Part shown: positions 1 through 64,000 of the stretch, piece by piece
Position numbering within the stretch: position 1 is the stretch's first letter
How the letters are laid out: the number at the start of each line of letters is the position of its first letter
DNA from: Chitinilyticum piscinae
Lineage (GTDB): Bacteria; Pseudomonadota; Gammaproteobacteria; Burkholderiales; Chitinibacteraceae
DNA: 64,000 nucleotides
Assembly (NCBI RefSeq): GCF_015223195.1
Contig: NZ_JADFUA010000001.1
Coordinates: 575,858-639,857 of the forward strand
Direction: 5' to 3'
Program-made: the position numbers and the translations under genes
Notes under the pieces: model-generated
Seen by the model: only the letters and a program-made list of their open reading frames with translations
What the model was told of the DNA's origin: nothing
The model's database searches: none

Positions 1-384
1 TACGAAGCCATGCCTGCATTTGTGCCCGGGCTGTCAAGCAGTCGCATTCTCCAGCGCGAAGGCCCGGTGCTGAAAATCAGCCAGCACGGGCGTTACCGCT
101 TCGGGCCGTTTACCGTTTCTGGCGACAGTGTGGCGCGGATCGAATTGCGCGGGCGTGAAGAAATCCTTTGCCAGTCGCTGTCGGGATCGCAAGGGGAATT
201 TTCCAGTATCACGGTGTTGCAGCCGCTTAATGGCAGTACCCAGATCCGTTTTCGTGCCCTCTGGCAACCTGGTAATGCCCTGGTCGCCACGCTGGGAACT
301 GGCACGGTACGCGAGCATGTACGCGAGCAGCTTGCCAGTCTGCAGCAGGAAATGTTGCGCCGCGCCGCATTGGCCGGTAAATAA
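1..384 (+). CDS. hypothetical protein, 5'-partial (C-terminal fragment)
   Basis: ORF 10..384 sits in frame 1 with no upstream stop before the window edge, so the gene probably continues upstream. No recognisable motif. Confidence 0.3.
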   Translation, partial: YEAMPAFVPGLSSSRILQREGPVLKISQHGRYRFGPFTVSGDSVARIELRGREEILCQSLSGSQGEFSSITVLQPLNGSTQIRFRALWQPGNALVATLGTGTVREHVREQLASLQQEMLRRAALAGK

Positions 385-459
385 GTCACGCGGGCTGCCT
401 CGCACGGAACCGGCCACCGGATTGGCGGGTCAGTCAGGTTTTACCCCGGAGAGCTGGCC

Positions 460-987
460 ATGGCTGCATGCCTGAAATTGCGTCCGCTGGAGCGCGAAGA
501 CCTACGCTTTGTCCATGAACTCGACAATAACGAATCGGTGATGCATTACTGGTTCGAGGAGCCCTACGAGGCATTCGTCGAACTGTGCGATCTCTATGAC
601 AAGCACATCCATGATCAGAGCGAGCGCCGCTTCATCGTCGAGGATGCATCCGGTGAGCGTGTAGGCCTGGTCGAGCTGGTTGAGATCAACCATATCCACC
701 GCCGCGCCGAATTCCAGATCATCATCGCACCAGCGCACCAGGGGCGCGGCTATGCGTCCGCCGCGACACGGCTGGCACAGCACTATGCCTTCACGACGCT
801 GAACCTCTACAAGCTGTCGCTCATTGTCGATTGTGCCAATGCGCCGGCCATTCACGTCTACAGCAAGCTGGGTTTTCGCGAAGAGGGCATTTTGCGACAC
901 GAATTCTTCGTGAACGGCGAATATCGTGACGTGATCCGCATGGCAATTTTCCAGCCTGACTATCTGGCCGGATTGCCCGGGCGCTGA
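460..987 (+). CDS. speG: spermidine N1-acetyltransferase (GNAT family)
   Basis: 175 aa. Nearly collinear with E. coli SpeG: [37 protein letters not shown]...[12 protein letters not shown]...[19 protein letters not shown]...LNLYKL.LIVD..N..AIH.Y.KLGF. Both the length and the motifs match. Confidence 0.85.
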
Positions 988-1056
988 TTGCTCGTCACGA
1001 CGGCACGTTTCCTGTTGAGCTGTGAATCATTGTGCCGCCGTGTCAGGATCGCTGGC

Positions 1057-1497
1057 TCAGTGAAAGCCCATCGCCTCCCCCGGAGTTGCCGGTGGAATCT
1101 TGTTGGCCGCGACCATGTTGTAGTTCAGCATGAAGTTGGTTGAACGATCAGTGCTTACCGTATCGTTCATCCACCACATCGGGTTGATGAACAGGGAGTC
1201 GTCCTGCGGCAGTACGCCGATGGCATCGTTGTCTGCATCGCCATCCCAGACAACTCGTGCCCAGCGCCAGGCAAAGCCGCGCACATACTGCTGGCCCAGT
1301 AGAATGCCCAGTCCCAGAACATCATCTTCTTGCGGAACGTCACCACGGGTTTTCAGCTCGCGGACATATTCAGTGATGCTGCGGACAATCTGTTCGGGGG
1401 GCGAGTTTTCATCCACCCCGATAAGTTGCAGTCCATGGTGGGTGTAATGGGCGAGGTCGTCGAGAATGTCCTGGTCCAGGTTGCTTGTTTCGGCCAT
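1057..1497 (-). CDS. hypothetical protein
   Basis: 146-aa ORF on the minus strand with a consistent codon pattern. No recognisable catalytic motif. Confidence 0.45.
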   Translation of the reverse strand: MAETSNLDQDILDDLAHYTHHGLQLIGVDENSPPEQIVRSITEYVRELKTRGDVPQEDDVLGLGILLGQQYVRGFAWRWARVVWDGDADNDAIGVLPQDDSLFINPMWWMNDTVSTDRSTNFMLNYNMVAANKIPPATPGEAMGFH

Positions 1498-1634
1498 TGC
1501 AATTCCTGATGTGGGTTAAGAGTGCTGATTACGCCAGCAATGTGCCAATATCATGCGCGCGCCGCAAGAATGAAGTTTGATTTGGGAAAGCAATGCAACG
1601 GCTGCCTGGCTGAACCCCGCCGCAGACTGGAGAA

Positions 1635-2057
1635 ATGATGGCTGAATACGATGATCTCGAGCGATTTGTGGTGGCGCAGGAGGCTTACTATGCCACGGCC
1701 CTGGCCGAATTGCGGGCAGGGAAAAAGCGCAGCCACTGGATGTGGTTTGTCTTCCCGCAACTGGCCGGGTTGGGGCGTAGCGAAACGGCGCGCTTTTATG
1801 CGCTTTCGGGGCGGGAGGAGGCGCAGGCCTTTCTGGCGCATCCCCTGCTTGGTACGCGCTTGCTGGAATGTACTGCCGCAGTGCTGGCGCTGCCCGCGCC
1901 GGATCTGCTGCAGCTGTTCGGCAGGCCGGACGACCTGAAATTCGTCTCTTCGATGACGCTGTTTGCAGCGCTCAGCCCGCCCGGCTCGGTGTTTGGGCAG
2001 GCTCTGCAGCATTGCCGAGCCTGCCCCGATGCGCGCACGCTGGCGCTGCTGGCTTAG
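1635..2057 (+). CDS. DUF1810 family protein
   Basis: 140 aa containing the HWMWFVFPQ...GLGRS motif typical of DUF1810 proteins. Confidence 0.65.
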
Positions 2058-3673
2058 GCGCGGAACTGGCTGATCAGCGCCTGCAGGCGGTCAGTCTGGC
2101 CGCGCAGCTGCTGGCTGAGTTGTTTGGCATTGGCTGCCGCTGCCGCATTGCTTTCCGAGGCCGCCGAGATACGGTCTACCTGCTCGGTGACCATCTGATT
2201 GGCCTGTGATTGCTCGTGCAGTGCCGAGGCAATGCTTTCGATCATGGCCATGGATTGTTGTGCCGACTGTTCGATGCCTTCAACAGCCTGACCACCATCG
2301 CGGGTAAGAGTAACCCCTTGCCCGACGCGGCTGACGGCTGTCTGCATGTGGTTCATCGACGCATCGGACTCCTGCTGAATCTGGCCAATCATGCCAGCGA
2401 TTTCTGCCGTAGCCCGTGTCGTGCGTTCGGCCAGCTTGCGCACCTCGTCGGCCACTACGGCAAAGCCGCGCCCCTGTTCGCCGGCACGTGCCGCTTCAAT
2501 CGCGGCATTCAATGCCAGCAGATTGGTCTGGTCTGCCACATCCTTGATGGTCTGCATGATGCTGGAAATGCTGGCGGTTTTGTTCACCAGGCTGTTGATG
2601 ACGGTAGATGTATCTGCAACCGAGACGTTGATTTCTTCCATTTCCAGAACGGCTTTGCCCAGCAGGGTCCGCCCTGCCCGTGATTGCTCGGCAGACTGGC
2701 GTGAGTGCACATTGGCCGATTCGGCACTTGCGGCTATCTGATGCACGCTTTCGGTCAGCTCGGTGATGGCGGCAGCCATGGCCGCAGCGGCCTCATGCTG
2801 GCGGAAGGAGCCGGATTCAACCTGTTCGGCATCGCTGGCCAGCTGCTGGCTCATGCGGTTGACCCCGCCGGATACGGATCCCAGTTCGCTGACCAGTGTG
2901 CGCAATGAGGACTGCATCCGCGCCAGATCGTGCATCAGACTGCCATCGTAGTGGCGCGCAACCGGAATGGGGTTTTGCAGGTCACCATTGGCAATCGCGC
3001 GCATGGCGCCAGCGGCGGTCGCGGGTTCCCCGCCCAGCTGCCGGTAAAGCGAGCGGGTAATCTGCAGCGCGATGGCCAGCAGGATGGCGGTGATGACCGC
3101 GATCAGGAGCAATTCCTGCAGCAGGGTTTGCCAGAACTGGGCCTGAATGTCCTCGACATAGACCCCGGTACCAATAATCCAGCCCCAGGCGGCGAAGCCC
3201 TGGACATATGACAGCTTGGGCTGGGGTTTGTCGCTGCCCGGCTTGGGCCATTGATAGCTCACGAAGCCCTTGCTCTGCTGCGTGACGGTGGCAACCATCT
3301 CCATGAACAGCAGTTTGCCATCCGGATCCTTGATGCTGCTGAGGTCCTTGCCATCCAGTTCCGGTTTTGCCGCGTGCATCACCATGCGCGGCTGCATGTC
3401 GTTGATCCAGAAATATTCGCTGCCGTTGTAGCGTAGGGCCTTGATGGCGGCCTTGACCTCGGCCTGTGCCGCTTCGCGGCTCAATTGCCCGGCCAGTTCG
3501 CGGGCATGGGCCTGAGCAGCCAGCTGGACCGCGATTTCAACCAGATTGCGCAGCTTGTCCTCGCGGTCCGTCTGCATCTGGCTGCGCAGCATCAGACTGC
3601 CAACGAGGGCGACGATGCTCACGCCGATGAGCGCCAGGGCAATCAACCCGAGCAAACGATTGCGTACCGACAT
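2054..3673 (-). CDS. methyl-accepting chemotaxis protein (single-Cache sensor)
   Basis: 539 aa with an N-terminal TM helix and a periplasmic Cache-like region ([25 protein letters not shown]). A second TM helix and a HAMP domain follow. The MCP signalling domain carries the highly conserved [33 protein letters not shown] stretch. Confidence 0.9.
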
Positions 3674-3785
3674 GCTGTTCTCCCTTTGTAGGTCTGTTTA
3701 TTAGGGGGATCTTATATTGATATGGCGCAAATTCTGAATATCAGTTTAAGTTTGTGTCAGTTTTATGTTGCCAAGCCCCGGCTGG

Positions 3786-4889
3786 CTACGGGGCTTCGGC
3801 GGCTAGGTGTGGCCAGAGCGGCAGTGTGTGAGGGGTGGCGGCACAGGAGGGTGAGCTTGCCGTCGCGGCGTCGGTAAATCGAACCCCGACGCCCAGCAGC
3901 CGTACGGGCCGAGCGCCACGCTGCCAGGCTTGTGTGAGTAGCCGCTTGAATAGCTCGGGGTCGGGATTGCGGGCACTGCACTCCATCGTGGTCTGCGTGA
4001 AATCGTGGAATTTGATTTTGACAAATGCTTTGCTTGGGGTATCACCCTGATGTCTATGTAATCTATTGCTTAGGTCGATATACAGGGAGGGGGTTTTCTC
4101 CAGGCAGGCTGCGAGATCGGGCAAATCCTGCGCGTAGGTGTGTTCGACCGACAATGACTTGCGTTGCCATTCGGTTTCCACCGGGCGATCGTCGATGCCA
4201 CGGCACTGGCGGTAGAGCGAACTGCCCAGCCTGCCGAAATGGTGTTCGAGCGAGGCGAGTGGCCAGCGCTGGGCATCGCCGCACAGAATCAGTCCATGTC
4301 TGGCCAGTCGTGCGGCGGTCACCTTGCCGATGCCCCACAGTTTGGCAATCGGCAGCGACGGCATGAAGGCATCGATGCCATCCGGCGTGATGACGAACTG
4401 GCCATCGGGTTTGTTCCAGTCGCTGGCGATTTTGGCCAGCAGCTTGTTGGGCGCGATTCCGGCGCTGGCGGTAATACCGACCTCGCTGGCGATGCGGGCG
4501 CGGATTTCCTGTGCCATCAGCGTGGCACTGCCCTGACAGTGGCTCAGCCCGCTTACATCCAGATAGGCTTCATCCAGTGACAGTGGCTCGATGCGCTCGG
4601 TGTAGTCGCGGAAGATCGCCTGCACGCGCTGCGAGGCATCCTTGTAGCGGGCAAAATCATGGGGCAGCAGCACCAGTTGCGGGCATTGCCGCAAGGCCCA
4701 GCTGGTAGGCATGGCCGAATGGATGCCGAATTGCCGTGCGACATAGTTGCAGGTGGAAATGACGCCGCGCTGGCCGGGGGCGCCGCCGATGGCAATCGGG
4801 CGCGTGCGCAGCTCGGGCTGGTCGCGCATTTCCACGGCGGCGTAGAAGCAATCGCAATCGATATGGATGATCTTGCGCTGGGTGGTCAT
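3786..4889 (-). CDS. dinB: DNA polymerase IV (Y-family translesion polymerase)
   Basis: 367 aa. The N-terminus MTTQRKIIHIDCDCFYAAVEMRDQPELRTRPIAIGG, together with SLDEAYLDV and the little-finger region, is the classic DinB signature. Confidence 0.9.
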   Translation of the reverse strand: MTTQRKIIHIDCDCFYAAVEMRDQPELRTRPIAIGGAPGQRGVISTCNYVARQFGIHSAMPTSWALRQCPQLVLLPHDFARYKDASQRVQAIFRDYTERIEPLSLDEAYLDVSGLSHCQGSATLMAQEIRARIASEVGITASAGIAPNKLLAKIASDWNKPDGQFVITPDGIDAFMPSLPIAKLWGIGKVTAARLARHGLILCGDAQRWPLASLEHHFGRLGSSLYRQCRGIDDRPVETEWQRKSLSVEHTYAQDLPDLAACLEKTPSLYIDLSNRLHRHQGDTPSKAFVKIKFHDFTQTTMECSARNPDPELFKRLLTQAWQRGARPVRLLGVGVRFTDAATASSPSCAATPHTLPLWPHLAAEAP

Positions 4890-4962
4890 GGCGGCAGCGA
4901 ACGACGGGATACTTTATTGTACGATCGTTCTATATTGGCTGCCAGTATTCGTCGGCGAAGTT

Positions 4963-5622
4963 TTAGTAGCCCCCACCGCCTCCGCTGCTATTGAGGCCAT
5001 TGGCAAAAGGCGGTCTGCGGTATTGCAGCGCTTCCAGCATGGTCAGTTCGGCATCGGTGTGGTTGATGACTTCACTGGCCGCTTTGATCTGCTTGCCCTC
5101 CACCCAGTAAGGATGCTCGTGGTGCTTGGTCTGGTACGTCATTCTGGCAGCTGGATCCGCTGTCGGCGTCAGCTCCACGCTGCCATAGCACAGACAGACA
5201 TAACTGCGAGCGCCATGGCTTTCGACATACAGACCGGTTCCGCGGATGCCCAGCGTCACGGCCTGGGTGCGGATGGTCTTTTCGCCGGGGCCGAAGACTG
5301 CCAGCATTTTTCCGCTCTGCACCTTCACCACGTGCTCTGCTGCCGCGAGGCCCAGGGTGACTTCGGTATTGGCGCGCAGCAGGTAGGCGTCGCCATCGAC
5401 GGTAAAGACCGCTTCGCTATTGCTGCCGGTGACAACTTCATCGCCCCAGCTGACGGGTTGGCCGACCACGGCTGGTTTGCCGTTGATCAGCACCTGTCCC
5501 TTGATGCTTTTCAAGCCCGGCTTGGGCAGGAAAAAGGCGCCGGCAATCGCTCGGCCACCCAGGAGCAGGGTGCTTCCGGCAAGCCATTGCAGGATCTGGC
5601 GGCGGGTGTATGGCTTAGACAT
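4963..5622 (-). CDS. FecR-domain protein with Tat-type signal peptide
   Basis: 219 aa. Twin-arginine leader TRRQILQWLAGSTLLLGG. FecR-like beta region VVTGSNSEAVFTVDGDAYLLRANTEVTL. Glycine-rich C-terminus. Its start lies 2 nt after the stop of the upstream CHASE2 cyclase gene. Confidence 0.65.
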   Translation of the reverse strand: MSKPYTRRQILQWLAGSTLLLGGRAIAGAFFLPKPGLKSIKGQVLINGKPAVVGQPVSWGDEVVTGSNSEAVFTVDGDAYLLRANTEVTLGLAAAEHVVKVQSGKMLAVFGPGEKTIRTQAVTLGIRGTGLYVESHGARSYVCLCYGSVELTPTADPAARMTYQTKHHEHPYWVEGKQIKAASEVINHTDAELTMLEALQYRRPPFANGLNSSGGGGGY

Positions 5623-5624
5623 GA

Positions 5625-7763
5625 TCAGCTCCGGTGGGGGCGGGTAGCCAGCTGCTCACGGTAGATGTGGTAGAGCTGGCGTTGTGGTGCCTGCCGGGCG
5701 AGGTCGTCCAGCAGGGCATGGGCACGTTCGGTGTCGTTTTGCTGCAGAGCCTGCTGCAGCTCATCCCAGCGTAGCACTTCGCCGGCAGACAGCCAGGGCG
5801 CACGCTCGTCCAGCGGCAGGGTCAGCGCGACAGTCTGCTGGCGGCCCTTGACTGTCGTGGTGGCGATGGGCAAGCAAGGTATGTTGCTGGTGACACGAGA
5901 AGCTACCTCGCCGCTGACCAGCAAGGGCACGTCATAAACCCGGGTCAGTTTTTCCAGCCGGGCTGCGACATTCACCGCGTCACCCATAACTGTGTAGGCG
6001 CGGCGGAATTCCGAGCCCATATTCCCTACCCGTACCTTGCCGCAGTGCACGCCGATCCCCAGATTCAGGACCGGCCAGCCGCGGCTGGCAAAGTCGGCAT
6101 TCAGCTGGGTAACGCGTCGCTGCATGGCCAGCGCGGCGTCCACGGCGTGCCGGCAATGCTCGGTGTCGGCCAGCGGCGCCCCCCAGAAGGCCATGACGGC
6201 ATCGCCGATGTACTTGTCGATGGTGCCCTGGCGTTGATGAATTTCTTCGGTCATTGCACTCAGATAGCCGTTGACCAGCTCGGCCAGTGCCTCCGGCGGC
6301 AAGGCTTCGGCCACGGCGGTGAAATCGCGCAGATCGGCAAACAGGATGGTCAGTTCGCGGGTTTCCGGCTGCATGGCGAAGTGCTGTGCGTCATCCTGCA
6401 TGCGCCGCACCAGCTCCGGCGGCACATACTCCCCGAACAGGCGCAGCAGCTGGCGGCGCTGACGTGCTTCCCAGAGCCTTGCGGCCAGCACGAAGCCGAA
6501 ATAGGGCAGCAGCATCGCCGCCAGCGGCTCGACCAGTGGCAGCAGCAGACGCTGGTTCTGCCACGCCCAGCCGACGATCCCCAGCAGACTGCTCACGCCC
6601 AGCAGCAGCCACAGGTGGCTTTCCAGCAATCCGGCGCGCGGCAAGCGCCACAGTAGCAGTCCGCCCGCCAGTACGATCCAGCCCACGGCAAACAGCGCAC
6701 CCCATTGGGGCGCTTGCGGCAGGGTGCCGGTACGCAAGCCCAGTACGGTCGCCGCCTGTGCTTCGACTCCGGGAAACAGCGGGCTCACCGGCGTGGCGCG
6801 GATGTCCTGCAGCCCGGTTGCGGTGGCCCCCACGATGATGATTTTACCCTTCAGGGTATTGGTCGGCAGGCTCCTGTTAATGATGGCTGCCGCCGAATAC
6901 GTAGGGATGGTTCCCGGTGGGCCATAGAAAGGGATACGGACTCGCCCGTGCCGGTCGGTGTGCACCAGCCGGCCATCCAGCAGTACACCATCGGGCCAGG
7001 GCTGGCCGCTCTGCCAGTCGGGAATGACCGGCTGCTGGCTGGCCAGCCGCGCCGAGAGCGCGGCATACAGGCTGTGGCGGTAGGCAATCAGCAGCGGGAT
7101 GCGCCGCACGATGCCATCGTCGTCGATTTCGGGGTTGAGGTAACCGGTGTGCGGCAAAGCACCAGCCAGTCCGGCATGCGTGGCGCCATAGCCGCCGGCA
7201 GTGACAAAGGGCGCCAGCCTTGCCGCATCACCTTGCCAGTCCGGCGCAGGTAGCACCCCCTGCTGCTGCGGATCCGGTGTGAAGTAGTAGCCGGCGACCA
7301 GTTGCAGCCTTCCGGCGCGACTGCGGAACAGCGCGTCGGGATCTTTCTCGGCGGCCCAGTCCTTTTCGGCTTCGCTGCACTGGCGTGGACCCAGCCGTTC
7401 GCACAGCAGCGGCCACAGGCGGGCCAGCTGGCTTTCCTCGGCCTCGGCCAGCACGATGTCCAGCCCGATGCGCTGCGTGCCGTAATGGGTCTGCAGGGTT
7501 TCCAGCAGCTCGAGCAGGCGGGTGCGCGGCCAGGGCCAGCGGCCCAGGCTGGCCAGGCTGGCGTCGTCGATGGCCACGATGGCCACATCCTGCGCCGGCA
7601 GCTGCCCGGTCGCCGAGGCGCGCTGGCGGGCATCTTCGCTGTAGCGGTCGAGCTGCCCGAGCAAGGGGAGCGACAACCAGCCCAGTGCATGCAGGAGCAG
7701 CAGCGCCAGAACGGCGCCGAGCAGCAGGCGGCTGAGCAGCAGGCGGGGCAGGGGCATGGACAC
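5625..7763 (-). CDS. CHASE2-sensor class III adenylate/guanylate cyclase
   Basis: 712 aa. N-terminal TM helix followed by a periplasmic CHASE2-like region and a multi-TM segment. The CYTH-cyclase catalytic core is LTILFADLRDFTAVAE...IDKYIGDAVMAFWGAP...GIGVHCGKVRVGNMGS. Confidence 0.85.
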   Translation of the reverse strand: MSMPLPRLLLSRLLLGAVLALLLLHALGWLSLPLLGQLDRYSEDARQRASATGQLPAQDVAIVAIDDASLASLGRWPWPRTRLLELLETLQTHYGTQRIGLDIVLAEAEESQLARLWPLLCERLGPRQCSEAEKDWAAEKDPDALFRSRAGRLQLVAGYYFTPDPQQQGVLPAPDWQGDAARLAPFVTAGGYGATHAGLAGALPHTGYLNPEIDDDGIVRRIPLLIAYRHSLYAALSARLASQQPVIPDWQSGQPWPDGVLLDGRLVHTDRHGRVRIPFYGPPGTIPTYSAAAIINRSLPTNTLKGKIIIVGATATGLQDIRATPVSPLFPGVEAQAATVLGLRTGTLPQAPQWGALFAVGWIVLAGGLLLWRLPRAGLLESHLWLLLGVSSLLGIVGWAWQNQRLLLPLVEPLAAMLLPYFGFVLAARLWEARQRRQLLRLFGEYVPPELVRRMQDDAQHFAMQPETRELTILFADLRDFTAVAEALPPEALAELVNGYLSAMTEEIHQRQGTIDKYIGDAVMAFWGAPLADTEHCRHAVDAALAMQRRVTQLNADFASRGWPVLNLGIGVHCGKVRVGNMGSEFRRAYTVMGDAVNVAARLEKLTRVYDVPLLVSGEVASRVTSNIPCLPIATTTVKGRQQTVALTLPLDERAPWLSAGEVLRWDELQQALQQNDTERAHALLDDLARQAPQRQLYHIYREQLATRPHRS

Positions 7764-7846
7764 TCCGGCAGAATGTGTCTGCAGTCAAGAACATCAATCG
7801 GACTGGGGCAAGCCCCGGCAGTACCGATGGCGAGCCACAACGTGGC

Positions 7847-10800
7847 TCACGGGCGGATGAGTGTCTGAATTGCGTGTTGCAGCTGCTGTTGCCGCATGTC
7901 GAGTTCCTCCTGGGCTGTCTGCAGCAGGTGCAGCTGGCCGGTATGTTTCAGCGCAATCAGGCGCTGGCCGAGCAGGTGCAGCTGCTCGTGCCGCGAGGCG
8001 AGCTCCAAGAAGGCCGGTTTGCTGCCGTGCCGCTGCAGGCCGTCGCCATTCAGCCAATGCCCGAGTTTGCAGTCGTGGCTGGCTGCGGCGGGGGGCAGCG
8101 CCGATTCGCCCCGTAGCCAGCCCTGCAGCTGTGCCATCCAGGCGCGATGGTCAACCGCGGCAAACAGCAGCGGGAGATCATCTCGCCGGACTTCCGCACA
8201 ATGAGCCCATTCCGGCGGTGGTTGCCAGCGAGCCAGCCATTCGGGTATTGCGGCAGCAGGCATCGGGCGCGCGATGGCATACCCCTGCGCCCATTCGCAG
8301 CCCATCTGCAGCAGCAGCTCGCCATGAGCCAGTGTTTCTACCCCTTCGGCAATCGCATTGCGCTGGAACGCGGTAGCCAGCCCCAGCACCCCTTCCAGAA
8401 TGGCGAGGTCTTCCGGATCGTCAAGCATGTCGCGCACGAAGCTCTGGTCGATTTTCAGCACCTGCGCGGGTAGCTGTTTCAGATAAGTCAGCGAGGAATA
8501 GCCGGTACCGAAATCATCCAGTGCGAAGCCCACCCCCAGATCGCGACAGGCCAGCATGATGTCCGAGAGCTGGCGGATATCCTCCAGTGCACTGGTTTCC
8601 AGTACTTCCAGCTCCAGATCGCCGCTCTGGAGGGCTGGATGTGCGGCCAGCGTCGCGCGCAGTTTGTCCAGAAAAGTGGATTGTCCGAACTGGATGGCGT
8701 CGATATTGACGCTGACCGGCACGTGCAGGCCCAGGCTGCGCCACTGGCTGATCTGCGCCAGCGCGGTATCCAGTACCCATTCGCCCAGCTGGATGCCGAG
8801 GGCATGATTATCGATCGCCGGGAGAAATTCAGCCGGTGGCAGCAGGCCTTTTTGCGGATGCTGCCAGCGCAGCAAGGCTTCTGCCCCCAGCACCTGCCCG
8901 GTGCGCATATTCACCTTGGGCTGGTAGTGCAGCACGAACTCATTGCCGGCCAGTCCCTGCCGGATGCGTTCCTGGGTTTCGTGATGCCCGCGCACCATCC
9001 GATCCTGTTCGGCATCGAAAAGGTGATAGCGGTTCTTGCCGGCCTGCTTGGCCACATACATTGCCTGATCTGCCTGGCGCAGCAGCTGGTCGGCATCAAC
9101 CTTGTCCGCTTGCGGGAAAAACGTCACCCCGGCACTGGCTGAGACATGCAGCAGCTTGCCATCGACATGCACCGGCTCGGCAGCAGCGGCCAGCAGCCGT
9201 TTCAGAATCGGTGTACTGCTCTCCTGATCGTGCAGATCCTGCAGCACGGCCACGAATTCATCGCCACCCAGCCGCGCCAGGGTATCTTCATCACGCAGGG
9301 CATCCTTCATCCGGGCGGCCAGTCTGGCCAGCAGGCGATCCCCCGTCTTGTGGCCAGAACTGTCGTTGATTTCCTTGAAGCCATCCAGATCCAGATACAC
9401 CACGGCCAGGCTGGCTGCATGCCGCTGGGCATGGGCCATCGCCTGGTGCAGCCGGTCGCCCAGCAGTACCCGGTTGGGCAGATCGGTGAGGATGTCGAAA
9501 TGGGCAATCCGTTCCAGCTGGGATTGGTGCTGCTTCAGTTCGGTAATGTCGATGGCGACCCCCAGGACATGGGTGGCATCGGCAACCTGATAGGGGATTT
9601 TGCTCGTCTGCAGATCCCGGCGACAGCCGGTGTGATCGATGAAGGTATCGTCAGGAATGCAGATGGCCTTGCCGGACTGGATGACTTCCTGATCGGCCGC
9701 CTGTATGCCGGCAACCAGCTCCGCATCCCGGTTGAAGTCCGCATCGCGGTGGCCCAGCAGTTGTTCCGGTGTGGTGCCATAGGCGCTGGCGAGAGCCTGG
9801 TTGGCCAGTGTGTACTGGCCCTGATTATTCCGCGCAAAAATGAAATGCGGTACCAGGTCAATGATGGTGCGCAGATGGCGCTCGCGCTCGCTGATTTCTG
9901 CTTCGGCGTGCTGGCGCTGCCTGATTTCGTGACTGAGTGCCGCGTTGCTTTCGCTGAGCTGCCGGGTGCGTTCGGCCACCCGCTGTTCCAGCGAGGCCTG
10001 CAGCTCGCCCAGACTATCCGCCATCTGATTGAAGGAGCGCGCCAGTTCCCCGATTTCATCCTGATTGTGCACGGCGGCCCGTTCATCGAGGTGGCCGGCC
10101 GTAATGGCCTGGGTGGTGCCCAGCAGGTGGCGCACCGGCTCAAGGATACCCCGGCCAAGCTGACGGGCCAGCAGCATCGCCGCAATGATCGTCAGCACAA
10201 AGCAGCTGCCGGCCAGAATCAGAGCCAGCAGGATGCTGTGCCGGATTTGCGCACGGGTATCGTTTTCCAGTTGCTGCGCGGCCGACTGAATCTGCTCCGA
10301 CAGGCTTTGCAGTGTCTGTTCGGTCTGGCGATTGCGGCTCTGGTATTGCAGTGCGCTGGCGAAACTGTTCAGGTAACTGCCGGCATCGCGCAGGATGCGA
10401 TAGATCTGCCGCTGCTGCTCGGATTGTCTGATCTGCACCCTGCTTTCCCCTTGCAGACGGGCCAGCTCGAGTGTCAGCCGCTCGATCTGTGCGGTGGCCG
10501 CCGTGGGGGGCTGGTTGCGGATTGCCTGGGTCTGCCAGAGCAGGCTGCTCACTTGGTCTGAGAGCGTATCGACCGCTGAATGAGTATGAGGGTGTGATTC
10601 GGAAAGCCGGATGGCGACGATGTCGTTCATCACCCGCGCGCTCAGGGCGCTGGCCTGGCTTTCCAGTGCGGCCTTCTGGTCCAGCTCGATAACGAACTTC
10701 TGGAAGGTGGCGCGGTACTCGTCCAGCACCGGGGGCAGTTTGCCAAGCAGGCGGGTGCGATCCTGCAGTCCGCTGATTGCACCCCTGACCTGATCGAGCT

Positions 10801-11038
10801 GGTGAAAGGTTTCCGCGGCATCTTCTCGGGCACGGGTTTGCACGAAATGCGTGACTCCGTCGTGCATGCGGTCAAGCTTGCTGGTCAGTTGCTCCGAATC
10901 GTTCTGCAGATCCAGCTGGCGGGTGATGGCCAGCCCGGTCACTACCCCGACCAGTGCGTTCAGTGCCAGCAATGCAATCAGCACGCCAAAGCTCAGGCTG
11001 ATTTTCTGCTGGAAACGGAGTCGGGACAGCAGTTTCAT
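7847..11038 (-). CDS. membrane sensor with HAMP-PAS-GGDEF-EAL domains and a C-terminal CZB (chemoreceptor zinc-binding) domain
   Basis: 1063 aa. TM helix, ~270-aa helical periplasmic sensor, second TM and HAMP (QAITAGHLDERAAVHNQDEIGELARSFNQM), then a PAS domain. GGDEF domain with RLGGDEFVAVL. EAL domain with EALLRWQHPQKGLLPP...QPKVN. C-terminal ~100 aa HRAWMAQLQGW...CKLGHW...HEQLH fit the CZB H-x3-W / C-x-L-G-x-W / H-x3-H pattern. Confidence 0.9.
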   Translation of the reverse strand: MKLLSRLRFQQKISLSFGVLIALLALNALVGVVTGLAITRQLDLQNDSEQLTSKLDRMHDGVTHFVQTRAREDAAETFHQLDQVRGAISGLQDRTRLLGKLPPVLDEYRATFQKFVIELDQKAALESQASALSARVMNDIVAIRLSESHPHTHSAVDTLSDQVSSLLWQTQAIRNQPPTAATAQIERLTLELARLQGESRVQIRQSEQQRQIYRILRDAGSYLNSFASALQYQSRNRQTEQTLQSLSEQIQSAAQQLENDTRAQIRHSILLALILAGSCFVLTIIAAMLLARQLGRGILEPVRHLLGTTQAITAGHLDERAAVHNQDEIGELARSFNQMADSLGELQASLEQRVAERTRQLSESNAALSHEIRQRQHAEAEISERERHLRTIIDLVPHFIFARNNQGQYTLANQALASAYGTTPEQLLGHRDADFNRDAELVAGIQAADQEVIQSGKAICIPDDTFIDHTGCRRDLQTSKIPYQVADATHVLGVAIDITELKQHQSQLERIAHFDILTDLPNRVLLGDRLHQAMAHAQRHAASLAVVYLDLDGFKEINDSSGHKTGDRLLARLAARMKDALRDEDTLARLGGDEFVAVLQDLHDQESSTPILKRLLAAAAEPVHVDGKLLHVSASAGVTFFPQADKVDADQLLRQADQAMYVAKQAGKNRYHLFDAEQDRMVRGHHETQERIRQGLAGNEFVLHYQPKVNMRTGQVLGAEALLRWQHPQKGLLPPAEFLPAIDNHALGIQLGEWVLDTALAQISQWRSLGLHVPVSVNIDAIQFGQSTFLDKLRATLAAHPALQSGDLELEVLETSALEDIRQLSDIMLACRDLGVGFALDDFGTGYSSLTYLKQLPAQVLKIDQSFVRDMLDDPEDLAILEGVLGLATAFQRNAIAEGVETLAHGELLLQMGCEWAQGYAIARPMPAAAIPEWLARWQPPPEWAHCAEVRRDDLPLLFAAVDHRAWMAQLQGWLRGESALPPAAASHDCKLGHWLNGDGLQRHGSKPAFLELASRHEQLHLLGQRLIALKHTGQLHLLQTAQEELDMRQQQLQHAIQTLIRP

Positions 11039-12348
11039 GGCGCGGGTTTCACGGCCCTAGTGGCGGAAAACCGGGCGGCCGCTTCATCGGCCAGCCGCCG
11101 GGTGATTTCCGGATAGGCATCAGGAAAAGCGAGAAATTCGGCAAAGGCATCCAGCCCGAGCTCGGCGACTGGTGGGGGGGTGGCAAGGTCAAAGGCAAAA
11201 TCGAAGACCGGACTGCGCTCGAGTTCTTTGCGTACCCGGCGCTGGATATCGCTGTAGGCGGAATCAGGAACCTGCAGATTCGGTGCCAGTGCGCCGGAGT
11301 AACGGCTGAAGGTGCGCTGGGCCTCGGCGCTGGCCAGATAGCGCAGCGCAGTACCGGCACCGGCCTTGTCGTGTGCCCGTTTCGGCATCACGATCCCGTC
11401 AATGGGGCCGAGTGCCACCGTCGGAATGGCCGGGTCAATTTGCGGGAAGGGAAAGAAGTCGAAATCCTTGCCGGCCTGCCACTGGTGCGTGTTGTTGCTG
11501 AAATAGGCCAGATTCCAGGTGCCCATCAGGGTCATGGCGGCTTCACCACGGAAGACCATGTCGTTGGCACCGCTGTCCCAGGCCAGCTCATTGGGATGCG
11601 GTCTGCTGTTGAAATACCCCTTGTCGATCAGGCTTTTCCAGCGCGCAAACACGGCCCTGACCTGCGGGTCGTCAAAGCGGGCCTCACCGGACATCAGCTG
11701 CTGCCGGAACGAGTAGGGCGCGGTGCGCAGCAGCAGATAATCGAACCAGAACTGTGCCGGCCACTTGTCGCGGGCACCCAGTGCAATCGGCGTGATGCCC
11801 CGCGCCTTGAGCGCGGCACATACCGCCAGAAACTCCTCCCAGGTCTTGGGGGGCTGCAGCTGCAGCTGATCGAACAGTTTTTTGTTGTAGAAGAACGCAA
11901 TGTAGTGCTGGGTTAGCGGCAGGAAGTATTTCTTGCCCCGGTATTCGCTGGCTGCCTTGATCACGGAGGGGGCGAATGCCTTGTCCCAGCCGGCTTGCTG
12001 CCACAGCTCGTCCAGCGGCTCCAGCTCATCAACAATCGAAGCCGTGCGTGCACCGGCCCAGTAGGAATACAACTCGGGCGGATTGTCGGTTTTCAGCGTG
12101 TCCTGGATGCTGGTCTTGAATGCTTCGTGGTCGAGGGAAATTGCTTTCAGCTCCAGTGCCGGATGCTGGTTATTGAAGCCCTGCGACATTTCATCGATGC
12201 CGCCACTGAGCGAATCGGTGAAGTAATGCAGAAACGTGATCGAGGATCGTGGCGGCGGTACTGCCGTGTCATCGTTGCGGGAGCAGGCCGCCAGTGCCAG
12301 CAGGATGGCGCTCAGCAGTGCGGCGAGCAGCAGGGTTCCGGCACGCAT
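11035..12348 (-). CDS. periplasmic solute-binding protein (ABC-type, family 1) with lipoprotein signal; orphan, coupled to the sensor gene
   Basis: The ORF runs to 12441, but the signal peptide MRAGTLLLAALLSAILLALAACS begins at ~12348. The ~430-aa mature protein has the family-1 SBP fold (FLAVCAALKARGITPIALGARDKWPAQFWFDYLL). Its stop overlaps the downstream sensor start as ATGA (11035-11038). Confidence 0.8.
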   Translation of the reverse strand: MRAGTLLLAALLSAILLALAACSRNDDTAVPPPRSSITFLHYFTDSLSGGIDEMSQGFNNQHPALELKAISLDHEAFKTSIQDTLKTDNPPELYSYWAGARTASIVDELEPLDELWQQAGWDKAFAPSVIKAASEYRGKKYFLPLTQHYIAFFYNKKLFDQLQLQPPKTWEEFLAVCAALKARGITPIALGARDKWPAQFWFDYLLLRTAPYSFRQQLMSGEARFDDPQVRAVFARWKSLIDKGYFNSRPHPNELAWDSGANDMVFRGEAAMTLMGTWNLAYFSNNTHQWQAGKDFDFFPFPQIDPAIPTVALGPIDGIVMPKRAHDKAGAGTALRYLASAEAQRTFSRYSGALAPNLQVPDSAYSDIQRRVRKELERSPVFDFAFDLATPPPVAELGLDAFAEFLAFPDAYPEITRRLADEAAARFSATRAVKPAP

Positions 12349-12543
12349 CTCGGGATCCATGGTGTGTGGATGAGCCTGAAGTATAGGATGCCCTGCAGGG
12401 AGCGCAGGCGGAGGGAGGAACCCCGTCGCCGTCGCAGGCATGCAGGCCTTAACGTGCCCCTTTCCGGAAAATGGCTCGCGGGGCTGGTCAAATGCGGGTC
12501 AAGCGCGCAAGCTAGCGGGCGTCATGCCCCTGACAGCACCATC

Positions 12544-13524
12544 ATGAATGCCCCCGACCCCCTGCGTTACCAAAAGCGTCTGCAGCGTGTACTGCAGCAC
12601 ATCGAAGCGCGGCTGACCGAGCCGCTGGAGCTGGCCGACCTGGCCGGGGTTGCCAATTTTTCTCCGTTTCATTTCCAGCGCATTTTTTCGGCACTGATCG
12701 GCGAAACACCGCAGGATTACATCCGCCGCCTGCGGCTGGAGCGGGCGGCCAACCAGTTGCTGGTGCACAAACGGCGCAGCGTGCTGGATATTGCGCTCTC
12801 GAACGGTTTTGAAACGCAGCATGGTTTTGCCAAGGCCTTCCGCAAGCATTTCGGCATGAACGCGACCCAGTGGCGCAGCGATCGCAGTTTCTGGCAGTGG
12901 AACGGCTATCGCTGGGAATGGCGCAAGGATCGCAATCCCGGACCCATACCGGGCAATTTCCGACACCTGTACCAGACCGACGCCGCGTACTCTGAGGACC
13001 GGATTGCCGCACTGAATGCTGCGCATCGGGGTGAGCGTCCGGAATGCATCCGGGGGGTGCGGATCGACATCTTGCCGGCCTATCACGCAGCAGTCTTCCG
13101 GCGGCTGGGTCATCAGCTGGAGCAGCCCCTGGCGCACTGGCGCGAGGTGCTGGCGTGGGCCGAGCTGCAAGGCGTGCCGCTGGAAGGCGGCACCGGGCTG
13201 TGCGTGTGTCACGACAACATCAATATCACGCCGGAGCGCATGCTGCGGCTGGATACCGGATTGGTGGTGCCGGCAGACTATGCGCCCGACGGCGTGACAA
13301 CACTGATCGACACCCTGCCTGGCCGCTATCTGGTGGTGCAGTTCGAAGGCGCGATTCATGAGGAAGTCGTGGCCAATGCCTGGCTGTGGGGGCACTGGTT
13401 CAACGACAACCCCTACGAGCCCGACGACCGGCCGACCATCTATCGCGCACCGTATCAGCCGCTGGATGTGTCGCCTGATGCCCGATACCGCTTCGACATC
13501 TGCATTCCGGTACGCCTGATCTGA
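12544..13524 (+). CDS. AraC-family transcriptional regulator with GyrI-like effector-binding domain
   Basis: Real start at MNAPDPLRY (~12544) inside the longer ORF 11995..13524. HTH_AraC signature LADLAGVANFSPFHFQRIFSALIGETPQDYIRRLRLERAANQL. C-terminal ~160 aa form a GyrI/Rob-like domain. Confidence 0.8.
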   Translation: MNAPDPLRYQKRLQRVLQHIEARLTEPLELADLAGVANFSPFHFQRIFSALIGETPQDYIRRLRLERAANQLLVHKRRSVLDIALSNGFETQHGFAKAFRKHFGMNATQWRSDRSFWQWNGYRWEWRKDRNPGPIPGNFRHLYQTDAAYSEDRIAALNAAHRGERPECIRGVRIDILPAYHAAVFRRLGHQLEQPLAHWREVLAWAELQGVPLEGGTGLCVCHDNINITPERMLRLDTGLVVPADYAPDGVTTLIDTLPGRYLVVQFEGAIHEEVVANAWLWGHWFNDNPYEPDDRPTIYRAPYQPLDVSPDARYRFDICIPVRLI

Positions 13525-13570
13525 CGCAGCAATCCGCTTGAGCCGGCAGCCGTTTAACGGAGGCAGGGGC

Positions 13571-13789
13571 ATGCTTAATGGTTTGGTATCGGGGTGGGCC
13601 GCTTGGGGCGGATTGCTGGTGTTGTCCTGCCTGCTGATCGGGTTCATTCCCGATACAACGCCACGACCTCCGGCGGGTGTCCATCCCGCTAGCGCCACAG
13701 CCAGCGGCCCTCCGGCGCCAGATCCTGCCTGCAGTGCCGTGCTGCAGTACCGCAGCGGCAAGGCAAACTGCCGTTTGTGGTCGCTTTGA
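13571..13789 (+). CDS. small hypothetical membrane/secreted protein
   Basis: ORF 13538..13789. A plausible start at MLNGLVSGWAAWGGLLVLSCLLIGF gives a hydrophobic N-terminus. Weak evidence only. Confidence 0.25.
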   Translation: MLNGLVSGWAAWGGLLVLSCLLIGFIPDTTPRPPAGVHPASATASGPPAPDPACSAVLQYRSGKANCRLWSL

Positions 13790-13884
13790 GCGCCACCCAT
13801 CGCGGTTGCCCCGCTTGCCACCGCGTGCCGGGCTGCCGATATACTGGCATCATGCTTCTTTTCCCTTAGCGCAGGTGAATCTGA

Positions 13885-14628
13885 ATGTTGCGCCATCTGC
13901 TTGCACTGTTGCTGCTATGGTCCGGTGGCTACGCGTACGCCAGTGACCTGACCATGCTGATCGGCGAAAACCCGCCGTTCAACTCCTTTCGCGAGAGCCG
14001 TCCCGAGGGATTGGCGGTGCAGATTGTCGATGTGATGCTGCAGCGCTCCGGCTTGTCGGTCAGGTATGCCGAATACCCGTGGAGCCGCGCACAGAAGCTG
14101 GCACAAACCGAGCCAGGGCATTGCGTGTATACGCTCAGCCGTTTACCCGAGCGGGAGAACGCCTACGAATGGATCGGCCCGATTGCCGTCAATCCCTGGG
14201 CGTTTTTTGCGCTGCGCGAACGCCGGATCAAGCTGAAGGGGCTGGATGATGCGCGACAGTACACGATTGCCGGGCAGCGTAACGACGGCAAGGCGATCTG
14301 GCTGGAGTCACAGGGCTTCGTACTCGATTACGCGGCCAAGGAAAGCCAGGGCTTGAAAAAGGTGGCCAGCGGCCGGCTCGATCTCTTCCCCGGCGGGCTT
14401 TACAGCCTGCCGGAGCTGGCGGTACAGGCGGAGGTCGACCCGGCCCGCTTCGAGCCGCTGCTGGTGTTTCACCGCATCGAGTATTACGTGGCCTGCAACA
14501 AGAACACCGACCCCGGCAAGCTGCGACGCTTGCGCGCGGCTCTCGCCGGCATGAAGGTGGATCAGTCCTTTGAACGCATCACCCAGCGCGCGGTGGCTTC
14601 ATTCCGCAATCCCTTGCAGCAGCGCTGA
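13885..14628 (+). CDS. periplasmic substrate-binding protein, family 3 (PBPb-like), orphan
   Basis: 247 aa. Signal peptide MLRHLLALLLLWSGGYAYAS. Fold pattern of amino-acid-type SBPs (IGENPPFNS...YEWIGPI...RLDLFPGGLYSL). No adjacent permease or ATPase. Confidence 0.75.
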   Translation: MLRHLLALLLLWSGGYAYASDLTMLIGENPPFNSFRESRPEGLAVQIVDVMLQRSGLSVRYAEYPWSRAQKLAQTEPGHCVYTLSRLPERENAYEWIGPIAVNPWAFFALRERRIKLKGLDDARQYTIAGQRNDGKAIWLESQGFVLDYAAKESQGLKKVASGRLDLFPGGLYSLPELAVQAEVDPARFEPLLVFHRIEYYVACNKNTDPGKLRRLRAALAGMKVDQSFERITQRAVASFRNPLQQR

Positions 14629-14640
14629 CGTCGGGTTTTG

Positions 14641-15183
14641 CTAGCGCAGAGGCCCCAGCAGCACATTGTTCGCGTGCCGTGTCTGGCCCAGCAGAAAATC
14701 CGCGGTGCCTACCTGCTGATAGCCATGGGTCTGATAGAAGCGGATTGCCTTGCTGTTGCGGGAATTGACCGTTAGCCACTAGCGGCTGCCTGCGGTCTGT
14801 CGTGCGTGATGTTCTGCTGCATTCAGTAGTGCACTTCCCAAACCCTGGCCGTGACAATGTTCCTGCACATACAGCGTTTCCAGCTCGGAGCGCGCAGCGT
14901 CGTCGTCCGGGCAGGGCTGGCCGAAGGCGACGGCGGCGAAACCGAGCAGATTGCCGCCCCGCTCAGCGACGAGGACGCTCTTGTCGGGATCAGTGAGCAG
15001 TGCCGTGTAGCGGGTCAGCGTGAAAGCGTCGAGTACGTGATCGGCGATCGTCACCGAGATGCCTGCATCGGCATAGGTGTGCAGCCAGACTTGGGCTGCG
15101 AGCACGGCTAGTTGGGGTGCATCACCGGCCCGGCCCTTCCTGATCAGGGCTTGCTGAGCGGCGGGTTGATCAGCCGTTGCCAT
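14641..15183 (-). pseudogene. GNAT N-acetyltransferase interrupted by an in-frame TAG (amber) codon at 14779-14781
   Basis: The N-terminal 134 aa (ORF 14779..15183) end ...ARQTAGSR*. The same frame continues after the TAG as WLTVNSRNSKAIRFYQTHGYQQVGTADFLLGQTRHANNVLLGPLR*. This is the canonical GNAT C-terminal L.V...N..A..FY...GF motif, so the stop interrupts an otherwise intact ~180-aa gene. Confidence 0.6.
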
Positions 15184-15556
15184 ACACCTGCCACAGCACC
15201 AGCGCCCACATCAGCGCCAGATTGCTCAGGCACACCAGCTGTGCGGCACTGCCGAGATCCTTGGCGCGTTTGGCCAGCTCGTGGCGCTCCAGCGAGGTGT
15301 GGTCGACCGCCGCTTCGATGGCGGAGTTGAGCAGCTCGACGATCACACTGGCGACATGGCTGCCAATCAGCACGGCCCGGCCCCAGCCCGGCAGCGGCAG
15401 CAGCAGGGCGGCAGCGATGCCGGCAATGGCCAGCAGCGAGACCTGGCGGAATGCCGCTTCATTGACCCAGCCGGCCTTCAGACCGTCCAGTGAATAGCCA
15501 AGCGCATTCATAACCCGACGTATGCCGGTCTTGCCTTTGAAGGGACTTTCTTTCAC
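15170..15556 (-). CDS. dgkA: diacylglycerol kinase
   Basis: 128 aa. Prokaryotic DAGK family pattern: GIRRVMNALGYSLDGLKAGWVNEAAFRQ, SHVASVIVELLNSAIEAAVD. Three TM helices. Confidence 0.85.
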   Translation of the reverse strand: MKESPFKGKTGIRRVMNALGYSLDGLKAGWVNEAAFRQVSLLAIAGIAAALLLPLPGWGRAVLIGSHVASVIVELLNSAIEAAVDHTSLERHELAKRAKDLGSAAQLVCLSNLALMWALVLWQVYGNG

Positions 15557-16344
15557 GCCAATACTCCATGGGGTTTATGCGGAAACACACGGGCAAAGAT
15601 TGCGGTATTGCACAGCAGCAGCAAGGGGGTGACCAGAATCACGCCGAATAGCCACAGCATGCTGGCCAGCAGCAGTACGACAAACTGGCACAGCACCAGC
15701 AGCACCAGTGCCGGCAGGTTGCACCACAGGGCACTGAAACCCAGCCGGATGCTTTCCACTGCCCGCAGTTGCTGGCAAGCCATCAGCGGGGCGGCAAAGG
15801 TACAGCAGACCAGCCAGTTCACAATCATCAGGGCAAAGCTCGCCAGCACAAAGGGCATGAAGGCGGCCAGCTGTTTGAGCGCCTGTTCGCTTTGTTCGGG
15901 GCTCGTTGCCAGCGGTGCCGTGCCGAATTCGGCAAACATCCGGTTCAGTTGTTCCAGTTGCACGTCGCTGACCAGCACGGCCAGCAGCAGCTGGGACAGT
16001 AGCAGGGTAAACAGGGTGGTCAGCAGGCCGAGTCGCAGAAAGCGGCCCTGGAATACCAGGCTGAACAGCTGGGCGATCTGTGGCTTCTGCCCGCTTTCCT
16101 GCTGCCGCAGTCCCATCAGCACATACGCGGCCAGCACACCCGGCGCCAGCGCATAGGCCGCCAGCCCGATCACCGGAATGATCGACAGGCTCAGCAGCAC
16201 CATGACGATCAGCGAGCAGCCCAGCCAGGCCAGCGGTGCGCCGCGGTAAAGCGCAAAGGCGTCGCGCAGCCAGACGAAGCCGCTGAGCGCGGGGACCCGG
16301 CGCGGTTCAATCAGGTTGTCGATGATGAGATCCTGGTCGTGCAT
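15553..16344 (-). CDS. polytopic integral membrane protein (hypothetical)
   Basis: Several strongly hydrophobic helices. Probable start at MHDQDLIIDN (~16344) within ORF 15553..16389. Its stop overlaps the dgkA start. Confidence 0.55.
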   Translation of the reverse strand: MHDQDLIIDNLIEPRRVPALSGFVWLRDAFALYRGAPLAWLGCSLIVMVLLSLSIIPVIGLAAYALAPGVLAAYVLMGLRQQESGQKPQIAQLFSLVFQGRFLRLGLLTTLFTLLLSQLLLAVLVSDVQLEQLNRMFAEFGTAPLATSPEQSEQALKQLAAFMPFVLASFALMIVNWLVCCTFAAPLMACQQLRAVESIRLGFSALWCNLPALVLLVLCQFVVLLLASMLWLFGVILVTPLLLLCNTAIFARVFPHKPHGVLA

Positions 16345-16493
16345 GATTGGCAGTCGCAAACGTGGGCAAGGCCGCCATCGTAGCAGCACTGACGGACGGC
16401 GGGTGCATTCTGCGGGGCTTGTATGAAGGCGGGATGAAGCGGTATCGTAAAAAGCACTGTGAACTTTTCATGCCCGTGACGCTCTGTTTCCCC

Positions 16494-16898
16494 ATGCTGC
16501 GCCGCTACCTGCTCCTTCTGCTGATCGCCCTGCTGCCCCTGCAGGCGCTGGCGGCTGCGCGCATGATGCACTGCACCCCGCCTGCGGCGGCTGGCGCGGC
16601 TGAAAGCGCGGCCGCAGGGCCGCATGCCCATGCTGCAGGGACCGCTGCGCACGAGCATGGCGCTGCCGCTGCGCCGGAATCCGATTTCGCCGCCGGCACC
16701 ACGCAGGATGCCCCGGCCTTCAAGGGTCGGCTGGCCGGCTGCAGCGATTGCGGCCATTGTGCCGTGTGCTACCCCGCCTTGCCTCCGGCGCTGCCGCATG
16801 CCCCGCCTGCGGCGGATTCCGCCTATCTGCCCGCGCCGGTCGCGCTCGCGCCCGACGCCGAATATCAGCCTCTTTTGCGCCCTCCGCGCGCCGCCTGA
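16494..16898 (+). CDS. small secreted Cys/His-rich protein (putative metal-binding)
   Basis: Start at MLRRYLLLLLIALLPLQALAAA (signal peptide) inside ORF 16347..16898. Mature part is Ala/Pro/His-rich (HAHAAGTAAHEHG) with a CSDCGHCAVC cysteine cluster. Sits immediately upstream of the copper cluster. Confidence 0.5.
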   Translation: MLRRYLLLLLIALLPLQALAAARMMHCTPPAAAGAAESAAAGPHAHAAGTAAHEHGAAAAPESDFAAGTTQDAPAFKGRLAGCSDCGHCAVCYPALPPALPHAPPAADSAYLPAPVALAPDAEYQPLLRPPRAA

Positions 16899-17082
16899 TC
16901 CCTGCCTGAAGCCGTCACCTGCCCGCTGCCGCTGAGCCGCGCGGCCGGTGCCGAGCTGCGGAGCAAGCCGTGACCATCCGGTTGCGGCGTGCATTTCTCG
17001 CCCGTTTTTCCGCCGCTGGCGGAGAACAGGGGCGCAGCCGGCAGGCTTGGTCCCGCCTGCTCGCCCCGCTGGAGATCAGAAC

Positions 17083-18240
17083 ATGACAAGAAAAATACCG
17101 TTATACGGTGGCATGGCTGCGGCCATGTTGCTGCTGGCCGGCCTGGCGCCGGCTGCCGCCCCGCCTTCAGAGCCGGTTCCCGCGCTCTGGCTGGGGCAGG
17201 CGCCGCTGCGCGCCACCGAGCTGGCATCGATGCCGCTGGATGCCGATCGCGTGGCGCGGATTGCCATCCTGAATGCCCCCGCGCTGCGGCCGGCGCTGCG
17301 CGAACATGGCATCAGCCCGGCACAGCTGGCCGTTTTACCGCTGTGGCAGCAGACAGCCGCGGTCGACATTGGCCGTGATGTACTGGGGCTGGCGCAGGCC
17401 CCGCAGGGACGCACGGCGCTGGCGCAAGCCGTGCTGGATAGCGTGCGCGAGGCGCGGCTGGCCTGGTTACAGCTGGCGCTGGCCAGCCAGACGCTGCAAG
17501 TGTGCGAACAGCAGGCGCGCGCGGCCGATGCCGCGCTGACCCTGATGGAGGCGCAGGTACAGGCCGGCAACGCGGCCGAGGAAAAGCGCCTGCCGCTCAG
17601 ACAGGCGGCACGCGCCGCCGCTCGCGAACGTCTGCACTGTGCCGCCGCGCTGGCCAAGGCGCAGCGTCGGCTGGCCAGTGTGCTCGATTTGCCGGATGCC
17701 ACGACTCTGCGCACCGCCCCCTTGCCCGCACTGCCGGCCAGCCTGCCGCAGGCCGAGCTGCCGCAATGGCTGGCAGCCAGCCCGACAGGCCGGCAACTGC
17801 AGCAGCAGCAGGCCATCGAGGCGGCGGCACTGCTGCCGCGTGCGGCCAGCCGCAGCCTCCGTCTGCCGCTGACTGGCGCACTGGATCCCGAAGGCATGCC
17901 GGCCGTGTCGGCCGCCCAACTGGAGCTGGGCCTGCAGCAAGCCGGGCTGCGTGCGCAGCTGGCGGACGACTGGGCGGCGCTTGAGCTGACCTTTCAGGAG
18001 TATCGCTCGCTAAGCGAGCAGTTACCTGATGCCCAGAGCTATACCCGGGTAATGCTCACCCATTACAACGGCATGCTCGGCAGTGTGTACGAGCTGATCG
18101 ACGCCCGCGCCGCCGAATTCGCCCTGCAGCGCGAGTTGCTGGAAAAACAGGCCGCCTTCTGGGAACACGCCTTCACGCTGGAAGCGCGCCTGGGCGCGCC
18201 GGTCATCATCAACAAGGAGGTGCGTCATGCAGCGCCGTGA
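17083..18240 (+). CDS. TolC-like outer-membrane efflux protein (short, ~385 aa)
   Basis: Start at MTRKIPLYGGMAAAMLLLAGLAPAAA (signal peptide) within ORF 16948..18240. Ala/Leu/Gln-rich helical coiled-coil composition typical of OEP/TolC family proteins. Shorter than the usual 450-500 aa. Its stop overlaps the multicopper oxidase start by 14 nt. Confidence 0.6.
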   Translation: MTRKIPLYGGMAAAMLLLAGLAPAAAPPSEPVPALWLGQAPLRATELASMPLDADRVARIAILNAPALRPALREHGISPAQLAVLPLWQQTAAVDIGRDVLGLAQAPQGRTALAQAVLDSVREARLAWLQLALASQTLQVCEQQARAADAALTLMEAQVQAGNAAEEKRLPLRQAARAAARERLHCAAALAKAQRRLASVLDLPDATTLRTAPLPALPASLPQAELPQWLAASPTGRQLQQQQAIEAAALLPRAASRSLRLPLTGALDPEGMPAVSAAQLELGLQQAGLRAQLADDWAALELTFQEYRSLSEQLPDAQSYTRVMLTHYNGMLGSVYELIDARAAEFALQRELLEKQAAFWEHAFTLEARLGAPVIINKEVRHAAP

Positions 18241-19528
18241 TTTTCTGGGAGCCAGTGCGGGTGCGCTGGCCGGGCTGGGCTTGCTGGGTATTGGTCGTGA
18301 GGCCAGCGCTGCGGCTGCCAGTGTGGCAAACCCCCTTGGTGTATCTGGCGGTCGCACCCCGGTGACGACGCTGAACACCCGCACGCTGGGTTTTCGCATG
18401 AACAATGGCGTGAAGGAATACCACCTGATCGCCGAACCCGTCGAACAGGAAGTCGCCCCCGGCATGACGGCGCTGTTCTGGGGCTATAACGGCAGCAGCC
18501 CGGGCCCGACCATCGAGGCCGTCGAGGGCGACCGCGTGCGCATTTTCGTCACCAACAAGCTGCCCGAGCACACCACCATCCACTGGCACGGCATTCTGCT
18601 GCCGGCCGGTATGGATGGTGTGGGCGGGCTGACGCAGCCGCAGATCAAGCCGGGCGAAACCTATGTCTACGAGTTCACCCTCGGCAAATCCGGCACTTTC
18701 ATGTACCACCCGCATGCCGACGAAATGGTGCAGATGGCGCAGGGCATGATGGGCATGTTCATCGTGCATCCGAAAAACCCTGCCGAGCGCCGTGTCGACC
18801 GCGATTACGCCTTCATGCTGGCCAGCTACAAGATCGATCCCGGCACGCGCCGGCCCGATCCTTCGGAAATGCTCGATTTCAACCTGTGGACCTTCAACAG
18901 CCGTACCTTCCCGGCGATTGCCCCGCTGGTGGCGCGCACCGGTGAACGGGTGCGCATCCGCGTGGCCAACCTGACGATGACCAATCATCCGGTGCATGTG
19001 CATGGGGTGGATTTCCGCGTCACCGGCACCGACGGCGGCTGGGTTCCGGAGGCCGGGCAATGGCCGGAAGTGACGACCGACGTCGCCGTCGGGCAGATCC
19101 GCGTGATCGAGTTTGTCGCCAAGGCGCCGGGCGACTGGGCGCTGCACTGCCACAAATCGCACCACACCATGGGGCCGATGGGGCATGGCGTGCCGAATAT
19201 GCTGGGGGTCGACCAGGCCGCCGCCACCGCGAAAATCGAAGCATTGCTGCCCGGCCAGCACTATATGGAAATGGGCAGCAACGGCATGGCCGAAATGCAG
19301 GACATGGCGGCCATGGCGGCGATGATGCCGCTGCCGCCCAACACCCTGCCGATGATGACCGGTGAAGGGCCGTTCGGGCCGATTGAAATGGGCGGCATGT
19401 TCACGCTGCTGAAGGTGCGCGACGCGCAGAAGCCGGGTGATTACAGCGACCCGGGCTGGTACGAACACCCGCCGGGTACCGTCGCCAGGCCAGCAGACAG
19501 CAAGGCCTTCAGTGGCATACCCACCTGA
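18227..19528 (+). CDS. multicopper oxidase (CopA/PcoA/CueO type), Tat-exported
   Basis: 433 aa. Tat leader MQRRDFLGASAGALAGLGLLG. Type-1/2/3 copper-ligand motifs HWHG, HPHADE, HCHKSHH. Met-rich insert MEMGSNGMAEMQDMAAMAAMMPLPPNTLPMMTG typical of copper-resistance MCOs. Confidence 0.9.
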   Translation: MQRRDFLGASAGALAGLGLLGIGREASAAAASVANPLGVSGGRTPVTTLNTRTLGFRMNNGVKEYHLIAEPVEQEVAPGMTALFWGYNGSSPGPTIEAVEGDRVRIFVTNKLPEHTTIHWHGILLPAGMDGVGGLTQPQIKPGETYVYEFTLGKSGTFMYHPHADEMVQMAQGMMGMFIVHPKNPAERRVDRDYAFMLASYKIDPGTRRPDPSEMLDFNLWTFNSRTFPAIAPLVARTGERVRIRVANLTMTNHPVHVHGVDFRVTGTDGGWVPEAGQWPEVTTDVAVGQIRVIEFVAKAPGDWALHCHKSHHTMGPMGHGVPNMLGVDQAAATAKIEALLPGQHYMEMGSNGMAEMQDMAAMAAMMPLPPNTLPMMTGEGPFGPIEMGGMFTLLKVRDAQKPGDYSDPGWYEHPPGTVARPADSKAFSGIPT

Positions 19529-19575
19529 TACGCCAGCAGTTCCACAAGTTCACAACGCATTGAAAGGATTCACCC

Positions 19576-20070
19576 ATGAAAACCACCCTGATCATCACCT
19601 CCTTCCTGCTGGCACTGGCTGCGCCCGCGAGCTTTGCCGCCGGTAGCGGCGAGCACGACCACGGCAGCATGCACGGCGAGGGCTACAGCTTTGGCGAACC
19701 GGGCAAGGCTACTGAAGTGACCCGCACCATCAAGGTCAGCGCCGGCGATGACATGAAATTCGTCTTCGACCCGCCGATCGGCAGCATCAAGCGCGGCGAA
19801 ACCATCCGCTTCGACATCACCAATACCGGCAAAACCGTGCACGAATTCTCGGTGGGCGATGCCGCCAGCCAGCGCGCGCATGCCCTGATGATGAAAAAGA
19901 TGCCCGACATGAAGCACGATGCCGATCCGAGTGCGGTGACGCTGGAGCCGGGCCAGAGTGGCAGCGTGATCTGGAAATTCAACAAGACCCCGCAGGGCGA
20001 CATCGTGTTTGCCTGCCAGAAGCCCGGCCACTACGACGCCGGCATGCAATTCAAGACCAGACTGAAATAA
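19576..20070 (+). CDS. copI: periplasmic cupredoxin-like copper-binding protein (CopI-like)
   Basis: 164 aa. Signal peptide followed by a His-rich N-terminus GEHDHGSMHGEG. Cupredoxin fold with type-1 Cu ligands (H..C..H..M: VHEF...FACQKPGHYDAGM). Confidence 0.75.
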   Translation: MKTTLIITSFLLALAAPASFAAGSGEHDHGSMHGEGYSFGEPGKATEVTRTIKVSAGDDMKFVFDPPIGSIKRGETIRFDITNTGKTVHEFSVGDAASQRAHALMMKKMPDMKHDADPSAVTLEPGQSGSVIWKFNKTPQGDIVFACQKPGHYDAGMQFKTRLK

Positions 20071-20078
20071 GCGCCAGG

Positions 20079-20097
20079 CCGGAGCATCATGCTCCGG
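20079..20097 (+). terminator. hairpin between the copI-like and copG-like genes (possible attenuator or weak terminator)
   Basis: Perfect inverted repeat CCGGAGCA-TCA-TGCTCCGG located 9 nt after the copI stop. No strong U-tract. Confidence 0.4.
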
Positions 20098-20174
20098 TCT
20101 GCCATACCTGCCAATCCATAGCGATGCAGGCCAAGCTTGCCAAAGCCCACAATCACATACCCATAGGAATTCTC

Positions 20175-20597
20175 ATGAAAACCCGCTTATTGGCCGTACT
20201 GACGGCCCTGGTTTCCGCCTCAGCACTCGCCGCCCCGGCCGGCACGCTCTACAAGGACCCGCACTGCGGCTGCTGTGGCGCGCATGCCAGCTACCTGCGC
20301 AGCGCCGGCTACAGCATCAAGGAAGAGCCACGCAGCGACATGCCGGCGATCAAGCAGCAATACGGCACCGACAAGGCGCCAAGCTGCCACACGCTGGTGA
20401 TCGGCGGCTACGCCGTCGAAGGCCATGTGCCGGCCGCCGCCATCGCCAAACTGCTGAAGGAGAAGCCCGCCGCCAAAGGCATCGCCGTACCCGGCATGCC
20501 GGCCAATTCGCCGGGCATGGGCGAGTACAAGCCCGGCACCATCGAGGTGGTCCTGCTGACTAAAGACGGCAGCGTGAAGCCCTATGGCAAGTTCTAG
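20175..20597 (+). CDS. copG: DUF411 copper-resistance protein (CopG-like), CxCC motif
   Basis: Start at MKTRLLAVLTALVSASALA (signal peptide) within ORF 20124..20597. Conserved CGCC motif (DPHCGCCGAHASY) and a Met-rich C-terminus (PGMPANSPGMGEY) characteristic of CopG/DUF411. Confidence 0.8.
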   Translation: MKTRLLAVLTALVSASALAAPAGTLYKDPHCGCCGAHASYLRSAGYSIKEEPRSDMPAIKQQYGTDKAPSCHTLVIGGYAVEGHVPAAAIAKLLKEKPAAKGIAVPGMPANSPGMGEYKPGTIEVVLLTKDGSVKPYGKF

Positions 20598-20603
20598 TGG
20601 CCC

Positions 20604-21569
20604 TTAAGCGTCGATCTGCCGGTCAAACAGCCAGTTACCGGCCAGATCGATGTAGCCATTGCGCCCGTCACGGCTGGCTTCCAGCACGTCCGGATAGAGG
20701 TCTAACTCGATGTTATCAAAGGTGCAGGGGATGACCAGTTCGCCGCTGCGGTCGATGCAGCCTTGCCTGCCTGTGGCATCGTAGACCACCGCCAGCCCGC
20801 AGGGCATGAAGCTGCTGGCGTCCGCAAAGCGGGCGGCAATCACCAGTTCGCCCGTGCGGTTGATGAAGCCGTAGCGGCCGTCGATCTCGACGCGTGCCAG
20901 CCCCTGCCGCAGGTCGGCCAGATCATCGTATTGCGGAGTAACAACCTCCGCGCCCTGGCTGTCGATCAGCCCGTAGCGCCCGTCCTGCACCACCAGCGCC
21001 AGCCCTTCCGGACCAAAGTGGAAAACGCTGTCGAAGTCCGGCGTCAGCACGGTGTCGCCATTGCGGTTGATGAACAGTACCCGTTCATCCTCGTCGCGCG
21101 CGCGCGCCAGCCCGTTGGCCGCGAAATCACTCAGCTTCTCGTAGCGCGGCGGAATCCGCCAGGCGCCGCTGGTGTCGATATAGCCCAGCTGACCTTTATC
21201 CACCCTGGCCATGCCGTGCTCGTCAAAATCGTAGGCATTGTCGAACTGTGCGGGGATGACCAGCTCGCCGCTGCGGTCGCAGTAGCCGCTGAGGTAACTG
21301 CCATCCGTGACCGCTGCCAGCCCGCAGGCGGCAAAGTCGCGGGCACTATAGAAGCGCGGCGAGATCTGCCACTGGCCGTCCATTCCCAGATACCCCAGCG
21401 AGTCGTCGCGGTGGGGAACGATGATGGCGGCTGCCAGCCCGAAGCAGAACCGGCCGATGTCGTAATAGCGCGGCGCAATCAGGATGCTGCCGTCACGGTC
21501 GGCATAGCCCTGCTGGCCGCCGGCGTTTTCGATGGGCAGCCAGTGATAAGGATCGGTGATGATGGGCAT
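20604..21569 (-). CDS. WG-repeat (KWG) containing protein
   Basis: 321 aa of repeated ~35-aa units with an aromatic-G-(Y/F)I(D/N) pattern (GYADRDGSILIAPRY, GYLGMDGQWQISPRF, GYCDRSGELVIPAQF, GYIDTSGAWRIPPRY, and so on). Confidence 0.7.
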   Translation of the reverse strand: MPIITDPYHWLPIENAGGQQGYADRDGSILIAPRYYDIGRFCFGLAAAIIVPHRDDSLGYLGMDGQWQISPRFYSARDFAACGLAAVTDGSYLSGYCDRSGELVIPAQFDNAYDFDEHGMARVDKGQLGYIDTSGAWRIPPRYEKLSDFAANGLARARDEDERVLFINRNGDTVLTPDFDSVFHFGPEGLALVVQDGRYGLIDSQGAEVVTPQYDDLADLRQGLARVEIDGRYGFINRTGELVIAARFADASSFMPCGLAVVYDATGRQGCIDRSGELVIPCTFDNIELDLYPDVLEASRDGRNGYIDLAGNWLFDRQIDA

Positions 21570-21832
21570 GGGTGATTTTCCGGTTAATTGAACGGGGTGT
21601 TGCTTATACCTGACAGCCTATGGCTATTAGATCATTTGTTGCTGGGAAGTTCAGGGTCATACCCTGCCTGGCAGATGGTTGAAAAAGCCGGTTTTTCCAA
21701 CCACAGCAAGCACCGGGCCAGGCCCGGCGCAAATCGGCTTCTGAAAAAATCAACGACGTATATTTTGCTTTTCATCCGTTTTTCCCGGCTTTGCCGGAAA
21801 AAACGGATCGCAGGCCGTTTTTCAACAACCTG

Positions 21833-24049
21833 CTAGGCGAAGGGTAATTCCTCCGGGGAAATCTCCGCGCGGGTGCTGGCAAGCCGCGCGCGCGCATCCG
21901 CATCACATTCGAAGACGGCAGCGAGTACGGTGGCATATTCCGGCGTGTTGCACAGTTCTTCATCGCAGGCTTCCGCCGCCAGTAGCCAACGTACGCCAGC
22001 ACGGTAGTCATGCAGACTGCCAGAGCGGGCATTCCCTCGAATAGTGGCTATCGCCAGCATAGCGGGCGCGCAGTCCTCGCTTTCTGCCTCCAGTTCGCCC
22101 AGCATCTCCTCTAGCAGTGTTTCATCGTCCAGCCAGGGCAGTAGCGGCAGAAGGTGGCGCAGAGTTTTGCCGCGGCGGTCGACCAGATCGGCATTTTCGA
22201 TCAGCACGCGCACGAGTTCAGCCACGCTGGCCAGCAGGGTGGCGCGTTGCGATGCATCGTCCGTGCTGGCAAAGGCTTCGCTATAACACGGCAGCAGCTC
22301 GCGAGCATTGCCCGCCCGATCACATTCCAGCCAGCGGATTACCTGTTCGCGGCTGCCGCTGCTGCGCCCTTCCAGCACGCTGCGAGCTAAAAAACTGGCG
22401 CAGTGCGGGTTGCCCAAACCCGCACCGATGCGGCAAAAGGTGTCGGCATCTTCATCTGCAAGGCAATTCGCGATCCCGACCCAGTCGTTCGTGTGCGGCG
22501 CAAGCCGGGCGACTTCGGCGTACCAGTGCTCGGCAACCACGGCATCGGCGCAAAAGCCGCCGCGACCGGTTTGCGCCAGCCATGCATACAGCAGCATGGC
22601 GGTGGTATTGGCGCGTTCACGCACGGCCAGCTCCAGCGAGGCCGGTAGCCAGTCGCACTCGTGCGCCAGCGCGAACTGGTACAGCCACCGTTGTGCCCCC
22701 GCGATCCAGCTATCGCTCAGGCCATGGCGGATCGGGCCTGTGCTAAGGAGTTCTTCGGCAAAGGGGCTGTCCGCGTCATTCGGGCACATCTCATCAATCA
22801 CCTGCAGCAGCAAAAATTGCCGCTGCCCCGAGCGCAGGGGCTTGCCCAGCTCGTGATTCAGCCGCTCGAACAACGTCTCTGCGTCGACTTGGGATTCTGG
22901 ATCGTAGCTGATGCCGGTGTTGTCATATATAAAGCGGCAACCGAGCGGGTAGGCGACGACATTGCGCCGTTCCGGAGTGAGCCACGCGAGTTCCCGGCTA
23001 TCCAGCCAGGACTGCAGAGCCGCGTCGTTCAGATGCCAGGCGCGAACAGGCAACACGCAGAAAATTCGCGGATGCATGGACTGTGCGACGCGCAGCCAGT
23101 AATCCAGCAGCCATTGATTGCTGCCATCAAGATGCACTTGCAACACGCTCGGGCTTTTAGCGCCCAGGCTTTGCCGCAGTTTCTGCCACAGACCTTGTGG
23201 CTCAGGCGCCGTGACTGGCGCAGCGCGCTGCTGATGAGCATCGTCAGCAACGTCGTCGTAGACACTGCTGGCAATTTCAACCGCAGGTAGCGCAGCTGGC
23301 CGCAGACGTGGGAAAGCGAGTTCCGCATCAGCGGGCAGGCCGATCTGTGCCAGCAAGCGTGCAACCCCGGCACGCTCGGCTTCATCTTCGTCGACGCGAT
23401 AGTTATATGGGCTACTATTTTGTTGTTCTGCTGCGCGTCCAGCCAGCAGCTCGGCCAGCCACAGGTCGAAATACGGCTCGGCGTGGTGGTATTCGCCGAT
23501 GTGAAAGAGCGCCAGCGCCGGTGCGGTCCACAATCGTTCATCGCGCTCCAGCGCAGCAAGGACGGCTACCAGCAGCAGATCGCTGCAAAAATTGGCAACA
23601 CTCGCCGCTGCCTGGCGCGATGCCAGTTGTGCCTGGGGTGAGCCTTGGTCGGGTGTGACAGTGAGGCGGTGGTAGCAGAACTGCCAGTAGGCCGCTTCCA
23701 GCAGGCAGGCCTGCGCAGATTGGGGAAAGGCGTCGCGCCAGGCACGCAAGCGCTGGTAACTGGCCGCGCCATCGGCAAACAGCGTGTCCCCATCGCGCAC
23801 CAGCAGATGAAAGAACGCCTCTTCATCCTGCGCATGCCTGCGGCCCGCGCTCGTTGCCGCGGCGAGCAGCTTTTCGATTTGAGGGTATTGCCCTGCATGC
23901 AGCAGTTCATGAATGCTGCTGGCTAATGCGGGGGCGGGGTATGGCAGTGCCGCGGGCAGTTTGGGCGTGTACGGCAGGCACACTTTTGGCAGCTCGGTTG
24001 CGGCTGGTGCGTAGAGTTTCCAGTTGCGTTGCTGTTTGTCGATCCACAT
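21833..24049 (-). CDS. large hypothetical protein (738 aa), no recognisable catalytic motif
   Basis: Long uninterrupted ORF with codon usage consistent with neighbouring genes. Cys/Trp-rich helical composition. I recognise no domain. Confidence 0.55.
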   Translation of the reverse strand: MWIDKQQRNWKLYAPAATELPKVCLPYTPKLPAALPYPAPALASSIHELLHAGQYPQIEKLLAAATSAGRRHAQDEEAFFHLLVRDGDTLFADGAASYQRLRAWRDAFPQSAQACLLEAAYWQFCYHRLTVTPDQGSPQAQLASRQAAASVANFCSDLLLVAVLAALERDERLWTAPALALFHIGEYHHAEPYFDLWLAELLAGRAAEQQNSSPYNYRVDEDEAERAGVARLLAQIGLPADAELAFPRLRPAALPAVEIASSVYDDVADDAHQQRAAPVTAPEPQGLWQKLRQSLGAKSPSVLQVHLDGSNQWLLDYWLRVAQSMHPRIFCVLPVRAWHLNDAALQSWLDSRELAWLTPERRNVVAYPLGCRFIYDNTGISYDPESQVDAETLFERLNHELGKPLRSGQRQFLLLQVIDEMCPNDADSPFAEELLSTGPIRHGLSDSWIAGAQRWLYQFALAHECDWLPASLELAVRERANTTAMLLYAWLAQTGRGGFCADAVVAEHWYAEVARLAPHTNDWVGIANCLADEDADTFCRIGAGLGNPHCASFLARSVLEGRSSGSREQVIRWLECDRAGNARELLPCYSEAFASTDDASQRATLLASVAELVRVLIENADLVDRRGKTLRHLLPLLPWLDDETLLEEMLGELEAESEDCAPAMLAIATIRGNARSGSLHDYRAGVRWLLAAEACDEELCNTPEYATVLAAVFECDADARARLASTRAEISPEELPFA

Positions 24050-24151
24050 GGGCTTGCTCGTTCAAATCAGATATTGGGGGAAACGTTGGGCACGCCATTT
24101 GCCGCTTGCATGGGCAGATGTTCCAGCGCCAGTGCGCCGCCTGTGCTGGAG

Positions 24152-25207
24152 CTAGTTGTCGTTACCGAAATGGCAGTTGGCGGCGCTGATGCGATAACGC
24201 CGCACCGTATTGTGCTCGCCGTCGACGATCTGGATGTCGTTGATCATGCCCTGGCGCAGCAGCTTCTGCATTTTCGGGTCCTGGCAGATCTGGTTGTGGT
24301 TTGCATCCAGAAAGCCGTTGATGGCCTCGTCAGCCAGTGCTTCGTCCTGCATTTCGATGGTATCGGTCAGCACATTGCCGCTGGCGCTGACGGCAATCAG
24401 ACGGGTGTTCGCATCGATGCGGTAGGGCAGACCGTTTTTCGCATCCTCGTGCGCAATGTCTGCCACCAGCTGGCTAACTGTGACGGTGCTATCGAACAGT
24501 GGACCCAGCGCAAAGCCATAAGCCAGCGTGGCGAGTGTTCCGAGCAGCATGGCCAGCCCCATCGGGCGGCGCGGATAGTGCCACGGCAGCATCGTTTGTG
24601 CCTGCCTGCGTCCTGCGCAGAAATACCAGAGCACCAGCACCGGAAAGGACAGCAGCATGAAGATGCCCATGCCACCGTGCAGATCGCGGGCAATCCACAG
24701 CAGATAGGCGCTGATGCCCAGTACGCCGCTCAGCGTTGCCAGCAGCCAGATCAGGCTGCGGCGGCGGGCAGCATGGTCGCCGATGCGGCACCAGTTCTGG
24801 TAATGCAGCAGCATCGGAAACAGCGGCCCGAGAATCATGCCGATCGCGGCGGCCCAGTCCGGGTGCCACAGCGCGGGCATCGGGTCGGGTGCGGCCGGGC
24901 TGGCGGCAGGTGCCGCTTCGTCCTCATCGTCCAGTGCCAGCGTGCCGGCGCGGTATTCGGCCAGCAGTGCGTTGGCTTCCGGCAAATCGCGCTCCTGCAC
25001 CAGCAGGCGGATTCCGCCCAGCGCATTGCCCAGCACGCCATAGGCATTGACCGTATTCAGATCGGCCAGCTGCGCCGGTATGCCGGCGCTGGCGAGCAGG
25101 CTTCTGACCATTTCGGCATCGATGGCTTGCTCGAAACGCGTGAGGGTAACCAGCTCGGCCGGATCGGCCGGCGGCAAGGCGGATGGCGCAGATGGAGTGT
25201 CGCTCAT
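24152..25207 (-). CDS. DUF2007-domain membrane protein
   Basis: N-terminal cytoplasmic DUF2007-like segment (LVTLTRFEQAIDAEMVRSLLASAGIPAQLADLN). Four to five TM helices. C-terminal ~110-aa extracytoplasmic domain. Start chosen at MSDTPSAP (~25207) within ORF 24152..25258. Confidence 0.55.
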   Translation of the reverse strand: MSDTPSAPSALPPADPAELVTLTRFEQAIDAEMVRSLLASAGIPAQLADLNTVNAYGVLGNALGGIRLLVQERDLPEANALLAEYRAGTLALDDEDEAAPAASPAAPDPMPALWHPDWAAAIGMILGPLFPMLLHYQNWCRIGDHAARRRSLIWLLATLSGVLGISAYLLWIARDLHGGMGIFMLLSFPVLVLWYFCAGRRQAQTMLPWHYPRRPMGLAMLLGTLATLAYGFALGPLFDSTVTVSQLVADIAHEDAKNGLPYRIDANTRLIAVSASGNVLTDTIEMQDEALADEAINGFLDANHNQICQDPKMQKLLRQGMINDIQIVDGEHNTVRRYRISAANCHFGNDN

Positions 25208-25413
25208 TACGGGATCTTGGCTACAAAGTTCGGAATGATACGCGGGAGCGCAAAACAATGACTGCTTCTGTCAGAAACAGGGTTTCATCGTCTGATTTCA
25301 GCCGGGCCGGACTGGCGACCCTGCCTCAGCGTATCGTGCCATTCATTGTTAATTTGGTGGGTATATTGATGTAGCCATTCATAATAAATGGTTTCGTCGA
25401 TATACCCTTGTAT

Positions 25414-26823
25414 TTACCAGCGCAGCGGTGTGGCTTCCTGCTGCCAGAACAGCCAGCGTTCACGCTCGCGATGTGGGCCGGTGCCGATCTGCCAGGCATC
25501 GCGTTCACCGCTGTTCAGCGCGATCAGGCTGATTGCGCCGCCATAGCTGCCGACTGCCAGCGTTTTGCCGTCGCCGGACAGTGCCATGCTGCTGATGGTT
25601 GAGCCGACGAAGTGCGTCCAGTGCGGCGTGCCATCATGGCCGAAGGCGCGCAGATAACCGTGGGCATCGCCGACGATGTATTCGCCGGCGCGGCTGATGG
25701 CGGCATAGACGCGTGCGCCCTCCTGCAGCGTGGTGATGGCCGGATGGGCGTCGTCGTAGTAATCGGTATCCAGTCCGATCCAGTGTTCGCGATTCACGCC
25801 GATGCTGCAGCCGCTGTAGAAATGGCAGGCATTCAGCAGAACCTGGCGGCTGTCAGCCGCAAACAGGGCGTAGTCCGGATATTCGCTGTGCGGGCCGATG
25901 TGGCCAACGGGCTTGAGTGCGGCATCAAACAGGACGTGCACGCTGCACTGGTCGCCGGCGGCAATCCATTGTCCGTCCGGTGACAGTGCGGCATGCACCA
26001 TGTCGAGGTCGATTTCCAGTGGCATGCCACTGCGCTTGCTGCCACTGCGCTTGCTGCCACTGTCGCGCGCCAGCTCGTGCAAGCGTCCGGCATCGGGATG
26101 CAGCCGGGTCGCTCCGCCTGCAGCCAGTACATACACGCCGCTGCGGCAGGCCAGCAGCACGCGCTGGCCGTCGGGGAAGGGCTGCAGCGCCTCGATTTCA
26201 AAATTGCGCGGGTTCTCTGCCAGCGCCAGCCCGTAGGGCAGGCCCTCGGCGCCAGTGGGCCACGCCAGCATGGCTAGCCGTTCACCCTGCCAGCCGGCGT
26301 GAATGGCAATGCCCTCGACGCTTGCCAGGGCCAGCAGCCGGCCGTCGCCGGATAGGCCGAAGCCGAGCAGGGCGGAATCCAGCTGCTCGCACTGGCCTTG
26401 CCGGAGTCGCACGCAGCGGGGTGTTTCATAGCTGGCACCGATGCGTGCCAGTACGCTGCCATCGGCCAGTACGGCCAGTTGGGAAATGGCCTGGGCATTG
26501 CCCTCAAGCAGGCCGGCATACAGATCGGGACTGGGTGGCCAGTCCTCGCGCAACTGGCGGATCGCCGCGTCACCGGCGGCATTGGCGGCACGCAGTGCTT
26601 CCAGCAGCGCAGGGTAGAGGGGCTGCATCCCGGGCAACTCCGGCTGCTCACCGGCCACATCCCAGCCGTAGTCGTTGCCGATGCGGACATAGTCATTGAT
26701 GGCGGCGCCCCAGGCTTGCGCGAGGCGTTGCCAGTTTTGCCGGGCGCTGTCGTTCAATTGCAGGGTCATCGCCTGGCGGTGGCGGGCCATGGCAAGTTTC
26801 TGTTCGGGATGGGCGATGGGCAT
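25414..26823 (-). CDS. WD40/YVTN-like beta-propeller repeat protein (hypothetical)
   Basis: Start estimated at MPIAHPEQKLAMARHRQ (~26823) within ORF 25414..27108. Repeated LSPDGQWIAAGDQ and LSGDGKTLAVGSYGG type blades. Contains a 15-bp coding tandem repeat (SGSKRSGSKRSG). Confidence 0.55.
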   Translation of the reverse strand: MPIAHPEQKLAMARHRQAMTLQLNDSARQNWQRLAQAWGAAINDYVRIGNDYGWDVAGEQPELPGMQPLYPALLEALRAANAAGDAAIRQLREDWPPSPDLYAGLLEGNAQAISQLAVLADGSVLARIGASYETPRCVRLRQGQCEQLDSALLGFGLSGDGRLLALASVEGIAIHAGWQGERLAMLAWPTGAEGLPYGLALAENPRNFEIEALQPFPDGQRVLLACRSGVYVLAAGGATRLHPDAGRLHELARDSGSKRSGSKRSGMPLEIDLDMVHAALSPDGQWIAAGDQCSVHVLFDAALKPVGHIGPHSEYPDYALFAADSRQVLLNACHFYSGCSIGVNREHWIGLDTDYYDDAHPAITTLQEGARVYAAISRAGEYIVGDAHGYLRAFGHDGTPHWTHFVGSTISSMALSGDGKTLAVGSYGGAISLIALNSGERDAWQIGTGPHRERERWLFWQQEATPLRW

Positions 26824-27015
26824 GGCAAGGGTGTCCGGGTGATGAAGATGCAAAGCCGAGGGGATTTTGTCAGATTGATGAAATGAATGGCGGAAATTGT
26901 GTGTGACGGTGGTGACAGCACTGCTGTTCGCACATCCCGTTGCACTCACGCGCTTGCCGCATTCGCTCCGCTCCGGTTTAATAACTGACCAGTCAGTCAT
27001 TAAGTGTGTGTCATC

Positions 27016-27669
27016 ATGGACGAACACCGCGATCAGCCTTCCCGCCGGCAACGGCGCAAGGACGCCAGACCCTCGGAAATCACCGCCGCCGCCTTGCGTT
27101 TGTTTCACGAACGCGGCTTTGCCGCAACCAAGCTGGACGATGTCGCCGCGGCGGCCGGCGTGACCAAGGGCACGCTCTACCTCTATTTCCCGAGCAAGGA
27201 AGCCTTGTTCAAGGCCGTGGTGCAGGAAAGCGTCATTCCGAACATCGACCGGCTGGCGCAGGCTGCGGCCTCATCCACCGAGCCGCCGCTGGGCAAGCTG
27301 GCGCTTGTGCTGCGCCTGCTGGCGCAGGGGCTGAACGAGAGCGACGGCTGCATTTCCAAACTGATGCTGGCCGAGGCCGGCAATTTCCCCGAGCTGGCGC
27401 AGTTCTATGTCGACGAGGTGGTGCACCGGCTGCACGACGTGGTGCGCGGAATACTCTCCGAGGGTATTGCCACGCAGAGCTTCAGAAATATCGATCTTGT
27501 GCATACACCCCGCCTGATCATGGCCCCGTTGCTGCTGGCCAATATGTGGCGCAATACCTATGGCAGCTTCGACCGCTATCCGGTCGACCCCGCCCATTAC
27601 GCCGAACTCCAGATTGCCATGCTGCAGCACGGCTTGCTGCCATCACCCCAGGAACCCCGTCATGACTGA
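27016..27669 (+). CDS. TetR/AcrR-family transcriptional repressor
   Basis: HTH signature ITAAALRLFHERGFAATKLDDVAAAAGVTKGTLYLYFPSKEALF. Start at MDEHRDQ. Its stop overlaps the start of the downstream HlyD gene. Confidence 0.85.
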   Translation: MDEHRDQPSRRQRRKDARPSEITAAALRLFHERGFAATKLDDVAAAAGVTKGTLYLYFPSKEALFKAVVQESVIPNIDRLAQAAASSTEPPLGKLALVLRLLAQGLNESDGCISKLMLAEAGNFPELAQFYVDEVVHRLHDVVRGILSEGIATQSFRNIDLVHTPRLIMAPLLLANMWRNTYGSFDRYPVDPAHYAELQIAMLQHGLLPSPQEPRHD

Positions 27670-28765
27670 AACCGCAAACGCCGCTCCGCCGCGGCAGAAC
27701 AAGGCCCGCAAGATACTGGGCGGCATCCTGCTGCTGGTCGCCGCCCTGATCGGCTGGCGCATCTGGTGGTCCAGCGGCCATATCGGCACGGATAACGCGC
27801 AGGTCGAAGGGCACATCGTGCCGGTGTCGGCACGGGTCGGCGGCTATGTGCTGCGGGTGCCCAACGAGGACAACAGCCAGGTGGCACGCGGCCAGTTGCT
27901 GGTCGAGATCGACCCGCGCGACTACATCGCCAGGGTGGCGCAGGCCGAGGCCGACTGGCGCAATGCGCTGTCGGCATCCGGCCAGTCCGGTCAGCCGGGC
28001 GAGGCGCTGGCCAAGATCGGTGCGGCCAATGCCGCGGCGGCTGCCGCCGCCGCACAGGGACAGGCTGCCGAGACAGCAATTGCCGAAGCCCGCGCAACGG
28101 CCACCAAGGCACGCAATGACCTGCAACGCGCCCGCGAGCTGGCGGCGCAGAAGATGTACAGCCAGGCGCAGCTCGATACTGCGCAGACGGCACTGGCGGT
28201 CGCCGAAGCGCGCGTACAGAGCCTGATCGCGCAGAAAAATGCCGCGCAGGAGCAGGCCGCCGCCGCACGCCAGCAGGTGGTGGTGTCCGGAGCCGGGCTG
28301 AAGTCGGCCGAAGCCAAGACCATGGCCGCCGAGGCCGCGCTGGCACTGGCCAGGCATCAGCTGGCCGATACGCAGGTGACCGCGCCGGCCAGCGGCGTGG
28401 TGAGCAAACGCGCGGTCGAGCCGGGGCAGATGATCCAGGCCGGGCAGACGCTGATGTATCTGGTCGATACCTCGCGTCTGTGGGTGACGGCCAACCTCAA
28501 GGAAACCGAGATTGCCGAGGTGAAACCGGGCCAGCGGGCCGAGATCAGGGTCGATGCCCTGTCCGGGGTGAAGCTGACCGGCAAGGTTAAATCGTTCAGC
28601 CCGGCAACCGGCGCGCGCTTTACCCTGCTGCCACCGGACAATGCCACCGGCAATTTCACCAAGGTGGTGCAGCGCGTGCCGGTGCGCATCGCGCTGGATC
28701 CCTTGCCCGAAGGTGTGACCTTGCGCCCCGGGCTGTCGGTGGATGTGACCATCCTGACGCGCTGA
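27662..28765 (+). CDS. HlyD-family membrane fusion protein (EmrA-like)
   Basis: Start at MTETANAAPP. N-terminal TM helix ILGGILLLVAALIGW. Long coiled-coil. Biotinyl-lipoyl-like and beta-barrel segments characteristic of EmrA. Confidence 0.85.
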   Translation: MTETANAAPPRQNKARKILGGILLLVAALIGWRIWWSSGHIGTDNAQVEGHIVPVSARVGGYVLRVPNEDNSQVARGQLLVEIDPRDYIARVAQAEADWRNALSASGQSGQPGEALAKIGAANAAAAAAAAQGQAAETAIAEARATATKARNDLQRARELAAQKMYSQAQLDTAQTALAVAEARVQSLIAQKNAAQEQAAAARQQVVVSGAGLKSAEAKTMAAEAALALARHQLADTQVTAPASGVVSKRAVEPGQMIQAGQTLMYLVDTSRLWVTANLKETEIAEVKPGQRAEIRVDALSGVKLTGKVKSFSPATGARFTLLPPDNATGNFTKVVQRVPVRIALDPLPEGVTLRPGLSVDVTILTR

Positions 28766-28819
28766 GCAGACATTTGAAGGGCAATGCCATGCTTCAGAGG
28801 CCACTGTGAACCCGCAACG

Positions 28820-30400
28820 ATGAAACCCATCCTTCCCACCCTGTCCCGTTCGGTCGACGACGCCAGCATCCATGCCAACCGCTACATCATCGCGATGACG
28901 GTAACGCTGGCCTGCGTGCTGGAATTGCTCGACACCAGCATCGTCAATGTCGCCATCCCGCACATGATGGGCACGCTGGGCGCGACGCTGGACGAAATCA
29001 CCTGGGTGTCGATCGGCTATGTGGTTGCCAATGTCATCGTACTGCCGATCTCGGGTTTTCTGGGCAATCTGTTTGGCCGGCGCAACTACCTGCTGCTGTC
29101 GATTACGCTGTTCATCGTGGCGTCGATTGCCTGCGGCAACGCCAGCACCCTGCCGGAAATGGTGTTCTGGCGCATCGTGCAGGGCCTGGGCGGCGGCGGG
29201 CTGATCGCGACCGCGCAATCGACGATGTTCGAGGTGTTCCCGCGCAAGGAAATGGGCGCGGCGATGGCGATCTTCGGCATGGGTATCATGCTCGGGCCGA
29301 TGCTGGGACCGACTGTCGGTGGCTGGCTCACCGACCAGTACAGCTGGCCGTGGATTTTCTACATCAACCTGCCGCTGGGCCTGCTGGCGCTGCTGCTGGT
29401 GCTGCTGTACGTGCCGGAATCAAAGCTCAGGCAGAAGGTCGAGCATATCGATTTCACGGGCTTGCTGCTGATGGCCGCCGGCATCGGCGCGCTGCAGCTG
29501 ATGCTGGAGCGCGGCGAGCGGCTGGACTGGTTCGATGCCTGGGAAGTGGTGGCCTATGCGGTGATCAGCATCGCCGCGCTGGGGGCCTTCATCATCCGCC
29601 AGCTGGAACACCTGCACCCGCTGGTCGACCTGCGCGTGTGCCGCGACCCGCAGTTTGCCGCCGGGCTGGTGATGACCTTCTTCCTCGGCGCCTCGCTGTT
29701 TGCCACCGTGTTCATCTTCCCCGTGTATCTGCAGACACTGATGGGCTATTCGGCCTGGCAGACGGGCTTGCTGATCCTGCCTTCTGCCCTGGCATCCGGG
29801 CTGATCATGCCGGTATCGGCACGGCTGGTGAGCAAGGGGTTTCCGGCGCGCGGGCTGATTATCTGCGGTGCTGGCCTGTTCATGTATTCGATGTGGCTGC
29901 ATTACCACTTCACCACGCAGTCGGGCACCTGGGATTTCATGCTGCCGCTGGTGATCCGTGGCGTAGGCCTTGGCATGATTTTCATGCCCTTGAACAATCT
30001 GAGCATGGCCAATCTGCAGCCGCTGCAGATCGGCAGTGCCACGGGCTTGTACAACCTGACCCGCCAGCTTGGCGGCAGTGTCGGCATTGCGCTGTCGGCG
30101 ACGTTTTCGACCAAGCTCTCGCACATGAAAAACGATGTGCTGCTGGAACACCTGAGCGGGCCGTTTGCCAGCGAGCGCCTGGCAATGCTCAAGTCCCGCC
30201 TGCTGGCGAGCGGCATGCCGGTCACCAGCGCGGATGGTGCGGCGCATGCACTGCTGGCGCAGCAAGTGCAGAAACAGGCACTGATGCTGGCCTACGACCA
30301 TCTGTTCATGCTGTTCGGCCTGGCCATGCTGCTGACCCTGCCCTTGCTGGTGGTGATGAAAAAGCAGCAGGTTGCGGCATCGGCAGAAGTGGCACACTAA
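28820..30400 (+). CDS. MFS drug:H+ antiporter, DHA2 (EmrB/QacA) family, 14 TM
   Basis: Start at MKPILPTL. DHA2 motifs LDTSIVNVAIP and GxxxDxxGRR-like FGRRNYLL. 14 predicted TM helices. Confidence 0.85.
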   Translation: MKPILPTLSRSVDDASIHANRYIIAMTVTLACVLELLDTSIVNVAIPHMMGTLGATLDEITWVSIGYVVANVIVLPISGFLGNLFGRRNYLLLSITLFIVASIACGNASTLPEMVFWRIVQGLGGGGLIATAQSTMFEVFPRKEMGAAMAIFGMGIMLGPMLGPTVGGWLTDQYSWPWIFYINLPLGLLALLLVLLYVPESKLRQKVEHIDFTGLLLMAAGIGALQLMLERGERLDWFDAWEVVAYAVISIAALGAFIIRQLEHLHPLVDLRVCRDPQFAAGLVMTFFLGASLFATVFIFPVYLQTLMGYSAWQTGLLILPSALASGLIMPVSARLVSKGFPARGLIICGAGLFMYSMWLHYHFTTQSGTWDFMLPLVIRGVGLGMIFMPLNNLSMANLQPLQIGSATGLYNLTRQLGGSVGIALSATFSTKLSHMKNDVLLEHLSGPFASERLAMLKSRLLASGMPVTSADGAAHALLAQQVQKQALMLAYDHLFMLFGLAMLLTLPLLVVMKKQQVAASAEVAH

Positions 30401-30749
30401 GGGTATATCCCCAAAAGTCATTTGAATAAATGGCTGCATGGTAATACCCATGCAACTGGCTGGCCAAACATGGTGCGCGGCTGATCCCGCTGCGGGCAGG
30501 ATCAGTGCCGCGGCTCTTGCTGCCGCAACCGGAAAACCGCTCAGCATTCCGGAAAATTGCTGATCCGGCGGGTTTATCCCGCCAACCCTTCCAGAAAACT
30601 TGAAAGTGCTTCAAGAAAGCTCTGTGACAGGCCTGCGGGTCATGCGCCTAAGATGAGCTTGTCTTCCCGAGAGGAAGCGGCGCGAGCCACCTGCCAGTTC
30701 TTGGGCAGACTGGCCGCACCCCTGACAAGCATATCAAGAGGGTTCGGAG

Positions 30750-33251
30750 ATGAATGATCTGTTGCAGCCACTGTTCGACCACGCCGGCATGCTGGCTATC
30801 GGCGCGGTGTTGATTGTTTTGCTGGTGAATTCCATCGTCATTGTTGGCGGTGAAGAAATGGCGCTGCTGGAACGCCGCTGGCTGGGGCGCAAGATGCCGC
30901 AGGGGCGGGTGGTGGCGCAGCCCGGTGAGGTGGGGATCCAGGCGCGCACACTCGGGCCGGGACTGCACCTGCTGATTCCCTTCCTGTTCAAGGCGACCAA
31001 GATTCCCTTCGTTACGATTGCCGATGCCGAAATCGGCCTGGTTGAATCCATCGACGGGCATGCGGTATTGCCGGGCAAGATCTTTGCCGAGCCGGTCGAC
31101 GGGCACAACTCCTTCCAGGATGCCGAAGCCTTCCTGCGCAATGGCGGCCAGAAAGGCCCGCAGGTAGCGGTGCTGCCACCGGGGAAATACCGTATCAACC
31201 CGTATCTGTTCCGTGTGGACAAGGCCGCGATGATCACCATCCGCGACCATGAAATCGGTATTGTCGAGGCGACCGATGGCGACCCGATTCCGGCCGGCCG
31301 AATCTTTGCCCGCACGGTGGCCGGCCATCAGGCATTCCAGGACGGCGCCGGGTTTCTGCGCAACGGCGGGCAGAAAGGTCCGCAGATCGACGTGATCCCG
31401 CCGGGGAATTACCGGATCAACCCGCTGCTGTTCAAGGTAAGCAAGAGCGCGGCGGTCAGCATTCCCGAAGACAGCATCGGCCTGATCGAAGCCACGGATG
31501 GCGAGCCGATTCCGGCCGGGCGCATCTTTGCGCGGGTGGTGAAAGGCCATGATGCCTATCAGTCCGGGCAGGCCTTTATCGACAATGGTGGGCAGAAGGG
31601 CCCGCAGATCGATGTGCTGCCTCCGGGGCTGTACCGGATTCACCCGAATCTGTTCAAGCTGCAGATTGTGCCGGCCATCGTGATCGAGAAGGGCGCGGTC
31701 GGGGTGGTGCTGGCACAGGATGGTCTGCCGATTCCGACCGGGCGTCTGCTCGCGCACCGCGTCAGCGGCCATGACAACTTCGAGAATGGCGAGGCCTTCC
31801 TCAACCAGGGCGGGCAGAAAGGGCCGCAGATCGATGTGCTGCTGCCGGGTACTTACCGGATCAATACCGCACTCTTTGCCGTTCGCACCGCGCCGGCCAC
31901 GGTGGTCGAGGCCAATCACGTCGGGCTGGTGACCGCGCTGGACGGTATCCCGCTGCCGGAAAACGAATACGTGGCACGGCAGGTGGGCGGCCATGACGAC
32001 TACCAGAACGGCTCGGCCTTCCTGACCCAGGAAGGCCAGCGTGGCCCGCAGCTGGACGTGCTGCGCCCCGGGACGTATTACATCAACCCGCTGCTGTTTA
32101 CCGTCGAACTGGACAAGGTGGCCGTCATCGAGCGCGGTCAGGTCGGTGTAGTCGTGTCCAACGTCGGGGAGGCCCCGCCCGAGGAAATGATCCGCCGTCT
32201 GTCCGCCACGCAGGGCTCGACACAGGAAGCCGGGCAGGAACGCTATGTGGTGCCCAAGGGCTTCCGCGGGATTCAGGAGGAAGTCGCCGGCCCCGGCAGC
32301 TATTACCTGAATCGTCGCGCCTTCATGGCCTACATCATCGATACGACCAACATCACCATCGACTGGGACGAGCAGGCCGATACCCGCTTTGACGAACTGA
32401 CGGTGATTTCCAAGGATGGCTTCCCCATCCAGGTCTCGGTCAAGGTGGTCATTCGCGTGCGGCCCGATCAGGCGCCCTATATGGTCGCCAAGGTCGGCTC
32501 GGTCGATAACCTGATCCAGCACGTCATCCATCCGATGATCGACTCTTCCTTCCGCAACCAGGCCTCCACGGCCTCGGCGATGGATTTCCTGCAAAGCCGC
32601 TCGGAAGAACAGGCCAAGGCCGAAGCGCGCGTGCGCGCCGATCTGGAGAAATACCACGTCGAATGCGTCTCGGTGCTGATCTGCCAGATCAAGCTGCCTG
32701 CCGAACTGATGGAAACGCAGACCAAGCGCATCATCGCCGAGCAGCAGCTGGAGATGTACAAGATGGAGCAGCGCTCGCAGGTGGAACGCACGCAGATGGA
32801 AAAAATGCGCGCCACCGCCGACCAGCAGCCTGTGCTGGTGGCTTCGGAAATTGCCGTGCAGGTGGCCCAGCAGAAAAAGAGCGAGATGGTGACGCTGGCC
32901 GAAGGCGAGGCCCGTTCCAAGGCGCTCGACGGCGAGGGGGAAGGCAACCGGCTGCGGCTGATCGGTGACGGCGAGGCGGCCAAGATCTCCGCCATCGGTG
33001 AAGCCACCGCGCTGGCCTACCAGAAGCAGACCGAAGCGCTGGGCGAGGATGCCATCCGCTCGATCAAGCTGGTCGAACTGATTTCGGGGGCCATCGAACG
33101 CGGCCAGCTCAAGATTGTTCCCGATGTCATGGTCTCGGGCAGCGGAGCCAGCGAAGGCTTCATGGCCCAGCTGGCCCGCCTGCTCCCCGGCATGGACCTG
33201 GGCCAGCTGCTGGCGCGCGGCAAACCCGATGTGCTGCCGCCACCGCAATAA
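30750..33251 (+). CDS. flotillin/SPFH (band-7) family protein with an expanded N-terminal region of five to six ~75-aa tandem repeats
   Basis: 833 aa. TM helix LAIGAVLIVLLVNSIVIV. SPFH beginning VVAQPGEVGIQARTLGPGLHLLIPF. Five near-identical units (...IG.VEA.DG.PIP.GRIFAR.V.GH..FQ.G.AFL.NGGQKGPQIDV.PPG.YRINP.LFKV) plus a degenerate sixth. Flotillin-type Glu/Ala/Gln-rich coiled-coil C-terminus (EQQLEMYKMEQRSQVERTQMEKMRATADQQ). Confidence 0.8.
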   Translation: MNDLLQPLFDHAGMLAIGAVLIVLLVNSIVIVGGEEMALLERRWLGRKMPQGRVVAQPGEVGIQARTLGPGLHLLIPFLFKATKIPFVTIADAEIGLVESIDGHAVLPGKIFAEPVDGHNSFQDAEAFLRNGGQKGPQVAVLPPGKYRINPYLFRVDKAAMITIRDHEIGIVEATDGDPIPAGRIFARTVAGHQAFQDGAGFLRNGGQKGPQIDVIPPGNYRINPLLFKVSKSAAVSIPEDSIGLIEATDGEPIPAGRIFARVVKGHDAYQSGQAFIDNGGQKGPQIDVLPPGLYRIHPNLFKLQIVPAIVIEKGAVGVVLAQDGLPIPTGRLLAHRVSGHDNFENGEAFLNQGGQKGPQIDVLLPGTYRINTALFAVRTAPATVVEANHVGLVTALDGIPLPENEYVARQVGGHDDYQNGSAFLTQEGQRGPQLDVLRPGTYYINPLLFTVELDKVAVIERGQVGVVVSNVGEAPPEEMIRRLSATQGSTQEAGQERYVVPKGFRGIQEEVAGPGSYYLNRRAFMAYIIDTTNITIDWDEQADTRFDELTVISKDGFPIQVSVKVVIRVRPDQAPYMVAKVGSVDNLIQHVIHPMIDSSFRNQASTASAMDFLQSRSEEQAKAEARVRADLEKYHVECVSVLICQIKLPAELMETQTKRIIAEQQLEMYKMEQRSQVERTQMEKMRATADQQPVLVASEIAVQVAQQKKSEMVTLAEGEARSKALDGEGEGNRLRLIGDGEAAKISAIGEATALAYQKQTEALGEDAIRSIKLVELISGAIERGQLKIVPDVMVSGSGASEGFMAQLARLLPGMDLGQLLARGKPDVLPPPQ

Positions 33252-33276
33252 GGGAGTGATCAATAAGCCAGCAAAG

Positions 33277-33307
33277 CAAACGCGCCAGGATAGCCATGGC
33301 GCGTTTG
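33277..33307. terminator. probable bidirectional terminator hairpin between the convergent flotillin and lipoprotein genes
   Basis: 10-bp stem CAAACGCGCC / GGCGCGTTTG with an 11-nt loop. Lies in the 167-nt gap between convergent stops (33251 and 33419). Confidence 0.5.
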
Positions 33308-33418
33308 CCTTCATCTGAAAGCGAAAATGTCGATGCCTCCGCTTTAGGCCTTGCATCCACATGAAGCATGACAAGGAATCCGGATTCCGCCCGCCAAGGG
33401 CAGCGGGCGGAGTTGGAA

Positions 33419-34834
33419 TCAATCGCTCCAGCCGCCTTCGCAGCGGAAGCTTTCAGCGGGCAGGGTACGCAGCTTGCCGCTGCGTGCATCCAGCTCCCAG
33501 AGGCGGCCTTGGGTCTGTTTGGCATCCCAGCGGTGCTTGTGCCAGCCACTCATGTCATCGCTCTTGCCCTGCTTGAATTTCGGCGAAGGCAAAAAGCCGA
33601 TCTGGACCAGTTGTTTGCTATCACCGATGAGCTGAGGCAGCTTCTGGGTCCCGGTAATGCACGACTGGCCACCTGCTTCGCCCTGATAGGAATGCTCAAC
33701 CGTCAGTTTATTCATGTCGTAGGGGCCAACCGGCTGTGCATCGGCAACCACGAAGCTGCGCTTGTCGACAACCAGTAGCCACTGCTGCTCCGGTCGCGAA
33801 GCCAGAATCAGCTGCCAGTGTCTGGCTGCGTTGTCGTACTCTTCCCGTCCTCCGCCACGAACATCGAACTGAGTGAACGATTTGGCTGCCTTGCTACCGG
33901 GGGGCGTTTCTATCCAGCCAGCGCTTTTGAGCAGCGGGTATTTGCCACTGTCGTCGATCCCGCCGGGCAGGGTCTTGCCGATCAGCAAACGCGGGTCGCT
34001 GCCGAGATTGCTGCTGGCTACCACCTCTTCGGTGCTGGTATTGCGCGCTTTATAGCGACCACTGGCAGGATCAAGGCCCCATACCCTGACGAGCGGTTTG
34101 GCGAGTTGCACCAGCTTGCCCTGAGCATCGCTGATGGTTCCGGTGGTGGTGGTTCGCAACTGCAGTGGCTGGTTGGCACTCGCCAGTACTTCCAGCTTGG
34201 TATCGCTTTCCTGACAACGGGCGTTCGGTTTGCACGCTCCGGCATTGCTGACGGAACCATCAATACTGCCCAGCTCGGCGATCTGACCGTCCTTGTAGCC
34301 ACCAATCAGCCAGCGTTCAGACGAGTACCCCTGCCGGAAAGTCCATGCGCTGATAAGCCAGCCAGCATGCCCAGTGCCCAGATCGAGCCAGCGGATGCTC
34401 TCCGCTGCCGGAGGGTTGCCGAATCCAAGGCTGGATTCTGTTCTTTGTACGGCTTGCCAGCCTTTGCTCGTATTTAAAAAACGCCCAATTAGGATAGAAC
34501 CGCTTGCGGTATTGCCATCCCGTTCTGCGGCGGCAATCGCGTAAAGAGCCTGAGTGCCGTCGGACTCCCGAATCAGTCGCGCATCGAGCACGTACGCTGT
34601 TGCCACGCTGCCATCCTTGAGGCGGATGCGGGCTTGCCCCTGAGCGTTGCTGCTCCCAAACCATGTGTGAGCTAGTCCTACCGTATCTAGTTTGGAAATG
34701 CTGGAAATCTGGACAGGCTTTCCGGCACTGACTGGTGGTTTGGTTGGCTGAGTGGGCGAAGTGGCAGGCTGGACGGTCACACACCCAGCCATTAGTGCTG
34801 CCAGTGGGAGCAGGGCTAGCAGTGGCTTATTCAT
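33419..34834 (-). CDS. lipoprotein, hypothetical (471 aa)
   Basis: Lipobox LLPLAALMAGC. Ser/Thr/Gly-rich secreted protein. Convergent with the flotillin gene. Confidence 0.65.
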   Translation of the reverse strand: MNKPLLALLPLAALMAGCVTVQPATSPTQPTKPPVSAGKPVQISSISKLDTVGLAHTWFGSSNAQGQARIRLKDGSVATAYVLDARLIRESDGTQALYAIAAAERDGNTASGSILIGRFLNTSKGWQAVQRTESSLGFGNPPAAESIRWLDLGTGHAGWLISAWTFRQGYSSERWLIGGYKDGQIAELGSIDGSVSNAGACKPNARCQESDTKLEVLASANQPLQLRTTTTGTISDAQGKLVQLAKPLVRVWGLDPASGRYKARNTSTEEVVASSNLGSDPRLLIGKTLPGGIDDSGKYPLLKSAGWIETPPGSKAAKSFTQFDVRGGGREEYDNAARHWQLILASRPEQQWLLVVDKRSFVVADAQPVGPYDMNKLTVEHSYQGEAGGQSCITGTQKLPQLIGDSKQLVQIGFLPSPKFKQGKSDDMSGWHKHRWDAKQTQGRLWELDARSGKLRTLPAESFRCEGGWSD

Positions 34835-35024
34835 TATTACATTTCCAGTTTAAAAACTGACGCTGAGTGTATAGTTTTCGGGCGGTAGCGCTTGTAACGC
34901 CTCTCACACCTAACGGAATGAGTCTGTCTTGTGTAGCAAACCGCTTTCGCGAAAAGGCGTACATTCTTCAGTAGAAATCCTGCTTCCCTGGAGCATGAGC
35001 GATTTCTCGTCGGATCAAACCGGT

Positions 35025-35645
35025 TTATCCCCACAGACTCAATGCCGGCTCGGTACTGACGGCGCGCAGGATGTCGGTTTTGGAGATGAAGCCGGCGATG
35101 CCCTGATCCGCAGCCAGTACCGGTACGCCGTCCAGCGCGTGGTCAAGCATCAGTGCGGTGACGTGGCGCAGGTCAGTGTCGGGGCTAACCACCAATACCG
35201 GCGTGCGCATGACGTCGGCGACCTGCCGTTGCAGGACCTCGTGCGCGATGCCGTCGGCGATGACCAGCGAAGTGAGCAGATCGCGGTCGCTGACCAGCCC
35301 GACCAGCTGGCCGTCCTGCAGCACCGGACACTGATGGATGCCGTGCGCGTGCAGCAGTTGCCAGGCATCCTGCACGCTGAGTGCGGCATCGGCGGTGATG
35401 ACCGGGCTGTGCATGATGCGCCCGCAGCTGAAGACCGGCCCGCGCTCATGATCGAGCTGCTGGGTGCGCAGGTATTCGTTGCGCGCAAGCTTGCCCGGCA
35501 GGGGCAGCTGGAAGCCGCTGGTGGATTCTTCGTTATTGCGGGCGACGGCGGCGATGCGCCGCGCCGGGTAGAGGCCCGGGGTGGTGTCAAGCTCGCTGCG
35601 CGTGCCATGAAACACGCGGCCGGTGATGCCATAGACCGAAAACAT
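35025..35645 (-). CDS. CBS-pair domain protein
   Basis: 206 aa. Two CBS motifs (IMHSPVITADAALSVQDAWQLLHAHGIHQCPVLQDGQLVGLVSDRDLL; VADVMRTPVLVVSPDTDLRHVTALMLDHALDGVPVL). Downstream of the P-type ATPase on the same strand. Confidence 0.75.
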   Translation of the reverse strand: MFSVYGITGRVFHGTRSELDTTPGLYPARRIAAVARNNEESTSGFQLPLPGKLARNEYLRTQQLDHERGPVFSCGRIMHSPVITADAALSVQDAWQLLHAHGIHQCPVLQDGQLVGLVSDRDLLTSLVIADGIAHEVLQRQVADVMRTPVLVVSPDTDLRHVTALMLDHALDGVPVLAADQGIAGFISKTDILRAVSTEPALSLWG

Positions 35646-35734
35646 GCACGGCTCCTGCCGGATACAGTTGGTGGTATAAGCTTGTAGGCCTTAACTCATA
35701 GCGTTTTATTGGACATACCCAAGTAATTCCAGGC

Positions 35735-38401
35735 TCAGGCACGTGGCAGTAGCAGCCGGCACAGCAGTTTGCGGGCTTCTTCCAGCAGCAGTGTTGTGGA
35801 TGCCAGCCCGATGGCCAGCAGCCAGTCGCGTGCAGCGAGATCGGTGGCGTCGAACACGGCCTGCGCCGGTGCCCAGTGCACGGCCACCACCTGCATCAGC
35901 AGCACGCCGGCCAGAGCCAGCCACAATTTGCCATTGCTGAAGAACTGCTCATTGAAGGCCGAGCCGGATTCGCTGCGGGCATTGAAGATATTGAAAAACT
36001 GGAACAGCACGAAGGTGGTGAAGGCCAGTGTGCCGGCATAGCGCTCGCCATGCGCCGCGCCGAACTGCCAGGCTGCCAGCGTGCCGCAGGCCATGGTGAT
36101 GCCATACAGGGCGATGCGCAGCAGGCGCGGGCCGGTGAGGATGTGCGCGGTGGTGGCTCGCGGCGGCTTGTGCATGATGCCCGGCTGTGCCGGTTCAACG
36201 CCCAGTGTCATCGCCGGCGGCCCATCCATGATGATGTTTACCCACAGGATCTGGATGGCGGTGAACGGCGCCGGCCAGCCCAGCAGCATTGCACCCAGCA
36301 TGGTCAGTAGCGCGCCAATATTGGTCGAGAGCTGGAAGCGCACGAATTTGACGATGTTGTCGTAGATGGTGCGCCCTTCCTGCACGGCATGCACGATGCT
36401 GGCGAAATTGTCGTCGGTGAGCACCATTGCCGCAGCCTCGCGGCTGACTGCGGTGCCGGTCTGCCCCATGGCCACACCGATGTCGGCCGTTTTCAGTGCC
36501 GGTGCGTCGTTCACGCCGTCGCCGGTCATGGCGACGACCTGCCCGCTGGCCTGCAACGCTTCGACAATGCGCATCTTGTGTTCGGGAGCAACGCGGGCAA
36601 ATACGCCGGTGTCGCGCACCAGCGCGGCGGTGGCGGCGGCGTCCAGCCCATCGAGTTCCCGTCCTTCGCGGACCTGGCCGGGCAGGCCAAGCTCGCCGGC
36701 GATGGCGGCCGCGGTGAGGCGGTGGTCGCCGGTAATCATCTTCACGCCAATGCCGGCGCGGTGACAGGCGGCAATCGCCGCGGCGGCTTCGCTGCGCGGC
36801 GGGTCGACCATGCCGGCGAGCCCCAGCAGGGTCAGTCCCTTGCTCCACTGCGCCAGATCCTGGCTGGACGCAAACTCGCTGGCGGGGATAAGGCGGGTTG
36901 CCAGCGCCAGTACCCGCATCGACTGATCAGCCATTGCGCGGGTATGGGCTTGTATACTTTTTATCGCATCGCTTGTGATTGGTATGGAGTGGTGGGTATT
37001 GCTGCTGTGGTGCGTGCTGCGTGCAAGCAGCACATCCGGAGCCCCTTTGACCCAGAGGCGCACCTGCTCGCCTTCGCGATGAAAGGTCGCCATGAATTTG
37101 TTTGCCGAGTCGAAGGGGATTTCGGCCAGCCGCGGGCTGGCGGTACGCAGCGTCCCGGCGTCAAGGCCGGCCTGGGCGGCCAGCTGCAGCAGCGCGCCTT
37201 CGGTGGGATCACCGATGATGTGTTCGCCATCAAGCTGTGCATCCGCGCACAGTACCGCGGCAAGCAGCAATTGCAGCAGCGTGTCATCGGCCTGCAAGCT
37301 CAGCTGCGCCGGTGTCAGGGTGCTGGCATCGTAGCGCTTATCCGCAGCGTACAACTGCCGCACAGCCATGCGGTTCAGCGTCAGCGTGCCGGTCTTGTCC
37401 GAGCAGATGACGGTGGTACAGCCCAGTGTTTCCACTGCGGCGAGTTTTTTCACGATGGCATTCTTGCGCGCCATGCGGTGCATGCCCAGCGCCAGTGTCA
37501 CGGTGACTACCGCGGGCAGTCCTTCCGGAATGGCGGCAACGGCGAGCGCAATCGCGGTCATGGCGGTTTGTGCCAGCGGATCTCCGCGCAGAATGCCCAG
37601 CAGAAAAAACAGCAACACGACAAAACCGGCAATCAGTGCCAGCCGCTGGCCGAGCCGGTCGAGCTGGCGCTGCAGTGGGGTAGCCGATTCGGCCGTGGCC
37701 GCCAGCAGGTGCGCCAGCCGGCCGGTTTCGGTGCGCATGCCGGTGGCGGTGACGATGGCTTCCAGCCGGCCACGGGTCACGACGGTGTTCATGTACAGCA
37801 TGTTGCTGCGCTCGGCCAGTGGCGTATCGGCTGGCAGTGGGCTGCTGCCCTTCTCCAGCGGATGGGCCTCACCGGTCAGGCTGGCCTCGCTGACTTCGGC
37901 GCCGTGGGCGGCCAGCACCCTGGCATCTGCCGGCACACGGTCGCCGGCCTCCAGCAGGATCAGGTCTCCGGGTACCAGCTCGCTGGCCGGGATATCGCAG
38001 ACTTCGCCATCGCGCCGCACGCGCGCCGTGTGGGCCAGCATGGCTTTCAGGGCGGCGAGTGCGGCTTCGGCACGGTTTTCCTGGATAAAACCCAGCGTGG
38101 CGTTCAGGAGCACTACCAGCACGATGACCACGGCATCGGTGAGATCCCCGATCAGCGCGGCGACAGCGGCAGCGGCCAGCAGAATCAGGATCAGCAGATT
38201 GCGGAACTGGTCGGCAAAGCGCAGCCAGCCTGGCCGGCGTGCCGCTTCCTGCAGGCGGTTGAGCCCGCATTCAGCCAACCTGCTCCGTGCAAGTGCGGCA
38301 GCAAGCCCCTGCTGCGTGCTGTGCAGCGCCGCCACAACCTGCTCGCTGGACAGGGAATGCCAGTGCATCGAGGCATCGGGGGGATGGTGTGATGGATCCA
38401 T
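35735..38401 (-). CDS. cation-transporting P-type ATPase (P2-type, Ca2+/Mg2+-ATPase-like)
   Basis: DKTGTLT phosphorylation motif ([12 protein letters not shown]). [20 protein letters not shown] in TM4. About 10 TM helices. Start taken at MDPSHH...[15 protein letters not shown] (~38401) within ORF 35735..38539. Confidence 0.9.
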
Positions 38402-38546
38402 GCGTCCTCCTGCTCTCATAGTAGTCGCTCCACCGTGCGCAGGTCGGCAGGTCTGCAGCGGGGTATGGCGATGGCCGGTACTGCAAAGTCGGCGGCTTTG
38501 CGACAAAATCGGGATATTCAAGCATGTTCCGGAATTCAAAATTCAA

Positions 38547-39704
38547 ATGGCAGACAGTCACCGTAAATTGAAAGTTCTTTGTGTATTTGGCACCCGTCCG
38601 GAAGCCATCAAGATGGCGCCGGTGATCAGGGCCTTGCAGGCGGATGAGCAAATGGATTGCCTGGTCTGTGTGACCGCGCAGCACCGGGAGATGCTTGATC
38701 AGGTGATGCGGCTGTTCGGTTTGCAGGCTGATTTTGATCTCGATCTGATGCGCCCGGGACAAACACTGGCCAGTCTGACCTCACGTGTTCTGGAAGGGGT
38801 GACCGATGTGCTGGAGCGCTGCCGGCCCGATATCGTGCTGGTGCATGGTGATACGTCCACTACCCTGGCGGCAGGACTGGCTTCGTTTTACCAGCGCATT
38901 CCGGTCGCGCATGTCGAGGCTGGCCTGCGCACCGGGGATATGGAGGCACCGTGGCCGGAGGAGCTGAATCGTTCGGTGGTCGGGCTGTTTGCCCGTCTGC
39001 ATTTTGCGCCCACCGGGCAGGCTGCCCAGAACCTTCGTGCGGAGGGGCGCCGTGAGGAGGATATTTTCATCACCGGGAATACCGTGATTGATGCACTGCT
39101 TGGCATCAGCAAACAGCTGGACGAGAACCCGGCACTGGCGCAAGAGCAGGCCACGCGTTTCCCCTTTCTGGCTGCGGACAAGAAGCTGGTGCTGGTGACC
39201 GGCCATCGCCGCGAGAATTTTGGCGATGGTTTTCTGAATATCTGCAAGGGACTGGCCAGGCTGGCCAGCCGTGACGACATCCAGATTGTCTATCCGGTGC
39301 ACCTGAACCCGAATGTGCAGGAGCCAGTCAATGCGCTACTGCGCGGCTTGCCGAACATTCATCTGATCGAGCCCCAGGATTACCTGCCCTTCGTGTATCT
39401 GCTTAAGCGTGCCGAGCTGATTCTGACCGACAGCGGGGGGATTCAGGAGGAGGCACCGGCACTGGGCAAGCCGGTGCTGGTCATGCGTGACACCACTGAG
39501 CGTCCCGAAGCCGTGGCTGCCGGCACAGCCAGACTGGTGGGGACGGACTGTGAGCGCATCGTCGCGGCGGTCAGCAATTTGCTGGATGACCGTCAGGCCT
39601 ATCTTGGCATGACCGAGGCGCCCAATCCCTACGGCAATGGCCAGGCTGCCGCACAGATCCGCGCCGCCATGCTCGATTGGTGGGCGCGAACCCGAGCGGA
39701 ATGA
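38547..39704 (+). CDS. wecB: UDP-N-acetylglucosamine 2-epimerase (non-hydrolysing)
   Basis: 385 aa beginning [27 protein letters not shown]. Contains HVEAGLRT and the ...[27 protein letters not shown] motifs. Start lies inside the longer spurious ORF 37368..39704. Confidence 0.9.
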
Positions 39705-39715
39705 AAAGCAGGTTT

Positions 39716-41860
39716 CTAAGTCTGTGGCGCATCCTGCCCTGAGCGTGCAGAAGGGATTTCCTGGGCCTGTTGCAGTTTTTGCAGCTGTTCGAAGTCTTCC
39801 CGGCTGATGGCACCCTTGCTGATCAGATAGTTGATCAGGTGCTGATGCTCATCCAGATCAAAGCCCCTGATGGCCTCATCCAGCTCGCGAGCCGTGAGCA
39901 GATTGTGGATGACCATCAGGTCGATCAGGGCGGGTTTCCCATCAGGCAGGAAGTCCGAGCTGAGCCCCGAGAGCAGGCGCAGCGCGGCATTGATCTCGCT
40001 CTCGCGAGCGATGAACTGGCGGATGGGTTTGCCCAGTTGTTGCTCCAGAGCATCCTTGTCCGTATCGGTCAGCGGGGTGGCAACCGCCACATGGATGAGT
40101 TGCTCGTGCTGCAGAAACGGGATCGCCCGCAGGCGGAAGCAATGTTCGAAAGCCAGCCGCCGATGCAGCTGCAGGATGCCGTCCTTATCCAGCCTGGCGC
40201 GGCGCAGGTCATATTGCGCGGAGATGGCCTCCGCCAGCGTTTCATCATCCAGTGCGCCTTGCACCACCAGCAAGCGCCCGACAGGCAACTGGAACTGGCT
40301 TTGCTGGCGCAGCGCGGTTTCGAGTTGCTCGGGCTCGATGGCTTGCCAGCTGACCAGCAGCTCGCCCAGCCGTTTGCGCTGTTTGGCCAGCCTTTCTGCC
40401 GAAGGAAAGTGGTGCATGGTCTTGTCCCAGACCAGGCGCTTGCCAGTAAACAGAAAGTTGAGAAACATCCGCCAGGCGCGCATCGTCGCCAGAAAGTTGA
40501 TCAGATTGCTGACCGCCATGCGAGGGATCGACATCAGTCCCTGTTCCCAACCGTATAGCCGGTTCACGAAATAGAAGCGCTGCACGACGCGACTGATCAT
40601 GATGGAGCCGGTGAAGGTGGCGATGTACAGCGGCCAGCTACCGGGGGCGAAAATCGGCGGAAAATGCAGTGTCCACCAGCCCGCCTTGCTGGCAATGTAG
40701 AAAGCGAGAAACTGGAAGAAGACCAGATAAGCCAGCACATTGAGCAGCGAGGTAACGATGCCTTTGCGGTCACGGAACAGCAGGTATCGATCTGCCAGCG
40801 AGCCGTGCCAGCCCAGATGCATCCAGCCCTGCAGGCTGATGCCGAGTACCCAGCGTGCGCGCTGGCGGTAGGAGGTGTACAGGGTATCGGGGAAATATTC
40901 GCGCACGCAAAGCGGCATGTCGATCACGGTTTCCCGGTCTGCCGCCAGGCCGAACCAGCTCTTGCGCCGCACCTGGAATTGCACCGGGAAGCGGGCAAAG
41001 ATGGTCTTCATATCGGTGGCCGCCAGCCGGGTGCCGATGTCGTAGTCTTCGGTCAGGCTGTCGGTGTTGAAGGGCTGGTTATTGCTGTCTGCACACAGGT
41101 GCAGGAGGGCCCGCCGGGAAAAGCAGGTGCCCACTCCGGCGGAGGGCACCATCCCCGAGAGGCTCTCGCGTACGACCAGATCCTTGCCATGCCATTCGGC
41201 AAATTCATCCATGTAGGTGCCGGCCACCAGCTCGAACCAGTCGCGCTCGAGCGAGGTAACTGGCAGCTGGATCATGTCCTTGCGCGGCAGCAAGTAATTG
41301 AAAAACTTGAGTTCCAGCGGGTGCAGCACATCTTCGGCATCGTGCATGACAATCCCGGCAAATTCGATGCCGTTATCCTGCTCGTACTTGAAAATGGCCT
41401 GGATGATCCAGTTCAGGCAATCTGCCTTGCAGGTCGGCCCGGGATTGGGCACTTCCACCCGCAGCAAATGGCGGAAATGGCGGCGAACACGTTCGACTTC
41501 GTCGATGGTGGCCTGATCATTGCAATAGGTGCCCACGAACACGACATAGCGGCGATAGTCGAGCACACTCATCATGTTCTCGACCATCTGCGCGATGACA
41601 TCGTATTCCTGCCAGGCCGGCACCATGATCGCCAGATATTGCTCGTTTTTTTCCTTGAGCTGGGCCGCACTGAGTGGCCGGTAATCCGCACGGCGCTTGA
41701 TCGTGAGCTTGCGCCAGAGCTCGCGCGCCCAGTACCAGATGTCGATGAAGACATCATCCACGCTGGAGATGAGGATCAGGATGGTCAGAACAACCGCCAC
41801 GACCTCCAGTGCCGCATAGTACTGGGCAAAATAGACTGACGTTCCAAGCGAGAGACTCAC
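39716..41860 (-). CDS. processive family-2 glycosyltransferase with C-terminal MshEN-type c-di-GMP-binding domain (NfrB-like exopolysaccharide synthase)
   Basis: 714 aa. N-terminal TM helix. GT2 domain with VMHDAEDV (DxD), SLTEDYDIG (TED) and YRQRARWVLG (QxxRW). About four C-proximal TM helices. Cytoplasmic tail carries RLGELLVSWQAIEPEQLETALRQQ, then a 7-aa spacer, then GRLLVVQGALDDETLAEAISAQ. These match the two tandem MshEN motifs (RLGxxL(L/V)xxGx(I/L)xxxxLxxALxxQ). Confidence 0.85.
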   Translation of the reverse strand: MSLSLGTSVYFAQYYAALEVVAVVLTILILISSVDDVFIDIWYWARELWRKLTIKRRADYRPLSAAQLKEKNEQYLAIMVPAWQEYDVIAQMVENMMSVLDYRRYVVFVGTYCNDQATIDEVERVRRHFRHLLRVEVPNPGPTCKADCLNWIIQAIFKYEQDNGIEFAGIVMHDAEDVLHPLELKFFNYLLPRKDMIQLPVTSLERDWFELVAGTYMDEFAEWHGKDLVVRESLSGMVPSAGVGTCFSRRALLHLCADSNNQPFNTDSLTEDYDIGTRLAATDMKTIFARFPVQFQVRRKSWFGLAADRETVIDMPLCVREYFPDTLYTSYRQRARWVLGISLQGWMHLGWHGSLADRYLLFRDRKGIVTSLLNVLAYLVFFQFLAFYIASKAGWWTLHFPPIFAPGSWPLYIATFTGSIMISRVVQRFYFVNRLYGWEQGLMSIPRMAVSNLINFLATMRAWRMFLNFLFTGKRLVWDKTMHHFPSAERLAKQRKRLGELLVSWQAIEPEQLETALRQQSQFQLPVGRLLVVQGALDDETLAEAISAQYDLRRARLDKDGILQLHRRLAFEHCFRLRAIPFLQHEQLIHVAVATPLTDTDKDALEQQLGKPIRQFIARESEINAALRLLSGLSSDFLPDGKPALIDLMVIHNLLTARELDEAIRGFDLDEHQHLINYLISKGAISREDFEQLQKLQQAQEIPSARSGQDAPQT

Positions 41861-44058
41861 AGCGCAACATCACCCTTGCGACGGCGGCGGATCTGCGTGA
41901 GACGTGCAAGCAGCAGCACGAAACCGACCAGGCCGATCAGACCGGTCCATAGCCACCAGTAGCGATCCCAGACGGTATCCGGATCAGCGGCTTCTGCCAG
42001 CGCGCTACCGTCCGGATCGTGCTGATCCAGCTGGATTACTTTGCCATCCCCAGTGATGATGGCCAGGTTTCCGCGATCAAGTGATGGGGTATTGTCTTGA
42101 ATCTCTGGTATTTCAGCGCCTGTGGATGTATACAATACACCGTATTGGCCGCCGGCCTTGACGATTTCGGCGAGCCCGAGCTTGTGAAGCTGGTTGGCCC
42201 CCAGATTCTGCACGGCCTTGCCGTTAACGAGCACCTGACCATTGCGCAGAGAGGTCACGGGGCTGACACCCGGTAGCGTTACACCCACGGCAAAGAAGGT
42301 ACTTTCGGGTACGGGGGCGGCCTGCTTCTGGGCGATGAAGCGTGCCGGTGCCATATCGGCACTGGCACCCAGTGCGCTGGCCATGTCGATCAGGCCAGGC
42401 AGGTTCTTCTGTGCCTGATCAAGCAGTGAATCGGCAAGTAGCACAGTGCCGGTGCTGCCAAAACGCGTACTGATGCCCATGAAGTTGCTGCTGCCAAGCG
42501 ATTTGCCAAGCTGCAGGTGGCTTCCGGGGAGCAAGGACACCGGATAGGCAACCGGGGTGTCATGGCAGCGCGGGGTGCTGGGCTGGCGGTTGAAGCGCAC
42601 TGTGAGCGTGTTCTTGCTGCGCAGGATATAGTCAGGAATTGCAACTTCGATGCGTTGAACCTTGCCATTGCTGCGCACGTGCTGCGCACCGAGCAGCAGA
42701 TCATTCAGGAAGACCGATACCACCGGCTTTTCCTGCTGCTGATTAGGGGCGGCAGAGACATCCAGCACCACGGCCGTCGGCTGTTTGCCGCTTGTGCTCA
42801 AATCAGCCAGTGAAAACGACACACTGCGCTGTCCCTGGCTGAGTATGTCGAGGCTGCCGGAGAAGGCGGCCAATTTGTCCAGCAGGATGGCGTCCCTTCT
42901 GAGCGAAAAATCACCAGACTGGCTTTCCGGCTGGGCGCGCAGATCATTACGCAGCTGTTGCCACGCCGGCTGGAATGTATTTCCCAGATGGCGAGCCTGC
43001 GCACCAACGATAATCAGCGGCTGCCCAGCAAATTGCCCCAGCGCGATTGAATCGTTGGCCTGTGGCAGCGCGAAGCGCTTGCTGCGCCAGGCCGCGAAGC
43101 TGGCGGCACTGTCAGCCGATACTTCGGCCATCTGTGCCTGCAACGCATCCAGCGCTTTCTGGATGGCTCCGCGCAGGGCCGGGCTGTCGACCAGCAGATC
43201 GGCGGACAGCGGCCCCTGTCGCCCCAGTACCAGCAGTGCGCCCAACTGGGCTTCGTCGGCAATGAGATGGCTGGGTGATGCCTTGCTCAAGGCAGCAAAG
43301 GCCGGGATGCCCTGCAGACTGGCCGGCACCTGGATGCTGCGCAGGTCAATCTGGCTGCCAACGGTTGGCAGGCTGCGCAATTGCAGCCGTTTGTTGTGCT
43401 CTTTCAGCAGCACGCCGATGCGCCATGCCTGATCAAAGCTCTGTGGGTCGCTACGTCCCGCAGGAAGAAGGAGGATCGGCTCGGGGGGCAGCGATTGCCA
43501 TGCTGCCGTGGCGCTCATGACGTCATCGGCATCAAAGCTGAATTCCAGTCGTGTGGCCGGATTGATGTTCAGAATGTTGCCATCGCTGGATTCGCTGCTG
43601 CAGACCTGCTCCGCAAGCGCGGAGGACCAGCCTACGGAAAATTGCAGGAACCCATTGCGGATTTGCGTGTTGCCCAGAGCCAGCGGCAGCTGGAGTGGGG
43701 CGCTATCAGCGGTGATGTTCTGGCTGAGTACCGGGACGCCATTGGCCGTCACCTGCAAGGTCGAGCGGCCACCGCTGCCGCGCAGATAGTTGCCATTCAA
43801 CTGGAGGCTGGCTTGCTGCAGGGCGATGCCAGCTGGTACCGGAAAGTAAAAGTCACGTGAGCTGTTGCGGCCGCGCAGGGTAACCGGCTCGGGGATGCCG
43901 ATCTGGGTCAGCGGGATCGAGCGCGTGACCAGAGACCTGCTTTGCCAGCTGGCAAACTGATCACCAGCAGGACCGGCATGAGTCGTGGCGCCAAGCGAGG
44001 CAAGAACAGGAATAAGTACTGCCGCCAGAAAGCGGCTGGGGTAGAAAAGAGCTGGCAT
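41857..44058 (-). CDS. large periplasmic protein with C-terminal membrane anchor (BcsB-like architecture), translationally coupled to the GT2 gene
   Basis: 733 aa. Signal peptide FLAAVLIPVLASLGATTHA. ~690-aa soluble region. C-terminal TM helix WWLWTGLIGLVGFVLLLARL with basic tail TQIRRRRKG. The stop overlaps the GT2 start by 4 nt. Assignment to the BcsB family rests on architecture and context only, not a verified alignment. Confidence 0.55.
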   Translation of the reverse strand: MPALFYPSRFLAAVLIPVLASLGATTHAGPAGDQFASWQSRSLVTRSIPLTQIGIPEPVTLRGRNSSRDFYFPVPAGIALQQASLQLNGNYLRGSGGRSTLQVTANGVPVLSQNITADSAPLQLPLALGNTQIRNGFLQFSVGWSSALAEQVCSSESSDGNILNINPATRLEFSFDADDVMSATAAWQSLPPEPILLLPAGRSDPQSFDQAWRIGVLLKEHNKRLQLRSLPTVGSQIDLRSIQVPASLQGIPAFAALSKASPSHLIADEAQLGALLVLGRQGPLSADLLVDSPALRGAIQKALDALQAQMAEVSADSAASFAAWRSKRFALPQANDSIALGQFAGQPLIIVGAQARHLGNTFQPAWQQLRNDLRAQPESQSGDFSLRRDAILLDKLAAFSGSLDILSQGQRSVSFSLADLSTSGKQPTAVVLDVSAAPNQQQEKPVVSVFLNDLLLGAQHVRSNGKVQRIEVAIPDYILRSKNTLTVRFNRQPSTPRCHDTPVAYPVSLLPGSHLQLGKSLGSSNFMGISTRFGSTGTVLLADSLLDQAQKNLPGLIDMASALGASADMAPARFIAQKQAAPVPESTFFAVGVTLPGVSPVTSLRNGQVLVNGKAVQNLGANQLHKLGLAEIVKAGGQYGVLYTSTGAEIPEIQDNTPSLDRGNLAIITGDGKVIQLDQHDPDGSALAEAADPDTVWDRYWWLWTGLIGLVGFVLLLARLTQIRRRRKGDVAL

Positions 44059-44223
44059 GGCGTCACGGGGCTTCGGCTGTGGGTGCTTGAACTATAAGCA
44101 CAAAAGGGAAAATTCGGCGCGTATATTACCAAGCACCAAATCAACCCGAACAAGCCCTGTGTAACGCTATGCACATGACATAGCGCAGTGCGTGAGCACC
44201 GCGCCATGTCTTGCTGCCTAGGG

Positions 44224-45426
44224 TTATGCCACGCAGGTATTTGCCTGGCGGGCGATCATCAGCTCTTCGTTGGTCGGGATGACATACACGGCGACCTTGC
44301 TGTCTTCCGCCGAGATGCGACGCGGTTCGCCCGAACGCACGGCGTTGGCCGCCGGGTCGACGATGACGCCCAGCCAGCCCAGTTGCGCGCAGACAGCCGC
44401 ACGGGTCAACGCGTCGTTTTCGCCGATACCGGCGGTGAACACCAGCGCGTCGATACCTTGCAGTGCGGCGGCCAGTGAGCCGGTTTCACGCACGATGCGT
44501 GACACGAAGTAATCGATGGCCAGTTTGGCGCGCGGCGAATCGGAGGCTTCCAGATCGCGCATGTCGCTGGAAATGCCGGACATGCCGAGCAGGCCGGATT
44601 TCTTGTACAGCAGGTCTTCGATCTGTTTGGCATCCATTTTCAGGTGGTTCAGCAAGTGCAGCACTACACCGGCGTCGATCGAGCCGGTGCGGGTGCCCAT
44701 CGGCAGGCCTTCCAGTGCGGTAAAGCCCATGGTTGAGGCGATACCCTTGCAGGCTTGCAGCGCGGCCATCGACGAACCGTTGCCCAGGTGGCAGACCACG
44801 GTGCGGCCTTCGGCTGCGCGGGCGTCGATCTGCGGCAGGACGCTGGCGATGTATTCGTAAGAGAGACCGTGGAAGCCGTAGCGGCGAATGCCTTCCTGCT
44901 GGCTGAATTCATACGGCAGGCCATAGAGCTGGTTCAGCTCCGGCTGGTTGGCGTGGAAGGCGGTGTCAAAGCAGGCCACCTGCGGTACGTCGGGCAGCAG
45001 GCCTTGCAGGATCTTGATCGGGGTGATGTTGTGCGGCTCGTGCAGGGGGGCCAGCGGGATCAGTTTTTCCAGCTCGCTGACTACCTCGGCGGTGACTACG
45101 ACCGGCTGCGAGAATTTGGTCCCACCATGCACCACGCGGTGGCCGATGACGGCAATCTTGCGGCCGTTGATGACGCCGTTGATCCACGCCAGCATGTGGC
45201 GCAGCGCTTCATCGTGATTCTTGGCACTGCCCGGAATTGCCTCCGCAGAAACGAGTTTCGCGTCGCTGGCATCCTTGGCGGTGAATTTCGGATCGACATA
45301 GATGCCCTCGGCCAGCCCCTTGTACAGCAGGACCGGATCGGCGGCGCTGTTTTCGAACAGGGAAAACTTGATGCTGCTCGAACCGGCATTGATGACAAGA
45401 ATCAGCTCGTTCTGCTTGGTGGTCAT
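44224..45426 (-). CDS. ackA: acetate kinase
   Basis: 400 aa. N-terminus LILVINAGSSSIKFSLF. Also HRVVHGG and the FDTAFH motif. Confidence 0.95.
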   Translation of the reverse strand: MTTKQNELILVINAGSSSIKFSLFENSAADPVLLYKGLAEGIYVDPKFTAKDASDAKLVSAEAIPGSAKNHDEALRHMLAWINGVINGRKIAVIGHRVVHGGTKFSQPVVVTAEVVSELEKLIPLAPLHEPHNITPIKILQGLLPDVPQVACFDTAFHANQPELNQLYGLPYEFSQQEGIRRYGFHGLSYEYIASVLPQIDARAAEGRTVVCHLGNGSSMAALQACKGIASTMGFTALEGLPMGTRTGSIDAGVVLHLLNHLKMDAKQIEDLLYKKSGLLGMSGISSDMRDLEASDSPRAKLAIDYFVSRIVRETGSLAAALQGIDALVFTAGIGENDALTRAAVCAQLGWLGVIVDPAANAVRSGEPRRISAEDSKVAVYVIPTNEELMIARQANTCVA

Positions 45427-45432
45427 GATGAT

Positions 45433-46785
45433 TTAACTCCGTTGGTGATGGGCCACCAGCGCCATGACAGCGCAGGAGGCCAGACGAACCTTGGCGTCGT
45501 CTGCGCGCGAGGTCAGCACGATGGGCACACGTGCACCCAGTACGATCCCCGCCGAGTCGGCGCCGGCGAAATAGGACATCTGCTTGGCCAGCATGTTGCC
45601 GGCTTCGATGTCGGGAACAACCAGAATGTCGGCCTGCCCGGCGACCGGCGACACGATTTTCTTGGTCTTGGCTGCGGTCATCGAGATGGCATTGTCAAAG
45701 GCCAGCGGGCCGTCGAGCACCCCGCCGCTGATCTGGCCGCGATCGGCCATCTTGCACAGCAGCGCCGCGTCCAGCGTCGAGGGCATTTTTGACGACACGG
45801 TCTCCATCGCCGAGAGGATGGCAACCTTGGGGTTGGTATTACCCAGTACATGCGAAAGATTGATCGCGTTCTGGGTAATGTCGATCTTGTCTTCCAGTGT
45901 CGGTGCGATATTGATTGCGGCATCGGTCACCAGCAGCGGGCGCTCGTACGCCGGCACATCCATGACGAACACGTGCGACACACGCCGGCCAGCGCGCAGG
46001 CCGGTTCCCGACGCCATCACCGCGCGCATCATTTCGTCGGTGTGCAGCGAGCCTTTCATCAGCGCCTCGGCTTCACCGGTGCGCGCCAGCTCGACAGCCT
46101 TCTCGGCGGCAGCCACGCTATGCTCGGTATTGACGATGCGGTAGGGTCCGATGGCAATGCCTTCTTTCTCGGCTACCGCGCGGATCTTGGCCTCCGGTCC
46201 GACCAGAATCGGCGTGATCAGCCCGGCCTCGGCCGCATCGACGGCACCCAGCAGCGATTCGCGGTCGCAGGGGTGGATGACGGCGGTGGGGATTGGCGAG
46301 AGCTGTGCCGCTTTGGCTTGCAGTTCGGCAAACACGCGGTGCTGGCGCAATGTGAGCTGCGGTGGCTCGGTCTGCACCGATACACGTTTTTCGATTGGTG
46401 CGATCACCACCAGCGGGCCGCTCATCAACACTTCGCCGCGCTGGTTGCTGCACTGGCCGTGCAGCACCACTTCGCGGGTGGCCGGGCGCTTTTCCTGCAC
46501 GCTCAGCTCGATGTTCAGCACATCGCCTTCCTCGATCCAGCCATGTGATTTCAGGCCATGGCTGGAAAGGATCGAGCCGTTGCCGGGAAAGAAATTGACC
46601 GTTGACGAGGTCAGCGCGATGAAGGCGCCAATGGCCGGAACGCGCTCGCGGCCTTCCTCTTCCTGCTGCCCGCCCAGCATGGCGAACAGCGCAAAATCAT
46701 TGGGGGTCACGGCGTGCGTGCGCTGATAGCGCATCCCGGGTGCGATATCGTCAAACAGCACGTTCTCAATATTCTCGATAGCCAT
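45433..46785 (-). CDS. pta: bifunctional MaoC-like (hot-dog) domain / phosphate acetyltransferase
   Basis: Start at MAIENIENVLFDDIAPGMRYQ (~46785). N-terminal ~140-aa hot-dog/MaoC-like region, then a Pta/PTB domain (LVGPEAKIRAVAEKEG...MKGSLHTDEMMRAV...VSHVFVMDVPAYERPLLVTDAAIN...GNMLAKQ). Sits 6 nt upstream of ackA. Confidence 0.85.
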   Translation of the reverse strand: MAIENIENVLFDDIAPGMRYQRTHAVTPNDFALFAMLGGQQEEEGRERVPAIGAFIALTSSTVNFFPGNGSILSSHGLKSHGWIEEGDVLNIELSVQEKRPATREVVLHGQCSNQRGEVLMSGPLVVIAPIEKRVSVQTEPPQLTLRQHRVFAELQAKAAQLSPIPTAVIHPCDRESLLGAVDAAEAGLITPILVGPEAKIRAVAEKEGIAIGPYRIVNTEHSVAAAEKAVELARTGEAEALMKGSLHTDEMMRAVMASGTGLRAGRRVSHVFVMDVPAYERPLLVTDAAINIAPTLEDKIDITQNAINLSHVLGNTNPKVAILSAMETVSSKMPSTLDAALLCKMADRGQISGGVLDGPLAFDNAISMTAAKTKKIVSPVAGQADILVVPDIEAGNMLAKQMSYFAGADSAGIVLGARVPIVLTSRADDAKVRLASCAVMALVAHHQRS

Positions 46786-46971
46786 GACCGCTCCTGTTGG
46801 CCCGCATGCACGGTCGCCTGCGGCAAATGATGGATGATGTTCCATCATAGCAGTGCCATGTTGCACTGCAATATCACTGCCGCGGCCGCACGGGTGCCAG
46901 TCCGGTATGATAAAGGCGTACGCCCGGGCCGCCTTGGGCAATATCAAAGCTTGCCGAGTGAATATTCACAG

Positions 46972-47451
46972 ATGGATGCCTATACCACTCACCTGATCTG
47001 CGCCCCCGAGCTGACCGAGCCGGCACTGGTGCTGCGCATCAACGCCAGCAGCGGCGAAGCGGTTGCCGCCGATACGCCCCTGGTGCACCTGCTGTGTGCG
47101 GGGGAGGAGCTGCGCGTGGCGGCGCCGGACGACGGCGTACTCGGCCAGGTAATGGTGCGCGTCGGCGACGCGGTGCACGGGGGAGATCTGCTGCTGATGA
47201 TGGAAATCATCGAGGAATCGACCCAGCTGTATCCGCTGCAGGAGGAAGAAGCCGTGTTCGCGCCGGCCTGCCAGCTGCCGCCGCGCAGTAGCGTGCCCGG
47301 TGCCCTGGCCACTGACGAGCTGCGCGTGACGCGCGCCGCCGCCACGCTGGCAGCGCGCATGGGCGTCGATTTGGGGCTGGTCGCCGCTCCCGGTGTGCTG
47401 ATCGATGAAGCGGCCGTGTTTGCCTTTGTGCGACAGCAGCTACAGGGCTGA
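46972..47451 (+). CDS. small protein with lipoyl/biotinyl-like domain and peripheral-subunit-binding-like segment (hypothetical)
   Basis: Start at MDAYTTHLICAPEL within ORF 46834..47451. Hybrid-barrel motif (VHLLCAGEELRVAAPDDGVLGQVMVRVGDAVHGGDLLLMMEI). C-terminal TDELRVTRAAATLAARMGVDLGLVAAPGVLIDEAAV resembles an E3-binding domain. Confidence 0.45.
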   Translation: MDAYTTHLICAPELTEPALVLRINASSGEAVAADTPLVHLLCAGEELRVAAPDDGVLGQVMVRVGDAVHGGDLLLMMEIIEESTQLYPLQEEEAVFAPACQLPPRSSVPGALATDELRVTRAAATLAARMGVDLGLVAAPGVLIDEAAVFAFVRQQLQG

Positions 47452-47542
47452 CGGGTATTGCTGCAAAATCATCAAGAATAAAGGCTTTACAGTAAATACA
47501 TATGCAGGTATCCGGTGGGCCTGTCGCTGCCTGCGGTTTCGT

Positions 47543-48358
47543 CTATTTCCACATATAGCCGGCGCCCAACAGGAACGTCATTTCGCCGCCGTGTTGCACC
47601 AGCGGGCTATCGGCGATGGCGCGGTCATAGCGTTCGTAAAAGACCCCGGCCATGCTCACCCAGTCCCGGTTGATTCGCCAGGACGTCAGCAGCGACGCGC
47701 CGTAACCCAGCGTGCTGCCGGTGTCATAGGCCGCGTAGCCTGATTGTGCCGCTTCCGCCGCCGATACGCCGCCGAAGTAGTAATTGCTCAGCTTGCTGCT
47801 GCGCCAGAACACGCCGGTGCCGGGCATGATCAGCCAGTTGTCGCGCACGATGGGGAAATCTGCCCACAATAGCGCGTCACCGCCCTTGCTGGTGCCGGTG
47901 ACGTCGTGCGAAACCCGTGCGGTCAGCAGTGCATAGGGAGTGAGCAGATTGGCGCCGATGCCGGCTTCCAATTCGGCCTTGCGCTTGTTCAGCCCGCTGA
48001 AGGCTGTCGGGTCTTCCGGATCCAGGTTGCCAAAGCGCACACGGCCATAGCCGTAGACGCCCAGACCGTTTTCCTGATAGACGTAGTAGCGCAGGCGGTC
48101 GCCCAGAAACATGAACTGCTGCCCCATATAAATGAAACCCGGGATGGGCAGTACCTTCTGCTGCTGTTCCTGGTAACGCGGCGTGTAGGTCAGTCCGATG
48201 CCGCCGACTACCAGCCCTTCCGGCACGGGCGAAAGCGCGCCCTCCGGGGTGAGCTGGCCGAGCGAGCCCAGATCCATTTCAAAATCGGCATAGGCCGGCA
48301 AGCTGCTGCACAGCAGCAGGCCGGCGAGTAGCCGGCGTAAGGGTTGCAACATAGAAAG
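47543..48358 (-). CDS. mipA: MipA/OmpV-family outer-membrane protein
   Basis: Signal peptide at MLSMLQPLRRLLAGLLLCSSLPAYA. Beta-barrel pattern ending in the aromatic C-terminal residues GAGYMWK, typical of MltA-interacting protein. Confidence 0.75.
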   Translation of the reverse strand, partial: LSMLQPLRRLLAGLLLCSSLPAYADFEMDLGSLGQLTPEGALSPVPEGLVVGGIGLTYTPRYQEQQQKVLPIPGFIYMGQQFMFLGDRLRYYVYQENGLGVYGYGRVRFGNLDPEDPTAFSGLNKRKAELEAGIGANLLTPYALLTARVSHDVTGTSKGGDALLWADFPIVRDNWLIMPGTGVFWRSSKLSNYYFGGVSAAEAAQSGYAAYDTGSTLGYGASLLTSWRINRDWVSMAGVFYERYDRAIADSPLVQHGGEMTFLLGAGYMWK

Positions 48359-48507
48359 CATCCTGTTCTGGCATGGCCGGCAGTGTACGCTGGCCCTTGA
48401 TGCGGCGCGACCTTGCCCGAGGAGGCTGTGGAAAACAGTCTGCAATCCGTCTGCGAAGCGGGAGGCGCGCCGTGCGGCGTGTGCTGCGGGGAGGCGGAGT
48501 TCTGCGG

Positions 48508-49770
48508 CTAGCCGTAGCGTTGCTGTGCCGTCACCGCCAGCCCGCTGCCGACACTGCCGTAGGCATCGCCCTCGACGGCCTGTGCTGCCGGGAAGGCACC
48601 AGCCAGGGCCAGCCGCAGTGCCGGAACGGCCGAAGCGCCACCGGTGAAGAACAGCGTATCGAGCTGCTCCGGTCGTACGCCGGCACTGGCCAGTGTGGCC
48701 AGTGCCGCCTGGACCACGCGCTGGATGTCGCCGCCAATCGCGTCTTCAAGGATTTCGCGGGGTATATCGATGCAGAAACCGTCTTCCAGTGCGTCCAGTT
48801 CAATACGGGTGCTGGTATTAGCGGAAAGCGCAATCTTGGCTGCTTCGATGGCGATGGCGATTTCGTGTGCGCGCTGCTGGCGCACCACGCGCGCCAGCCG
48901 GTCATAACGCGGACGGTCGGCCACATCGCGGGCCATGTTCTGCAGATCGCTCCAGGTCTTGCGCGTGTAGGCCAGATGGATGGTGTGCCAGGTGGCCAGC
49001 TGGAAGAACACACTGCTGGGAAAGGGCTTGCCGTCTTTCAGCGCCAGCCCCAGCCCTAGCTCGGGCATCACAGCGGCCAGCGACAGCTGCCGGTCGAAAT
49101 CGGTGCCGCCGATATGCACGCCGCCATGCGCCAGCAGGTCGCTGCTGCGGTCACTTTTGCCGCGGCGTTCGGGTGACAGGCGCACCAGTGAAAAGTCCGA
49201 CGTACCGCCACCGATGTCGATGACCAGCACCAGCTCCTCGCGGGTGATGTCCTGCTCGTAATCGTGCGCGGCGGCCAGCGGTTCGTACTGGAAGCTGATT
49301 TCGCGAAAGCCGCAGTCTCGGGCGATTTCGCCCAGCGTGCGCTCGGCCAGCGCGTCGGCGGCATCGTCGTCGTCGACAAAGCGGACCGGGCGGCCCAGCA
49401 CCACCTGAGTGAATCCGGTCTGCGCCTGCGCTTCGGCGCGGCGTTTCACCTCGCCGATGAACTGCCCCAGCAGATCGCGAAATCGCAGATGCCGTCCGGC
49501 CACTTCGGTACCGGCGTCCATCAGTGAACTGCCCAGCAGGCTCTTCATCGACCGCATCAGCCGGCCTTCGTAGCCATCGAGGTATTCCGCCAGCGCGGCG
49601 CGGCCGTAGCTGTGCGAGTCTTCGTCGACATTGAAGAAGATCGCCGACGGCAGCGTGACCTTGCCGTCTTCCAGCGCCAGCAGCCGTGCGCGCTGGCCGT
49701 CATGGATCGCGGCAGTGGAATTGGACGTGCCGAAGTCGATGCCGCAGGCGGGCAGAAGGGGGCGGGTCAT
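48508..49770 (-). CDS. yegD: Hsp70-family ATPase (YegD-like putative chaperone)
   Basis: 420 aa. Actin-like ATPase motifs CGIDFGTSNST, DIGGGTSDFSLV, LFFTGGASAVPALR. Confidence 0.8.
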   Translation of the reverse strand: MTRPLLPACGIDFGTSNSTAAIHDGQRARLLALEDGKVTLPSAIFFNVDEDSHSYGRAALAEYLDGYEGRLMRSMKSLLGSSLMDAGTEVAGRHLRFRDLLGQFIGEVKRRAEAQAQTGFTQVVLGRPVRFVDDDDAADALAERTLGEIARDCGFREISFQYEPLAAAHDYEQDITREELVLVIDIGGGTSDFSLVRLSPERRGKSDRSSDLLAHGGVHIGGTDFDRQLSLAAVMPELGLGLALKDGKPFPSSVFFQLATWHTIHLAYTRKTWSDLQNMARDVADRPRYDRLARVVRQQRAHEIAIAIEAAKIALSANTSTRIELDALEDGFCIDIPREILEDAIGGDIQRVVQAALATLASAGVRPEQLDTLFFTGGASAVPALRLALAGAFPAAQAVEGDAYGSVGSGLAVTAQQRYG

Positions 49771-49881
49771 GGCAGGCGGGGAAAAGCGGGAAGGGGCGAG
49801 ACCATACGCCCCGCCCGAGCTGCCGTCAAATCGGCGGGCTGGATGGCAGGCTTAGGCCTCTGCTACTCCGGCAACACATGC

Positions 49882-50148
49882 CTACAGCGCGTGCGCGAGC
49901 GGTTTGGTAATGAATGTGGCTAGCGGCTGGCTGAAGCGGAGTAACGCCACCCCGAACAGGAGGTAAAACGGTGAGGATACCGTCGATTGCGCTGCATAAA
50001 ACAATAGCGTGGGATCCAGAATGCCGTCAGCCCCCAGAAAAAAGAGGGCATATATCGTGAGCGCATACAGGCCGCCAAGAATGGCTAAGCCAGCGAGAAA
50101 AAGTCCGAGGATTCTGATCAGTACTGTGGCAAGTTGGTAGGCGTTCAT
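49882..50148 (-). CDS. small membrane protein (hypothetical)
   Basis: Two to three hydrophobic helices. Start guessed at MNAYQLATVL within ORF 49882..50190. Confidence 0.35.
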   Translation of the reverse strand: MNAYQLATVLIRILGLFLAGLAILGGLYALTIYALFFLGADGILDPTLLFYAAQSTVSSPFYLLFGVALLRFSQPLATFITKPLAHAL

Positions 50149-50308
50149 GCGCAGTTTCCTTGATGCAGCAGGATGGATGCTAGCATGCAAGCCAAGCTTG
50201 TTGAATGTTACGGGTAAGTTGATGGTGGCTCAGCTTGGGTCTGGTTGGTACATTGCGGTGTATTGTGCTCGATGATCTGTAATTTAAGGCTCTGGAGGGT
50301 TATACCCC

Positions 50309-51280
50309 ATGATTAAATGGTTTGGCTGTACCTTGTTGTTGATCAGCGCACAGGCGCTGGCGAATGATTCGACAGCCACGCTGACGGCGGGTGGATTGCG
50401 CCTCAAACAGACTGACGCCATCGCAATGGCGGAAGAAATCCTGCAGATCCGCAGCTTGCCCGAGGGGAAGGCCGACGCGGATTTCGAAATCGTGGTCGAC
50501 TATCTCTTCCGCAATGTCACCGCGCAGCCGGTGCAGGAAACGATCGCTTTTCCGATGCCGGAGCAGCCCGGCGAGTGCACGCAGAATCAGGGGGACCAGG
50601 CGCACTTTGATCGCCGCAGTTTCCGGCTCACGGTGGATGGTCAGCCCGTTGCGACCCGTCAGCAGCTGCAGGCACGACTGGAAGGGCGGGGTGACATTAC
50701 CGCCGCCCTGTTCAAGCTGGGACTGACCCCGGCGCAGCTTGAGTCAGCCTACGCCAGCCTGCCCGGTTCCTTGCAGCGCAAGCTGGTCAAGGCCGGTTTT
50801 GCCAGTGCCGAAGACGAATGCAACCGCTGGAGTACGCAATGGGTGTATGTCTGGGAGCAGACCTTTCCGCCCGGGCGTGATCTGCGTGTGCACCATCGCT
50901 ATGTACCGGCCGCAGGCGGGGCGGCGAACGCCAATTACGTGCCGCCCGACGAGCGCGGCAGCGGCAAGGCACTTCCACCGCTCGCCTACCCGGAGGGCTG
51001 GCAGCATAACGTGGCCAGTTACTGCATGGGCAGTACCGAGCAGCAGCGTTTCCGCCGTGTACCGGCATACCGCAATGTCGGCTATGTGCTGAAAACCGGG
51101 GCCAACTGGGCGGGGCCGATCCGCCAGTTCACGCTGCGCATCCAGACGGCGCAGCCAGAGGAAAAGATCTCGCTGTGCTGGCAGGGAATCAGCAAGGTCT
51201 CGCCCACCGTGTATGAATCCGTGAAACGCGACTTCATGCCGCAGCAGGATCTGGACATCCTGTTTTACACCCCGGATTAA
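50309..51280 (+). CDS. secreted hypothetical protein (DUF4424-like)
   Basis: 323 aa. Signal peptide MIKWFGCTLLLISAQALA. Several conserved Cys. Domain assignment is from memory only. Confidence 0.5.
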   Translation: MIKWFGCTLLLISAQALANDSTATLTAGGLRLKQTDAIAMAEEILQIRSLPEGKADADFEIVVDYLFRNVTAQPVQETIAFPMPEQPGECTQNQGDQAHFDRRSFRLTVDGQPVATRQQLQARLEGRGDITAALFKLGLTPAQLESAYASLPGSLQRKLVKAGFASAEDECNRWSTQWVYVWEQTFPPGRDLRVHHRYVPAAGGAANANYVPPDERGSGKALPPLAYPEGWQHNVASYCMGSTEQQRFRRVPAYRNVGYVLKTGANWAGPIRQFTLRIQTAQPEEKISLCWQGISKVSPTVYESVKRDFMPQQDLDILFYTPD

Positions 51281-51367
51281 CGGGCGGTAGTCCGTTTAGC
51301 GCGGCATGATGGATTGCACGGGGGCATGTGTAAATACATTGCCATGTATGGCTTGAATTGCTTTTGA

Positions 51368-52057
51368 TTATATAGGTTGCGGCGGTATACCCCGCATCGC
51401 CGTGGGCAGATCCAGCGTATGGCGCAAGCGCCCGCACAACTCGTCCGGGCTTTGGGCGATGACTTCCTCGGGAACGCCCCACTTGCCGGTGAGACGCTGG
51501 AAGTCCTCGAAGCCATAGGACACGATCAGCGGGTGAAAGCCGGCGGCGAGACAGGCCAGATAATCCTTGTGCTCGTCGCCGCAGGCCAAGGCGCGTGCCG
51601 GGTTGATGCCCAGCCGTTCGCGCGCCTGCTTGAAGTGCCAGGTTTTTTCCATTTTCAGCGGGATGCAGGCGAAGAAATCCAGTGCGGCCAGATCGAGATC
51701 GTGGCGGGCAAACAGCTGGCGCAGGGTTTCCTGCGGCTCGTGCGTGATATTGCGCGTAACCATGCCGACACGGATGCCCGGTGTGGCCTGCAGGGTACGG
51801 ATCAGCCCGGCCACGCCCGGGTAGAGGCGCGCGGTTTCGCGGTAGACGCTGGTCAGTGTGGTGATCAGGCCCTTGCGCTGCTGTGCCGTACTCTGGCGGA
51901 GGATGTTCTTGGGAAATTCCTTCAGCCCGCCGAAATACTTGAACAGGTTGCGGCGCTTCTGGAAACGGTCGAGGTCGCCGATGTCCATGCCGTGCAGGCC
52001 GAAGGTGGTGGCGATGGCGTCAAAGGCGTCGATGATGGTGCCGTCGGCATCGAACAT
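51368..52057 (-). CDS. HAD-superfamily hydrolase
   Basis: Start at MFDADGTIIDAF (HAD motif I DxDGT) within ORF 51368..52219. Motif III/IV ACGDEHKDYLA. Confidence 0.7.
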   Translation of the reverse strand: MFDADGTIIDAFDAIATTFGLHGMDIGDLDRFQKRRNLFKYFGGLKEFPKNILRQSTAQQRKGLITTLTSVYRETARLYPGVAGLIRTLQATPGIRVGMVTRNITHEPQETLRQLFARHDLDLAALDFFACIPLKMEKTWHFKQARERLGINPARALACGDEHKDYLACLAAGFHPLIVSYGFEDFQRLTGKWGVPEEVIAQSPDELCGRLRHTLDLPTAMRGIPPQPI

Positions 52058-52264
52058 CACCAGTCTGTCACTGCTCGGGTACAATGAGTTGCCTCCTGTA
52101 GCGTAGTCGCAAGGGGCGCGACTATTCCCGCATTCTGGCGTGCGAATGCTGCATGACGATGATGTGGCGGTTTTGTTGCGCCGAACAAACACTGCCGCAG
52201 CGGCACGCTGCCGCGCCAATCGAGTGCCGCTGCCTGTCAGCTATTCATGTTTGGGTGCTGGGGC

Positions 52265-52933
52265 TTACCAGTTCGGGCGCAGCGTCTTCAGGGTGTCCTT
52301 GGGCAAGAAGCGGCCTTCGGTGCGCAGTTCGCATTCCAGTTCGGATTTTTTCTTGTCGGTGGCTTCTTCCGACAGCATCAGCACCAGATAGGGCTTGTTG
52401 CCATCGATCCTGTCGCGTGCGACGACAGTCCAGCCCGCATTCTGCTGCTGGCGGAATACCGTGCAGATGCCGTCTTCGCATTCCCACGGCAGCTTGCCGG
52501 CTTTGTCCAGTGTGCTGCGCACCTGCTTGGGCGAAGCCAGCAGGTTCAGCTTCCAGCGATAGAGTTCTTCCTTGCCATTGTCATGCGCCGTGAAACTGCG
52601 CGTGCTGCGGAAATGGCGTTCGCTGTAATAGTAGGCTCCGATACCTTCAGGAAAGAGTACTGGGGGCTGGAATTCGACATCGCGTGCGAATTCTTCCATG
52701 CCCTTGGTCAGCTCTTTCATTCCCGCGGTCTGGTCTTCCATCGGGCCCAGTTTGAAATTCGCCATCCCGTCCTTGCTGACGAGATTCGCGTTTTTCAGCA
52801 GTTCGGGATTGCTGCCGAGCAGGCGGTAGAAACTGGCATCACATTTGGCAAATTCAGCCAGAGGCGAGAGCGCCGGCGCGGCAAATGCGGGCAAAGAGAG
52901 GGTGGCAAGCAGGGCAAGGCTGGTTAGTTTCAT
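52265..52933 (-). CDS. secreted hypothetical protein
   Basis: Signal peptide MKLTSLALLATLSLPAFA. Lys/Glu-rich mature part with two Cys pairs. Confidence 0.5.
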   Translation of the reverse strand: MKLTSLALLATLSLPAFAAPALSPLAEFAKCDASFYRLLGSNPELLKNANLVSKDGMANFKLGPMEDQTAGMKELTKGMEEFARDVEFQPPVLFPEGIGAYYYSERHFRSTRSFTAHDNGKEELYRWKLNLLASPKQVRSTLDKAGKLPWECEDGICTVFRQQQNAGWTVVARDRIDGNKPYLVLMLSEEATDKKKSELECELRTEGRFLPKDTLKTLRPNW

Positions 52934-53068
52934 GACAGGACTGGCACGGTTAGAAATGGGGCGCACAGTATATTGTCATTACAAGTGGAGTCAATTTATG
53001 CCGCCTGATGGATTTGCTCCGGTGTGAGGCGTTCCACAGTGTGGCGGCGAGGTGGACTCGGCTGAGGA

Positions 53069-53521
53069 TCAGGCTGCCGGTTTGCGCGCCAGAATGCGGT
53101 CGAGCGCGGCGGCGAAATTGCGGCTGTCAGCGGCCGAGAAGCCAGCCGGGCCGCCGGTTTCCACGCCGGCATCACGCAGGCCCTGCATGAAATCGCGCAT
53201 CGACAGTCGTTCGCGCACATTGGCGAGCGTCAACAGCTCGCCGCGCGGGTCGAGCACGCGCCCGCCCTTTTCGATCACCAGTGCCGCCAGCGGAATATCC
53301 GCGCTGATGACCAGATCGCCGGCCGCCACGCGGCGCACGATTTCCGCATCGGCGACGTCGAAGCCTTTCTCGACTTGCAGCGCCCGGATGTGCGGTGACG
53401 GTGGCACGCTCAGCAGCTGGTTGGCGACCAGCGTCATCGGTGTTGCGGTGCGGTCCGCGGCGCGGAACAGAATGTCCTTGATGACGCGCGGGCAGGCGTC
53501 GGCATCGACCCAGATGTGCAT
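53069..53521 (-). CDS. yaiI: YaiI/YqgE family protein (UPF0178, DUF188)
   Basis: 150 aa. N-terminus [22 protein letters not shown]...ADAEIV matches the YaiI family N-terminus. Confidence 0.75.
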
Positions 53522-53713
53522 GAGCTCAGTAGTGCGGAGAAAACCGCAGTATCGCAGGGATTGCTGTCGGAAGCGATGACGGTGCCCGGTATTCCTGATT
53601 GTTACATTTTGGTTTCGATATACTGACGGTCACCACGACGGGATAAGCACATAACCGCCACCTGTCCGGTATCGCGCCGGATCATGTCGAACCGGCCAGC
53701 AAGGGAGAAAATC

Positions 53714-55351
53714 ATGCCGAGAACGATTTCCGGCCGGCTGGTAGCCGGCTTTAGCTTGTTATTGCTGTTTCTGGTTGGTGTGGTGGTGTTGGGGGTGCTG
53801 AGTACGCGCGACATCCACCAGCAGAGCCGCGCCATTCTCGCCACCGAGGTGGCGATCGGGGATGCCGCACAGGAGATCCGTTACGCGCTGACCCGCACGC
53901 GCCAGAAGGAAAAGAGCCTGTTCATCTCGATCGGCAATCCCGGCGAGGATAATCCGGCAGCCAACAAGCAGGAGCTCGATCAAGTGCTGGCAGAGCTGGA
54001 CAAGAGCATTGCCGCGTTCAGGCAGCTACCGCTTGATCCGGAGCTGGCGCGATTGGCAGGCGGCATGCCGGACAAGCTGGCCATCTACCGCAAGGCGCTG
54101 GACGGGATCTATCGCGAGATCACGGCAGGTACGATCACCACCGCCTATCAGGCTGATGAGGCGCTCAAGCCGTTCAAGAAACCGATCTACGAGCTCAATC
54201 AGGCCGTCAAGGATGTGGCGAGCCAAGCGGCTGAGCGCACCAGAGCACGCAGTCAGGTCATCGAGGAGGAAGCCGGGCAGATCCAGCTCAAGCTGCTGGG
54301 GCTGGGCGGGATTGCGGTGCTGGTGGCGGCGGTGCTGGCCTGGCTGATCGCCCGCTCGATCATTCTGCCGATCCGCAGTCTGTGCAGCGATCTGCAACGC
54401 ATCGAGCGTGAGCGCGACCTTAGTCACGGGATCAGCTATCAGGGGCGCGATGAGCTGGGAGACATGGCGGCGGCGACCAGCGGGTTGATTGCGGCACTGG
54501 CGGGGACCATGCAGCAGCTGCAGGCGCAGTCGCGTCAGCTCAAGGAGGCGGCGCGACAGCTGGCCGCCGCGTCGGCACAGGTTCGCACCGGCTCCGAACG
54601 GCAGGCCGACGAGAGCACCTCGATGGCGGCGGCACTGGAGCAGATTTCAACCAGTATCAGCCATATTTCCGGCTTGAGCGACGACGCTCGCGAGCGCTCG
54701 CGCGCTTCCGGCGATGCTGCCAGTGAAGGTGCCCGGCAGATCGACAGCATGGTTCAGGATATTCGCGCGATTGCCGAAGCCATCCAGCATGCTGCGCACT
54801 CGGCCGAAGCGCTGGATGCCTCGTCTGACCGGATTTCCGGTATCACGCTGGTGATCAAGGATGTGGCCGACCAGACCAATCTGCTGGCGCTGAATGCGGC
54901 CATCGAGGCCGCGCGGGCGGGTGAGCAGGGGCGCGGTTTTGCGGTGGTGGCCGATGAAGTGCGCAAGCTGGCGGAAAAAACCGCGCAGTCGGCACAGGAA
55001 ATCGCGACCATGATTTCCTCCATCCAGCAGGGCGCGAAAAGCATGGCTGGCCAGATGCGCCGTTCGGTCGAGAGTGTGAATGCCGGGATGGAGGTGTCGC
55101 AGCAGGCTGGCTGCGCGATTGGCACCATCAGCAGCAGCGCGGGGGCGGTGGTCGAGCTGATCGCGGAACTCAATACTGCCTTGCGCGAACAGTCTGCCGC
55201 CAGCCAGATGCTGGCCAGCCGGGTCGAGCACATTGTGCAGATGGTCGACGAGAATTCCCGCAGCACCGGGATGGTGGCGCAGACGGCCGGCGAGTTGGAT
55301 AGCCTGGCCGACCGTCTCAGCAGCGATATTGCCCGCTACAAGGTGTCCTGA
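53714..55351 (+). CDS. methyl-accepting chemotaxis protein (4-helix-bundle sensor, HAMP)
   Basis: Start at [22 protein letters not shown]. Periplasmic helical sensor, second TM, HAMP. MCP signalling domain with [33 protein letters not shown]. Confidence 0.9.
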
Positions 55352-55400
55352 GCTGGCTAAGCTGCTGCAGCAGGCCACAGCGGCCTGCTGCGCGCTGGGC

Positions 55401-56444
55401 TTATTGCACCAGCACCGGGCCGGCCAGCGGGTCGGCCTCGACCAGCCAGCGCTTGTCGCCGGCGGCCTTCACGGCCAGCTTCTTGCTGCCCTGCTGCAGC
55501 ACCGGTGCCGAAGCGGCGGTGATTGCCAGTGTTACCGGAATCGCGTAGCGCTTGCAGTCGGTGGCGGAGGTATCGAACTGGATGCCTTTGCTATCAAGCT
55601 TTACCGAGCAATACCTGCGGGTTTCGCGGTAGCGGATCACTTCGGTCGGTGTCGCGATCCACAGCTTGCCGGCATCCGCCTGCTGCTTCAGATAATCGGC
55701 GTAAGCGGTGTATTCGGCCAGCGGCACCGCCTCCCAGCTGCCATCGGCAACCCCGTGCATGGTGCGGAAGGTCCAGCTGCCGCTGTTGATGGCGGCTTCG
55801 GCATGCTGGATCAGGATGCTGCCGGCGGCGCCCGGTTTGTACAGTGACCACTTGCCATCGGTCCAGTACACATCCCATTTCACAAAATAGGGATCACCCT
55901 CATCCGTGTTCAGCCCGGCCATGCTGCCGTCGTACAGGTGCTTGGCTGCGCGTGCGCCGAGATAATCGGGCTGCTGTTTCACCATTGCCCGGGTTTCCGG
56001 GCTGGCGAGGTCAAACGGGTAGCCGATAAAGCTGAAGCGATAGCCGGTTTTTTCCAGCATCAGTGCATGCGCGTCGAGGATTTCGCGTTTGGCATCCCAG
56101 CCTTTTACCGCGGCCAAGGTGCCGGCTTCCAGTTCGCCGCTGTGACTGAGGGTATGGTTGAAGGGCTCGTAGCCTTTGGCGATCAGCTCTTTCAGGCGCG
56201 CCCAGTCGGCAGGCTTGCATTCCTTGCCAATCACGCCAACCGCCGCCTTCAGCCCGCGTGCTTCGAGGATGGGGAGCGCGTTTTTCTCGATCCCGCTTAC
56301 CCCGGGGCTGCAGTAGTCATCATGCGCAATGGTGTGCGCGCCCCTGGCATCACCACGCCACGGGGTGATGCTGACGCTGGTGAGGGGCGCCGCCTGGGCG
56401 GCACTGGCCAGCACTGGCAGCAGGCCTGCCAGCAAAGCAATGGT
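55401..56444 (-). CDS. polysaccharide deacetylase (CE4/NodB-like), secreted
   Basis: Start at MRTIALLAGLLPVLASAAQA (signal peptide) within ORF 55401..56801. NodB-type motifs HTIAHDDY...TLSHSGE, typical CE4 His/Asp metal ligands. Confidence 0.7.
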   Translation of the reverse strand, partial: TIALLAGLLPVLASAAQAAPLTSVSITPWRGDARGAHTIAHDDYCSPGVSGIEKNALPILEARGLKAAVGVIGKECKPADWARLKELIAKGYEPFNHTLSHSGELEAGTLAAVKGWDAKREILDAHALMLEKTGYRFSFIGYPFDLASPETRAMVKQQPDYLGARAAKHLYDGSMAGLNTDEGDPYFVKWDVYWTDGKWSLYKPGAAGSILIQHAEAAINSGSWTFRTMHGVADGSWEAVPLAEYTAYADYLKQQADAGKLWIATPTEVIRYRETRRYCSVKLDSKGIQFDTSATDCKRYAIPVTLAITAASAPVLQQGSKKLAVKAAGDKRWLVEADPLAGPVLVQ

Positions 56445-56549
56445 TCTCATGAGGTGATTTCCTGTGTGCAACACGCAGGCCGGGCAGCCTGTAGCTGCAG
56501 ACGGTATCCTTGTCATGGAAGAGACAACAAGTTTTCTGGAGTAGTGTGT

Positions 56550-56750
56550 ATGGAAGATCGCATCACCGAGCTGGAAATCCGCCTGGCGCTGCAGGATGAG
56601 CTGCTGGATACGCTGAATGCAACGGTCGCGCAGCAGCAGTTGCAGCTGACGCGCCTGCAGCATCTGCTGGCCGAGATGCAGGGACATATCCGCCTGCTCG
56701 AACTCGGCCCGCGCAACCTGCCGCAGCAGGAAATTCCGCCGCATTACTAG
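56550..56750 (+). CDS. slyX: SlyX protein
   Basis: 66 aa. MEDRITELEIRLALQDELLDTLNATVAQQQLQLTRLQHLLAEMQ is collinear with E. coli SlyX. Confidence 0.85.
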   Translation: MEDRITELEIRLALQDELLDTLNATVAQQQLQLTRLQHLLAEMQGHIRLLELGPRNLPQQEIPPHY

Positions 56751-57107
56751 GACCGCACACCAAATGCGCGACGGTATTTTTGCGGGCAAATAGCGGCACA
56801 ATTACCTGTATGCCAAATGGGTGCGGGCATACCATCGTTTCACCCATCACACCGTGCAGCCTTCTTTGGCGGGATACGCCTGCGGGTTTCGGTCGGAGTC
56901 CGCCGGCGCGAGTGTGGAAAAATGGGAGCAGAGTTGGCGGGTATAGTTTGTCTGACTGTCCAAGCCAAATTGATTCAGCTATGCTTACTTCGTTGCTTTA
57001 ATCGGGCGTGGTTGGTCAATTGGCTTGCCGTAGGAAACTGGCAAGCCAAGCTTTCAGTTAAACCCTGCCGATTTGTAAATTGAAAATCATTATCAAGGAG
57101 TTTAGTC

Positions 57108-57758
57108 ATGAAAAAACTGAGTATGCTGCTTGCCGCCATGTTCGCGATGGCTTCTGTTTCTGTTTTTGCGGCCAATGCATCGGCCGTCAAGGGCGAAGGT
57201 GGTAACGACAAGGCAACCGCACCGCTGAAGGGCGAAGCCCACAGTGATCAGGACAAGGCCAAGAAGCCGCTGAAGGGTGAAGGTCATAGCGATCAGGACA
57301 AAGCCAAGAAGCCGATGAAGGGCGAGGGCGGCAATGACAAGGCCACCGCTCCGATGAAGGGTGAAGGCGGCAACGACAAGGCCACCAAGCCGATGAAGGG
57401 TGAAGGCGGCAATGACAAGGCCACCGCTCCGATGAAGGGTGAAGGCGGCAATGACAAGGCCACAGCTCCGATGAAGGGTGAAGGTGGCAATGACAAGGCT
57501 GCCAAGCCAATGAAGGGTGAAGGTGGCAATGACAAGGCTGCCAAGCCGATGAAGGGCGAAGGTGGCAACGACAAGGCTGTCAAGCCGGTGAAGGGCGAAG
57601 GCGGCAATGACAAGGCCACCGCTCCGCTGAAGGGTGAAGGCGGCAACGACAAGGCCACCAAGCCGCTGAAGGGCGAAGCCCACAGCGACCAGGACAAGGC
57701 CAAGAAGCCGCTGAAAGGTGAAGGCGGCAACGACAAGGCTGTCGCACCGGTCAAGTAA
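57108..57758 (+). CDS. secreted low-complexity protein built from ~15 tandem 13-aa repeats (KGEGGNDKATAPM)
   Basis: Signal peptide MKKLSMLLAAMFAMASVSVFA. The rest is [L/M]KGE(G/A)(G/H)(N/S)D(K/Q)(A/D)(T/K)(A/K)(P/K) repeated, encoded by 39-bp DNA repeats. A strong intrinsic terminator follows immediately. Confidence 0.7.
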   Translation: MKKLSMLLAAMFAMASVSVFAANASAVKGEGGNDKATAPLKGEAHSDQDKAKKPLKGEGHSDQDKAKKPMKGEGGNDKATAPMKGEGGNDKATKPMKGEGGNDKATAPMKGEGGNDKATAPMKGEGGNDKAAKPMKGEGGNDKAAKPMKGEGGNDKAVKPVKGEGGNDKATAPLKGEGGNDKATKPLKGEAHSDQDKAKKPLKGEGGNDKAVAPVK

Positions 57759-57812
57759 ACCGGTGTGCCGCAGCGATGAATGATCACTGTGGCAGCCTGT
57801 GGCAATGCAAAA

Positions 57813-57840
57813 GCGGGGAGCGTGGCTTCCCGCTTTTTTT
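57813..57840 (+). terminator. Rho-independent terminator downstream of the repeat-protein gene
   Basis: GCGGGGAGC / GCUUCCCGC stem (8-9 bp) with a GUGG loop, followed by a T7 run (57834-57840). Confidence 0.8.
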
Positions 57841-57908
57841 CCGTTTCCAGCCATAATTTATAAATCTGGTAATGCCAGAGACACTTTCAGGTCAAGGAGA
57901 GTCGCGTC

Positions 57909-58691
57909 ATGAAGATCAAACACTGGCTGCTCGGCGCCATGCTGCTGCCTTCGCTGAGTTTTGCCGCCAATGTGATTACCAAGTACACGCCACCGCAAAG
58001 CGAAGAGCTCAAGCCCTATTACGAGCTGCTGAAATCGCGCAATGCCCTGGATCAGGTCAAGCCCACCGTGAAATTGCTGAAATGGCCGGGAGACTTCACC
58101 CTGGAGACCATGGAATGCGGTGAAGTGAATGCAATGTACTATCCCGGGCAGAGCCGGATTGTCATGTGCTACGAGATTTTCAAGGATCTGCATGACAAGT
58201 CCGAAGAGCAGCTGACGGACTATTCCGCCGAGTATCGCCGCGATGTGGCGGTTCACGCGGCGATCTTCCTGTTCCGTCACGAACTGACGCACGCCATCAT
58301 CGATGTGTTCAAGGTGCCGATTTTCACCGACGAGGAGAACGCTGCCGATGCGGTAGCGCTGTATTACTCGCTGAACAACAGCGAACCGGAAGAGCTGAAA
58401 AAGCTGCTGAAGGGGGCCAAGTTCTACTTCATGCGCAAGAACCCGAAATTCGGTGAAACCAATGACTACCAGTTCGGAACGTTCTCGGATGTGCATCCGC
58501 TGCATGAACAGCGCTATTTCAACATGCTGTGCTACACCTACGCGAAATACCCCAAGGAAGCCGATTTCCTGGTCAAGGATGGCTATCTGCCGCAAAGCCG
58601 CGCCGATTATTGCCCGCGCCAGTGGGAACAACTGGATAACGCGATGAAAAAGCTGATCTGGCCGCACACCTACAAGAAGGTCGGCAAGTAA
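57909..58691 (+). CDS. DUF4344-family putative metallopeptidase, secreted
   Basis: Signal peptide MKIKHWLLGAMLLPSLSFA. HELTHAIID (HExxH) zinc-binding motif. Local GC is visibly lower than in neighbouring genes. Confidence 0.65.
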   Translation: MKIKHWLLGAMLLPSLSFAANVITKYTPPQSEELKPYYELLKSRNALDQVKPTVKLLKWPGDFTLETMECGEVNAMYYPGQSRIVMCYEIFKDLHDKSEEQLTDYSAEYRRDVAVHAAIFLFRHELTHAIIDVFKVPIFTDEENAADAVALYYSLNNSEPEELKKLLKGAKFYFMRKNPKFGETNDYQFGTFSDVHPLHEQRYFNMLCYTYAKYPKEADFLVKDGYLPQSRADYCPRQWEQLDNAMKKLIWPHTYKKVGK

Positions 58692-58730
58692 GCCATGCAT
58701 TGGCTAGCATGATCGGGCTGCGAAATAAAA

Positions 58731-58760
58731 AGCCAGGGTATTGTGCCCTGGCTTTTTATT
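58731..58760 (+). terminator. Rho-independent terminator downstream of the DUF4344 gene
   Basis: AGCCAGGG / CCCTGGCT stem with a 7-nt loop, followed by TTTTTATTT. Confidence 0.75.
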
Positions 58761-58798
58761 TATAAGATTTCCGGCCTTATCCCTTGTTGGGTATGGGC

Positions 58799-59284
58799 CT
58801 ACTCTTCGAGGCCTGCCAGCAGGTCGGGAGCAACCATGGCCTTGAGCAGGAAGTCGATTTCCCCGTCACGCTCCCGGCGCTGGAACCACCAGATGCCGCC
58901 TTTTTTCACGCTGGTTTCCTGTTCGACGCCGCCCAGCAGCAGGCTGGCGGTGCGCCCCAGCATCGGCTGGTGCCCGACAATGATGACCACCTTGTCGCCG
59001 CCCTGCGGCCACTGGCTGGTTTCCAGCACCCGCGCCGCGCTGGCGCTGTCCGGATTGAGCCGTGCATCAATGCTGACCGGCCAGCCCAGCGCGTTGGCGG
59101 TTTCCTGGCTGCGCCGCGCCTGGCTGGCGTAGAGCACGACATCGGCGTCGCGGCCGGCCAGCTGCGTGCGTAGCCATTTGGCCATCCGGCTTGCCTGCTT
59201 CCTGCCCTTGCCGGTCAGGGCTCGGGCCAGATCGGTGCTGGCCGTCTCTTCAGCTTCGGCGTGCCGCCACAGGATCAGGTCCAT
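58799..59284 (-). CDS. sixA: phosphohistidine phosphatase
   Basis: 161 aa. RHG motif LILWRHAEA of the histidine phosphatase superfamily. SixA size. Sits immediately downstream of ppk (10-nt gap). Confidence 0.8.
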   Translation of the reverse strand: MDLILWRHAEAEETASTDLARALTGKGRKQASRMAKWLRTQLAGRDADVVLYASQARRSQETANALGWPVSIDARLNPDSASAARVLETSQWPQGGDKVVIIVGHQPMLGRTASLLLGGVEQETSVKKGGIWWFQRRERDGEIDFLLKAMVAPDLLAGLEE

Positions 59285-59293
59285 GTCGCCCCC

Positions 59294-61378
59294 TTAAACG
59301 GTCAGTTGCGAGCCCAACTCGGCCAGCATCATTTGCTGGGCGCTGCGCGCCTTGCTGCCGCGGGTGACCTTGCGGCGATAGCGGCCATCGGATTGCATTT
59401 CCCAGGCCTGAGTGTTGTCGACCAGGAAGGGGCGCAGCGATTCGCGGATCACGCGGCGTTTGATCTTCGGGTTTTTCACCGGGAAGGCGATCTCGATGCG
59501 GCGGAACAGGTTGCGGCCCATCCAGTCCGCGCTGGAGAGATACACATCCTCGGCGCCGTCGTTGAAGAAGTAGAACACGCGATGATGCTCGAGGAAGCGG
59601 CCGATGATCGAGCGCACCTTGATGTTCTCCGAGATGCCCGGCAGACCCGGCCGCAGCGCGCAGACGCCACGCACGATCAGGTGAATCGTGACGCCGGCAC
59701 TGGATGCCTCGTACAGCCGATCAATGATCGACGGCTCCAGCAAGGCATTCATCTTGGCGATGATGATGGCTTTCTTGCCCGCCTTGGCGTGGGTGATCTC
59801 GCGCTCGATGGCGCGCACCAGGCTGGGCTGCAGCGTGAACGGCGACTGCCACAGCGCCTGGTGGTCGCCGGCCTGCCCCAGACCGGTCAGCTGCATGAAG
59901 ACATCGTTGACATCGCCGGTGATGTCCTCATCGACCGTCATCAGGCCGAAATCGGTGTAGAGCTTGGCGGTGCGCGGGTGATAGTTGCCGGTGCCGACGT
60001 GGGCGTAGCGGCGCAGCCGCCCTTCCTCGCGGCGGACGATCAGCAGCATCTTGGCGTGGGTCTTGTAGCCATAGACACCATACACGACGTGCGCGCCGGC
60101 GCGCTCGAGCTTCGCGGCCCAGTTGATGTTGGCTTCTTCGTCGAAGCGTGCCATCAGTTCGACCACGACGGTGACTTCCTTGCCGCGCACGGCCGCTTCC
60201 AGCAGGGCATCCATCAGCGCTGATTCGCTGCCGGTGCGGTACACCGTCATCTTGATGGCCACCACATGCGGATCGCGGGCAGCCTGCAGCAGCAGGTCAA
60301 CCACCGGGGTGAAGCTCTGGTAGGGGTGATGCAGCAGCACGTCACCGTGACGGATGGCGGCAAACAGGTCGGTCTGCTTTTTCAGCTCGGGCGGCAGGCC
60401 GGGGAAGAAGGGGGCGAATTTCAGATCCGGGCGGTCGACCTGATCGGGTACCTGCATCAGCCGCACCAGATTCACCGGGCCGTTGACGCGGAAGATGTCC
60501 ATTTCTTCCAGCCCGAACTGCTCGCGCAGGAAATCCTGCAGGTGTTTCGGGCAGTTGTCGGCGACTTCCAGGCGCACCGCATCGCCGAAGGGACGCTGCG
60601 ACAGTTCGCCTTCCAGCGCAGCGCGCAGATCCTTCACCTCGTCATCATCCACGGACAGGTCGGAATCGCGGGTCAGGCGGAACTGGTAGCAGCCCAGCGC
60701 ATTCATGCCCATGAACAGTTCATCGACGTGCGCGTGCAGGATGGACGACAGGAAGACGAAGCCATGGTCGACGCCGCTGATTTCCTTGGGCATCTTCACG
60801 AAGCGCGGCAGCACGCGTGGCGCCTGCACGATGGCAATGCCGGAGTTGCGGCCGAAGGCATCGCGGCCTTCCAGCTCGACGATGAAGTTCAGCGACTTGT
60901 TCAGCAGGCGCGGGAAAGGATGCGAAGGATCGAGCCCGATCGGGGTCAGGATGGGCATCAGCTCGCGGAAGAAGAAATCCCGCACCCACTCGCGCTGGGT
61001 GTCATTCCACACGCTGCGGCGGAAGAAATGGATGCCTTCCTGTGCCAGCGCCGGGAACATCACTTCGCGCAACAGGCGATACTGCCGCTCGACCAGATCA
61101 TGCGCCTCGCGGGCCACCAGCTCACTGACCTGCTGGGCGGTCAGGCCTTCAGGCAGCAGGCGCGTGGGATTGTGACGCATGCTCTCCTTCAGCCAGGCGA
61201 TGCGGACTTCGAAGAACTCGTCGAGGTTGCTCGATACGATGCAGATGAATTTCAGGCGCTCCAGCAGCGGGTTGCTGTCGTCTTCGGCCTGTGCCAGCAC
61301 GCGGCGGTTGAATTCCAGCAGGCCCAGCTCGCGGTTGAGCAGCAACTGGTTGTCGGCGGGTTTGTAAGTCATGGGCAT
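59294..61378 (-). CDS. ppk: polyphosphate kinase 1
   Basis: 694 aa. N-terminus NRELGLLEFNRRVLAQA...LERLKFICIVSSNLDEFFEVR. Two PLD-like HKD-type domains. Collinear with E. coli PPK1. Confidence 0.95.
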   Translation of the reverse strand: MPMTYKPADNQLLLNRELGLLEFNRRVLAQAEDDSNPLLERLKFICIVSSNLDEFFEVRIAWLKESMRHNPTRLLPEGLTAQQVSELVAREAHDLVERQYRLLREVMFPALAQEGIHFFRRSVWNDTQREWVRDFFFRELMPILTPIGLDPSHPFPRLLNKSLNFIVELEGRDAFGRNSGIAIVQAPRVLPRFVKMPKEISGVDHGFVFLSSILHAHVDELFMGMNALGCYQFRLTRDSDLSVDDDEVKDLRAALEGELSQRPFGDAVRLEVADNCPKHLQDFLREQFGLEEMDIFRVNGPVNLVRLMQVPDQVDRPDLKFAPFFPGLPPELKKQTDLFAAIRHGDVLLHHPYQSFTPVVDLLLQAARDPHVVAIKMTVYRTGSESALMDALLEAAVRGKEVTVVVELMARFDEEANINWAAKLERAGAHVVYGVYGYKTHAKMLLIVRREEGRLRRYAHVGTGNYHPRTAKLYTDFGLMTVDEDITGDVNDVFMQLTGLGQAGDHQALWQSPFTLQPSLVRAIEREITHAKAGKKAIIIAKMNALLEPSIIDRLYEASSAGVTIHLIVRGVCALRPGLPGISENIKVRSIIGRFLEHHRVFYFFNDGAEDVYLSSADWMGRNLFRRIEIAFPVKNPKIKRRVIRESLRPFLVDNTQAWEMQSDGRYRRKVTRGSKARSAQQMMLAELGSQLTV

Positions 61379-61469
61379 CGTTTTCTCGTTCTTGTCGGTT
61401 CAGGCAGTCTGCAGACGCGGCAGGCACAGACGAATCAGGCCGCATGATGCGGCCTGATGATGACAGTTC

Positions 61470-61742
61470 TTAGTTGCTCGGTGGCACAAAGCCGGCGATG
61501 GCGTCGGCACCGGCACCGAAGAAGTAGTTTTCCAGCTGTTGCTGCAGATACTGGCGGGCACGCGGATCAGCCAGATTCAGGCGGTTTTCGTTGATCAGCA
61601 TGGTCTGGTGCTTCACCCAGGCCTGCCAGGCTTCCTTGGACACGCTGTCGAAGAGTTTCTTGCCCAGCTCGCCCGGCAGCGGCGGGAAATCCAGACCTTC
61701 GGCGTCGCGACCCAGCTTGATACAGTGGACAGTACGGCTCAT
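61470..61742 (-). CDS. yggX: Fe(II)-trafficking / oxidative-damage protection protein
   Basis: 90 aa. [56 protein letters not shown] is collinear with YggX. Start lies inside the longer ORF 61470..61964. Confidence 0.85.
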
Positions 61743-62175
61743 GCAGATGCTCCCTTTTGAAACGGTGATGCGGTCATGGACAACCGCGCAAACGGCCATT
61801 GTAAACCGAGCCGCCGTGCTGTGGCAGCGGAGCACAGGGTTTTCTGTCTTGCCGTTCGTCGGGATGTGGCAAAATAAACCTTTGTACTTTGTGGTTTTCC
61901 GGTATGCTGCGCGGTTGGTTTCTGCTGGTGTTGCCGGCGAGCCAATGCCTGATCGCAGTTCCACAAGCCCCTCCGCCGCTTCGGCCCGCCTTTCGACCTC
62001 ACGCGAAAGCGCTTCCCTTGATGCTCCCGAGCTTGTTTGACCGGCTTCCTCATCCGGCGTGCTGTCATACCAGGCCCATTGCCGCGTGCTTCTGCCTTGC
62101 CGTTTGCCGGCTTGTGCGGATCATGTGTTGTTCAAAACCGTGCCGCCGAAGGGCTGGCACCAGCGGAGCGCCGAC

Positions 62176-62430
62176 ATGGCCAAAGAAGAAGGTATCGAAT
62201 TTGAAGGGGTGGTCAAGGAAGTACTGCCCGAATCGCGCTTTCGCGTAATGCTGGATAACGGCGTGGAAATCCTCGCCTACGCATCCGGCAAGATGAAAAC
62301 CAACCGCATCCGTGTACTGGAAGGTGACAAGGTCAAGGTCGAAATGTCGCCCTATGATCTGAGCAAAGGGCGGATTACATTCCGCTATGCCACCGGGCCG
62401 ATACCGGGCGGGTTCACACCGCGCCGCTGA
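62176..62430 (+). CDS. infA: translation initiation factor IF-1 (long paralog, 84 aa)
   Basis: [71 protein letters not shown] is an S1-fold IF-1 domain. It carries an extra 12-aa C-terminal tail ([13 protein letters not shown]). Confidence 0.85.
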
Positions 62431-62450
62431 TCGTTGTTTAAGGTAAAAAA

Positions 62451-62636
62451 TTGATTATTCGTGATTTACAGCCGGGCGACTGCTTCGCCCAGGAACTGAA
62501 CGGCCAGACCGTTCGTTTTGAAGTACTGGCGATTGACGCCACAGGCCGTCAGGTGCAGGTCACCTTCCGCAGCCCGCAGGGTGTCAGCTCCGCCGCGTAT
62601 CACCGTAACGCCTACATTTCGGCACATCCTCACTGA
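62451..62636 (+). CDS. small hypothetical protein (61 aa)
   Basis: Short ORF 21 nt downstream of infA on the same strand. No motif. Could be a small co-transcribed protein or could be noise. Confidence 0.25.
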   Translation: MIIRDLQPGDCFAQELNGQTVRFEVLAIDATGRQVQVTFRSPQGVSSAAYHRNAYISAHPH

Positions 62637-62728
62637 TGCCGCCGGCACCATCGAATGGTGCAAAGCCAAAGGGTATTGCTCTGTAGCCTCTATGAAAAAA
62701 GGCCTGCAGACCAATACCCTTATTTATT

Positions 62729-63382
62729 TCAGAAGTTCGCCGTGCGTTCCCACGCCAGCCGTTCACCCGAGACCGGATGCGGCAGCGCCAGATATTCGGC
62801 ATGCAGGCACAGCCGGGGCGACTTTGCCAGTCCGGCGGGGCTTGCATACAGCGTGTCGCCCAGAATCGGGTGGCCGATGGCCAGCAGGTGCACGCGCAGC
62901 TGGTGCGAGCGGCCGGTGACCGGCTCCAGCGCCACACGGGTGGCGTCCAGTGCGGCGTCGTACGCCAGCACCTCGAAGCGGGTGAGCGAGGGCTTGCCCT
63001 CCTCGAAATCGACCCGGTGTTTCGGGCGATTCGGCCAGTCGACGTTCAGCGGCAGGTCGATGCTGCCCGAATCCTGCGGCAGCCGGCCTTCGGCCAGCGC
63101 GACGTAGCGCTTGTCGACATGGCGATCCATGAACAGGATCGACAGTGCGCGCTGCATTGCAGCGCCGCGGCCGTAAACCAGCAGGCCCGAGGTATCCATG
63201 TCCAGCCGGTGTACCGTCAGCGCGTCGGGAAACTCGGCCTGCACGCGCGCCACCATGCAATCCAGCTTGTGCTCGCCGCGACCGGGAACGGAGAGCAGGC
63301 CGGCCGGCTTGTTGACCACCACCAGATGGTCGTCGGCATACACCAGATCAAGGCCGGTATCGGCGGGCGGAGCGTAATTCAT
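62729..63382 (-). CDS. rluA: RluA-family 23S rRNA/tRNA pseudouridine synthase
   Basis: 217 aa. Catalytic-Asp motif LTVHRLDMDTSGLLVYGR. Also VVVNKPAGLLSVPG. RluA size. Confidence 0.85.
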   Translation of the reverse strand: MNYAPPADTGLDLVYADDHLVVVNKPAGLLSVPGRGEHKLDCMVARVQAEFPDALTVHRLDMDTSGLLVYGRGAAMQRALSILFMDRHVDKRYVALAEGRLPQDSGSIDLPLNVDWPNRPKHRVDFEEGKPSLTRFEVLAYDAALDATRVALEPVTGRSHQLRVHLLAIGHPILGDTLYASPAGLAKSPRLCLHAEYLALPHPVSGERLAWERTANF

Positions 63383-63508
63383 GGCAGGACTCGGTAAAAC
63401 GGCGGCCGAAGTCTACCATGCCGCTGCCTGCCACTGATCGCCTCGGCGGCTGGCAGGTCTGCAACGCCTGTGCAATGCTGAAACGGAATGGCTGACGGAG
63501 GACTCATC

Positions 63509-64000
63509 ATGCAGCATTTACTGGCAGGCCTGGGGATGACACTGCTGTTGGTCGGGAGCGCCAGTGCCGCGGCCGCCGCCGATCTGCGCGCCTACACCGA
63601 GAATTTCCCCCCGTTCAATTACCTGCAGGAACAGCAGGAATCGGGGATTTCCGTCGAGTTGCTGCGCATGGTTGCCCAGCGCGCCAATCTCGATATCCAG
63701 ATGTCCTTTCTGCCCTGGCAACGGGCCGTCAATGAAAATGCCATGGATGCCAACAGCATCCTGTTCACGACCGTGCGCACCCCGCAGCGCGAGAATACCT
63801 ATCGCTGGGTGGGGCCGATCGATGCCTGCGATATTGCGCTGATCAAACTGAAGAAGCGCCAGGACATCCAGATTGGCAAGCTGGAAGACGCGTTCCGCTA
63901 TACCGTGGGGATTCCAACCGCGGGTGCCGATTTCGAAACGCTGAGCCGGCTGGGGTTCCCGGCCGGCCAGTTGCGCCGCGCCCCGCCTTCGGCCAGTGTC
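63509..64000 (+). CDS. periplasmic substrate-binding protein, family 3, 3'-partial
   Basis: Signal peptide MQHLLAGLGMTLLLVGSASAAAAA. YTENFPPFNY...YRWVGPI pattern paralogous to the SBP at 13885..14628. Runs off the window end. Confidence 0.65.
   Translation, partial: MQHLLAGLGMTLLLVGSASAAAAADLRAYTENFPPFNYLQEQQESGISVELLRMVAQRANLDIQMSFLPWQRAVNENAMDANSILFTTVRTPQRENTYRWVGPIDACDIALIKLKKRQDIQIGKLEDAFRYTVGIPTAGADFETLSRLGFPAGQLRRAPPSASV

Follow-up and report, generated by a model that had tools for sequence, protein, structure and literature searches.

The locus examined here places a gene for a solute-binding lipoprotein (SBP) immediately ahead of a gene for a membrane-bound c-di-GMP enzyme. This arrangement raises the question of whether the lipoprotein serves transport or reports a small molecule to the enzyme. 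A preliminary description of this DNA favoured the second possibility and recorded the SBP gene as an orphan without permease or ATPase genes nearby. Inspection of the window (i.e. the whole 64-kb stretch of DNA that was analysed) extended this observation, as neither ABC ATPase motifs nor CUT1 permease homologues were detected anywhere within it. Given this lack of a transporter and the conservation of the pair across phyla described below, the two genes very probably represent an uncharacterised system in which a binding protein reports to a sensor.

Organization of the gene pair

The features of the pair are collected in Table 1. An ATGA overlap between the SBP and sensor genes, recorded in the preliminary description, was seen again on re-reading of the sequence and is predicted to couple the translation of the two genes. 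The region shared with the divergent regulator gene is presumed to contain the promoter of the SBP-sensor operon; a promoter scan of this region found no sigma-70 consensus, so the placement of the promoter is by inference. The sole hairpin obtained from the scan was a weak 5-bp structure between the sensor gene and a CHASE2 gene. The genes surrounding the pair in the window are unrelated to it.

Table 1. Coordinates of the SBP-sensor gene pair and its parts within the window
Feature	Position	Strand	Basis
SBP gene, 437-aa family-1 (CUT1, sugar-type) lipoprotein	11035..12348 (including stop codon)	-	Pfam, NCBI identity, AF2
Signal peptide and lipobox, MRAGTLLLAALLSAILLALAAC, with Cys22 as predicted lipidated residue	12283..12348	-	sequence reading
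ATGA overlap of SBP stop (TGA) with sensor ATG	11035..11038	-	read as ccATGAaa
Sensor gene, 1063 aa: TM, HBM-like domain, TM, HAMP, PAS, GGDEF, EAL, CZB	7847..11038	-	
TM helix 1, about aa 15-38	10925..10996	-	hydropathy peak; AF2 continuous helix 9-68
Periplasmic sensor domain, about aa 39-266, predicted divergent helical-bimodular (HBM/TorS-like), six-helix	10241..10924	-	
TM helix 2, about aa 267-291	10166..10240	-	hydropathy peak; AF2 helix 207-313
HAMP, aa 294-343	10010..10159	-	Pfam PF00672, 1.3e-14
PAS, aa 388-502	9533..9877	-	Pfam PAS_4 7.2e-10, PAS 0.0019
GGDEF, aa 512-670	9029..9505	-	Pfam 5.3e-47; motif search
EAL, aa 690-925	8264..8971	-	Pfam 3.5e-68; motif search
CZB (chemoreceptor zinc-binding), C-terminal, aa 964-1028	7955..8149	-	Pfam PF13682, 42.7 bits vs 29.4
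Intergenic region, 219 nt, common to the SBP gene and a divergent AraC/GyrI-like regulator gene	12349..12567	.	gene positions

The binding lipoprotein is of the sugar type

The open reading frame of the SBP extends over 11035..12441 on the minus strand, and a start at the ATG at 12348 produces a 437-aa protein that is 100% identical over its full length to an NCBI entry, 'extracellular solute-binding protein [Chitinilyticum litopenaei]' (i.e. P0001). Pfam matches were obtained to SBP_bac_1 (7.4e-32) and SBP_bac_8 (6e-29), and Cys22 was invariant in an alignment of 24 sequences. The AF2 model (pLDDT 91.6) exhibits the family-1 fold of CUT1 transporter SBPs, with Foldseek TM scores of 0.75-0.81 to AcbH. 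By both sequence and fold, the closest solved structures are AcbH (galactose) and a Thermus glucose/galactose-binding protein, and the top PDB matches are all sugar binders (i.e. AcbH and SBPs for glucose/galactose, chitobiose and xylobiose); no polyamine binder was present among the listed PDB matches by either measure. The structural matches to AcbH and the glucose/galactose-binding protein bear out an earlier assignment of this SBP as sugar-type and not PotD-like.

As the host is chitinolytic and the NgcE equivalog (TIGR03851) was the best NCBIfam match, a role in sensing chitin oligosaccharides was considered. This candidate was rejected because the NgcE match (75.9 bits) fell short of its 399.65 cutoff and monosaccharide binders supplied the top folds. 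The UgpB equivalog was likewise rejected (34 bits against a cutoff of 411), as was the MalE equivalog, whose NCBIfam cutoff the SBP also failed to reach.

The sensor combines a predicted helical periplasmic domain with c-di-GMP and CZB domains

The periplasmic domain of the sensor, previously put at ~270 aa, was revised to about 230 aa from the positions of the two flanking hydrophobic segments (Table 1). An AF2 model of this domain, generated from a shallow 7-sequence alignment, exhibited an all-helical HBM/TorS-like fold (pLDDT 84.7) with the two stacked four-helix bundles of the TorS type. Alignment of the periplasmic part with HBM using hhalign gave 94.8% (E 5.5e-8). The Pfam HBM model (PF16591) matched 10 of 36 members of the sensor family weakly, the best at 3e-5, and the window sensor had no match to it at E <= 1. 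When the query was a profile that included the HAMP domain, HBM chemoreceptors were recovered with E values of 1e-21 to 2e-30; the results obtained with the family alignment were dominated by HAMP proteins, two family members being retrieved along with the HBM chemoreceptors. No matches came from a word-indexed homology search in which the periplasmic domain was the sole query, and no relationship between the sensor and TorS was detected at sequence level. On the strength of the structural model and the hhalign comparison, the periplasmic sensor domain is predicted to have an HBM/TorS-type fold, and we propose that it is the docking site for the SBP.

The cytoplasmic portion had been described as HAMP-PAS-GGDEF-EAL; Pfam found all four of these domains, together with a C-terminal CZB domain that had been overlooked. 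In the GGDEF domain, the GGDEF signature is intact and an I-site of the RxxD type is present (RDED at 582), and the EAL domain contains the complete set of EALxR, SVN, EVLE, DDFGTGYSS, KID, EGVE and QGY motifs; a comparison of the sensor with the GGDEF-EAL structure 5m3c gave 341 bits. These motifs are presumed to be catalytic after PleD and RocR, and both domains are predicted from them to be catalytically competent. The CZB domain scored above the Pfam gathering threshold, and its predicted zinc ligands (His964, Cys990, His1017 and His1021) are conserved in two orthologues (L006 and L008). Three His and one Cys constitute the known CZB zinc-ligand set (PMC8846402). A phmmer search of PDB sequences with the CZB region returned no matches.

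The pair is conserved across phyla with exchangeable outputs

The preliminary description had made its proposal depend on the two genes being neighbours in other genomes. This was examined for the 80 loci containing the best SBP relatives, with one locus per species. In 48 of these the order was kept, with the SBP gene followed by a gene for a HAMP sensor that has two TMs and a periplasmic loop of 200-280 aa. Among loci with an SBP identity of at least 52%, the SBP -> sensor order was present in 27 of 28, the remaining locus ending before the next gene. In 41 of the 48 loci the gap between the two genes did not exceed 15 nt, and six had the identical 4-nt overlap. Within these best 80 relatives, the 48 species with the pair cover Proteobacteria, Desulfobacterota, Spirochaetes and Firmicutes. 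As the same gene order recurs in so many loci of different species, the pairing is far beyond chance.

Only the SBP (45) and sensor (41) genes were recurrent in the 48 loci. The next commonest neighbour cluster was found in eight; the example listed for it lies antisense to the SBP gene and overlaps it. The two permease genes that accompany a CUT1 SBP were absent from the window and were not recurrent in the sensor-type loci, one of which (L014) contained CUT1-permease homologues that were distant (28-31% identity) and upstream. Neither the CHASE2-cyclase gene nor the FecR gene downstream of the pair was recurrent in related loci, and co-function of the pair with them was rejected. A connection to polyamines through speG, raised earlier, was also dropped: the gene itself is real (463..987; NCBIfam 306.7 bits vs cutoff 218), but its link to the pair is unsupported, speG not being recurrent near the pair in other genomes.

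The periplasmic domains of the sensors in L001-L027 are homologous to that of the window sensor (phmmer 1e-12 to 1e-34). The sensor outputs vary, comprising GGDEF-EAL-CZB, PAS-GGDEF-EAL, GGDEF alone, hybrid HisKA-HATPase-REC and a YesM-like kinase. Comparison of distance matrices gave r = 0.91 for the SBP and periplasmic domain (Mantel p 0.001) and r = 0.79 for the SBP and HAMP domain, both values being confounded by shared phylogeny. Mean identity was 52% for the SBP across phyla as compared to 19% for the periplasmic domain. The conserved unit is SBP, HBM-like domain and HAMP, with c-di-GMP as one of several outputs.

Transporter-linked relatives hint at the ligand

SBP relatives of 46-52% identity are transporter SBPs whose genes are followed by two BPD_transp_1 permease genes, and permeases were located beside the SBP in 14 more distant loci. 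The transporter-linked cassette is itself conserved and consists of LacI, the SBP, two permeases, a TPP enzyme and a Gfo/Idh/MocA dehydrogenase. The TPP enzyme is IolD-like (IolD 149 bits vs NCBIfam cutoff 715), and the dehydrogenase scored 114 bits with IolG (cutoff 355). The transporter-linked relatives hold nearly all of the conserved residues of the SBP: 71 residues are at least 90% conserved and identical between the sensor- and transporter-linked proteins, 23 of these being aromatic or His. With the TPP enzyme and the dehydrogenase encoded beside these relatives, a monosaccharide or cyclitol becomes a tentative candidate for the SBP ligand, a hint drawn from relatives of 46-52% identity and from enzymes scoring far below their NCBIfam cutoffs. 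A literature search for a pathway combining TPP and Gfo/Idh/MocA enzymes gave no usable match.

Alternative explanations for the adjacency of the two genes

The SBP could, like GltB, ChvE or MalE, be a transport protein for a CUT1 ABC transporter whose genes lie in another part of the genome; the position of the SBP gene beside the sensor gene would then reflect co-regulation or a moonlighting role of the SBP as co-sensor. Such an arrangement would be in keeping with the bona fide transporter SBPs found among its 46-52% identity relatives, and dual-function SBPs are well documented (PMC8050422). Inspection covered 64 kb, and a CUT1 permease and ATPase set without its own SBP could exist outside this region. 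We nevertheless regard a transport or dual role as unlikely: the window has no permease, the stop codon of the SBP gene overlaps the start of the sensor gene, and permeases do not recur across the 48 loci with a sensor, the single case being distant and upstream. Moreover, exchange of the outputs has left the SBP together with the HBM-like domain, which would be expected of a pair in which the sensor is the partner of the SBP.

Alternatively, the HBM-like domain could bind the signal itself, leaving the SBP as an accessory without an input role. McpS binds malate and acetate directly, and a sensor with an HBM domain capable of binding small acids in this manner might not need an SBP. The strict co-occurrence of SBP and domain across phyla is, however, not readily accounted for unless the two are functionally linked, and the domain is poorly conserved whereas the SBP is highly conserved, a difference that fits a specific ligand pocket in the SBP. 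Direct sensing is accordingly considered very unlikely. A chance or merely operonic neighbourhood without functional coupling is hardly credible given the retention of gene order in 48 of 80 loci over four phyla, the very short gaps and the status of SBP and sensor as the sole recurrent genes in those loci.

Proposed mechanism

The SBP and sensor probably constitute a two-gene, binding-protein-dependent sensory cassette in which a ligand acts through the SBP on a c-di-GMP enzyme. The original suggestion that an orphan SBP reports a small molecule to such an enzyme has thus gained support from the conserved adjacency of the genes and the rarity of permeases. In the mechanism we envisage, the periplasmic lipoprotein would capture a carbohydrate that is small and neutral, with a monosaccharide or cyclitol as the most likely candidate. 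The SBP, in either its liganded or unliganded state, would dock on the helical-bimodular domain of a sensor dimer, like TorT on TorS. Such docking is supported indirectly by the conserved pairing of the genes and by the correlated divergence of the SBP and the periplasmic domain. The signal would then pass via TM2 and HAMP to the PAS-GGDEF-EAL portion and shift the balance between c-di-GMP synthesis and hydrolysis. The C-terminal CZB may provide a second, cytoplasmic input (i.e. zinc or oxidants), as in DgcZ.

A broader reading is offered tentatively and is judged less likely than not. The SBP might be a cross-phylum receptor for one specific small carbohydrate or cyclitol, which in Spirochaetes and Firmicutes would be catabolised by an uncharacterised Gfo/Idh/MocA dehydrogenase and an IolD-like TPP enzyme. 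Its nearly unchanged pocket may have passed from a transport to a signalling role via HBM-type docking, producing a portable SBP, HBM and HAMP input module that evolution has connected to kinases as well as to c-di-GMP enzymes. In the present sensor, the CZB might sense zinc or oxidants on the cytoplasmic side, to be combined with a periplasmic sugar signal.

The occurrence of the same input module on different outputs would offer a ready model for the study of SBP signal transfer through HBM and HAMP. The high conservation of the SBP relative to its partner domain is experimentally useful, and the tie to a conserved catabolic cassette provides a concrete route to the ligand.

Comparison with known systems

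The TorT-TorS system senses TMAO, and a structure of the complex is available (3O1H). TorT belongs to Peripla_BP_1 (class I) and the SBP examined here to the SBP_bac_1/SBP_bac_8 type (class II), and TorS feeds a phosphorelay while the window sensor would have a c-di-GMP output. The HBM chemoreceptors McpS and CtpL resemble the sensor in the fold and length of the periplasmic domain between two TMs and in the HAMP that follows, but have an MCP signalling domain in place of the c-di-GMP enzyme or kinase outputs of this family. Inputs from SBPs to HBM or HBM-like domains are represented by TorS with TorT and CtpL with PstS, the latter for phosphate (PMC8050422).

In CuaD-CuaS-CuaR of Ruminiclostridium cellulolyticum, a signalling-dedicated family-1 sugar SBP is encoded beside a sensor while a paralogous SBP serves an ABC transporter (PMC10384115), which parallels the sensor- and transporter-linked SBP clades described here. 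The extracellular domain of CuaS, in contrast, was modelled as a Cache-like alpha/beta sandwich rod and not as an HBM (PMC10384115). The Cua system also differs in being Gram-positive and in having a kinase and response regulator as output.

The CZB of DgcZ, the zinc-/hypochlorite-regulated diguanylate cyclase of E. coli, is N-terminal and is its only known sensor. The CZB of the window sensor is instead C-terminal, after the EAL domain, in a membrane protein with periplasmic and PAS inputs. The two enzymes have in common a CZB with a 3-His/1-Cys site on a c-di-GMP enzyme (PMC8846402).

NspS-MbaA of Vibrio cholerae, to which the pair was initially likened, transmits a polyamine signal through an SBP without a transport role to a c-di-GMP enzyme (PMC8050422; PMC8079147). 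Both loci have an SBP gene adjoining and co-directional with a membrane GGDEF-EAL gene, no transporter genes and a periplasmic domain between two TM helices. NspS is, however, a PotD-like polyamine binder as compared to the CUT1 sugar-type SBP found here, and the periplasmic domain of MbaA is entered as 'not annotated, dCache-like' (PMC8050422), unlike the predicted all-helical HBM-like domain of the window sensor, which also has PAS and CZB domains. The likeness therefore stands for the logic of ligand, SBP and c-di-GMP enzyme but is not familial, the folds being HBM/TorS-like and dCache-like, respectively. A 2021 review contains no more than two binding-protein-dependent c-di-GMP enzymes, i.e. 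NspS-MbaA and ScrB-ScrC (PMC8050422). Neither uses a family-1 sugar-type SBP or an HBM-type sensor domain, and the present cassette would add a third type of c-di-GMP enzyme fed by a binding protein.

Conservation of the SBP-sensor cassette

More than 1600 relatives of the SBP (i.e. the family-1 solute-binding lipoprotein) were found, the best 120 having 50-71% identity and deriving from several phyla. Related loci (80, one genome per species) were scanned for the gene following the SBP gene. Adjacency to the sensor (i.e. the membrane c-di-GMP protein), on which the preliminary description had staked its reading, was conserved, with a two-TM protein having a 200-280-aa loop in 48 of the 80 loci, including 27 of the 28 with an SBP identity of at least 52%, the remaining locus being truncated. 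Other loci had a sensor with a shorter loop (6), an ABC-permease-like gene (11) or another gene (12) at this position, or were lost at a contig end (3). The SBP-sensor gap was at most 15 nt in 41 of the 48 loci, with the identical 4-nt overlap in six, and partners in loci L001-L027 matched the window periplasmic domain at 1e-12 to 1e-34 (phmmer). Only the sensor (45) and SBP (41) formed recurrent clusters among ORFs flanking the 48 loci; the third-ranked cluster occurred in 8/48, its listed example being antisense to the SBP gene and overlapping it. Conservation is thus confined to the two genes, which form a self-contained cassette.

Outputs of the sensors differed between genomes. Precomputed Pfam assignments for loci of matching layout gave HAMP-HisKA-HATPase-REC in Trichlorobacter lovleyi, HAMP-GGDEF in Thiospirillum jenense and HAMP-PAS-GGDEF-EAL in Rhodoferax, and transporter genes were absent nearby in all three loci inspected. 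Among ten partners, one common N-terminal module preceded hybrid kinases, PAS-GGDEF-EAL proteins and a YesM-like kinase (Pfam). An exhaustive phmmer search of 1.84 billion representatives yielded 26 clusters matching the periplasmic domain, the 19 long ones carrying HAMP (19), GGDEF (12), EAL (6), HATPase_c (6), REC (4) and CZB (1; chemoreceptor zinc-binding). Thus the SBP remains with the periplasmic domain and HAMP whilst the output changes, the pattern predicted for an SBP whose partner is the periplasmic domain.

In six Desulfobacterota and related loci (L044, L046, L054, L076, L081 and L085), the gene after the SBP relative encodes a HAMP sensor whose periplasmic loop is much shorter, at ~140 aa (HAMP-PAS-HisKA-HATPase-REC in L054); these may represent the arrangement with a single four-helix bundle. 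Public organism names for contig JABVCQ010000002.1 (L002 / L027) are inconsistent, i.e. Rhodopseudomonas palustris in the protein source vs Thiospirillum jenense DSM 216 in the genome record.

Features of the window and of the sensor protein
Feature	Position	Strand	Remarks
speG	463..987	+	NCBIfam PRK15130, 306.7 bits vs cutoff 218
sCache_2 methyl-accepting chemotaxis protein	2054..3673	-	
CHASE2-cyclase/FecR pair	4963..7763	-	begins 84 nt downstream of sensor gene, past weak hairpin 7815-7800
FecR-domain protein gene	4963..5622	-	219 aa; 2 nt past CHASE2-cyclase gene
CHASE2 + class III adenylate/guanylate cyclase gene	5625..7763	-	712 aa
Sensor gene	7847..11038	-	1063 aa
Two membrane segments	sensor aa about 15-38 and 267-291		hydropathy
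HAMP	sensor aa 294-343		Pfam
PAS	sensor aa 388-502		Pfam
GGDEF	sensor aa 512-670		Pfam
EAL	sensor aa 690-925		Pfam
CZB	sensor aa 964-1028		Pfam, 42.7 bits vs cutoff 29.4
SBP ORF	11035..12441	-	open reading frame
AraC-type HTH + GyrI-like effector-domain regulator	12568..13524	+	Rob/SoxS-like N-terminus
Copper-handling cluster	16948..20070		
Outer-membrane-efflux-like ORF (copper cluster)	16948..18240		weak OEP match
Multicopper oxidase (copper cluster)	18227..19528		
CopI-like cuproprotein (copper cluster)	19576..20070		
Protein of five WG-containing beta-repeats	20604..21569	-	PF14903, 3.2e-67

Gene structure and sensor architecture

Translation of the SBP gene from the ATG at 12348 gives a signal peptide with terminal lipobox, MRAGTLLLAALLSAILLALAAC, and a 437-aa protein with 100% full-length identity to P0001, an NCBI protein annotated as 'extracellular solute-binding protein [Chitinilyticum litopenaei]'. 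The frame is open for 31 further codons 5', up to an ATG at 12441 (12349..12441, -); the 12348 start is preferred because of the canonical lipoprotein signal peptide predicted and the agreement with the NCBI protein. The ATGA overlap noted previously was recovered, the SBP stop TGA and sensor ATG having bases in common (ccATGAaa, 11035-11038).

Certain GGDEF, EAL and CZB motifs are marks of active enzymes, as established for PleD, RocR and DgcZ. The predicted GGDEF and EAL domains of the sensor have all catalytic motifs present, i.e. DILTDLPNR, DLDGFKEIND, I-site RDED and GGDEF in the former and EALLR, SVN, EVLE, DDFGTGYSS, KID, EGVE and QGY in the latter. Pfam returned the whole HAMP-PAS-GGDEF-EAL layout of the preliminary description, which had overlooked the C-terminal CZB. 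Predicted zinc ligands of this domain (His964, Cys990, His1017 and His1021; ligand set as in PMC8846402) were all kept in both CZB-bearing orthologues (L006 and L008).

From the positions of the membrane segments, the periplasmic domain spans ~230 aa rather than the ~270 aa first proposed. This domain had no Pfam match in the window sensor; 10 of 36 family members matched PF16591 (HBM, the helical-bimodular domain) weakly, and a family profile search retrieved HBM chemoreceptors. With hhalign, TM-domain-TM-HAMP aligned to HBM at 99.7% and the periplasmic part alone at 94.8% (E 5.5e-8, 215 columns). An AF2 model of sensor aa 1-350 was all-helical with six periplasmic helices (pLDDT 84.7; shallow alignment of 7 sequences). 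For TorS, an 'HBM-like' sensor, activation comes from the binding protein TorT, and CtpL is an HBM chemoreceptor sensing phosphate via PstS (PMC8050422). The periplasmic domain is probably of this HBM/TorS-type fold, for which docking of an SBP thus has known precedents.

In the proposed mechanism, the sensor dimer would receive the lipoprotein SBP, ligand-loaded or ligand-free, at its HBM-like domain. The docking change would travel via TM2 and HAMP into PAS-GGDEF-EAL and there shift net c-di-GMP turnover, with CZB adding a response to zinc or oxidants like that of DgcZ. Divergence of SBP and periplasmic domain was correlated (r = 0.91, Mantel p 0.001; HAMP 0.79), a relationship confounded by phylogeny and compatible with co-evolution.

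Ligand class of the SBP

Pfam assigned the SBP to SBP_bac_1 (7.4e-32) and SBP_bac_8 (6e-29); no NCBIfam equivalog was reached. Its closest solved proteins by sequence were AcbH (2e-37), xylo-oligosaccharide binders, a Thermus glucose-binding protein and the chitobiose binders NagB1/NagB2. Fold comparison of an SBP model (pLDDT 91.6) ranked AcbH above a Thermus glucose/galactose-binding protein, followed by chitobiose and xylobiose binders and then a Pseudomonas glucose-binding protein. Both rankings agree with the original view of a sugar-type rather than PotD-like SBP.

Transporter-linked SBP relatives (46-52% identity) occurred in 14 loci, mostly of Spirochaetes (L050, L055, L056, L057, L063, L065, L067-L069, L071, L072, L075, L079 and L083). 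These share a single cassette of LacI regulator, SBP, two permeases, TPP enzyme (630 aa) and Gfo/Idh/MocA dehydrogenase (388 aa). Best NCBIfam matches fell far below cutoff for both the TPP enzyme (IolD, 149 bits vs 715) and the dehydrogenase (IolG and levoglucosan dehydrogenase). As the enzymes match no curated NCBIfam equivalog, the cassette may encode a catabolic pathway for a sugar or cyclitol that has yet to be described. In L055 (6813..14125), an acylating aldehyde dehydrogenase comes next, near the SauS cutoff (551.7 vs 600 bits).

Comparison of sensor-linked (n=49) and transporter-linked (n=13) SBPs identified 71 positions (23 aromatic or His) that were at least 90% conserved and the same in both, and one that was conserved but different. 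We infer that both groups may share one small-carbohydrate ligand, perhaps a monosaccharide or cyclitol, a lead that depends on enzymes scoring under family cutoffs.

Genomic neighbourhood

The reported lack of a permease or ATPase near the SBP held across the 64-kb window, as a six-frame search found no Walker-A...LSGGQ ABC ATPase motif and tblastn with permeases of transporter-linked relatives found no permease match. Unrelated genes lie before the pair (in order, speG, sCache chemoreceptor, DinB, FecR-domain protein and CHASE2-cyclase) and past it (a divergent AraC/GyrI-like regulator, SBP_bac_3 protein, GNAT and diacylglycerol-kinase-like ORF). The speG gene mentioned earlier is a genuine spermidine N1-acetyltransferase gene but has no linkage to the pair. 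CHASE2-cyclase and FecR look like a second, independent sensor/accessory-protein pair and are not recurrent beside the SBP cassette in other genomes. The AraC/GyrI-like regulator, separated from the SBP gene by a 219-nt intergenic region, could control the cassette in the host species; it is not conserved beside the cassette in other genomes.

Comparison with known systems

Searches of the available literature found no account of an SBP_bac_1 and HBM-like cassette. The analogy with NspS-MbaA drawn in the preliminary description stands for functional logic but not for membership, as SBP class and sensor-domain fold both differ. TorS has the sensor fold in common with the window sensor but a partner SBP of a different class. 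CuaD-CuaS resembles the window pair in concept, with a family-1 sugar SBP that serves signalling only and has a paralogue in transport, whereas the extracellular domain of CuaS is alpha/beta, unlike that of the window sensor.

Follow-up and report, generated by a model that had tools for sequence, protein, structure and literature searches.

Within the 64 kb window analysed here, the whole stretch of DNA from Chitinilyticum piscinae, a minus-strand gene at 7847..11038 encodes a c-di-GMP enzyme of 1063 residues whose last hundred or so raise two questions: whether they form a zinc-binding CZB domain, and how such a domain, placed behind an EAL domain, might act on c-di-GMP turnover. The product is 100% identical to an NCBI entry from Chitinilyticum piscinae named 'EAL domain-containing protein'. 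A sequence-only reading of the locus had proposed a C-terminal CZB domain on a GGDEF-EAL protein, encoded at 7850-8150, together with a periplasmic and a cytoplasmic input. We found the CZB assignment to be correct but fairly ordinary, the domain being already annotated in public databases.

Domain layout and the C-terminal zinc site

From the N-terminus onwards the protein consists of a transmembrane segment (TM1, residues ~13-38), a helical periplasmic domain (residues ~39-267; 10238..10924), a second transmembrane segment (TM2, residues ~268-291), HAMP (294-343; 10010..10159), PAS (PAS_4, 396-502; 9533..9853), GGDEF (512-670; 9029..9505), EAL (690-925; 8264..8971) and, after a proline-rich junction (926-963; 8150..8263), the CZB core (964-1028; 7955..8149), all encoded on the minus strand. 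HAMP and PAS were delimited by Pfam profile search, GGDEF and EAL by profile search and motif reading, and the periplasmic domain as well as the fourth CZB helix with the C-terminus (1029-1063; 7850..7954) by AF2 models. This order agrees with the earlier claim that the CZB domain lies C-terminal to a HAMP-PAS-GGDEF-EAL array, on the opposite side from its place in DgcZ.

The GGDEF motif at residue 591 is intact, with an RxxD I-site (RDED, residue 582) five residues upstream, and the EAL domain carries the motifs EALLR (720), DDFGTGYSS (841), KID, EGVE and QGY. Among 110 aligned relatives GGDEF is intact in 109 and RxxD in 104, while EAL and DDFGTGYSS are conserved. Judged by these motifs, the gene product is an inner-membrane c-di-GMP enzyme of the bifunctional type, with both catalytic motif sets and the I-site intact. 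Assignment to a named enzyme was rejected, since the NCBIfam equivalogs for DibA, DosP, PdeR-type PRK10060, HmsP, LapD and others all scored far under their cut-offs, the best of them, DibA, reaching 408.6 bits where 980 are required. The MCPsignal family of Pfam had no match in the 1063-residue protein at E <= 1, so that it is not a chemoreceptor of the TlpD/McpA kind. A gene for a CHASE2 cyclase lies downstream of the enzyme gene; a terminator search between the two returned no more than a weak stem of 5 bp (7815..7800), with a site count that did not exceed the shuffled expectation.

The CZB profile search that had been suggested as a check gave a match of residues 964-1028 to PF13682 over the full profile (positions 1-64 of 64) with 42.7 bits and an E-value of 7.1e-11, the gathering score of this family being 29.4. 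The span named for the domain fits exactly: the codon of H964 occupies 8147-8149 and the last codon of the ORF 7850-7852, and the peptide stretches quoted for it are found at the C-terminus of this minus-strand ORF. The predicted 3His/1Cys zinc site, likewise as proposed, comprises H964, C990 (8069-8071), H1017 (7988-7990) and H1021 (7976-7978), of which the H964 and C990 codons were read directly from the DNA. CZB domains follow the motif Hxx[WFYL]-x21-28-Cx[LFMVI]Gx[WFLVI]-x18-27-HxxxH. The tail matches it with H964-RA-W967, 22 residues, C990-K-L-G-H-W995, 21 residues and H1017-EQL-H1021. A looser form of the motif, run over all six-frame ORFs from 60 aa upwards across the 64 kb window, hit one site only, in the region of residues 964-1021, and revealed no further CZB domain there. 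The conservation of the His and Cys positions, on which the proposal was to stand or fall, is nearly complete: all four are invariant in 6/6 aligned sequences (the query and its five closest CZB-bearing homologs) and present together in 152/158 related domains, and the ligand Cys is kept in 157/158. This conservation takes the CZB match well beyond chance.

A profile of the C-terminal region, searched against the PDB, matched the CZB domain of DgcZ in 3t9o (E 1.1e-5) and 4h54 (E 0.003); the alignment pairs the first His (H22), the Cys (C52) and the HxxxH pair of DgcZ with the ligands of the query, and 4h54 has Ala at the Cys position. The AF2 model of the C-terminal fragment (pLDDT 87.8) shows helices at fragment residues 10-33, 49-62, 66-91 and 94-119; the proline-rich linker at fragment residues 1-9 is partly unstructured, although the pLDDT drops under 50 in residues 1-4 alone. 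Its top structural match in the PDB was 3t9o_B, E. coli DgcZ, with TM 0.70/0.71 over 115 columns, a probability of 1.00 and a sequence identity of ~17% in the structural alignment. The Foldseek E-value of this match was weak (0.09), and no PDB match reached E <= 0.001. Weak Foldseek E-values are usual for helical bundles. Taken together, profile, motif and model identify residues ~964-1063 as a true CZB domain, predicted to fold as a four-helix bundle with a 3His/1Cys zinc site.

A large EAL-CZB subfamily

An exhaustive search with the C-terminal profile retrieved 4804 protein clusters at E <= 1e-3, of which 833 reach E <= 1e-10. When only the 121-aa C-terminal tail was submitted to a word-indexed homolog search, there were 0 matches; we discount this null result, since the search missed even the query protein, which marks a limit of the word index. 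The sequence-only reading had implied that the architecture is unusual, and here it did not hold up: GGDEF-EAL-CZB with the CZB domain at the extreme C-terminus was found in 108/151 of the closest sequences (architecture calls checked by Pfam on a sample) and the same order in 76/80 genomic loci. Indeed, Perkins 2021 (PMC8262984) and Moya-Beltran 2019 (PMC6416229) already list it. GGDEF-EAL-CZB is thus the setting in which this CZB subfamily mostly occurs, a common layout that has been catalogued before. By sequence, the protein falls into a large subfamily of Beta- and Gammaproteobacteria whose EAL domains have CZB fused to their C-terminus.

The link between the two domains is constant in this arrangement. 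The EAL match and the start of the CZB profile lie 13-23 residues apart in 79 loci, W944 of the junction is invariant across the subfamily, P956 is nearly so, and a median of 4 residues follows the CZB domain in the genomic loci. The N-terminal sensors vary among the relatives and include REC, PAS, HAMP and SBP_bac_3. EAL-CZB proteins lacking a detectable GGDEF domain account for 14/151 of the closest sequences, mostly short ones that are possibly fragments, and a CZB domain directly adjoining GGDEF occurs in 0/151.

The periplasmic domain and its probable solute-binding partner

The earlier proposal of a periplasmic ligand sensed via a solute-binding protein (SBP) held in part. The enzyme does have a periplasmic domain of its own; the SBP is no part of it and is encoded by a separate gene upstream. 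The AF2 model of the periplasmic domain (pLDDT 82.5) is all-helical, which rules out that this domain is itself an SBP. Structurally it matches the ligand-binding domain of McpS (2yfb, E 8e-5, target TM 0.70) and the TorS sensor (3i9y, target TM 0.55, and 3o1h), TorS-TorT complexes included. Pfam families for HBM or the TorS sensor had no match in the 1063-residue protein at E <= 1; by the fold of the model only, the domain is an HBM/TorS-like two-module helical bundle between two transmembrane segments.

The neighbouring gene (11035..12441, minus strand) encodes a family-1, sugar-type SBP. Its likely start is M28 at 12360, which is followed by the lipobox LAAC, and its stop codon overlaps the start of the sensor gene in ATGA, so that the two genes are translationally coupled. 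ABC permease genes do not adjoin it: its neighbours are the sensor gene, which follows, and before it an AraC/GyrI-like gene of opposite orientation. The relative of known structure closest to the SBP is AcbH; other sugar binders come next. A role as the chitobiose binder NgcE, an attractive idea in a chitinolytic genus, was rejected, the score of 75.6 bits lying below the cut-off of 399.65.

The pairing of SBP and sensor recurs elsewhere. The SBP gene adjoins sensor homologs, with or without CZB, in four other loci (L001, L002, L003 and L021), and the SBPs are 63-69% identical to ours in L001-L003 and 72% in L021, as against only 45-56% for the sensors. One of these sensor homologs, from Rhodoferax (P0006), has the SBP partner and shares the domain array without CZB. 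By analogy with known systems, and given this conserved gene order, a dual input, periplasmic through the SBP and cytoplasmic through zinc or an oxidant, is plausible; gene order and the likeness in fold to TorS suggest the contact between SBP and sensor.

Zinc, oxidants and the possible control of c-di-GMP turnover

[quoted passage not shown] As in DgcZ and TlpD, two subunits would associate through their CZB domains, which would bind Zn2+ with very high affinity. Either the zinc occupancy or an oxidation of C990 by HOCl-like oxidants might then change the geometry of the bundle or of the dimer, and this change, passed on by the conserved junction, would alter the pairing of the EAL domains and indirectly of the GGDEF domains, tipping the enzyme towards c-di-GMP breakdown or towards its synthesis. 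The second input would come from the sugar-type lipoprotein SBP, which probably docks on the HBM/TorS-like periplasmic domain, its signal passing through TM2, HAMP and PAS. In DgcZ, zinc-bound CZB locks the homodimer in a misaligned state and oxidation of the Cys relieves this lock (PMC13492106, PMC8262984, PMC8846402). The coupling route is not simply transferable, since the CZB domain here follows EAL via a proline-rich linker, whereas that of DgcZ precedes GGDEF. A broader version of this idea, which we offer tentatively and would not yet favour, is that the C-terminal CZB domain serves throughout the subfamily as a dedicated partner of EAL, a zinc/oxidant-gated phosphodiesterase switch that is combined here with a sugar-SBP/HBM input; the fixed length of the junction and its invariant Trp led us to propose it.

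EAL phosphodiesterases generally need dimerisation. The CZB domain might thus be a permanently zinc-loaded structural clamp that holds the EAL domains together, all regulation coming from SBP/HBM, HAMP and PAS, an explanation that we regard as rather unlikely while giving it real weight. The zinc affinity of the DgcZ CZB domain is sub-femtomolar (PMC8262984), which implies near-constant occupancy, and a site of similar affinity could be permanently filled and structural rather than sensing. The position at the extreme C-terminus is consistent with a clamp, and the fixed EAL junction suits it as well as it suits a sensor. Three His alone would, however, hold the zinc, and yet the Cys is retained in all but one of the relatives; this same Cys is the oxidant-reactive element in DgcZ and TlpD (PMC8262984). 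Moreover, the Rhodoferax protein indicates that an EAL array can exist without CZB.

It is more doubtful still that CZB controls the cyclase half, as in DgcZ, with EAL merely lying between the two in sequence. DgcZ, the only c-di-GMP CZB protein studied biochemically, is indeed regulated in its cyclase activity (PMC13492106), nearly every member of the subfamily has an intact GGDEF motif and I-site, and Perkins et al. named one of their subgroups 'EAL-containing diguanylate cyclases' (PMC8262984). The conserved junction, with its constant spacing and invariant Trp, nevertheless leads to EAL; the closest sequences never place CZB directly beside GGDEF, and some apparently have EAL-CZB without GGDEF, an arrangement for which the same authors have an 'EAL-CZB' subgroup (PMC8262984). 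Finally, a chance resemblance, in which an ordinary helical C-terminus contains His and Cys by coincidence and has neither CZB ancestry nor a metal site, would fit the many weak structural matches that helical bundles give, the want of a PDB match at E <= 0.001 and the empty word-indexed search. It is highly improbable and is effectively refuted by the full-length Pfam match above the curated threshold, the thousands of related clusters, the ligands retained in nearly all of the 158 related domains, and the agreement of profile and structure searches on DgcZ.

As a discovery, the domain adds little, its architecture having been counted in published surveys. What value the locus retains lies in the question to which it points, how a CZB domain that comes behind EAL would regulate the turnover of c-di-GMP. 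Among c-di-GMP enzymes with CZB, DgcZ is the only one on which mechanistic work has been published; its topology is the reverse and it lacks EAL. Our search of the available literature found no experimental study of any GGDEF-EAL-CZB or EAL-CZB protein. Since the subfamily is large (the 833 clusters at E <= 1e-10) and its EAL-CZB junction strikingly constant, one biochemical study would generalise widely, and the present protein, whose SBP partner is conserved, would be a possible model of how signals from two compartments are integrated. If the broader proposal is true, one and the same enzyme would combine a carbohydrate signal from outside the cell with the cytoplasmic zinc or redox state, and phosphodiesterase regulation by CZB would be a mode never shown experimentally. 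The host genus, taken by itself, suggests that the carbohydrate could conceivably be chitin-derived.

Among known systems, the catalogued GGDEF-EAL-CZB proteins (PMC8262984, PMC6416229) resemble the protein most closely in domain order, with CZB after EAL, in their range within the Proteobacteria and in the intact 3His/1Cys set; the protein described here adds the membrane-anchored HBM/TorS-like domain, HAMP and a dedicated SBP partner gene. E. coli DgcZ (YdeH; 3T9O, 4H54) shares the CZB fold, the aligned zinc ligands and a place in c-di-GMP metabolism, and is likely to share the logic of regulation by zinc and Cys oxidation, but it is soluble, carries its CZB domain N-terminally and directly before GGDEF, and lacks EAL, PAS, HAMP and a membrane part. 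The DgcZ-like class is defined by CZB at the N-terminus with GGDEF immediately after it at the C-terminus (PMC8262984, Table 2), and our protein falls outside it, with CZB at 964-1028 after GGDEF at 512-670 and EAL at 690-925. In Helicobacter pylori TlpD and Salmonella McpA the CZB domain is likewise appended to the C-terminus of the output module, where its ligand Cys makes it a sensor of HOCl or of the redox state (PMC8262984, PMC12422006); their output module, however, is an MCP signalling domain that serves chemotaxis and not GGDEF-EAL. On the periplasmic side, TorS-TorT offers the parallel of a binding protein that is encoded beside a membrane sensor and reports its ligand to it, although TorS is a histidine kinase and the SBP here belongs to the sugar-type family 1. 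Vibrio cholerae NspS-MbaA is a further SBP-dependent membrane sensor of this kind, and MbaA, like the protein described here, is a GGDEF-EAL protein.

The C-terminal domain of the sensor protein

The sensor gene (7847..11038, minus strand) encodes a protein of 1063 aa, which contains the region 7850-8150 and is 100% identical to the NCBI/UniRef entry "EAL domain-containing protein [Chitinilyticum piscinae]", the host being a betaproteobacterium (Neisseriales, Chitinibacteraceae). Pfam matches were obtained for HAMP (residues 294-343, E 1.3e-14), PAS_4 (396-502, E 7.2e-10), GGDEF (512-670, E 5.3e-47), EAL (690-925, E 3.5e-68) and CZB (PF13682; 964-1028, E 7.1e-11). All catalytic motifs (GGDEF, the RxxD I-site, EAL, DDFGTGYSS, KID, EGVE and QGY) are present; among aligned relatives the GGDEF motif is intact in 109 of 110 and the I-site in 104, with EAL and DDFGTGYSS conserved. 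Thus, judged by their sequences, the sensor protein and its relatives are bifunctional-type c-di-GMP enzymes. The NCBIfam comparison revealed no named c-di-GMP enzyme of which the sensor protein is an equivalog.

The sequence-only reading had proposed a zinc-binding CZB domain at 7850-8150, C-terminal to a HAMP-PAS-GGDEF-EAL array, and both the domain and its placement after EAL were borne out. The peptides quoted for it (HRAWMAQLQGW, SHDCKLGHWLNGDG and LASRHEQLHLL) were found in the C-terminal part of the ORF, and the coordinates are accurate, since the codon of residue 964 lies at 8147-8149 and that of the final residue at 7850-7852. The PF13682 profile scored 42.7 bits (gathering score 29.4), with all 64 profile positions covered. 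The motif reads H964-x2-W967, 22 residues, C990-K-L-G-H-W995, 21 residues, H1017-x3-H1021. When all six-frame ORFs of the window were scanned with a slightly looser version of the CZB motif, this site was the single match, and a profile of the CZB tail revealed no other CZB domain in any further ORF of the window.

All four ligand residues, together with W967 and W995, are kept in four full-length homologs (P0002-P0005; 54-56% identity, 1065-1069 aa) and in P0009, a soluble PAS-GGDEF-EAL-CZB protein of 903 aa. Across 158 aligned domains, the four ligands occur together in 152; the Cys is present in 157, and the third His never varies (158/158). The predicted zinc site of the sensor protein is complete in all its ligand residues. 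A profile built from the C-terminal tails of these five proteins and the sensor protein matched both PDB entries of the E. coli diguanylate cyclase DgcZ (3t9o, E 1.1e-5; 4h54, which has Ala at the Cys position, E 0.003). In the alignment H964 and C990 fall on the first His and the Cys of DgcZ, and H1017 and H1021 on its HxxxH pair. The AlphaFold2 model of residues 943-1063 comprises four helices (mean pLDDT 87.8). Its best PDB match was 3t9o_B ("Regulatory CZB domain of DgcZ"; TM 0.70/0.71, rmsd 3.4, 115 columns), with a Foldseek E of only 0.09, a weak value as is usual for helical bundles. The DgcZ domain was the only solved CZB structure retrieved by profile and structure searches. By every computational criterion the domain came out as CZB, and since both the profile match and the ligand conservation held, it is almost certainly a genuine CZB domain.

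Distribution of GGDEF-EAL-CZB proteins and the EAL-CZB junction

An exhaustive search of 1.84 billion cluster representatives with the C-terminal profile matched 4804 proteins at E <= 1e-3, of which 833 reached E <= 1e-10. Used as a query in a word-indexed search, the 121-aa tail did not return even the identical parent protein, and short single-domain queries appear unreliable there. GGDEF-EAL-CZB with CZB at the extreme C-terminus was found in 108 of the closest 151 sequences; the remainder were 14 EAL and CZB proteins without detectable GGDEF, 28 short CZB-only sequences, many of them probably fragments, and one chemoreceptor. A Pfam scan of ten of the 151 agreed with this assignment. In a scan of one genome per species with a single peptide pattern, 253 loci encoding a relative were matched; 80 of these were fetched, and in 76 a single ORF encodes GGDEF-EAL-CZB. 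The hosts belong mainly to the Beta- and Gammaproteobacteria (e.g., Rhodoferax, Propionivibrio, Sideroxydans, Thiobacillus, Methylobacter, Thiodiazotropha, Rhodocyclaceae).

Placement of CZB after EAL is therefore not unusual, and this widespread architecture is already on record. In a survey of 10,140 CZB proteins (Perkins et al., 2021; PMC8262984), "EAL-CZB" and "EAL-containing diguanylate cyclases" are two of the seven subgroups; EAL proteins account for 3.4%, and these subgroups are confined to Alpha- to Deltaproteobacteria. In Acidithiobacillus, PAS-GGDEF-EAL-CZB (AFE_1725) and Protoglobin-GGDEF-EAL-CZB (AFE_1712) have been reported (Moya-Beltran et al., 2019; PMC6416229). DgcZ is still the sole example that reviews give of a c-di-GMP enzyme controlled by CZB (PMC8846402, PMC13492106), and our literature search found no experimental study of any GGDEF-EAL-CZB protein. 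The subfamily is large and uniform enough that whatever one experiment shows of how a C-terminal CZB may regulate EAL enzymes would generalise.

Two proteins from the exhaustive profile search carry CZB in different settings. The chemoreceptor P0123 (1028 aa) combines MCPsignal (782-938) with an unusual array of five tandem CZB domains (Pfam, 184.8 bits in 5 stretches), a single domain being usual. P0133 (415 aa) joins a segment of SBP_bac_3, an EAL domain reduced to its C-terminal half (profile positions 112-236) and CZB; mis-assembly or a truncated gene call is a more probable explanation than a real architecture.

We were able to show that CZB is fused to EAL via a conserved junction. Across the subfamily, 13-23 residues (median 15) separate the end of the EAL match from the start of the CZB profile, and a median of only 4 follow it. 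In the sensor protein the junction (residues 926-963) is rich in proline; W944 is invariant (139/139 non-gap) and P956 nearly so. Since the N-terminal modules differ among relatives (REC, multiple PAS, HAMP, SBP_bac_3), EAL-CZB is the constant unit to which N-terminal inputs are swapped.

The solute-binding partner and neighbouring genes

The proposal that the sensor protein receives a periplasmic ligand through a solute-binding protein (SBP) held in part: a periplasmic part exists (residues ~39-267, between TM ~13-38 and TM ~268-291), and the SBP is a separate partner gene, not a domain. This gene (11035..12441, minus strand; SBP_bac_1, E 7e-32) overlaps the sensor ATG with its TGA as ATGA and is translationally coupled. 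Translation probably starts at M28, ahead of a LAAC lipobox with a Cys that does not vary among homologs. The protein belongs to the sugar-type SBPs, AcbH being its closest solved relative (E 2e-37); assignment as an NgcE equivalog was rejected (75.6 bits vs 399.65).

The gene pairing is conserved. An SBP gene lies directly upstream of CZB-bearing sensor homologs at three loci (L001, L002, L021) and also at L003, the locus of a CZB-less Rhodoferax homolog, and SBPs are more similar across loci than sensors (63-72% against 45-56% identity). That homolog, P0006 (L003 4001-6868, uncultured Rhodoferax), has the same SBP partner and an HBM-HAMP-PAS-GGDEF-EAL array and ends ~20 residues past EAL, providing a natural with/without comparison for the contribution of CZB.

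In the window the SBP gene has no ABC permease genes beside it, its neighbours being the sensor gene after it and an AraC/GyrI-like gene before it on the opposite strand; this orphan setting suggests that the SBP serves signalling alone and that its ligand is strongly constrained. The periplasmic part, over which no Pfam family was found, is predicted to be all-helical (pLDDT 82.5). The best match of its model was the McpS ligand-binding domain, which is of the helical bimodular (HBM) type (2yfb, E 8e-5, target TM 0.70); the TorS sensor domain was matched as well, also in TorS-TorT complexes. By analogy with TorT-TorS, the context fits a signalling-dedicated SBP that would contact an HBM/TorS-like domain.

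The adjoining regulator (11995-13524, plus strand) combines an AraC-type HTH with a GyrI-like effector-binding domain; because the TTG start listed for it (11995) falls within the SBP gene, its translation probably begins further downstream. A CHASE2 and class III adenylate/guanylate cyclase gene (5625-7763, minus strand) begins 83 bp past the sensor stop, followed by a FecR-domain protein gene (4963-5622, minus strand). The orthologs in L001, L002 and L003 have no such pair downstream, so the two genes probably form an independent module for cNMP signalling beside the c-di-GMP one. Further downstream lie genes for an sCache_2 methyl-accepting chemotaxis protein (2054-3673, minus strand), in which no CZB was found, and a DinB-type DNA polymerase IV (impB/mucB/samB family; 3786-4889, minus strand).

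Possible role of the CZB domain and known CZB systems

In DgcZ, zinc-bound CZB holds the dimer misaligned and inactive, and oxidation of Cys52 relieves this (PMC13492106, PMC8262984). By analogy, zinc occupancy or oxidation of C990 might alter the CZB bundle or dimer of the sensor protein; the change would pass through the junction to the pairing of EAL and shift the balance between c-di-GMP hydrolysis and synthesis, while a periplasmic signal would arrive independently via TM2, HAMP and PAS. We tentatively favour this role as a zinc- or oxidant-responsive regulator of the EAL half, with a probability of about 0.45. Alternatively, CZB could be a permanently metallated structural clamp, which we regard as unlikely. 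Regulation directed at GGDEF, as in DgcZ, we consider improbable, the conserved junction here being to EAL. Chance resemblance, to which the weak Foldseek value might point, is effectively excluded by the profile score and the ligands kept in nearly all relatives.

In both sequence profile and predicted fold the sensor CZB agrees with that of DgcZ; the protein falls outside the DgcZ-like definition (N-terminal CZB, then GGDEF) and, lacking an MCP domain, outside that of CZB chemoreceptors. In having CZB behind its output module, it is topologically nearer to the chemoreceptor TlpD than to DgcZ, and it belongs with the catalogued GGDEF-EAL-CZB subgroup.

Follow-up and report, generated by a model that had tools for sequence, protein, structure and literature searches.

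Three adjacent genes in a 64-kb stretch of Chitinilyticum piscinae DNA (hereafter the window) appear to code for a processive family-2 glycosyltransferase (GT2) of the NfrB type, a BcsB-like periplasmic protein and the UDP-GlcNAc 2-epimerase WecB, a combination that a previous sequence-only reading had interpreted as a non-canonical hybrid between the cellulose and NfrB systems. Do these genes constitute a novel polysaccharide machine, or do they belong to a family that is already known, and how much of that family's machinery has been retained? Our analyses located the three genes where they had been reported, with correct coordinates and strong family support for each, and identified their combination as one that is usual, and already published, for a widespread family. 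The three genes probably represent the inner-membrane core of a surface-sugar synthase switched by c-di-GMP, and we consider it likely that C. piscinae carries here its own copy of the widespread Nfr/PGR-type synthase-dependent exopolysaccharide system, reduced to that core. The features of the locus are, in window positions:

38547..39704, plus strand: wecB, non-hydrolysing UDP-GlcNAc 2-epimerase, 385 aa (TIGR00236, 504.1 bits, cut-off 210)
39705..39715, no strand: tail-to-tail gap of 11 nt between the wecB and GT2 stop codons (read from the sequence)
39716..41860, minus strand: NfrB-type processive GT2, 714 aa, GTG start (NF012033 and identity to NfrB)
39965..40168, minus strand: rest of the GT2 MshEN domain, residues 565-632 (PF05157, 34.6 bits, cut-off 23.1)
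40214..40372, minus strand: tandem 24-residue MshEN motifs of the GT2, residues 497-549 (NF053729, 48.9 bits, cut-off 38)
40694..41635, minus strand: GT2 catalytic domain, residues 76-389 (PF13641, E 2e-35; PF13632, E 9e-34)
41857..41860, minus strand: GTGA overlap, with the stop of the BcsB-like gene within the GT2 start (read from the sequence)
41857..44058, minus strand: BcsB-like periplasmic subunit, 733 aa (PF03170, 59.7 bits, cut-off 21)
41890..41961, minus strand: C-terminal transmembrane (TM) anchor of the BcsB-like protein, residues ~700-723 (hydropathy scan)

The best-scoring family for the GT2 was NF012033 (PRK15489), a curated NCBIfam family of BcsB-partnered NfrB-like glycosyltransferases, which it matches over residues 8-700 with a score of 1050.8 bits (cut-off 537). 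With the equivalog model of E. coli NfrB (NF008411) it reached 628.5 bits, below the cut-off of 1170, whereas E. coli NfrB itself reaches 1333 bits with the same model; the C. piscinae enzyme thus belongs to NF012033 and not to the equivalog, and would represent a group of BcsB-partnered synthases that is sister to E. coli NfrB. Both proteins nevertheless align over their full length (39% identity, 708 aligned positions) and share the order of N-terminal TM segment, GT2 domain, TM segments and C-terminal MshEN region. The catalytic motifs HD174AED (DxD), T270ED272 (TED) and Q333RARW337 (QxxRW) are invariant in an alignment of seven sequences, in which their E. coli NfrB counterparts are D169, D267 and W330, the residues mutated in PMC8669469.

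The C-terminal region carries a first MshEN motif, R497LGELLVSWQAIEPEQLETALRQQ520, and, after a spacer of five residues, a second one, P526VGRLLVVQGALDDETLAEAISAQ549. L498, G499, G528 and I546 align with L490, G491, G519 and L537 of E. coli NfrB, so that the residues whose mutation kills activity or the c-di-GMP response in the E. coli enzyme, as tested experimentally in PMC8669469 and PMC8669472, are kept in the C. piscinae GT2. The profile searches therefore returned a GT2 domain plus MshEN domains, as the sequence-only reading had expected, and its description of a processive GT2 with intact TED and QxxRW motifs, followed by two tandem MshEN motifs in place of PilZ, was borne out, a Pfam domain search of the GT2 having found no PilZ domain. 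Taken together, these data support the assignment of the GT2 as a predicted processive synthase of the NfrB type that carries an MshEN module for c-di-GMP and whose activation by this ligand would follow that of its homologs.

The 733-aa protein had been compared with BcsB on the basis of its single C-terminal TM anchor and short basic tail, and this layout was recovered, with the tail RRRRKGDVAL directly following the anchor. Besides the PF03170 match, its AlphaFold2 model (pLDDT 81.5, pTM 0.76) displays a signal-like N-terminus, a jelly-roll, an alpha/beta domain, a second jelly-roll, a second alpha/beta domain and a long terminal helix at residues 693-732. In a Foldseek search of the PDB with this model, BcsB chains took all of the first 22 places (E 4e-22 to 1e-14), and the next match followed at E 7e-8 with a TM-score of 0.11. 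E. coli BcsB was matched with TM-scores of 0.50-0.57 over ~730 aligned columns, and sequence identity to BcsB in the structural alignments was 10-13%. At the sequence level, a profile built from 25 relatives found no PDB BcsB at E <= 1, and the BcsB equivalog model NF008324 scored 19.2 bits against a cut-off of 972; NCBI names the identical Chitinilyticum piscinae protein BcsB. The structural likeness that had been suspected is thus supported by the model, which predicts the BcsB fold over the full length together with the BcsB membrane layout, and a physical pairing with the GT2 may be expected from homologs.

The BcsB-like gene and the GT2 gene overlap by the 4 nt previously noticed, GTGA, which would imply their translational coupling; at the same junction C. 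aquatile has a 1-nt overlap, TGATG. The wecB gene had been described as divergent from the GT2 gene, but the two are in fact convergent: the wecB stop codon TGA (39702-39704) and the GT2 stop codon TAG (the complement of 39716-39718) face each other across the 11-nt gap, in which a terminator scan found no terminator and which leaves no space for one. WecB is further documented by a PF02350 match (E 6e-121), and is 62% identical to the housekeeping WecB of E. coli and ~56% identical to operon-linked WecBs. Since the gene is convergent, does not occur at the C. aquatile locus, and codes for a protein as close to housekeeping as to operon-linked enzymes, its linkage to the synthase pair is weak, not being conserved even within the genus. 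The adjacent WecB points to a putative UDP-ManNAc-derived polymer, and both its functional link to the synthase and the ManNAc content of the product are predicted from homologous systems.

Gene neighbourhoods were compared across 80 species genomes, those with the GT2s closest to the query (the best 80 of 543 found), a sample of closest relatives and no random draw, which spans Beta-, Gamma- and Alphaproteobacteria. The BcsB-like gene lies immediately upstream of the MshEN-GT2 gene in every one of them (80/80), nfrA lies downstream in 76/78, and wecB upstream in 70/76. These counts define a standard operon, wecB-bcsB-like-nfrB-nfrA-ybcH, found in Stenotrophomonas, Pseudomonas, Paraburkholderia, Herbaspirillum, Andreprevotia and others, and the same gene order occurs in three further Burkholderiales contigs. 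Identity to the C. piscinae proteins across these relatives is 54-63% for the GT2 and 39-47% for the BcsB-like protein, and six GT2s from loci containing the BcsB-like gene scored 1046-1187 bits with NF012033. A cluster of nfrA, nfrB and wecB with a BcsB homolog has been described in Achromobacter xylosoxidans (Sellner et al. 2021, PMC8669472), the layout having been noted in 2021 for other bacteria too, and wecB linkage has been reported as frequent (Junkermeier & Hengge 2021, PMC8669469). The idea of a non-canonical hybrid consequently does not hold for an arrangement that was published in 2021, has a curated family of its own and recurs, with BcsB-like and wecB genes, at such frequencies. 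Neither does the idea that the BcsB-like protein stands in place of NfrA, given that both occur together in 76/78 relatives, a co-occurrence that identifies it as a predicted additional inner-membrane subunit and no substitute for NfrA. C. piscinae is in this respect one more species in a family of already published architecture and role, namely a surface glycan under the control of c-di-GMP, in many cases used by phages as their receptor. As the BcsB-like subunit is the rule in the NF012033 branch, in 80 of the 80 closest species genomes, the E. coli model system is without a subunit present in most relatives, and models of the Nfr machinery should allow for it.

The locus can be compared with characterised systems. 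The E. coli NfrB-NfrA-YbcH system, which produces the N4 glycan receptor, needs WecB, and a wecB gene is adjacent in the C. piscinae locus; however, the E. coli operon contains nfrA and ybcH and no BcsB-like gene, whereas the C. piscinae locus contains a BcsB-like gene and neither of the other two. With the standard operon of its relatives the locus shares the GT2 family, the upstream BcsB-like partner and a WecB gene nearby, but wecB, which comes first in that operon, is downstream and inverted in C. piscinae, and nfrA and ybcH are absent. In terms of components the locus can also be likened to the Acinetobacter baumannii PGR locus (PgrA-G; PLoS Pathog 2025, PMC12507263), which likewise encodes an NfrB/BcsA/PgaC-like synthase with BcsB and WecB homologs, together with a porin (PgrG), a protein resembling the PgaB C-terminus and a degenerate GGDEF protein, none of which is present at the C. 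piscinae locus. The NfrB homolog of the PGR locus is PgrC; deletion of its BcsB homolog pgrD abolishes phage adsorption, and a SNP in its wecB homolog confers phage resistance, which showed genetically that the phage glycan receptor requires both homologs (PMC12507263). The resemblance to BcsA-BcsB lies in the pairing of a processive GT2 with a jelly-roll/flavodoxin-like periplasmic protein bearing a single C-terminal TM helix, and in the activation by c-di-GMP, which is predicted for the C. piscinae pair. Cellulose synthase, in contrast, senses c-di-GMP through PilZ rather than MshEN and uses UDP-glucose, whereas a ManNAc-derived substrate is expected here, and bcsC, bcsZ and other bcs genes of cellulose systems are absent from the C. 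piscinae locus.

By analogy with these systems, the GT2 would build its polymer from a UDP-activated sugar donor and move the chain across the membrane through a channel of its own, while the BcsB-like protein, tethered to the inner membrane via its C-terminal helix and packed against the synthase, would take over the chain as it emerges into the periplasm, in the way that BcsB serves BcsA. WecB next door could provide UDP-ManNAc, which is genetically required in the E. coli and A. baumannii systems (PMC8669469, PMC12507263). In almost all relatives the operon goes on with nfrA, which encodes the outer-membrane pore (TPR plus beta-barrel), and ybcH, neither of which is present at the Chitinilyticum locus.

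The order pta-ackA-bcsB-like-GT2-ATPase-CBS is common to C. piscinae, C. aquatile DSM 21506 and six metagenome contigs, and of the standard operon only the bcsB-like/nfrB pair is kept at the Chitinilyticum site, flanked by ackA on one side and a P-type ATPase gene on the other. The earlier statement that the 64 kb contain no NfrA homolog was confirmed by independent approaches: none of four NfrA and four YbcH queries had a tblastn hit below E 0.3 in the window, an NfrA profile gave no match at E <= 10 in its six-frame translation, and none of its large ORFs matched Pfam NfrA (PF13283). The same profile gave no match at E <= 10 in 22 kb of C. aquatile or in two of the metagenome contigs (L006 and L009), and overall neither nfrA nor ybcH was found within 10-38 kb of the pair in C. 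piscinae, C. aquatile and the related metagenome contigs. The absence of nfrA and ybcH from the locus is thus a peculiarity of Chitinilyticum, for which the complete pathway of its relatives is not to be assumed. Between C. piscinae and C. aquatile, dN/dS is 0.18 for the GT2 gene and 0.35 for the BcsB-like gene, the latter value being approximate because dS is 1.5 and near saturation, and both genes are under purifying selection.

Different scenarios might explain a conserved core at a locus devoid of its pore gene. The one that fares best, to which we assign slightly less than an even chance, is an ordinary complete Nfr-type system, in which the gene for an nfrA-type pore, and perhaps ybcH too, would be located elsewhere on the chromosome, the polymer would reach the surface just as it does in the relatives, and the locus would be only a rearranged operon. 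Intact GT2 and BcsB-like genes under purifying selection suggest a working pathway, the displacement of wecB from the standard order implies that the operon was reshuffled in the genus, and a precedent for unlinked parts exists in E. coli, where wecB is unlinked to nfrBA (PMC8669469). Nevertheless, with nfrA directly downstream of the GT2 gene in 76 of the 78 related genomes, and only one other locus (L069) having it moved, to an upstream position, an unlinked nfrA would be exceptional. Neither the C. piscinae window nor the 22 kb of C. aquatile, L006 or L009 contains one, and database searches seeded with the Andreprevotia NfrA (the closest) or a 29-sequence profile retrieved no Chitinilyticum protein, although these searches were insensitive and missed most known NfrAs.

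Alternatively, the genus could have lost nfrA and ybcH altogether, the two-gene core still making a polymer that is either periplasmic or exported by an unrelated route. The absence shared by C. piscinae, C. aquatile and the related contigs at a syntenic site, where both genes are intact and constrained, would place this loss before the split between the two species, and the spacing of only 84 bp between the GT2 and ATPase genes in C. aquatile leaves no nfrA remnant there. Gram-positive NfrB homologs without NfrA are also known (PMC8669469). On the other hand, no alternative exporter was identified in the 64-kb window, and a long polymer stuck in the Gram-negative periplasm would probably be harmful. 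We therefore propose only tentatively, as something we would not expect to prove right, that Chitinilyticum harbours an NfrB-type/BcsB-like synthase without NfrA or YbcH genome-wide, a Gram-negative pore-less version making a c-di-GMP-controlled ManNAc-type polymer, its two-gene core having been maintained by purifying selection since before C. piscinae and C. aquatile diverged. The genus offers a natural experiment in which the inner-membrane core is kept without linked pore and YbcH; should the genome really have no pore gene, it could help to show the role of the core alone and the contribution of NfrA and YbcH.

It is very unlikely that the pair is a decaying remnant, two non-functional genes left over after the loss of nfrA and ybcH. 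The missing genes of the standard operon (three of five at the C. aquatile locus, two of five in C. piscinae) and the low identity of the BcsB-like protein between the two species (46-47%, versus 77% for the GT2 and 92% for AckA) might suggest decay. However, neither ORF is shortened in any Chitinilyticum-type contig (733/730 aa for the BcsB-like protein and 714/715 aa for the GT2), all catalytic and c-di-GMP motifs are intact, the dN/dS values are low, the start/stop overlap is conserved, and rapid evolution of the BcsB-like protein is common to all lineages, with 39-47% identity across the 80 loci. Least probable of all, a true cellulose synthase (BcsA/BcsB) making beta-1,4-glucan, which the public BcsB name, the Pfam BcsB match and the BcsB fold might suggest, conflicts with the 19 bits of the BcsB equivalog against 972, with the failure of the 25-relative profile to reach any PDB BcsB at E <= 1 by sequence, and with a GT2 that has no PilZ domain, scores 1051 and 628 bits with the two NfrB-type models and is 39% identical to NfrB from end to end, and whose relatives' pair sits in wecB/nfrA/ybcH operons rather than in bcs operons.

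Three genes lie together at window positions 38547-44058 of Chitinilyticum piscinae (Betaproteobacteria, Neisseriales, Chitinibacteraceae), and the ORF listing and searches described below establish their identities:

38547-39704, + strand, wecB
39716-41860, - strand, glycosyltransferase (GT2) of 714 aa with a GTG start
41857-44058, - strand, BcsB-like protein of 733 aa

The ORF listing thus bore out the gene trio of the sequence-only reading, as well as the overlap that it had described, the stop codon of the 733-aa frame and the GTG start of the GT2 gene sharing a GTGA. wecB had been read as divergent from the GT2 gene, which is wrong: wecB ends with its TGA at 39704 and the GT2 gene with a TAG on the complement of 39716-39718, so that the two genes are convergent with 11 nt between stop codons. 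The gene order at the locus is pta-ackA-bcsB-like-GT2-(wecB, inverted)-P-type ATPase-CBS. Promoter and terminator consensus matches across 38300-44400 were at chance level only, no Rfam family reached its gathering score in the whole window, including any c-di-GMP riboswitch upstream of the bcsB-like/GT2 operon, and the 165-bp spacer between ackA and the bcsB-like gene, read by eye, gave no clear signal.

The assignment of the 714-aa protein as a c-di-GMP-gated NfrB-like synthase, with predicted nucleotide binding through MshEN rather than PilZ, is well supported by homology. In Pfam, two GT2 models matched (E 2e-35 and 9e-34), residues 565-632 matched MshEN, and PilZ gave no match in this protein; in NCBIfam, an MshE-related c-di-GMP motif domain was found at residues 497-549 (48.9 bits, cut-off 38). 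The protein scored 1051 bits against NF012033/PRK15489 (cut-off 537) and 628 bits against the E. coli NfrB equivalog NF008411, under the cut-off of 1170, and BLASTP aligned it with E. coli K-12 NfrB at 39% identity over 708 positions, C-terminal region included. The HDAED, SLTEDYD and RQxxRW signatures are invariant in an alignment of seven GT2 sequences, in which D174, D272 and W337 are the partners of E. coli residues mutated by Junkermeier & Hengge 2021 (PMC8669469). The C-terminal motif pair reads R497LGELLVSWQAIEPEQLETALRQQ, spacer SQFQL and PVGRLLVVQGALDDETLAEAISAQ549, and its L498, G499, G528 and I546 align with residues mutated in that study or by Sellner et al. 2021 (PMC8669472). Beyond MshEN, residues ~644-697 (window 39758-39931, - strand) contain a further pair of MshEN-like helical motifs, ALIDLMVIHNLLTARELDEAIRGF and HLINYLISKGAISREDFEQLQKLQ, which is degenerate in that neither motif has the position-3 glycine; a comparable repeat at the C-terminus of E. 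coli NfrB can be aligned to the first motif pair at E 1e-4.

For the 733-aa protein, NCBI has a 100% identical C. piscinae entry, labelled BcsB. Pfam BcsB (PF03170) matched it above threshold (59.7 bits) with partial coverage, the best stretch being 46-253, the NCBIfam BcsB equivalog gave a negligible 19 bits, and a sequence-profile search of the PDB with an alignment of 25 relatives returned no chain at E <= 1. An AlphaFold2 model built on the same alignment was confident (pLDDT 81.5, pTM 0.76) and showed a domain order of beta-rich, alpha/beta, beta-rich, alpha/beta and long terminal helix. The top 22 Foldseek matches of this model in the PDB were all BcsB chains (among them 9fmt, 9b8i, 6yg8, 7l2z, 9b8v, 7lby, 5ej1, 5eiy and 4hg6_B), with E values of 4e-22 to 1e-14, TM-scores up to 0.57 and ~730 aligned columns, and the first match beyond BcsB fell to E 7e-8 and TM 0.11; BcsB was therefore recovered by fold comparison only, not by the sequence-profile search. 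A hydropathy scan placed hydrophobic segments at the N-terminus and at ~700-723, the latter followed by RRRRK, in agreement with the BcsB layout (a C-terminal membrane anchor with a basic tail) that had been proposed. Because of the fold matches, the hydropathy and the negligible equivalog score, we conclude that the protein has the BcsB fold, as modelled, and membrane layout, and that it is not a BcsB ortholog. Its divergence is much faster than that of the GT2: C. piscinae and C. aquatile share 46-47% identity in the BcsB-like protein (window 41857-44058 against 7800-10001 of L013, the C. aquatile locus) vs 77% in the GT2, and the ranges across the 80 related loci considered next are 39-47% and 53-63%, respectively. 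C153 and C498 are the only invariant cysteines of the BcsB-like protein.

A scan of one genome per species with the GT2 protein gave 543 relatives; the 80 best of these loci, with 10-kb flanks, were searched by tblastn with WecB, BcsB-like, NfrA (outer-membrane pore) and YbcH (periplasmic auxiliary protein) queries. These loci come from Stenotrophomonas, Pseudomonas, Paraburkholderia, Burkholderia, Ralstonia, Herbaspirillum, Herminiimonas, Pseudoxanthomonas, Microvirga, Pseudoxanthobacter, Aquabacter, Andreprevotia and Chitinilyticum aquatile, among others; C. piscinae itself is not among them. Within these best 80 of 543, the BcsB-like gene is conserved directly upstream of the GT2 gene in all 80, nfrA is found downstream and in the same orientation in 76 of the 78 loci with enough flank (anywhere in the locus in 77/78), and wecB lies upstream in 70 of 76. 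The BcsB-like protein also led to three Burkholderiales contigs, whose called genes show the same Pfam succession of Epimerase_2, BcsB-like, GT2 and NfrA_C, followed by a ~300-aa protein. From these tallies and contigs, the standard operon of the NF012033 branch is wecB-bcsB-like-nfrB-nfrA-ybcH. NF012033 is the best family for 6/6 GT2s from BcsB-like loci (1046-1187 bits) and NF008411 that of E. coli NfrB; E. coli, without a BcsB-like gene, is the exception. A ybcH-like gene lies 4-7 kb past nfrA, not adjoining it, in several loci of Herbaspirillum, Paraburkholderia and Ralstonia (neighbourhoods L014, L015, L047, L054, L063, L066, L070, L077 and L089); this spacing fits the extra acetyltransferase-type genes reported within some nfr clusters.

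The union of MshEN-GT2, BcsB-like protein and WecB had been put forward as a non-canonical hybrid, a view that is not supported, the combination being standard in relatives and already present in the literature. Homologs of BcsB and of O-acetyltransferases are encoded in one cluster with nfrA, nfrB and wecB in Achromobacter xylosoxidans (PMC8669472), and wecB linkage is frequent among NfrB homologs (PMC8669469). In the A. baumannii PGR locus, defined in PLoS Pathogens in 2025, PgrC is NfrB-like, PgrD is homologous to BcsB, PgrF is homologous to WecB and PgrG is a porin; deletion of pgrD abolished adsorption of phage StAb3, and a SNP in the wecB homolog conferred resistance (PMC12507263). On the basis of these three studies, the predicted c-di-GMP/ManNAc glycan machine that includes a BcsB-like subunit belongs to a known, genetically supported kind.

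Lineage-specific loss of the linked nfrA and ybcH is the only point worth follow-up. The absence of an NfrA homolog from the 64-kb window, as first read, was upheld: tblastn with four queries each for NfrA and YbcH gave nothing below E 0.3, Pfam found no NfrA_C, TPR porin or other glycan exporter among 20 large window ORFs, and the six-frame translation gave no hit at E <= 10 to an HMM of 29 NfrAs, which recovered the Andreprevotia NfrA at E 3e-279 as a control. The C. piscinae arrangement minus wecB recurs in C. aquatile DSM 21506 and six metagenome contigs, with only 84 bp between the GT2 and ATPase genes in C. aquatile, and the 29-NfrA HMM detected no NfrA at the C. aquatile locus or in two of the metagenome contigs. 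Since both species share this nfrA-less arrangement, the trimming to two genes predates their split; Andreprevotia chitinilytica, also of the Chitinibacteraceae, carries all five genes of the operon, at another site. For the outer-membrane step, an nfrA encoded elsewhere in the genome is our leading, if tentative, account; protein searches with the Andreprevotia NfrA and the 29-NfrA profile gave no Chitinilyticum match, but they also missed most known NfrAs, with generic TPR proteins crowding the profile search, and are too insensitive to speak for absence. Nearly as probable is a variant that truly lacks a pore, and Gram-positive NfrB homologs without NfrA have been described (PMC8669469).

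A non-functional remnant is improbable. ORF lengths are kept between C. piscinae and C. aquatile (BcsB-like 733/733 aa, GT2 714/715 aa), as is the stop/start overlap, and the Nei-Gojobori dN/dS ratios of the GT2 and BcsB-like genes are 0.18 and 0.35, the latter being rough because dS is near saturation for that gene (ackA and pta 0.07-0.09, ATPase 0.29 for the same species pair); together these argue against decay. That the locus encodes a real cellulose synthase is the least credible reading, to be given hardly any weight.

The most likely mechanism is that of an inner-membrane synthase/translocase formed by the GT2 together with the BcsB-like protein, which would be activated by c-di-GMP via MshEN and use WecB-derived ManNAc as sugar donor; it is plausible by analogy with E. 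coli NfrB, the A. baumannii PGR locus and BcsA-BcsB. The association across the family speaks for WecB and the synthase being functionally tied; the evidence is weaker in C. piscinae because wecB is convergent there, is missing from the C. aquatile locus and encodes a protein with 62% identity to the housekeeping WecB of E. coli, against a median of 56% to operon-linked copies. WecB may act in other pathways as well. That wecB is a relocated operon copy is unproven, its identity to E. coli WecB being no lower than to operon-linked copies.

Elsewhere in the window, two overlapping ORFs of 471 aa (lipoprotein-like N-terminus) and 924 aa (30648-34834, - strand), flanked by the CBS gene and that of an EmrB-type transporter, match nothing in Pfam or NCBIfam. 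Since the syntenic C. aquatile locus lacks them, they have the look of a ~4.3-kb insertion specific to C. piscinae; considered as an alternative exporter, they were rejected, and for both reasons they are unlikely to be a conserved partner. A 564-aa ORF (25414-27108, - strand; L013 19255-20931), with no family match and only a sub-threshold WD40, is 96% identical to its C. aquatile counterpart while surrounding genes are 69-92% identical, and is therefore unusually conserved or recently exchanged. At 27518-30547, two long - strand ORFs (375 and 566 aa) overlap the + strand EmrB-type MFS transporter gene (28784-30400; TIGR00711, 429 bits); at least the 375-aa one is probably no gene but a shadow ORF of a GC-rich genome. 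Finally, a 1063-aa HAMP-PAS-GGDEF-EAL protein with a C-terminal zinc-binding CZB domain adjoins a CHASE2-adenylate/guanylate cyclase protein (5625-11038, - strand); the two genes lie ~30 kb from the synthase, and the former protein is a possible candidate for its c-di-GMP input.

What the first reader, a model, noticed from the sequence alone, without database searches (positions are those of the whole stretch)
40211..40372. Tandem MshEN-type c-di-GMP-binding motifs inside the GT2 C-terminus
Residues ~497-549 of the 714-aa GT2 read RLGELLVSWQAIEPEQLETALRQQ-SQFQLPV-GRLLVVQGALDDETLAEAISAQ. This fits the bipartite 24-residue MshEN consensus (RLGxxLlxxGxIxxxQLxxALxxQ, ~5-7-aa spacer, then xGxxLvxxGxLxxxxLxxALxxQ) with only two deviations in motif I (W-Q replacing G-I/L).

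The following ~165 aa are helical and could form the rest of a T2SSE_N-like domain, plus a possible degenerate second copy (…LIDLMVIHNLLTARELDEAIRGFDLDEHQHL…). The synthase is therefore predicted to be post-translationally gated by c-di-GMP. That ties it to the many c-di-GMP enzymes in this window.
Basis: partly seen in the sequence, partly recalled or inferred. Interest (0 to 1): 0.7.

Follow-up and report, generated by a model that had tools for sequence, protein, structure and literature searches.

The report
NfrB-type c-di-GMP-sensing polysaccharide synthase
The motif is real: this membrane sugar-polymerising enzyme carries the same c-di-GMP-sensing tail as the E. coli NfrB synthase, so it is a correct but ordinary annotation of a known kind of signal-activated enzyme.

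Summary
Window 40211-40372 (minus strand) encodes residues 497-550 of a 714-aa GT2 (39716-41860, -). These residues form the complete 53-residue c-di-GMP-binding module of an MshEN domain: a 24-residue motif, a 5-residue spacer and a second 24-residue motif. NCBIfam NF053729 matches 497-549 end to end above its cut-off, and Pfam MshEN covers 565-632. The region aligns without gaps to V. cholerae MshE (5HTL), and an AlphaFold model superposes on c-di-GMP-bound MshE and PilF. The one real deviation, Q506 where MshE has Gly18, is family-wide. E. coli NfrB shares it and binds c-di-GMP at about 1 uM.

The protein is 100% identical to a Chitinilyticum piscinae protein. It is a full-length member of NCBIfam PRK15489, the sister family of E. 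coli NfrB (39% identity). Its gene overlaps a BcsB-like gene upstream and faces a convergent wecB. The GT2-MshEN fusion, its c-di-GMP control and the BcsB/wecB linkage are all published, so this is a new member of a known kind.

Only one GGDEF-EAL gene lies in the window, about 29 kb away. The "second copy" is a decayed remnant of a second module that is intact in nearly all relatives. This locus also lacks the nfrA porin gene.

The parts
39716..41860 (-). 714-aa NfrB-type GT2 synthase (PRK15489 family). It has an N-terminal TM helix, a GT2 domain (76-339; HDAED 173-177, TED 270-272, QRARW 333-337), membrane helices at about 355-472, and a cytoplasmic MshEN domain plus tail.
   Evidence: (100% to Chitinilyticum piscinae protein)
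40301..40372 (-). Motif I of the c-di-GMP module, residues 497-520: RLGELLVSWQAIEPEQLETALRQQ. R497/L498/G499/L513/L517/Q520 correspond to MshE R9/L10/G11/L25/L29/Q32. Q506 replaces MshE G18.
   Evidence: PMC5013675
40286..40300 (-). 5-residue spacer, residues 521-525 (SQFQL), the same length as in MshE.
40214..40285 (-). Motif II, residues 526-549: PVGRLLVVQGALDDETLAEAISAQ. It is a full match to the relaxed published motif. P526/V527/G528/G535/L542/I546/Q549 correspond to MshE R38/L39/G40/G47/L54/L58/Q61.
39965..40213 (-). MshEN_C (T2SSE_N-type alpha/beta) subdomain, residues 550-632.
   Evidence: Pfam PF05157 565-632; model secondary structure; Foldseek to 5htl and PilF GSPII-B
39770..39931 (-). 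Degenerate remnant of a second tandem c-di-GMP-type module, residues 644-697. The position-3 glycines of both motifs are Ile (I646, I676). Only 5 of 16 family-conserved columns are kept.
41857..44058 (-). 733-aa BcsB-like periplasmic partner with a signal peptide and a C-terminal TM anchor. Its stop overlaps the GT2 start by 4 nt (GTGA), which suggests one operon with translational coupling.
   Evidence: Pfam BcsB PF03170 E 2e-16; 36-38% identity to the operon partners in Stenotrophomonas and Herbaspirillum; hydropathy
38547..39704 (+). 385-aa WecB, a non-hydrolysing UDP-GlcNAc 2-epimerase. It is convergent and ends 11 nt from the GT2 stop. It is the likely supplier of the UDP-ManNAc substrate.
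   Evidence: Pfam Epimerase_2; TIGR00236 wecB 504 bits; 59% identity to operon-linked wecB of Stenotrophomonas

Best explanation
The gene encodes an inner-membrane, processive family-2 glycosyltransferase of the NfrB type. It belongs to NCBIfam PRK15489, the sister family of E. coli NfrB.

Its cytoplasmic C-terminus is a complete MshEN domain. A 53-residue four-helix module (residues 497-549) made of two 24-residue motifs would clamp one c-di-GMP molecule. It is followed by the alpha/beta MshEN_C subdomain (550-632).

By analogy with E. coli NfrB, c-di-GMP binding to this domain allosterically switches on the GT2 domain. The enzyme would then polymerise a ManNAc-containing exopolysaccharide from UDP-ManNAc made by the adjacent WecB. 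It would work together with the co-translated BcsB-like periplasmic partner.

Status of each step:
- Shown here: homology, motif integrity, family-wide conservation, predicted fold and gene linkage.
- Inferred from the E. coli homologue: c-di-GMP binding, activation, and ManNAc as substrate.
- Unknown: how the polymer crosses the outer membrane in this organism, because no nfrA is present in the locus.
For: Domain and sequence evidence:
- NF053729 matches 497-549 end to end above cut-off. PRK15489 scores 1050 bits (cut-off 537) over residues 8-700.
- Pfam GT2 and MshEN both score above their gathering thresholds.
- The motif region aligns without gaps, in register, with MshE 5htl. 10 of the 14 published contact or turn residues are identical, two are conservative (V527, I546), and the K/R patch at 493-497 is kept (PMC5013675).
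- Motif columns are nearly invariant in 116 homologues. 23 of 24 conserved columns of module 1 are kept in the window protein.

Structure:
- The AlphaFold model has pLDDT 84.5 and the expected helix pattern.
- Foldseek top hits are BcsA and hyaluronan synthase.
- The C-terminal domain matches c-di-GMP-bound MshE (TM 0.68-0.71, 28-29% identity) and PilF GSPII-B.

Comparison with E. coli NfrB:
- It is 39% identical over 708 aa and has the same Gln at motif I position 10.
- It binds c-di-GMP with Kd of about 1 uM and needs both the MshEN glycines and the GT active site (PMC8669469, PMC8669472).

Catalytic motifs and context:
- HDAED, TED and QRARW are present.
- The BcsB-like gene overlaps the GT2 start, and wecB is adjacent.
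- The same wecB / bcsB-like / GT2 trio is conserved in Stenotrophomonas, Herbaspirillum and Andreprevotia.
Against: - Nothing has been measured for this protein or for any member of the PRK15489 subfamily.
- It scores below the cut-off of the NfrB equivalog model (628 vs 1170 bits), so it is a paralogous family and not NfrB itself.
- Motif I lacks the turn glycine (Q506) and motif II lacks the Arg (P526). Both variants are tolerated in known binders or in the published relaxed motif, but affinity cannot be predicted.
- No NfrA-type porin, AlgX/AlgF or MBOAT gene is in the window, so the machine may be incomplete or may use other partners.
- No diguanylate cyclase is genetically linked.
Confidence: 0.8

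Rival explanations
1. The MshEN-like domain is a ligand-free protein-interaction or scaffold domain. This would resemble the N-terminal domains of Xanthomonas PilB or XpsE, which share the fold but dock PilZ or XpsL rather than binding c-di-GMP. The synthase would then not be gated by c-di-GMP.
For: The fold also matches the PilB(N)-PilZ complex 7lkm (TM 0.69). Motif I lacks the conserved turn glycine, and motif II starts with Pro rather than Arg.
Against: Identity to 7lkm is only 15%, against 27-29% to the c-di-GMP-bound MshE and PilF domains. All ligand-contacting Leu, Gly and Gln positions are conserved across 116 homologues. The dedicated c-di-GMP motif model scores above its cut-off. E. 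coli NfrB has the same Gln substitution and binds c-di-GMP (PMC8669469).
Confidence: 0.1
2. The locus is a decaying remnant of an Nfr-type system. It has lost the outer-membrane porin gene, the acetylation genes and the second sensor module, and it no longer makes a secreted polymer. The intact motif would then have no physiological output.
For: No nfrA, algX or MBOAT homologue is in the window, and the 77%-identical relative lacks them too. The second module is degenerate. wecB is inverted relative to the ancestral operon order.
Against: The GT2 ORF is intact and keeps 240 of 258 family-conserved columns in residues 1-490 and 23 of 24 in module 1. GT2 and module 1 are 83-86% identical between the two Chitinilyticum-lineage proteins, while the tail is 41% identical. 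That pattern indicates purifying selection on the catalytic and first sensor parts. The BcsB-like partner and wecB are intact. An nfrA elsewhere in the genome was not excluded, because the search is insensitive.
Confidence: 0.1

Closest known systems
E. coli NfrB (b0569), the c-di-GMP-activated glycosyltransferase of the NfrBA-YbcH N4-glycan-receptor system (Junkermeier & Hengge 2021, PMC8669469; Sellner et al. 2021, PMC8669472)
   Same: It has the same architecture: an N-terminal TM helix, a GT2 domain with DxD/TED/QxxRW, membrane helices, and a C-terminal MshEN domain with the tandem 24-residue motifs. It is 39% identical over 708 aa. It shares the Gln at motif I position 10 and the functional link to WecB and UDP-ManNAc.
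   Different: It scores below the NfrB equivalog cut-off and belongs to PRK15489. The partner is a 733-aa BcsB-like protein encoded upstream rather than YbcH, and no sequence similarity to YbcH was found. No nfrA lies downstream. The spacer is 5 residues, against 4 in E. coli. The second C-terminal module is decayed.
The nfrB / bcsB-like / wecB / nfrA / O-acetyltransferase clusters of Achromobacter xylosoxidans and Simplicispira, noted bioinformatically in PMC8669472 and PMC8669469; the same type was seen here in Stenotrophomonas, Herbaspirillum and Andreprevotia
   Same: The GT2 is orthologous (59-63% identity), as are the BcsB-like partner (36-38%) and wecB (59%).
   Different: Those clusters continue with an NfrA_C porin gene, and in the two clusters read here from Stenotrophomonas and Herbaspirillum also with AlgX/AlgF/MBOAT genes. 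They also keep an intact second c-di-GMP-type module. The window locus has neither.
V. cholerae MshE N-terminal domain (MshEN, PDB 5HTL; Wang et al. 2016, PMC5013675) and T. thermophilus PilF GSPII-B
   Same: The 53-residue four-helix c-di-GMP module and the alpha/beta subdomain are shared, with the motif region aligned in register without gaps. Identity is 27-29% and TM 0.62-0.71 on the domain.
   Different: There the domain sits at the N-terminus of a secretion or pilus ATPase. Here it is at the C-terminus of a glycosyltransferase. The window protein has Q506 for Gly18 and P526 for Arg38.
BcsA-BcsB cellulose synthase (PDB 4P00, 5EJ1)
   Same: These are the best overall structural matches to the GT2 and membrane part. 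The partner is a BcsB-type periplasmic subunit with a C-terminal TM anchor. The synthase is activated by c-di-GMP through a C-terminal cytoplasmic receptor domain.
   Different: The receptor is MshEN, not PilZ. There are fewer membrane helices. Sequence identity is 13-15%. The likely substrate is UDP-ManNAc rather than UDP-glucose.

Membership tests
MshEN domain (c-di-GMP-binding type; Pfam PF05157 / NCBIfam NF053729) | Profile match above the curated thresholds | tested here: met
   NF053729 scores 48.9 bits (cut-off 38) over 497-549, covering profile positions 1-53 of 53. PF05157 scores 34.6 bits (cut-off 23.1) over 565-632.
MshEN domain (c-di-GMP-binding type; Pfam PF05157 / NCBIfam NF053729) | [quoted passage not shown] | tested here: met
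   The motifs are at 497-520 and 526-549 with a 5-residue spacer. Motif II passes the relaxed published pattern in full. Motif I fails only at position 10 (Q506 for Gly), a substitution also present in the c-di-GMP-binding E. coli NfrB (PMC5013675).
MshEN domain (c-di-GMP-binding type; Pfam PF05157 / NCBIfam NF053729) | Four-helix bundle plus alpha/beta subdomain fold, superposable on ligand-bound MshE | tested here: met
   The AlphaFold model (pLDDT 77-93 per 10-residue block across the domain) matches 5htl at TM 0.68-0.71 and rmsd 3.4-4.0 over 138-141 columns, and it matches the PilF GSPII-B c-di-GMP complexes. This rests on a predicted structure, not a solved one.
MshEN domain (c-di-GMP-binding type; Pfam PF05157 / NCBIfam NF053729) | Specific high-affinity binding of c-di-GMP | not testable with these tools
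   This needs DRaCALA, ITC or MST on the purified fragment.
NfrB (NCBIfam NF008411 equivalog, c-di-GMP-activated glycosyltransferase NfrB) | Score at or above the equivalog cut-off (1170 bits) | tested here: not met
   The score is 628.5 bits, and the alignment stops at residue 630. E. coli NfrB itself scores 1332.7. The protein is therefore NfrB-like and not an NfrB equivalog.
NfrB (NCBIfam NF008411 equivalog, c-di-GMP-activated glycosyltransferase NfrB) | Operon with the nfrA outer-membrane porin gene and ybcH | tested here: not met
   tblastn with NfrA homologues from two relatives finds nothing in the window. The upstream partner is BcsB-like and shows no similarity to YbcH.
PRK15489 (NCBIfam NF012033 equivalog, 'glycosyl transferase family protein') | Full-length match above the cut-off (537 bits) | tested here: met
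   It scores 1050.8 bits, with residues 8-700 matching profile positions 7-696 of 703.
Processive membrane GT2 synthases (BcsA, HAS, NfrB type) | DxD, TED and QxxRW catalytic signatures and a membrane-embedded GT-A fold | tested here: met
   HDAED is at 173-177, TED at 270-272 and QRARW at 333-337. All three are invariant in the family. The top Foldseek hits are BcsA 5ej1/4p00 and hyaluronan synthases.

The most novel reading that the evidence does not exclude
NfrB-type synthases, both the PRK15489 family and E. coli NfrB, may carry a second stand-alone 53/54-residue c-di-GMP-type four-helix module at the extreme C-terminus. I found no description of it in the held NfrB papers. If it binds ligand, these synthases would be two-site c-di-GMP sensors. 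The Chitinilyticum lineage would then be a natural single-site variant that lost site 2, in the same lineage whose locus lacks the nfrA porin gene.
Probability: 0.3. Interest if true: 0.45.

Novelty: new member of a known kind. Interest (0 to 1): 0.22.

Why it matters
The finding upgrades a bare "glycosyl transferase family protein" annotation in Chitinilyticum piscinae to a predicted c-di-GMP-activated exopolysaccharide synthase. The likely product is ManNAc-based and could serve as a biofilm matrix component or a phage receptor. It opens no new question, because the GT2-MshEN fusion was noted in 2016 and validated in E. coli in 2021.

The modest added value lies in three points:
- The Gly-to-Gln variant of motif I is a family trait compatible with binding.
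- Relatives carry a second module that nobody appears to have examined.
- This lineage offers a natural variant with one sensor module and no linked porin gene.

Tried and rejected
- **Chance match:** rejected. The relaxed motif occurs only twice in about 72,000 aa of six-frame segments, and only here do motifs occur in tandem. The columns are nearly invariant in 116 homologues.
- **"Many c-di-GMP enzymes in the window":** rejected. phmmer with the window's own GGDEF and EAL domains against all six-frame segments found only the source gene. Pfam scans of 40 of the 54 non-overlapping ORF calls, including every ORF of 200 aa or more, added none; 14 short ORFs (92-183 aa) were not scanned with Pfam.
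- **Search for nfrA, algX, algF or MBOAT in the window:** tblastn with the Stenotrophomonas and Herbaspirillum proteins found nothing.
- **Search for an nfrA elsewhere in Chitinilyticum:** a genome-contig scan with the Andreprevotia NfrA-like protein gave 92 relatives, none from Chitinilyticum. The scan depends on six exact peptide words from a single query, so this is inconclusive rather than evidence of absence.
- **BcsB-like partner as a long form of YbcH:** no similarity was found. It also has no sequence relative in the PDB.
- **Literature search for work on the family in Achromobacter, Stenotrophomonas or Xanthomonas:** the query was badly designed (min_terms 2) and returned irrelevant papers. 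Searches for a described second MshEN module in NfrB found nothing.
- **First translation:** one search was done on the wrong strand and was repeated on the minus strand.
Full report
**The observation**

The finding lies in a 714-aa ORF on the minus strand, 39716..41860. Translating 40211-40372 on the minus strand gives RLGELLVSWQAIEPEQLETALRQQSQFQLPVGRLLVVQGALDDETLAEAISAQY, which is residues 497-550. My first translation was on the wrong strand.

Three database searches agree on what this is.
- Pfam finds GT2 domains (Glyco_tranf_2_3 at 76-339, E 1.6e-35) and MshEN PF05157 at 565-632 (34.6 bits, cut-off 23.1).
- NCBIfam's dedicated domain model NF053729, [quoted passage not shown], matches residues 497-549 to profile positions 1-53 of 53. 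The score is 48.9 bits against a cut-off of 38, with E 4e-13.
- phmmer against PDB sequences aligns residues 492-615 with V. cholerae MshE 5htl residues 4-128. The stretch covering both motifs has no gaps.

**Residue-level comparison with MshE**

Wang et al. [quoted passage not shown] The contacts are Arg9, Leu10, Gly11, Leu25, Leu29 and Gln32 in motif I, and Arg38, Leu39, Gly40, Leu54, Leu58 and Gln61 in motif II. Gly18 and Gly47 are the turn glycines.

In register, the window protein compares as follows:

| Motif | MshE residues | Window residues |
|---|---|---|
| I | R9, L10, G11, L25, L29, Q32 | R497, L498, G499, L513, L517, Q520 |
| II | R38, L39, G40, L54, L58, Q61 | P526, V527, G528, L542, I546, Q549 |
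| Turns | G18, G47 | Q506, G535 |

The basic patch K493/R495/K496 is also kept. The spacer is SQFQL, 5 residues as in MshE.

The spacer is 5 residues and not 7. The only real deviation in motif I is Q506 at position 10. Motif II satisfies the authors' relaxed search pattern [RKPN]hGxxhhxx[GAS]hhxxxxhxxxhxx[QNKRYWST] completely.

**Not chance**

The relaxed pattern occurs twice in about 72,000 aa of six-frame ORF segments from the window. Only here do motifs occur in tandem.

Among 116 full-length homologues the motif columns are almost invariant. G499, L502, W505, G528, G535, L537, L542-A545 and Q549 are present in 116 of 116, and R497 in 106 of 116. W505-Q506 is a family signature, not a defect of this sequence. 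The window protein keeps 23 of the 24 columns of module 1 that are at least 90% conserved in the other members.

**Fold**

An AlphaFold2 model of the whole protein, built from a 60-sequence alignment, has mean pLDDT 84.5 and pTM 0.71. Its C-terminal part has three elements:
- helices 498-504, 510-523, 527-533 and 539-550, forming a four-helix module;
- an alpha/beta unit at 559-631;
- a second set of helices at 645-699.

Foldseek against the PDB puts cellulose synthase BcsA (5ej1, 4p00, 4hg6) and hyaluronan synthases on top for the GT2 and membrane part. The C-terminal domain matches c-di-GMP-bound MshE (5htl, TM 0.68-0.71 on the target, rmsd 3.4-4.0, 28-29% identity) and the c-di-GMP-bound PilF GSPII-B domain (8pfa, 8pdk, 8pkz; 27% identity).

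The catalytic signatures are present: HDAED at 173-177, TED at 270-272 and QRARW at 333-337. All three are invariant in the family.

**What the protein is**

It is 100% identical to a protein that NCBI names [quoted passage not shown]. That species is a betaproteobacterium of the Chitinibacteraceae.

It is a full-length member of NCBIfam equivalog PRK15489 (1050.8 bits, cut-off 537). It scores below the cut-off of the NfrB equivalog (628.5 vs 1170 bits). It is 39% identical to E. coli K-12 NfrB over 708 residues.

E. coli NfrB is the published prototype of a GT2-MshEN fusion:
- Its C-terminal fragment binds c-di-GMP specifically, with Kd of about 1 uM.
- The MshEN glycines and the GT active site are both needed for function.
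- WecB supplies UDP-ManNAc (PMC8669469, PMC8669472).
- Fusion of MshEN to glycosyltransferases was already noted by Wang et al. in 2016 (PMC5013675).

E. coli NfrB reads PLGQILLENQVI... in motif I. It has the same Gln at position 10 as the window protein, so this deviation is compatible with binding.

**Surroundings**

The gene upstream on the same strand (41857..44058) encodes a 733-aa protein with a signal peptide, a BcsB domain (PF03170, E 2e-16) and a C-terminal TM anchor. Its stop overlaps the GT2 start by 4 nt.

Convergent on the plus strand, ending 11 nt from the GT2 stop, is a wecB gene (38547..39704). It scores 504 bits against TIGR00236.

Relatives have the operon wecB, bcsB-like, GT2-MshEN, then nfrA-like (NfrA_C), and in two of them also AlgX/AlgF/MBOAT acetylation genes. 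The relatives checked were Stenotrophomonas, Herbaspirillum and Andreprevotia. This cluster type, including the BcsB homologue and O-acetyltransferases, was already pointed out for Achromobacter xylosoxidans by Sellner et al. and for Simplicispira by Junkermeier and Hengge.

The window has no nfrA, algX, algF or MBOAT homologue. Its 77%-identical metagenomic relative has the same pta, ackA, bcsB-like, GT2, P-type ATPase order without nfrA. A genome-collection scan with the Andreprevotia NfrA found no Chitinilyticum locus, but that method is too insensitive to prove absence.

**The "second copy"**

The family consensus of the tail is LLGDLLVEMGLIARDQFERALDEY, then RPQRDG, then RIGDYLVKHGVATEAAIAEAVREQ (residues 644-697 in window numbering). 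That is a second tandem module.
- NF053729 reports two stretches in four relatives and in E. coli NfrB, but only one in the window protein.
- Family profiles of modules 1 and 2 align in register over 52 columns (hhalign probability 96%, E 2e-9).

In the window protein the position-3 glycines of both tail motifs are Ile (I646, I676).
- Only 5 of 16 conserved columns survive.
- The tail scores 12.8 bits against the family's module-2 HMM, versus 98 bits for a typical member.
- Among the 116 aligned members, only this protein and its 77% relative have lost both glycines.
- Between those two, the tail is 41% identical while GT2 and module 1 are 83-86% identical. This indicates relaxed constraint on the tail only.

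These are also the only two of the six loci inspected (five distinct GT2 proteins) that lack nfrA. This is one lineage, so the coincidence is anecdotal. The analogous MshE substitutions G11L and G40I are among the binding-site variants that Wang et al. tested (PMC5013675). G491L in E. coli NfrB abolished N4 infection (PMC8669472). I therefore expect the window protein's tail not to bind c-di-GMP.

**The link to other c-di-GMP enzymes**

I ran Pfam scans on 40 of the 54 non-overlapping ORF calls, which covered every ORF of 200 aa or more and left only 14 short ones (92-183 aa) unscanned. I also ran a phmmer scan of every six-frame segment of 80 aa or more, using the window's own GGDEF and EAL domains as queries. 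Together they find a single GGDEF-EAL protein (7847-11038), about 29 kb away. They also find a CHASE2 class III nucleotidyl cyclase (5625-7763), which is not a c-di-GMP enzyme.

**Mechanism**

The best-supported account is as follows. One c-di-GMP molecule is clamped by the 497-549 four-helix module. The Leu clusters and the Gly backbone amides read the guanines, and the Gln residues contact ribose and phosphate, as in 5HTL. This relieves an inactive state of the GT2 domain. The enzyme, together with the BcsB-like subunit, then polymerises and translocates a ManNAc-containing glycan from WecB-made UDP-ManNAc.

Homology, motif integrity, fold and gene linkage are shown here. Binding, activation and substrate are inferred from E. 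coli NfrB. The allosteric route is unknown even for NfrB, and the outer-membrane exit in this organism is unknown.

**Rivals**

A non-binding scaffold domain of the PilB(N) or XpsE(N) type is unlikely. The contact residues are conserved, and identity to c-di-GMP-bound domains is higher than to PilB(N) (27-29% vs 15%).

A decaying remnant is also unlikely. The GT2 domain, module 1, the BcsB-like gene and wecB are all intact and conserved.

**Verdict**

However, this is a new member of an already described kind of c-di-GMP-activated synthase, and interest is low. The only mildly new items are the family-wide second module, which I did not find mentioned in the held NfrB papers, and its lineage-specific decay here.

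Noticed in passing
window 39770-39931 (-), residues 644-697; relatives P0003, P0005, P0034, P0119; E. coli NfrB L087:5945-8179(-), residues about 660-720: Nearly all PRK15489 members and E. coli NfrB carry a second tandem c-di-GMP-type module at the extreme C-terminus. NF053729 reports two stretches in them, and hhalign of the module 1 and module 2 family profiles gives 96% probability. In the window protein and its 77% relative both key glycines are lost. I found no mention of a second module in the held NfrB papers.
   Followed up: yes
window 35735-44058, compared with loci L001, L003, L004, L005: Relatives have wecB, bcsB-like, GT2 and nfrA-like genes, in two of them followed by AlgX/AlgF/MBOAT genes. 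This window lacks nfrA and the acetylation genes, has wecB inverted downstream of the GT2, and has a P-type cation ATPase where nfrA would be. Whether an nfrA exists elsewhere in the genome is unresolved.
   Followed up: partly
window 21833-34834, plus 34929-35687: A run of about 13 kb of large ORFs (738, 410, 564, 566, 375, 924 and 471 aa, plus a 252-aa ORF) has essentially no Pfam or NCBIfam hits. The only hits are DUF4034 and a sub-threshold WD40 match. GC3 is lower here (0.61-0.68) than in most of the window (about 0.75-0.85). It may be an acquired island of unknown function.
   Followed up: partly
protein P0115 (1094 aa, JGI metagenome): This homologue of the GT2 carries an additional precomputed Pfam hit, PF10995. 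From memory that is the BcsE/GIL c-di-GMP-binding domain, which I did not verify. If so, it is a GT2 fused to a different c-di-GMP receptor.
   Followed up: no
window 5625-7763 (-) and 7847-11038 (-): A CHASE2 class III nucleotidyl cyclase lies next to a 1063-aa HAMP-PAS-GGDEF-EAL-CZB (zinc-binding) protein. The latter is the only c-di-GMP turnover gene in the window.
   Followed up: partly
window 55401-56801 (-): A 466-aa protein with a polysaccharide deacetylase domain (PF01522) lies about 14 kb from the synthase. No link to the synthase has been established.
   Followed up: no
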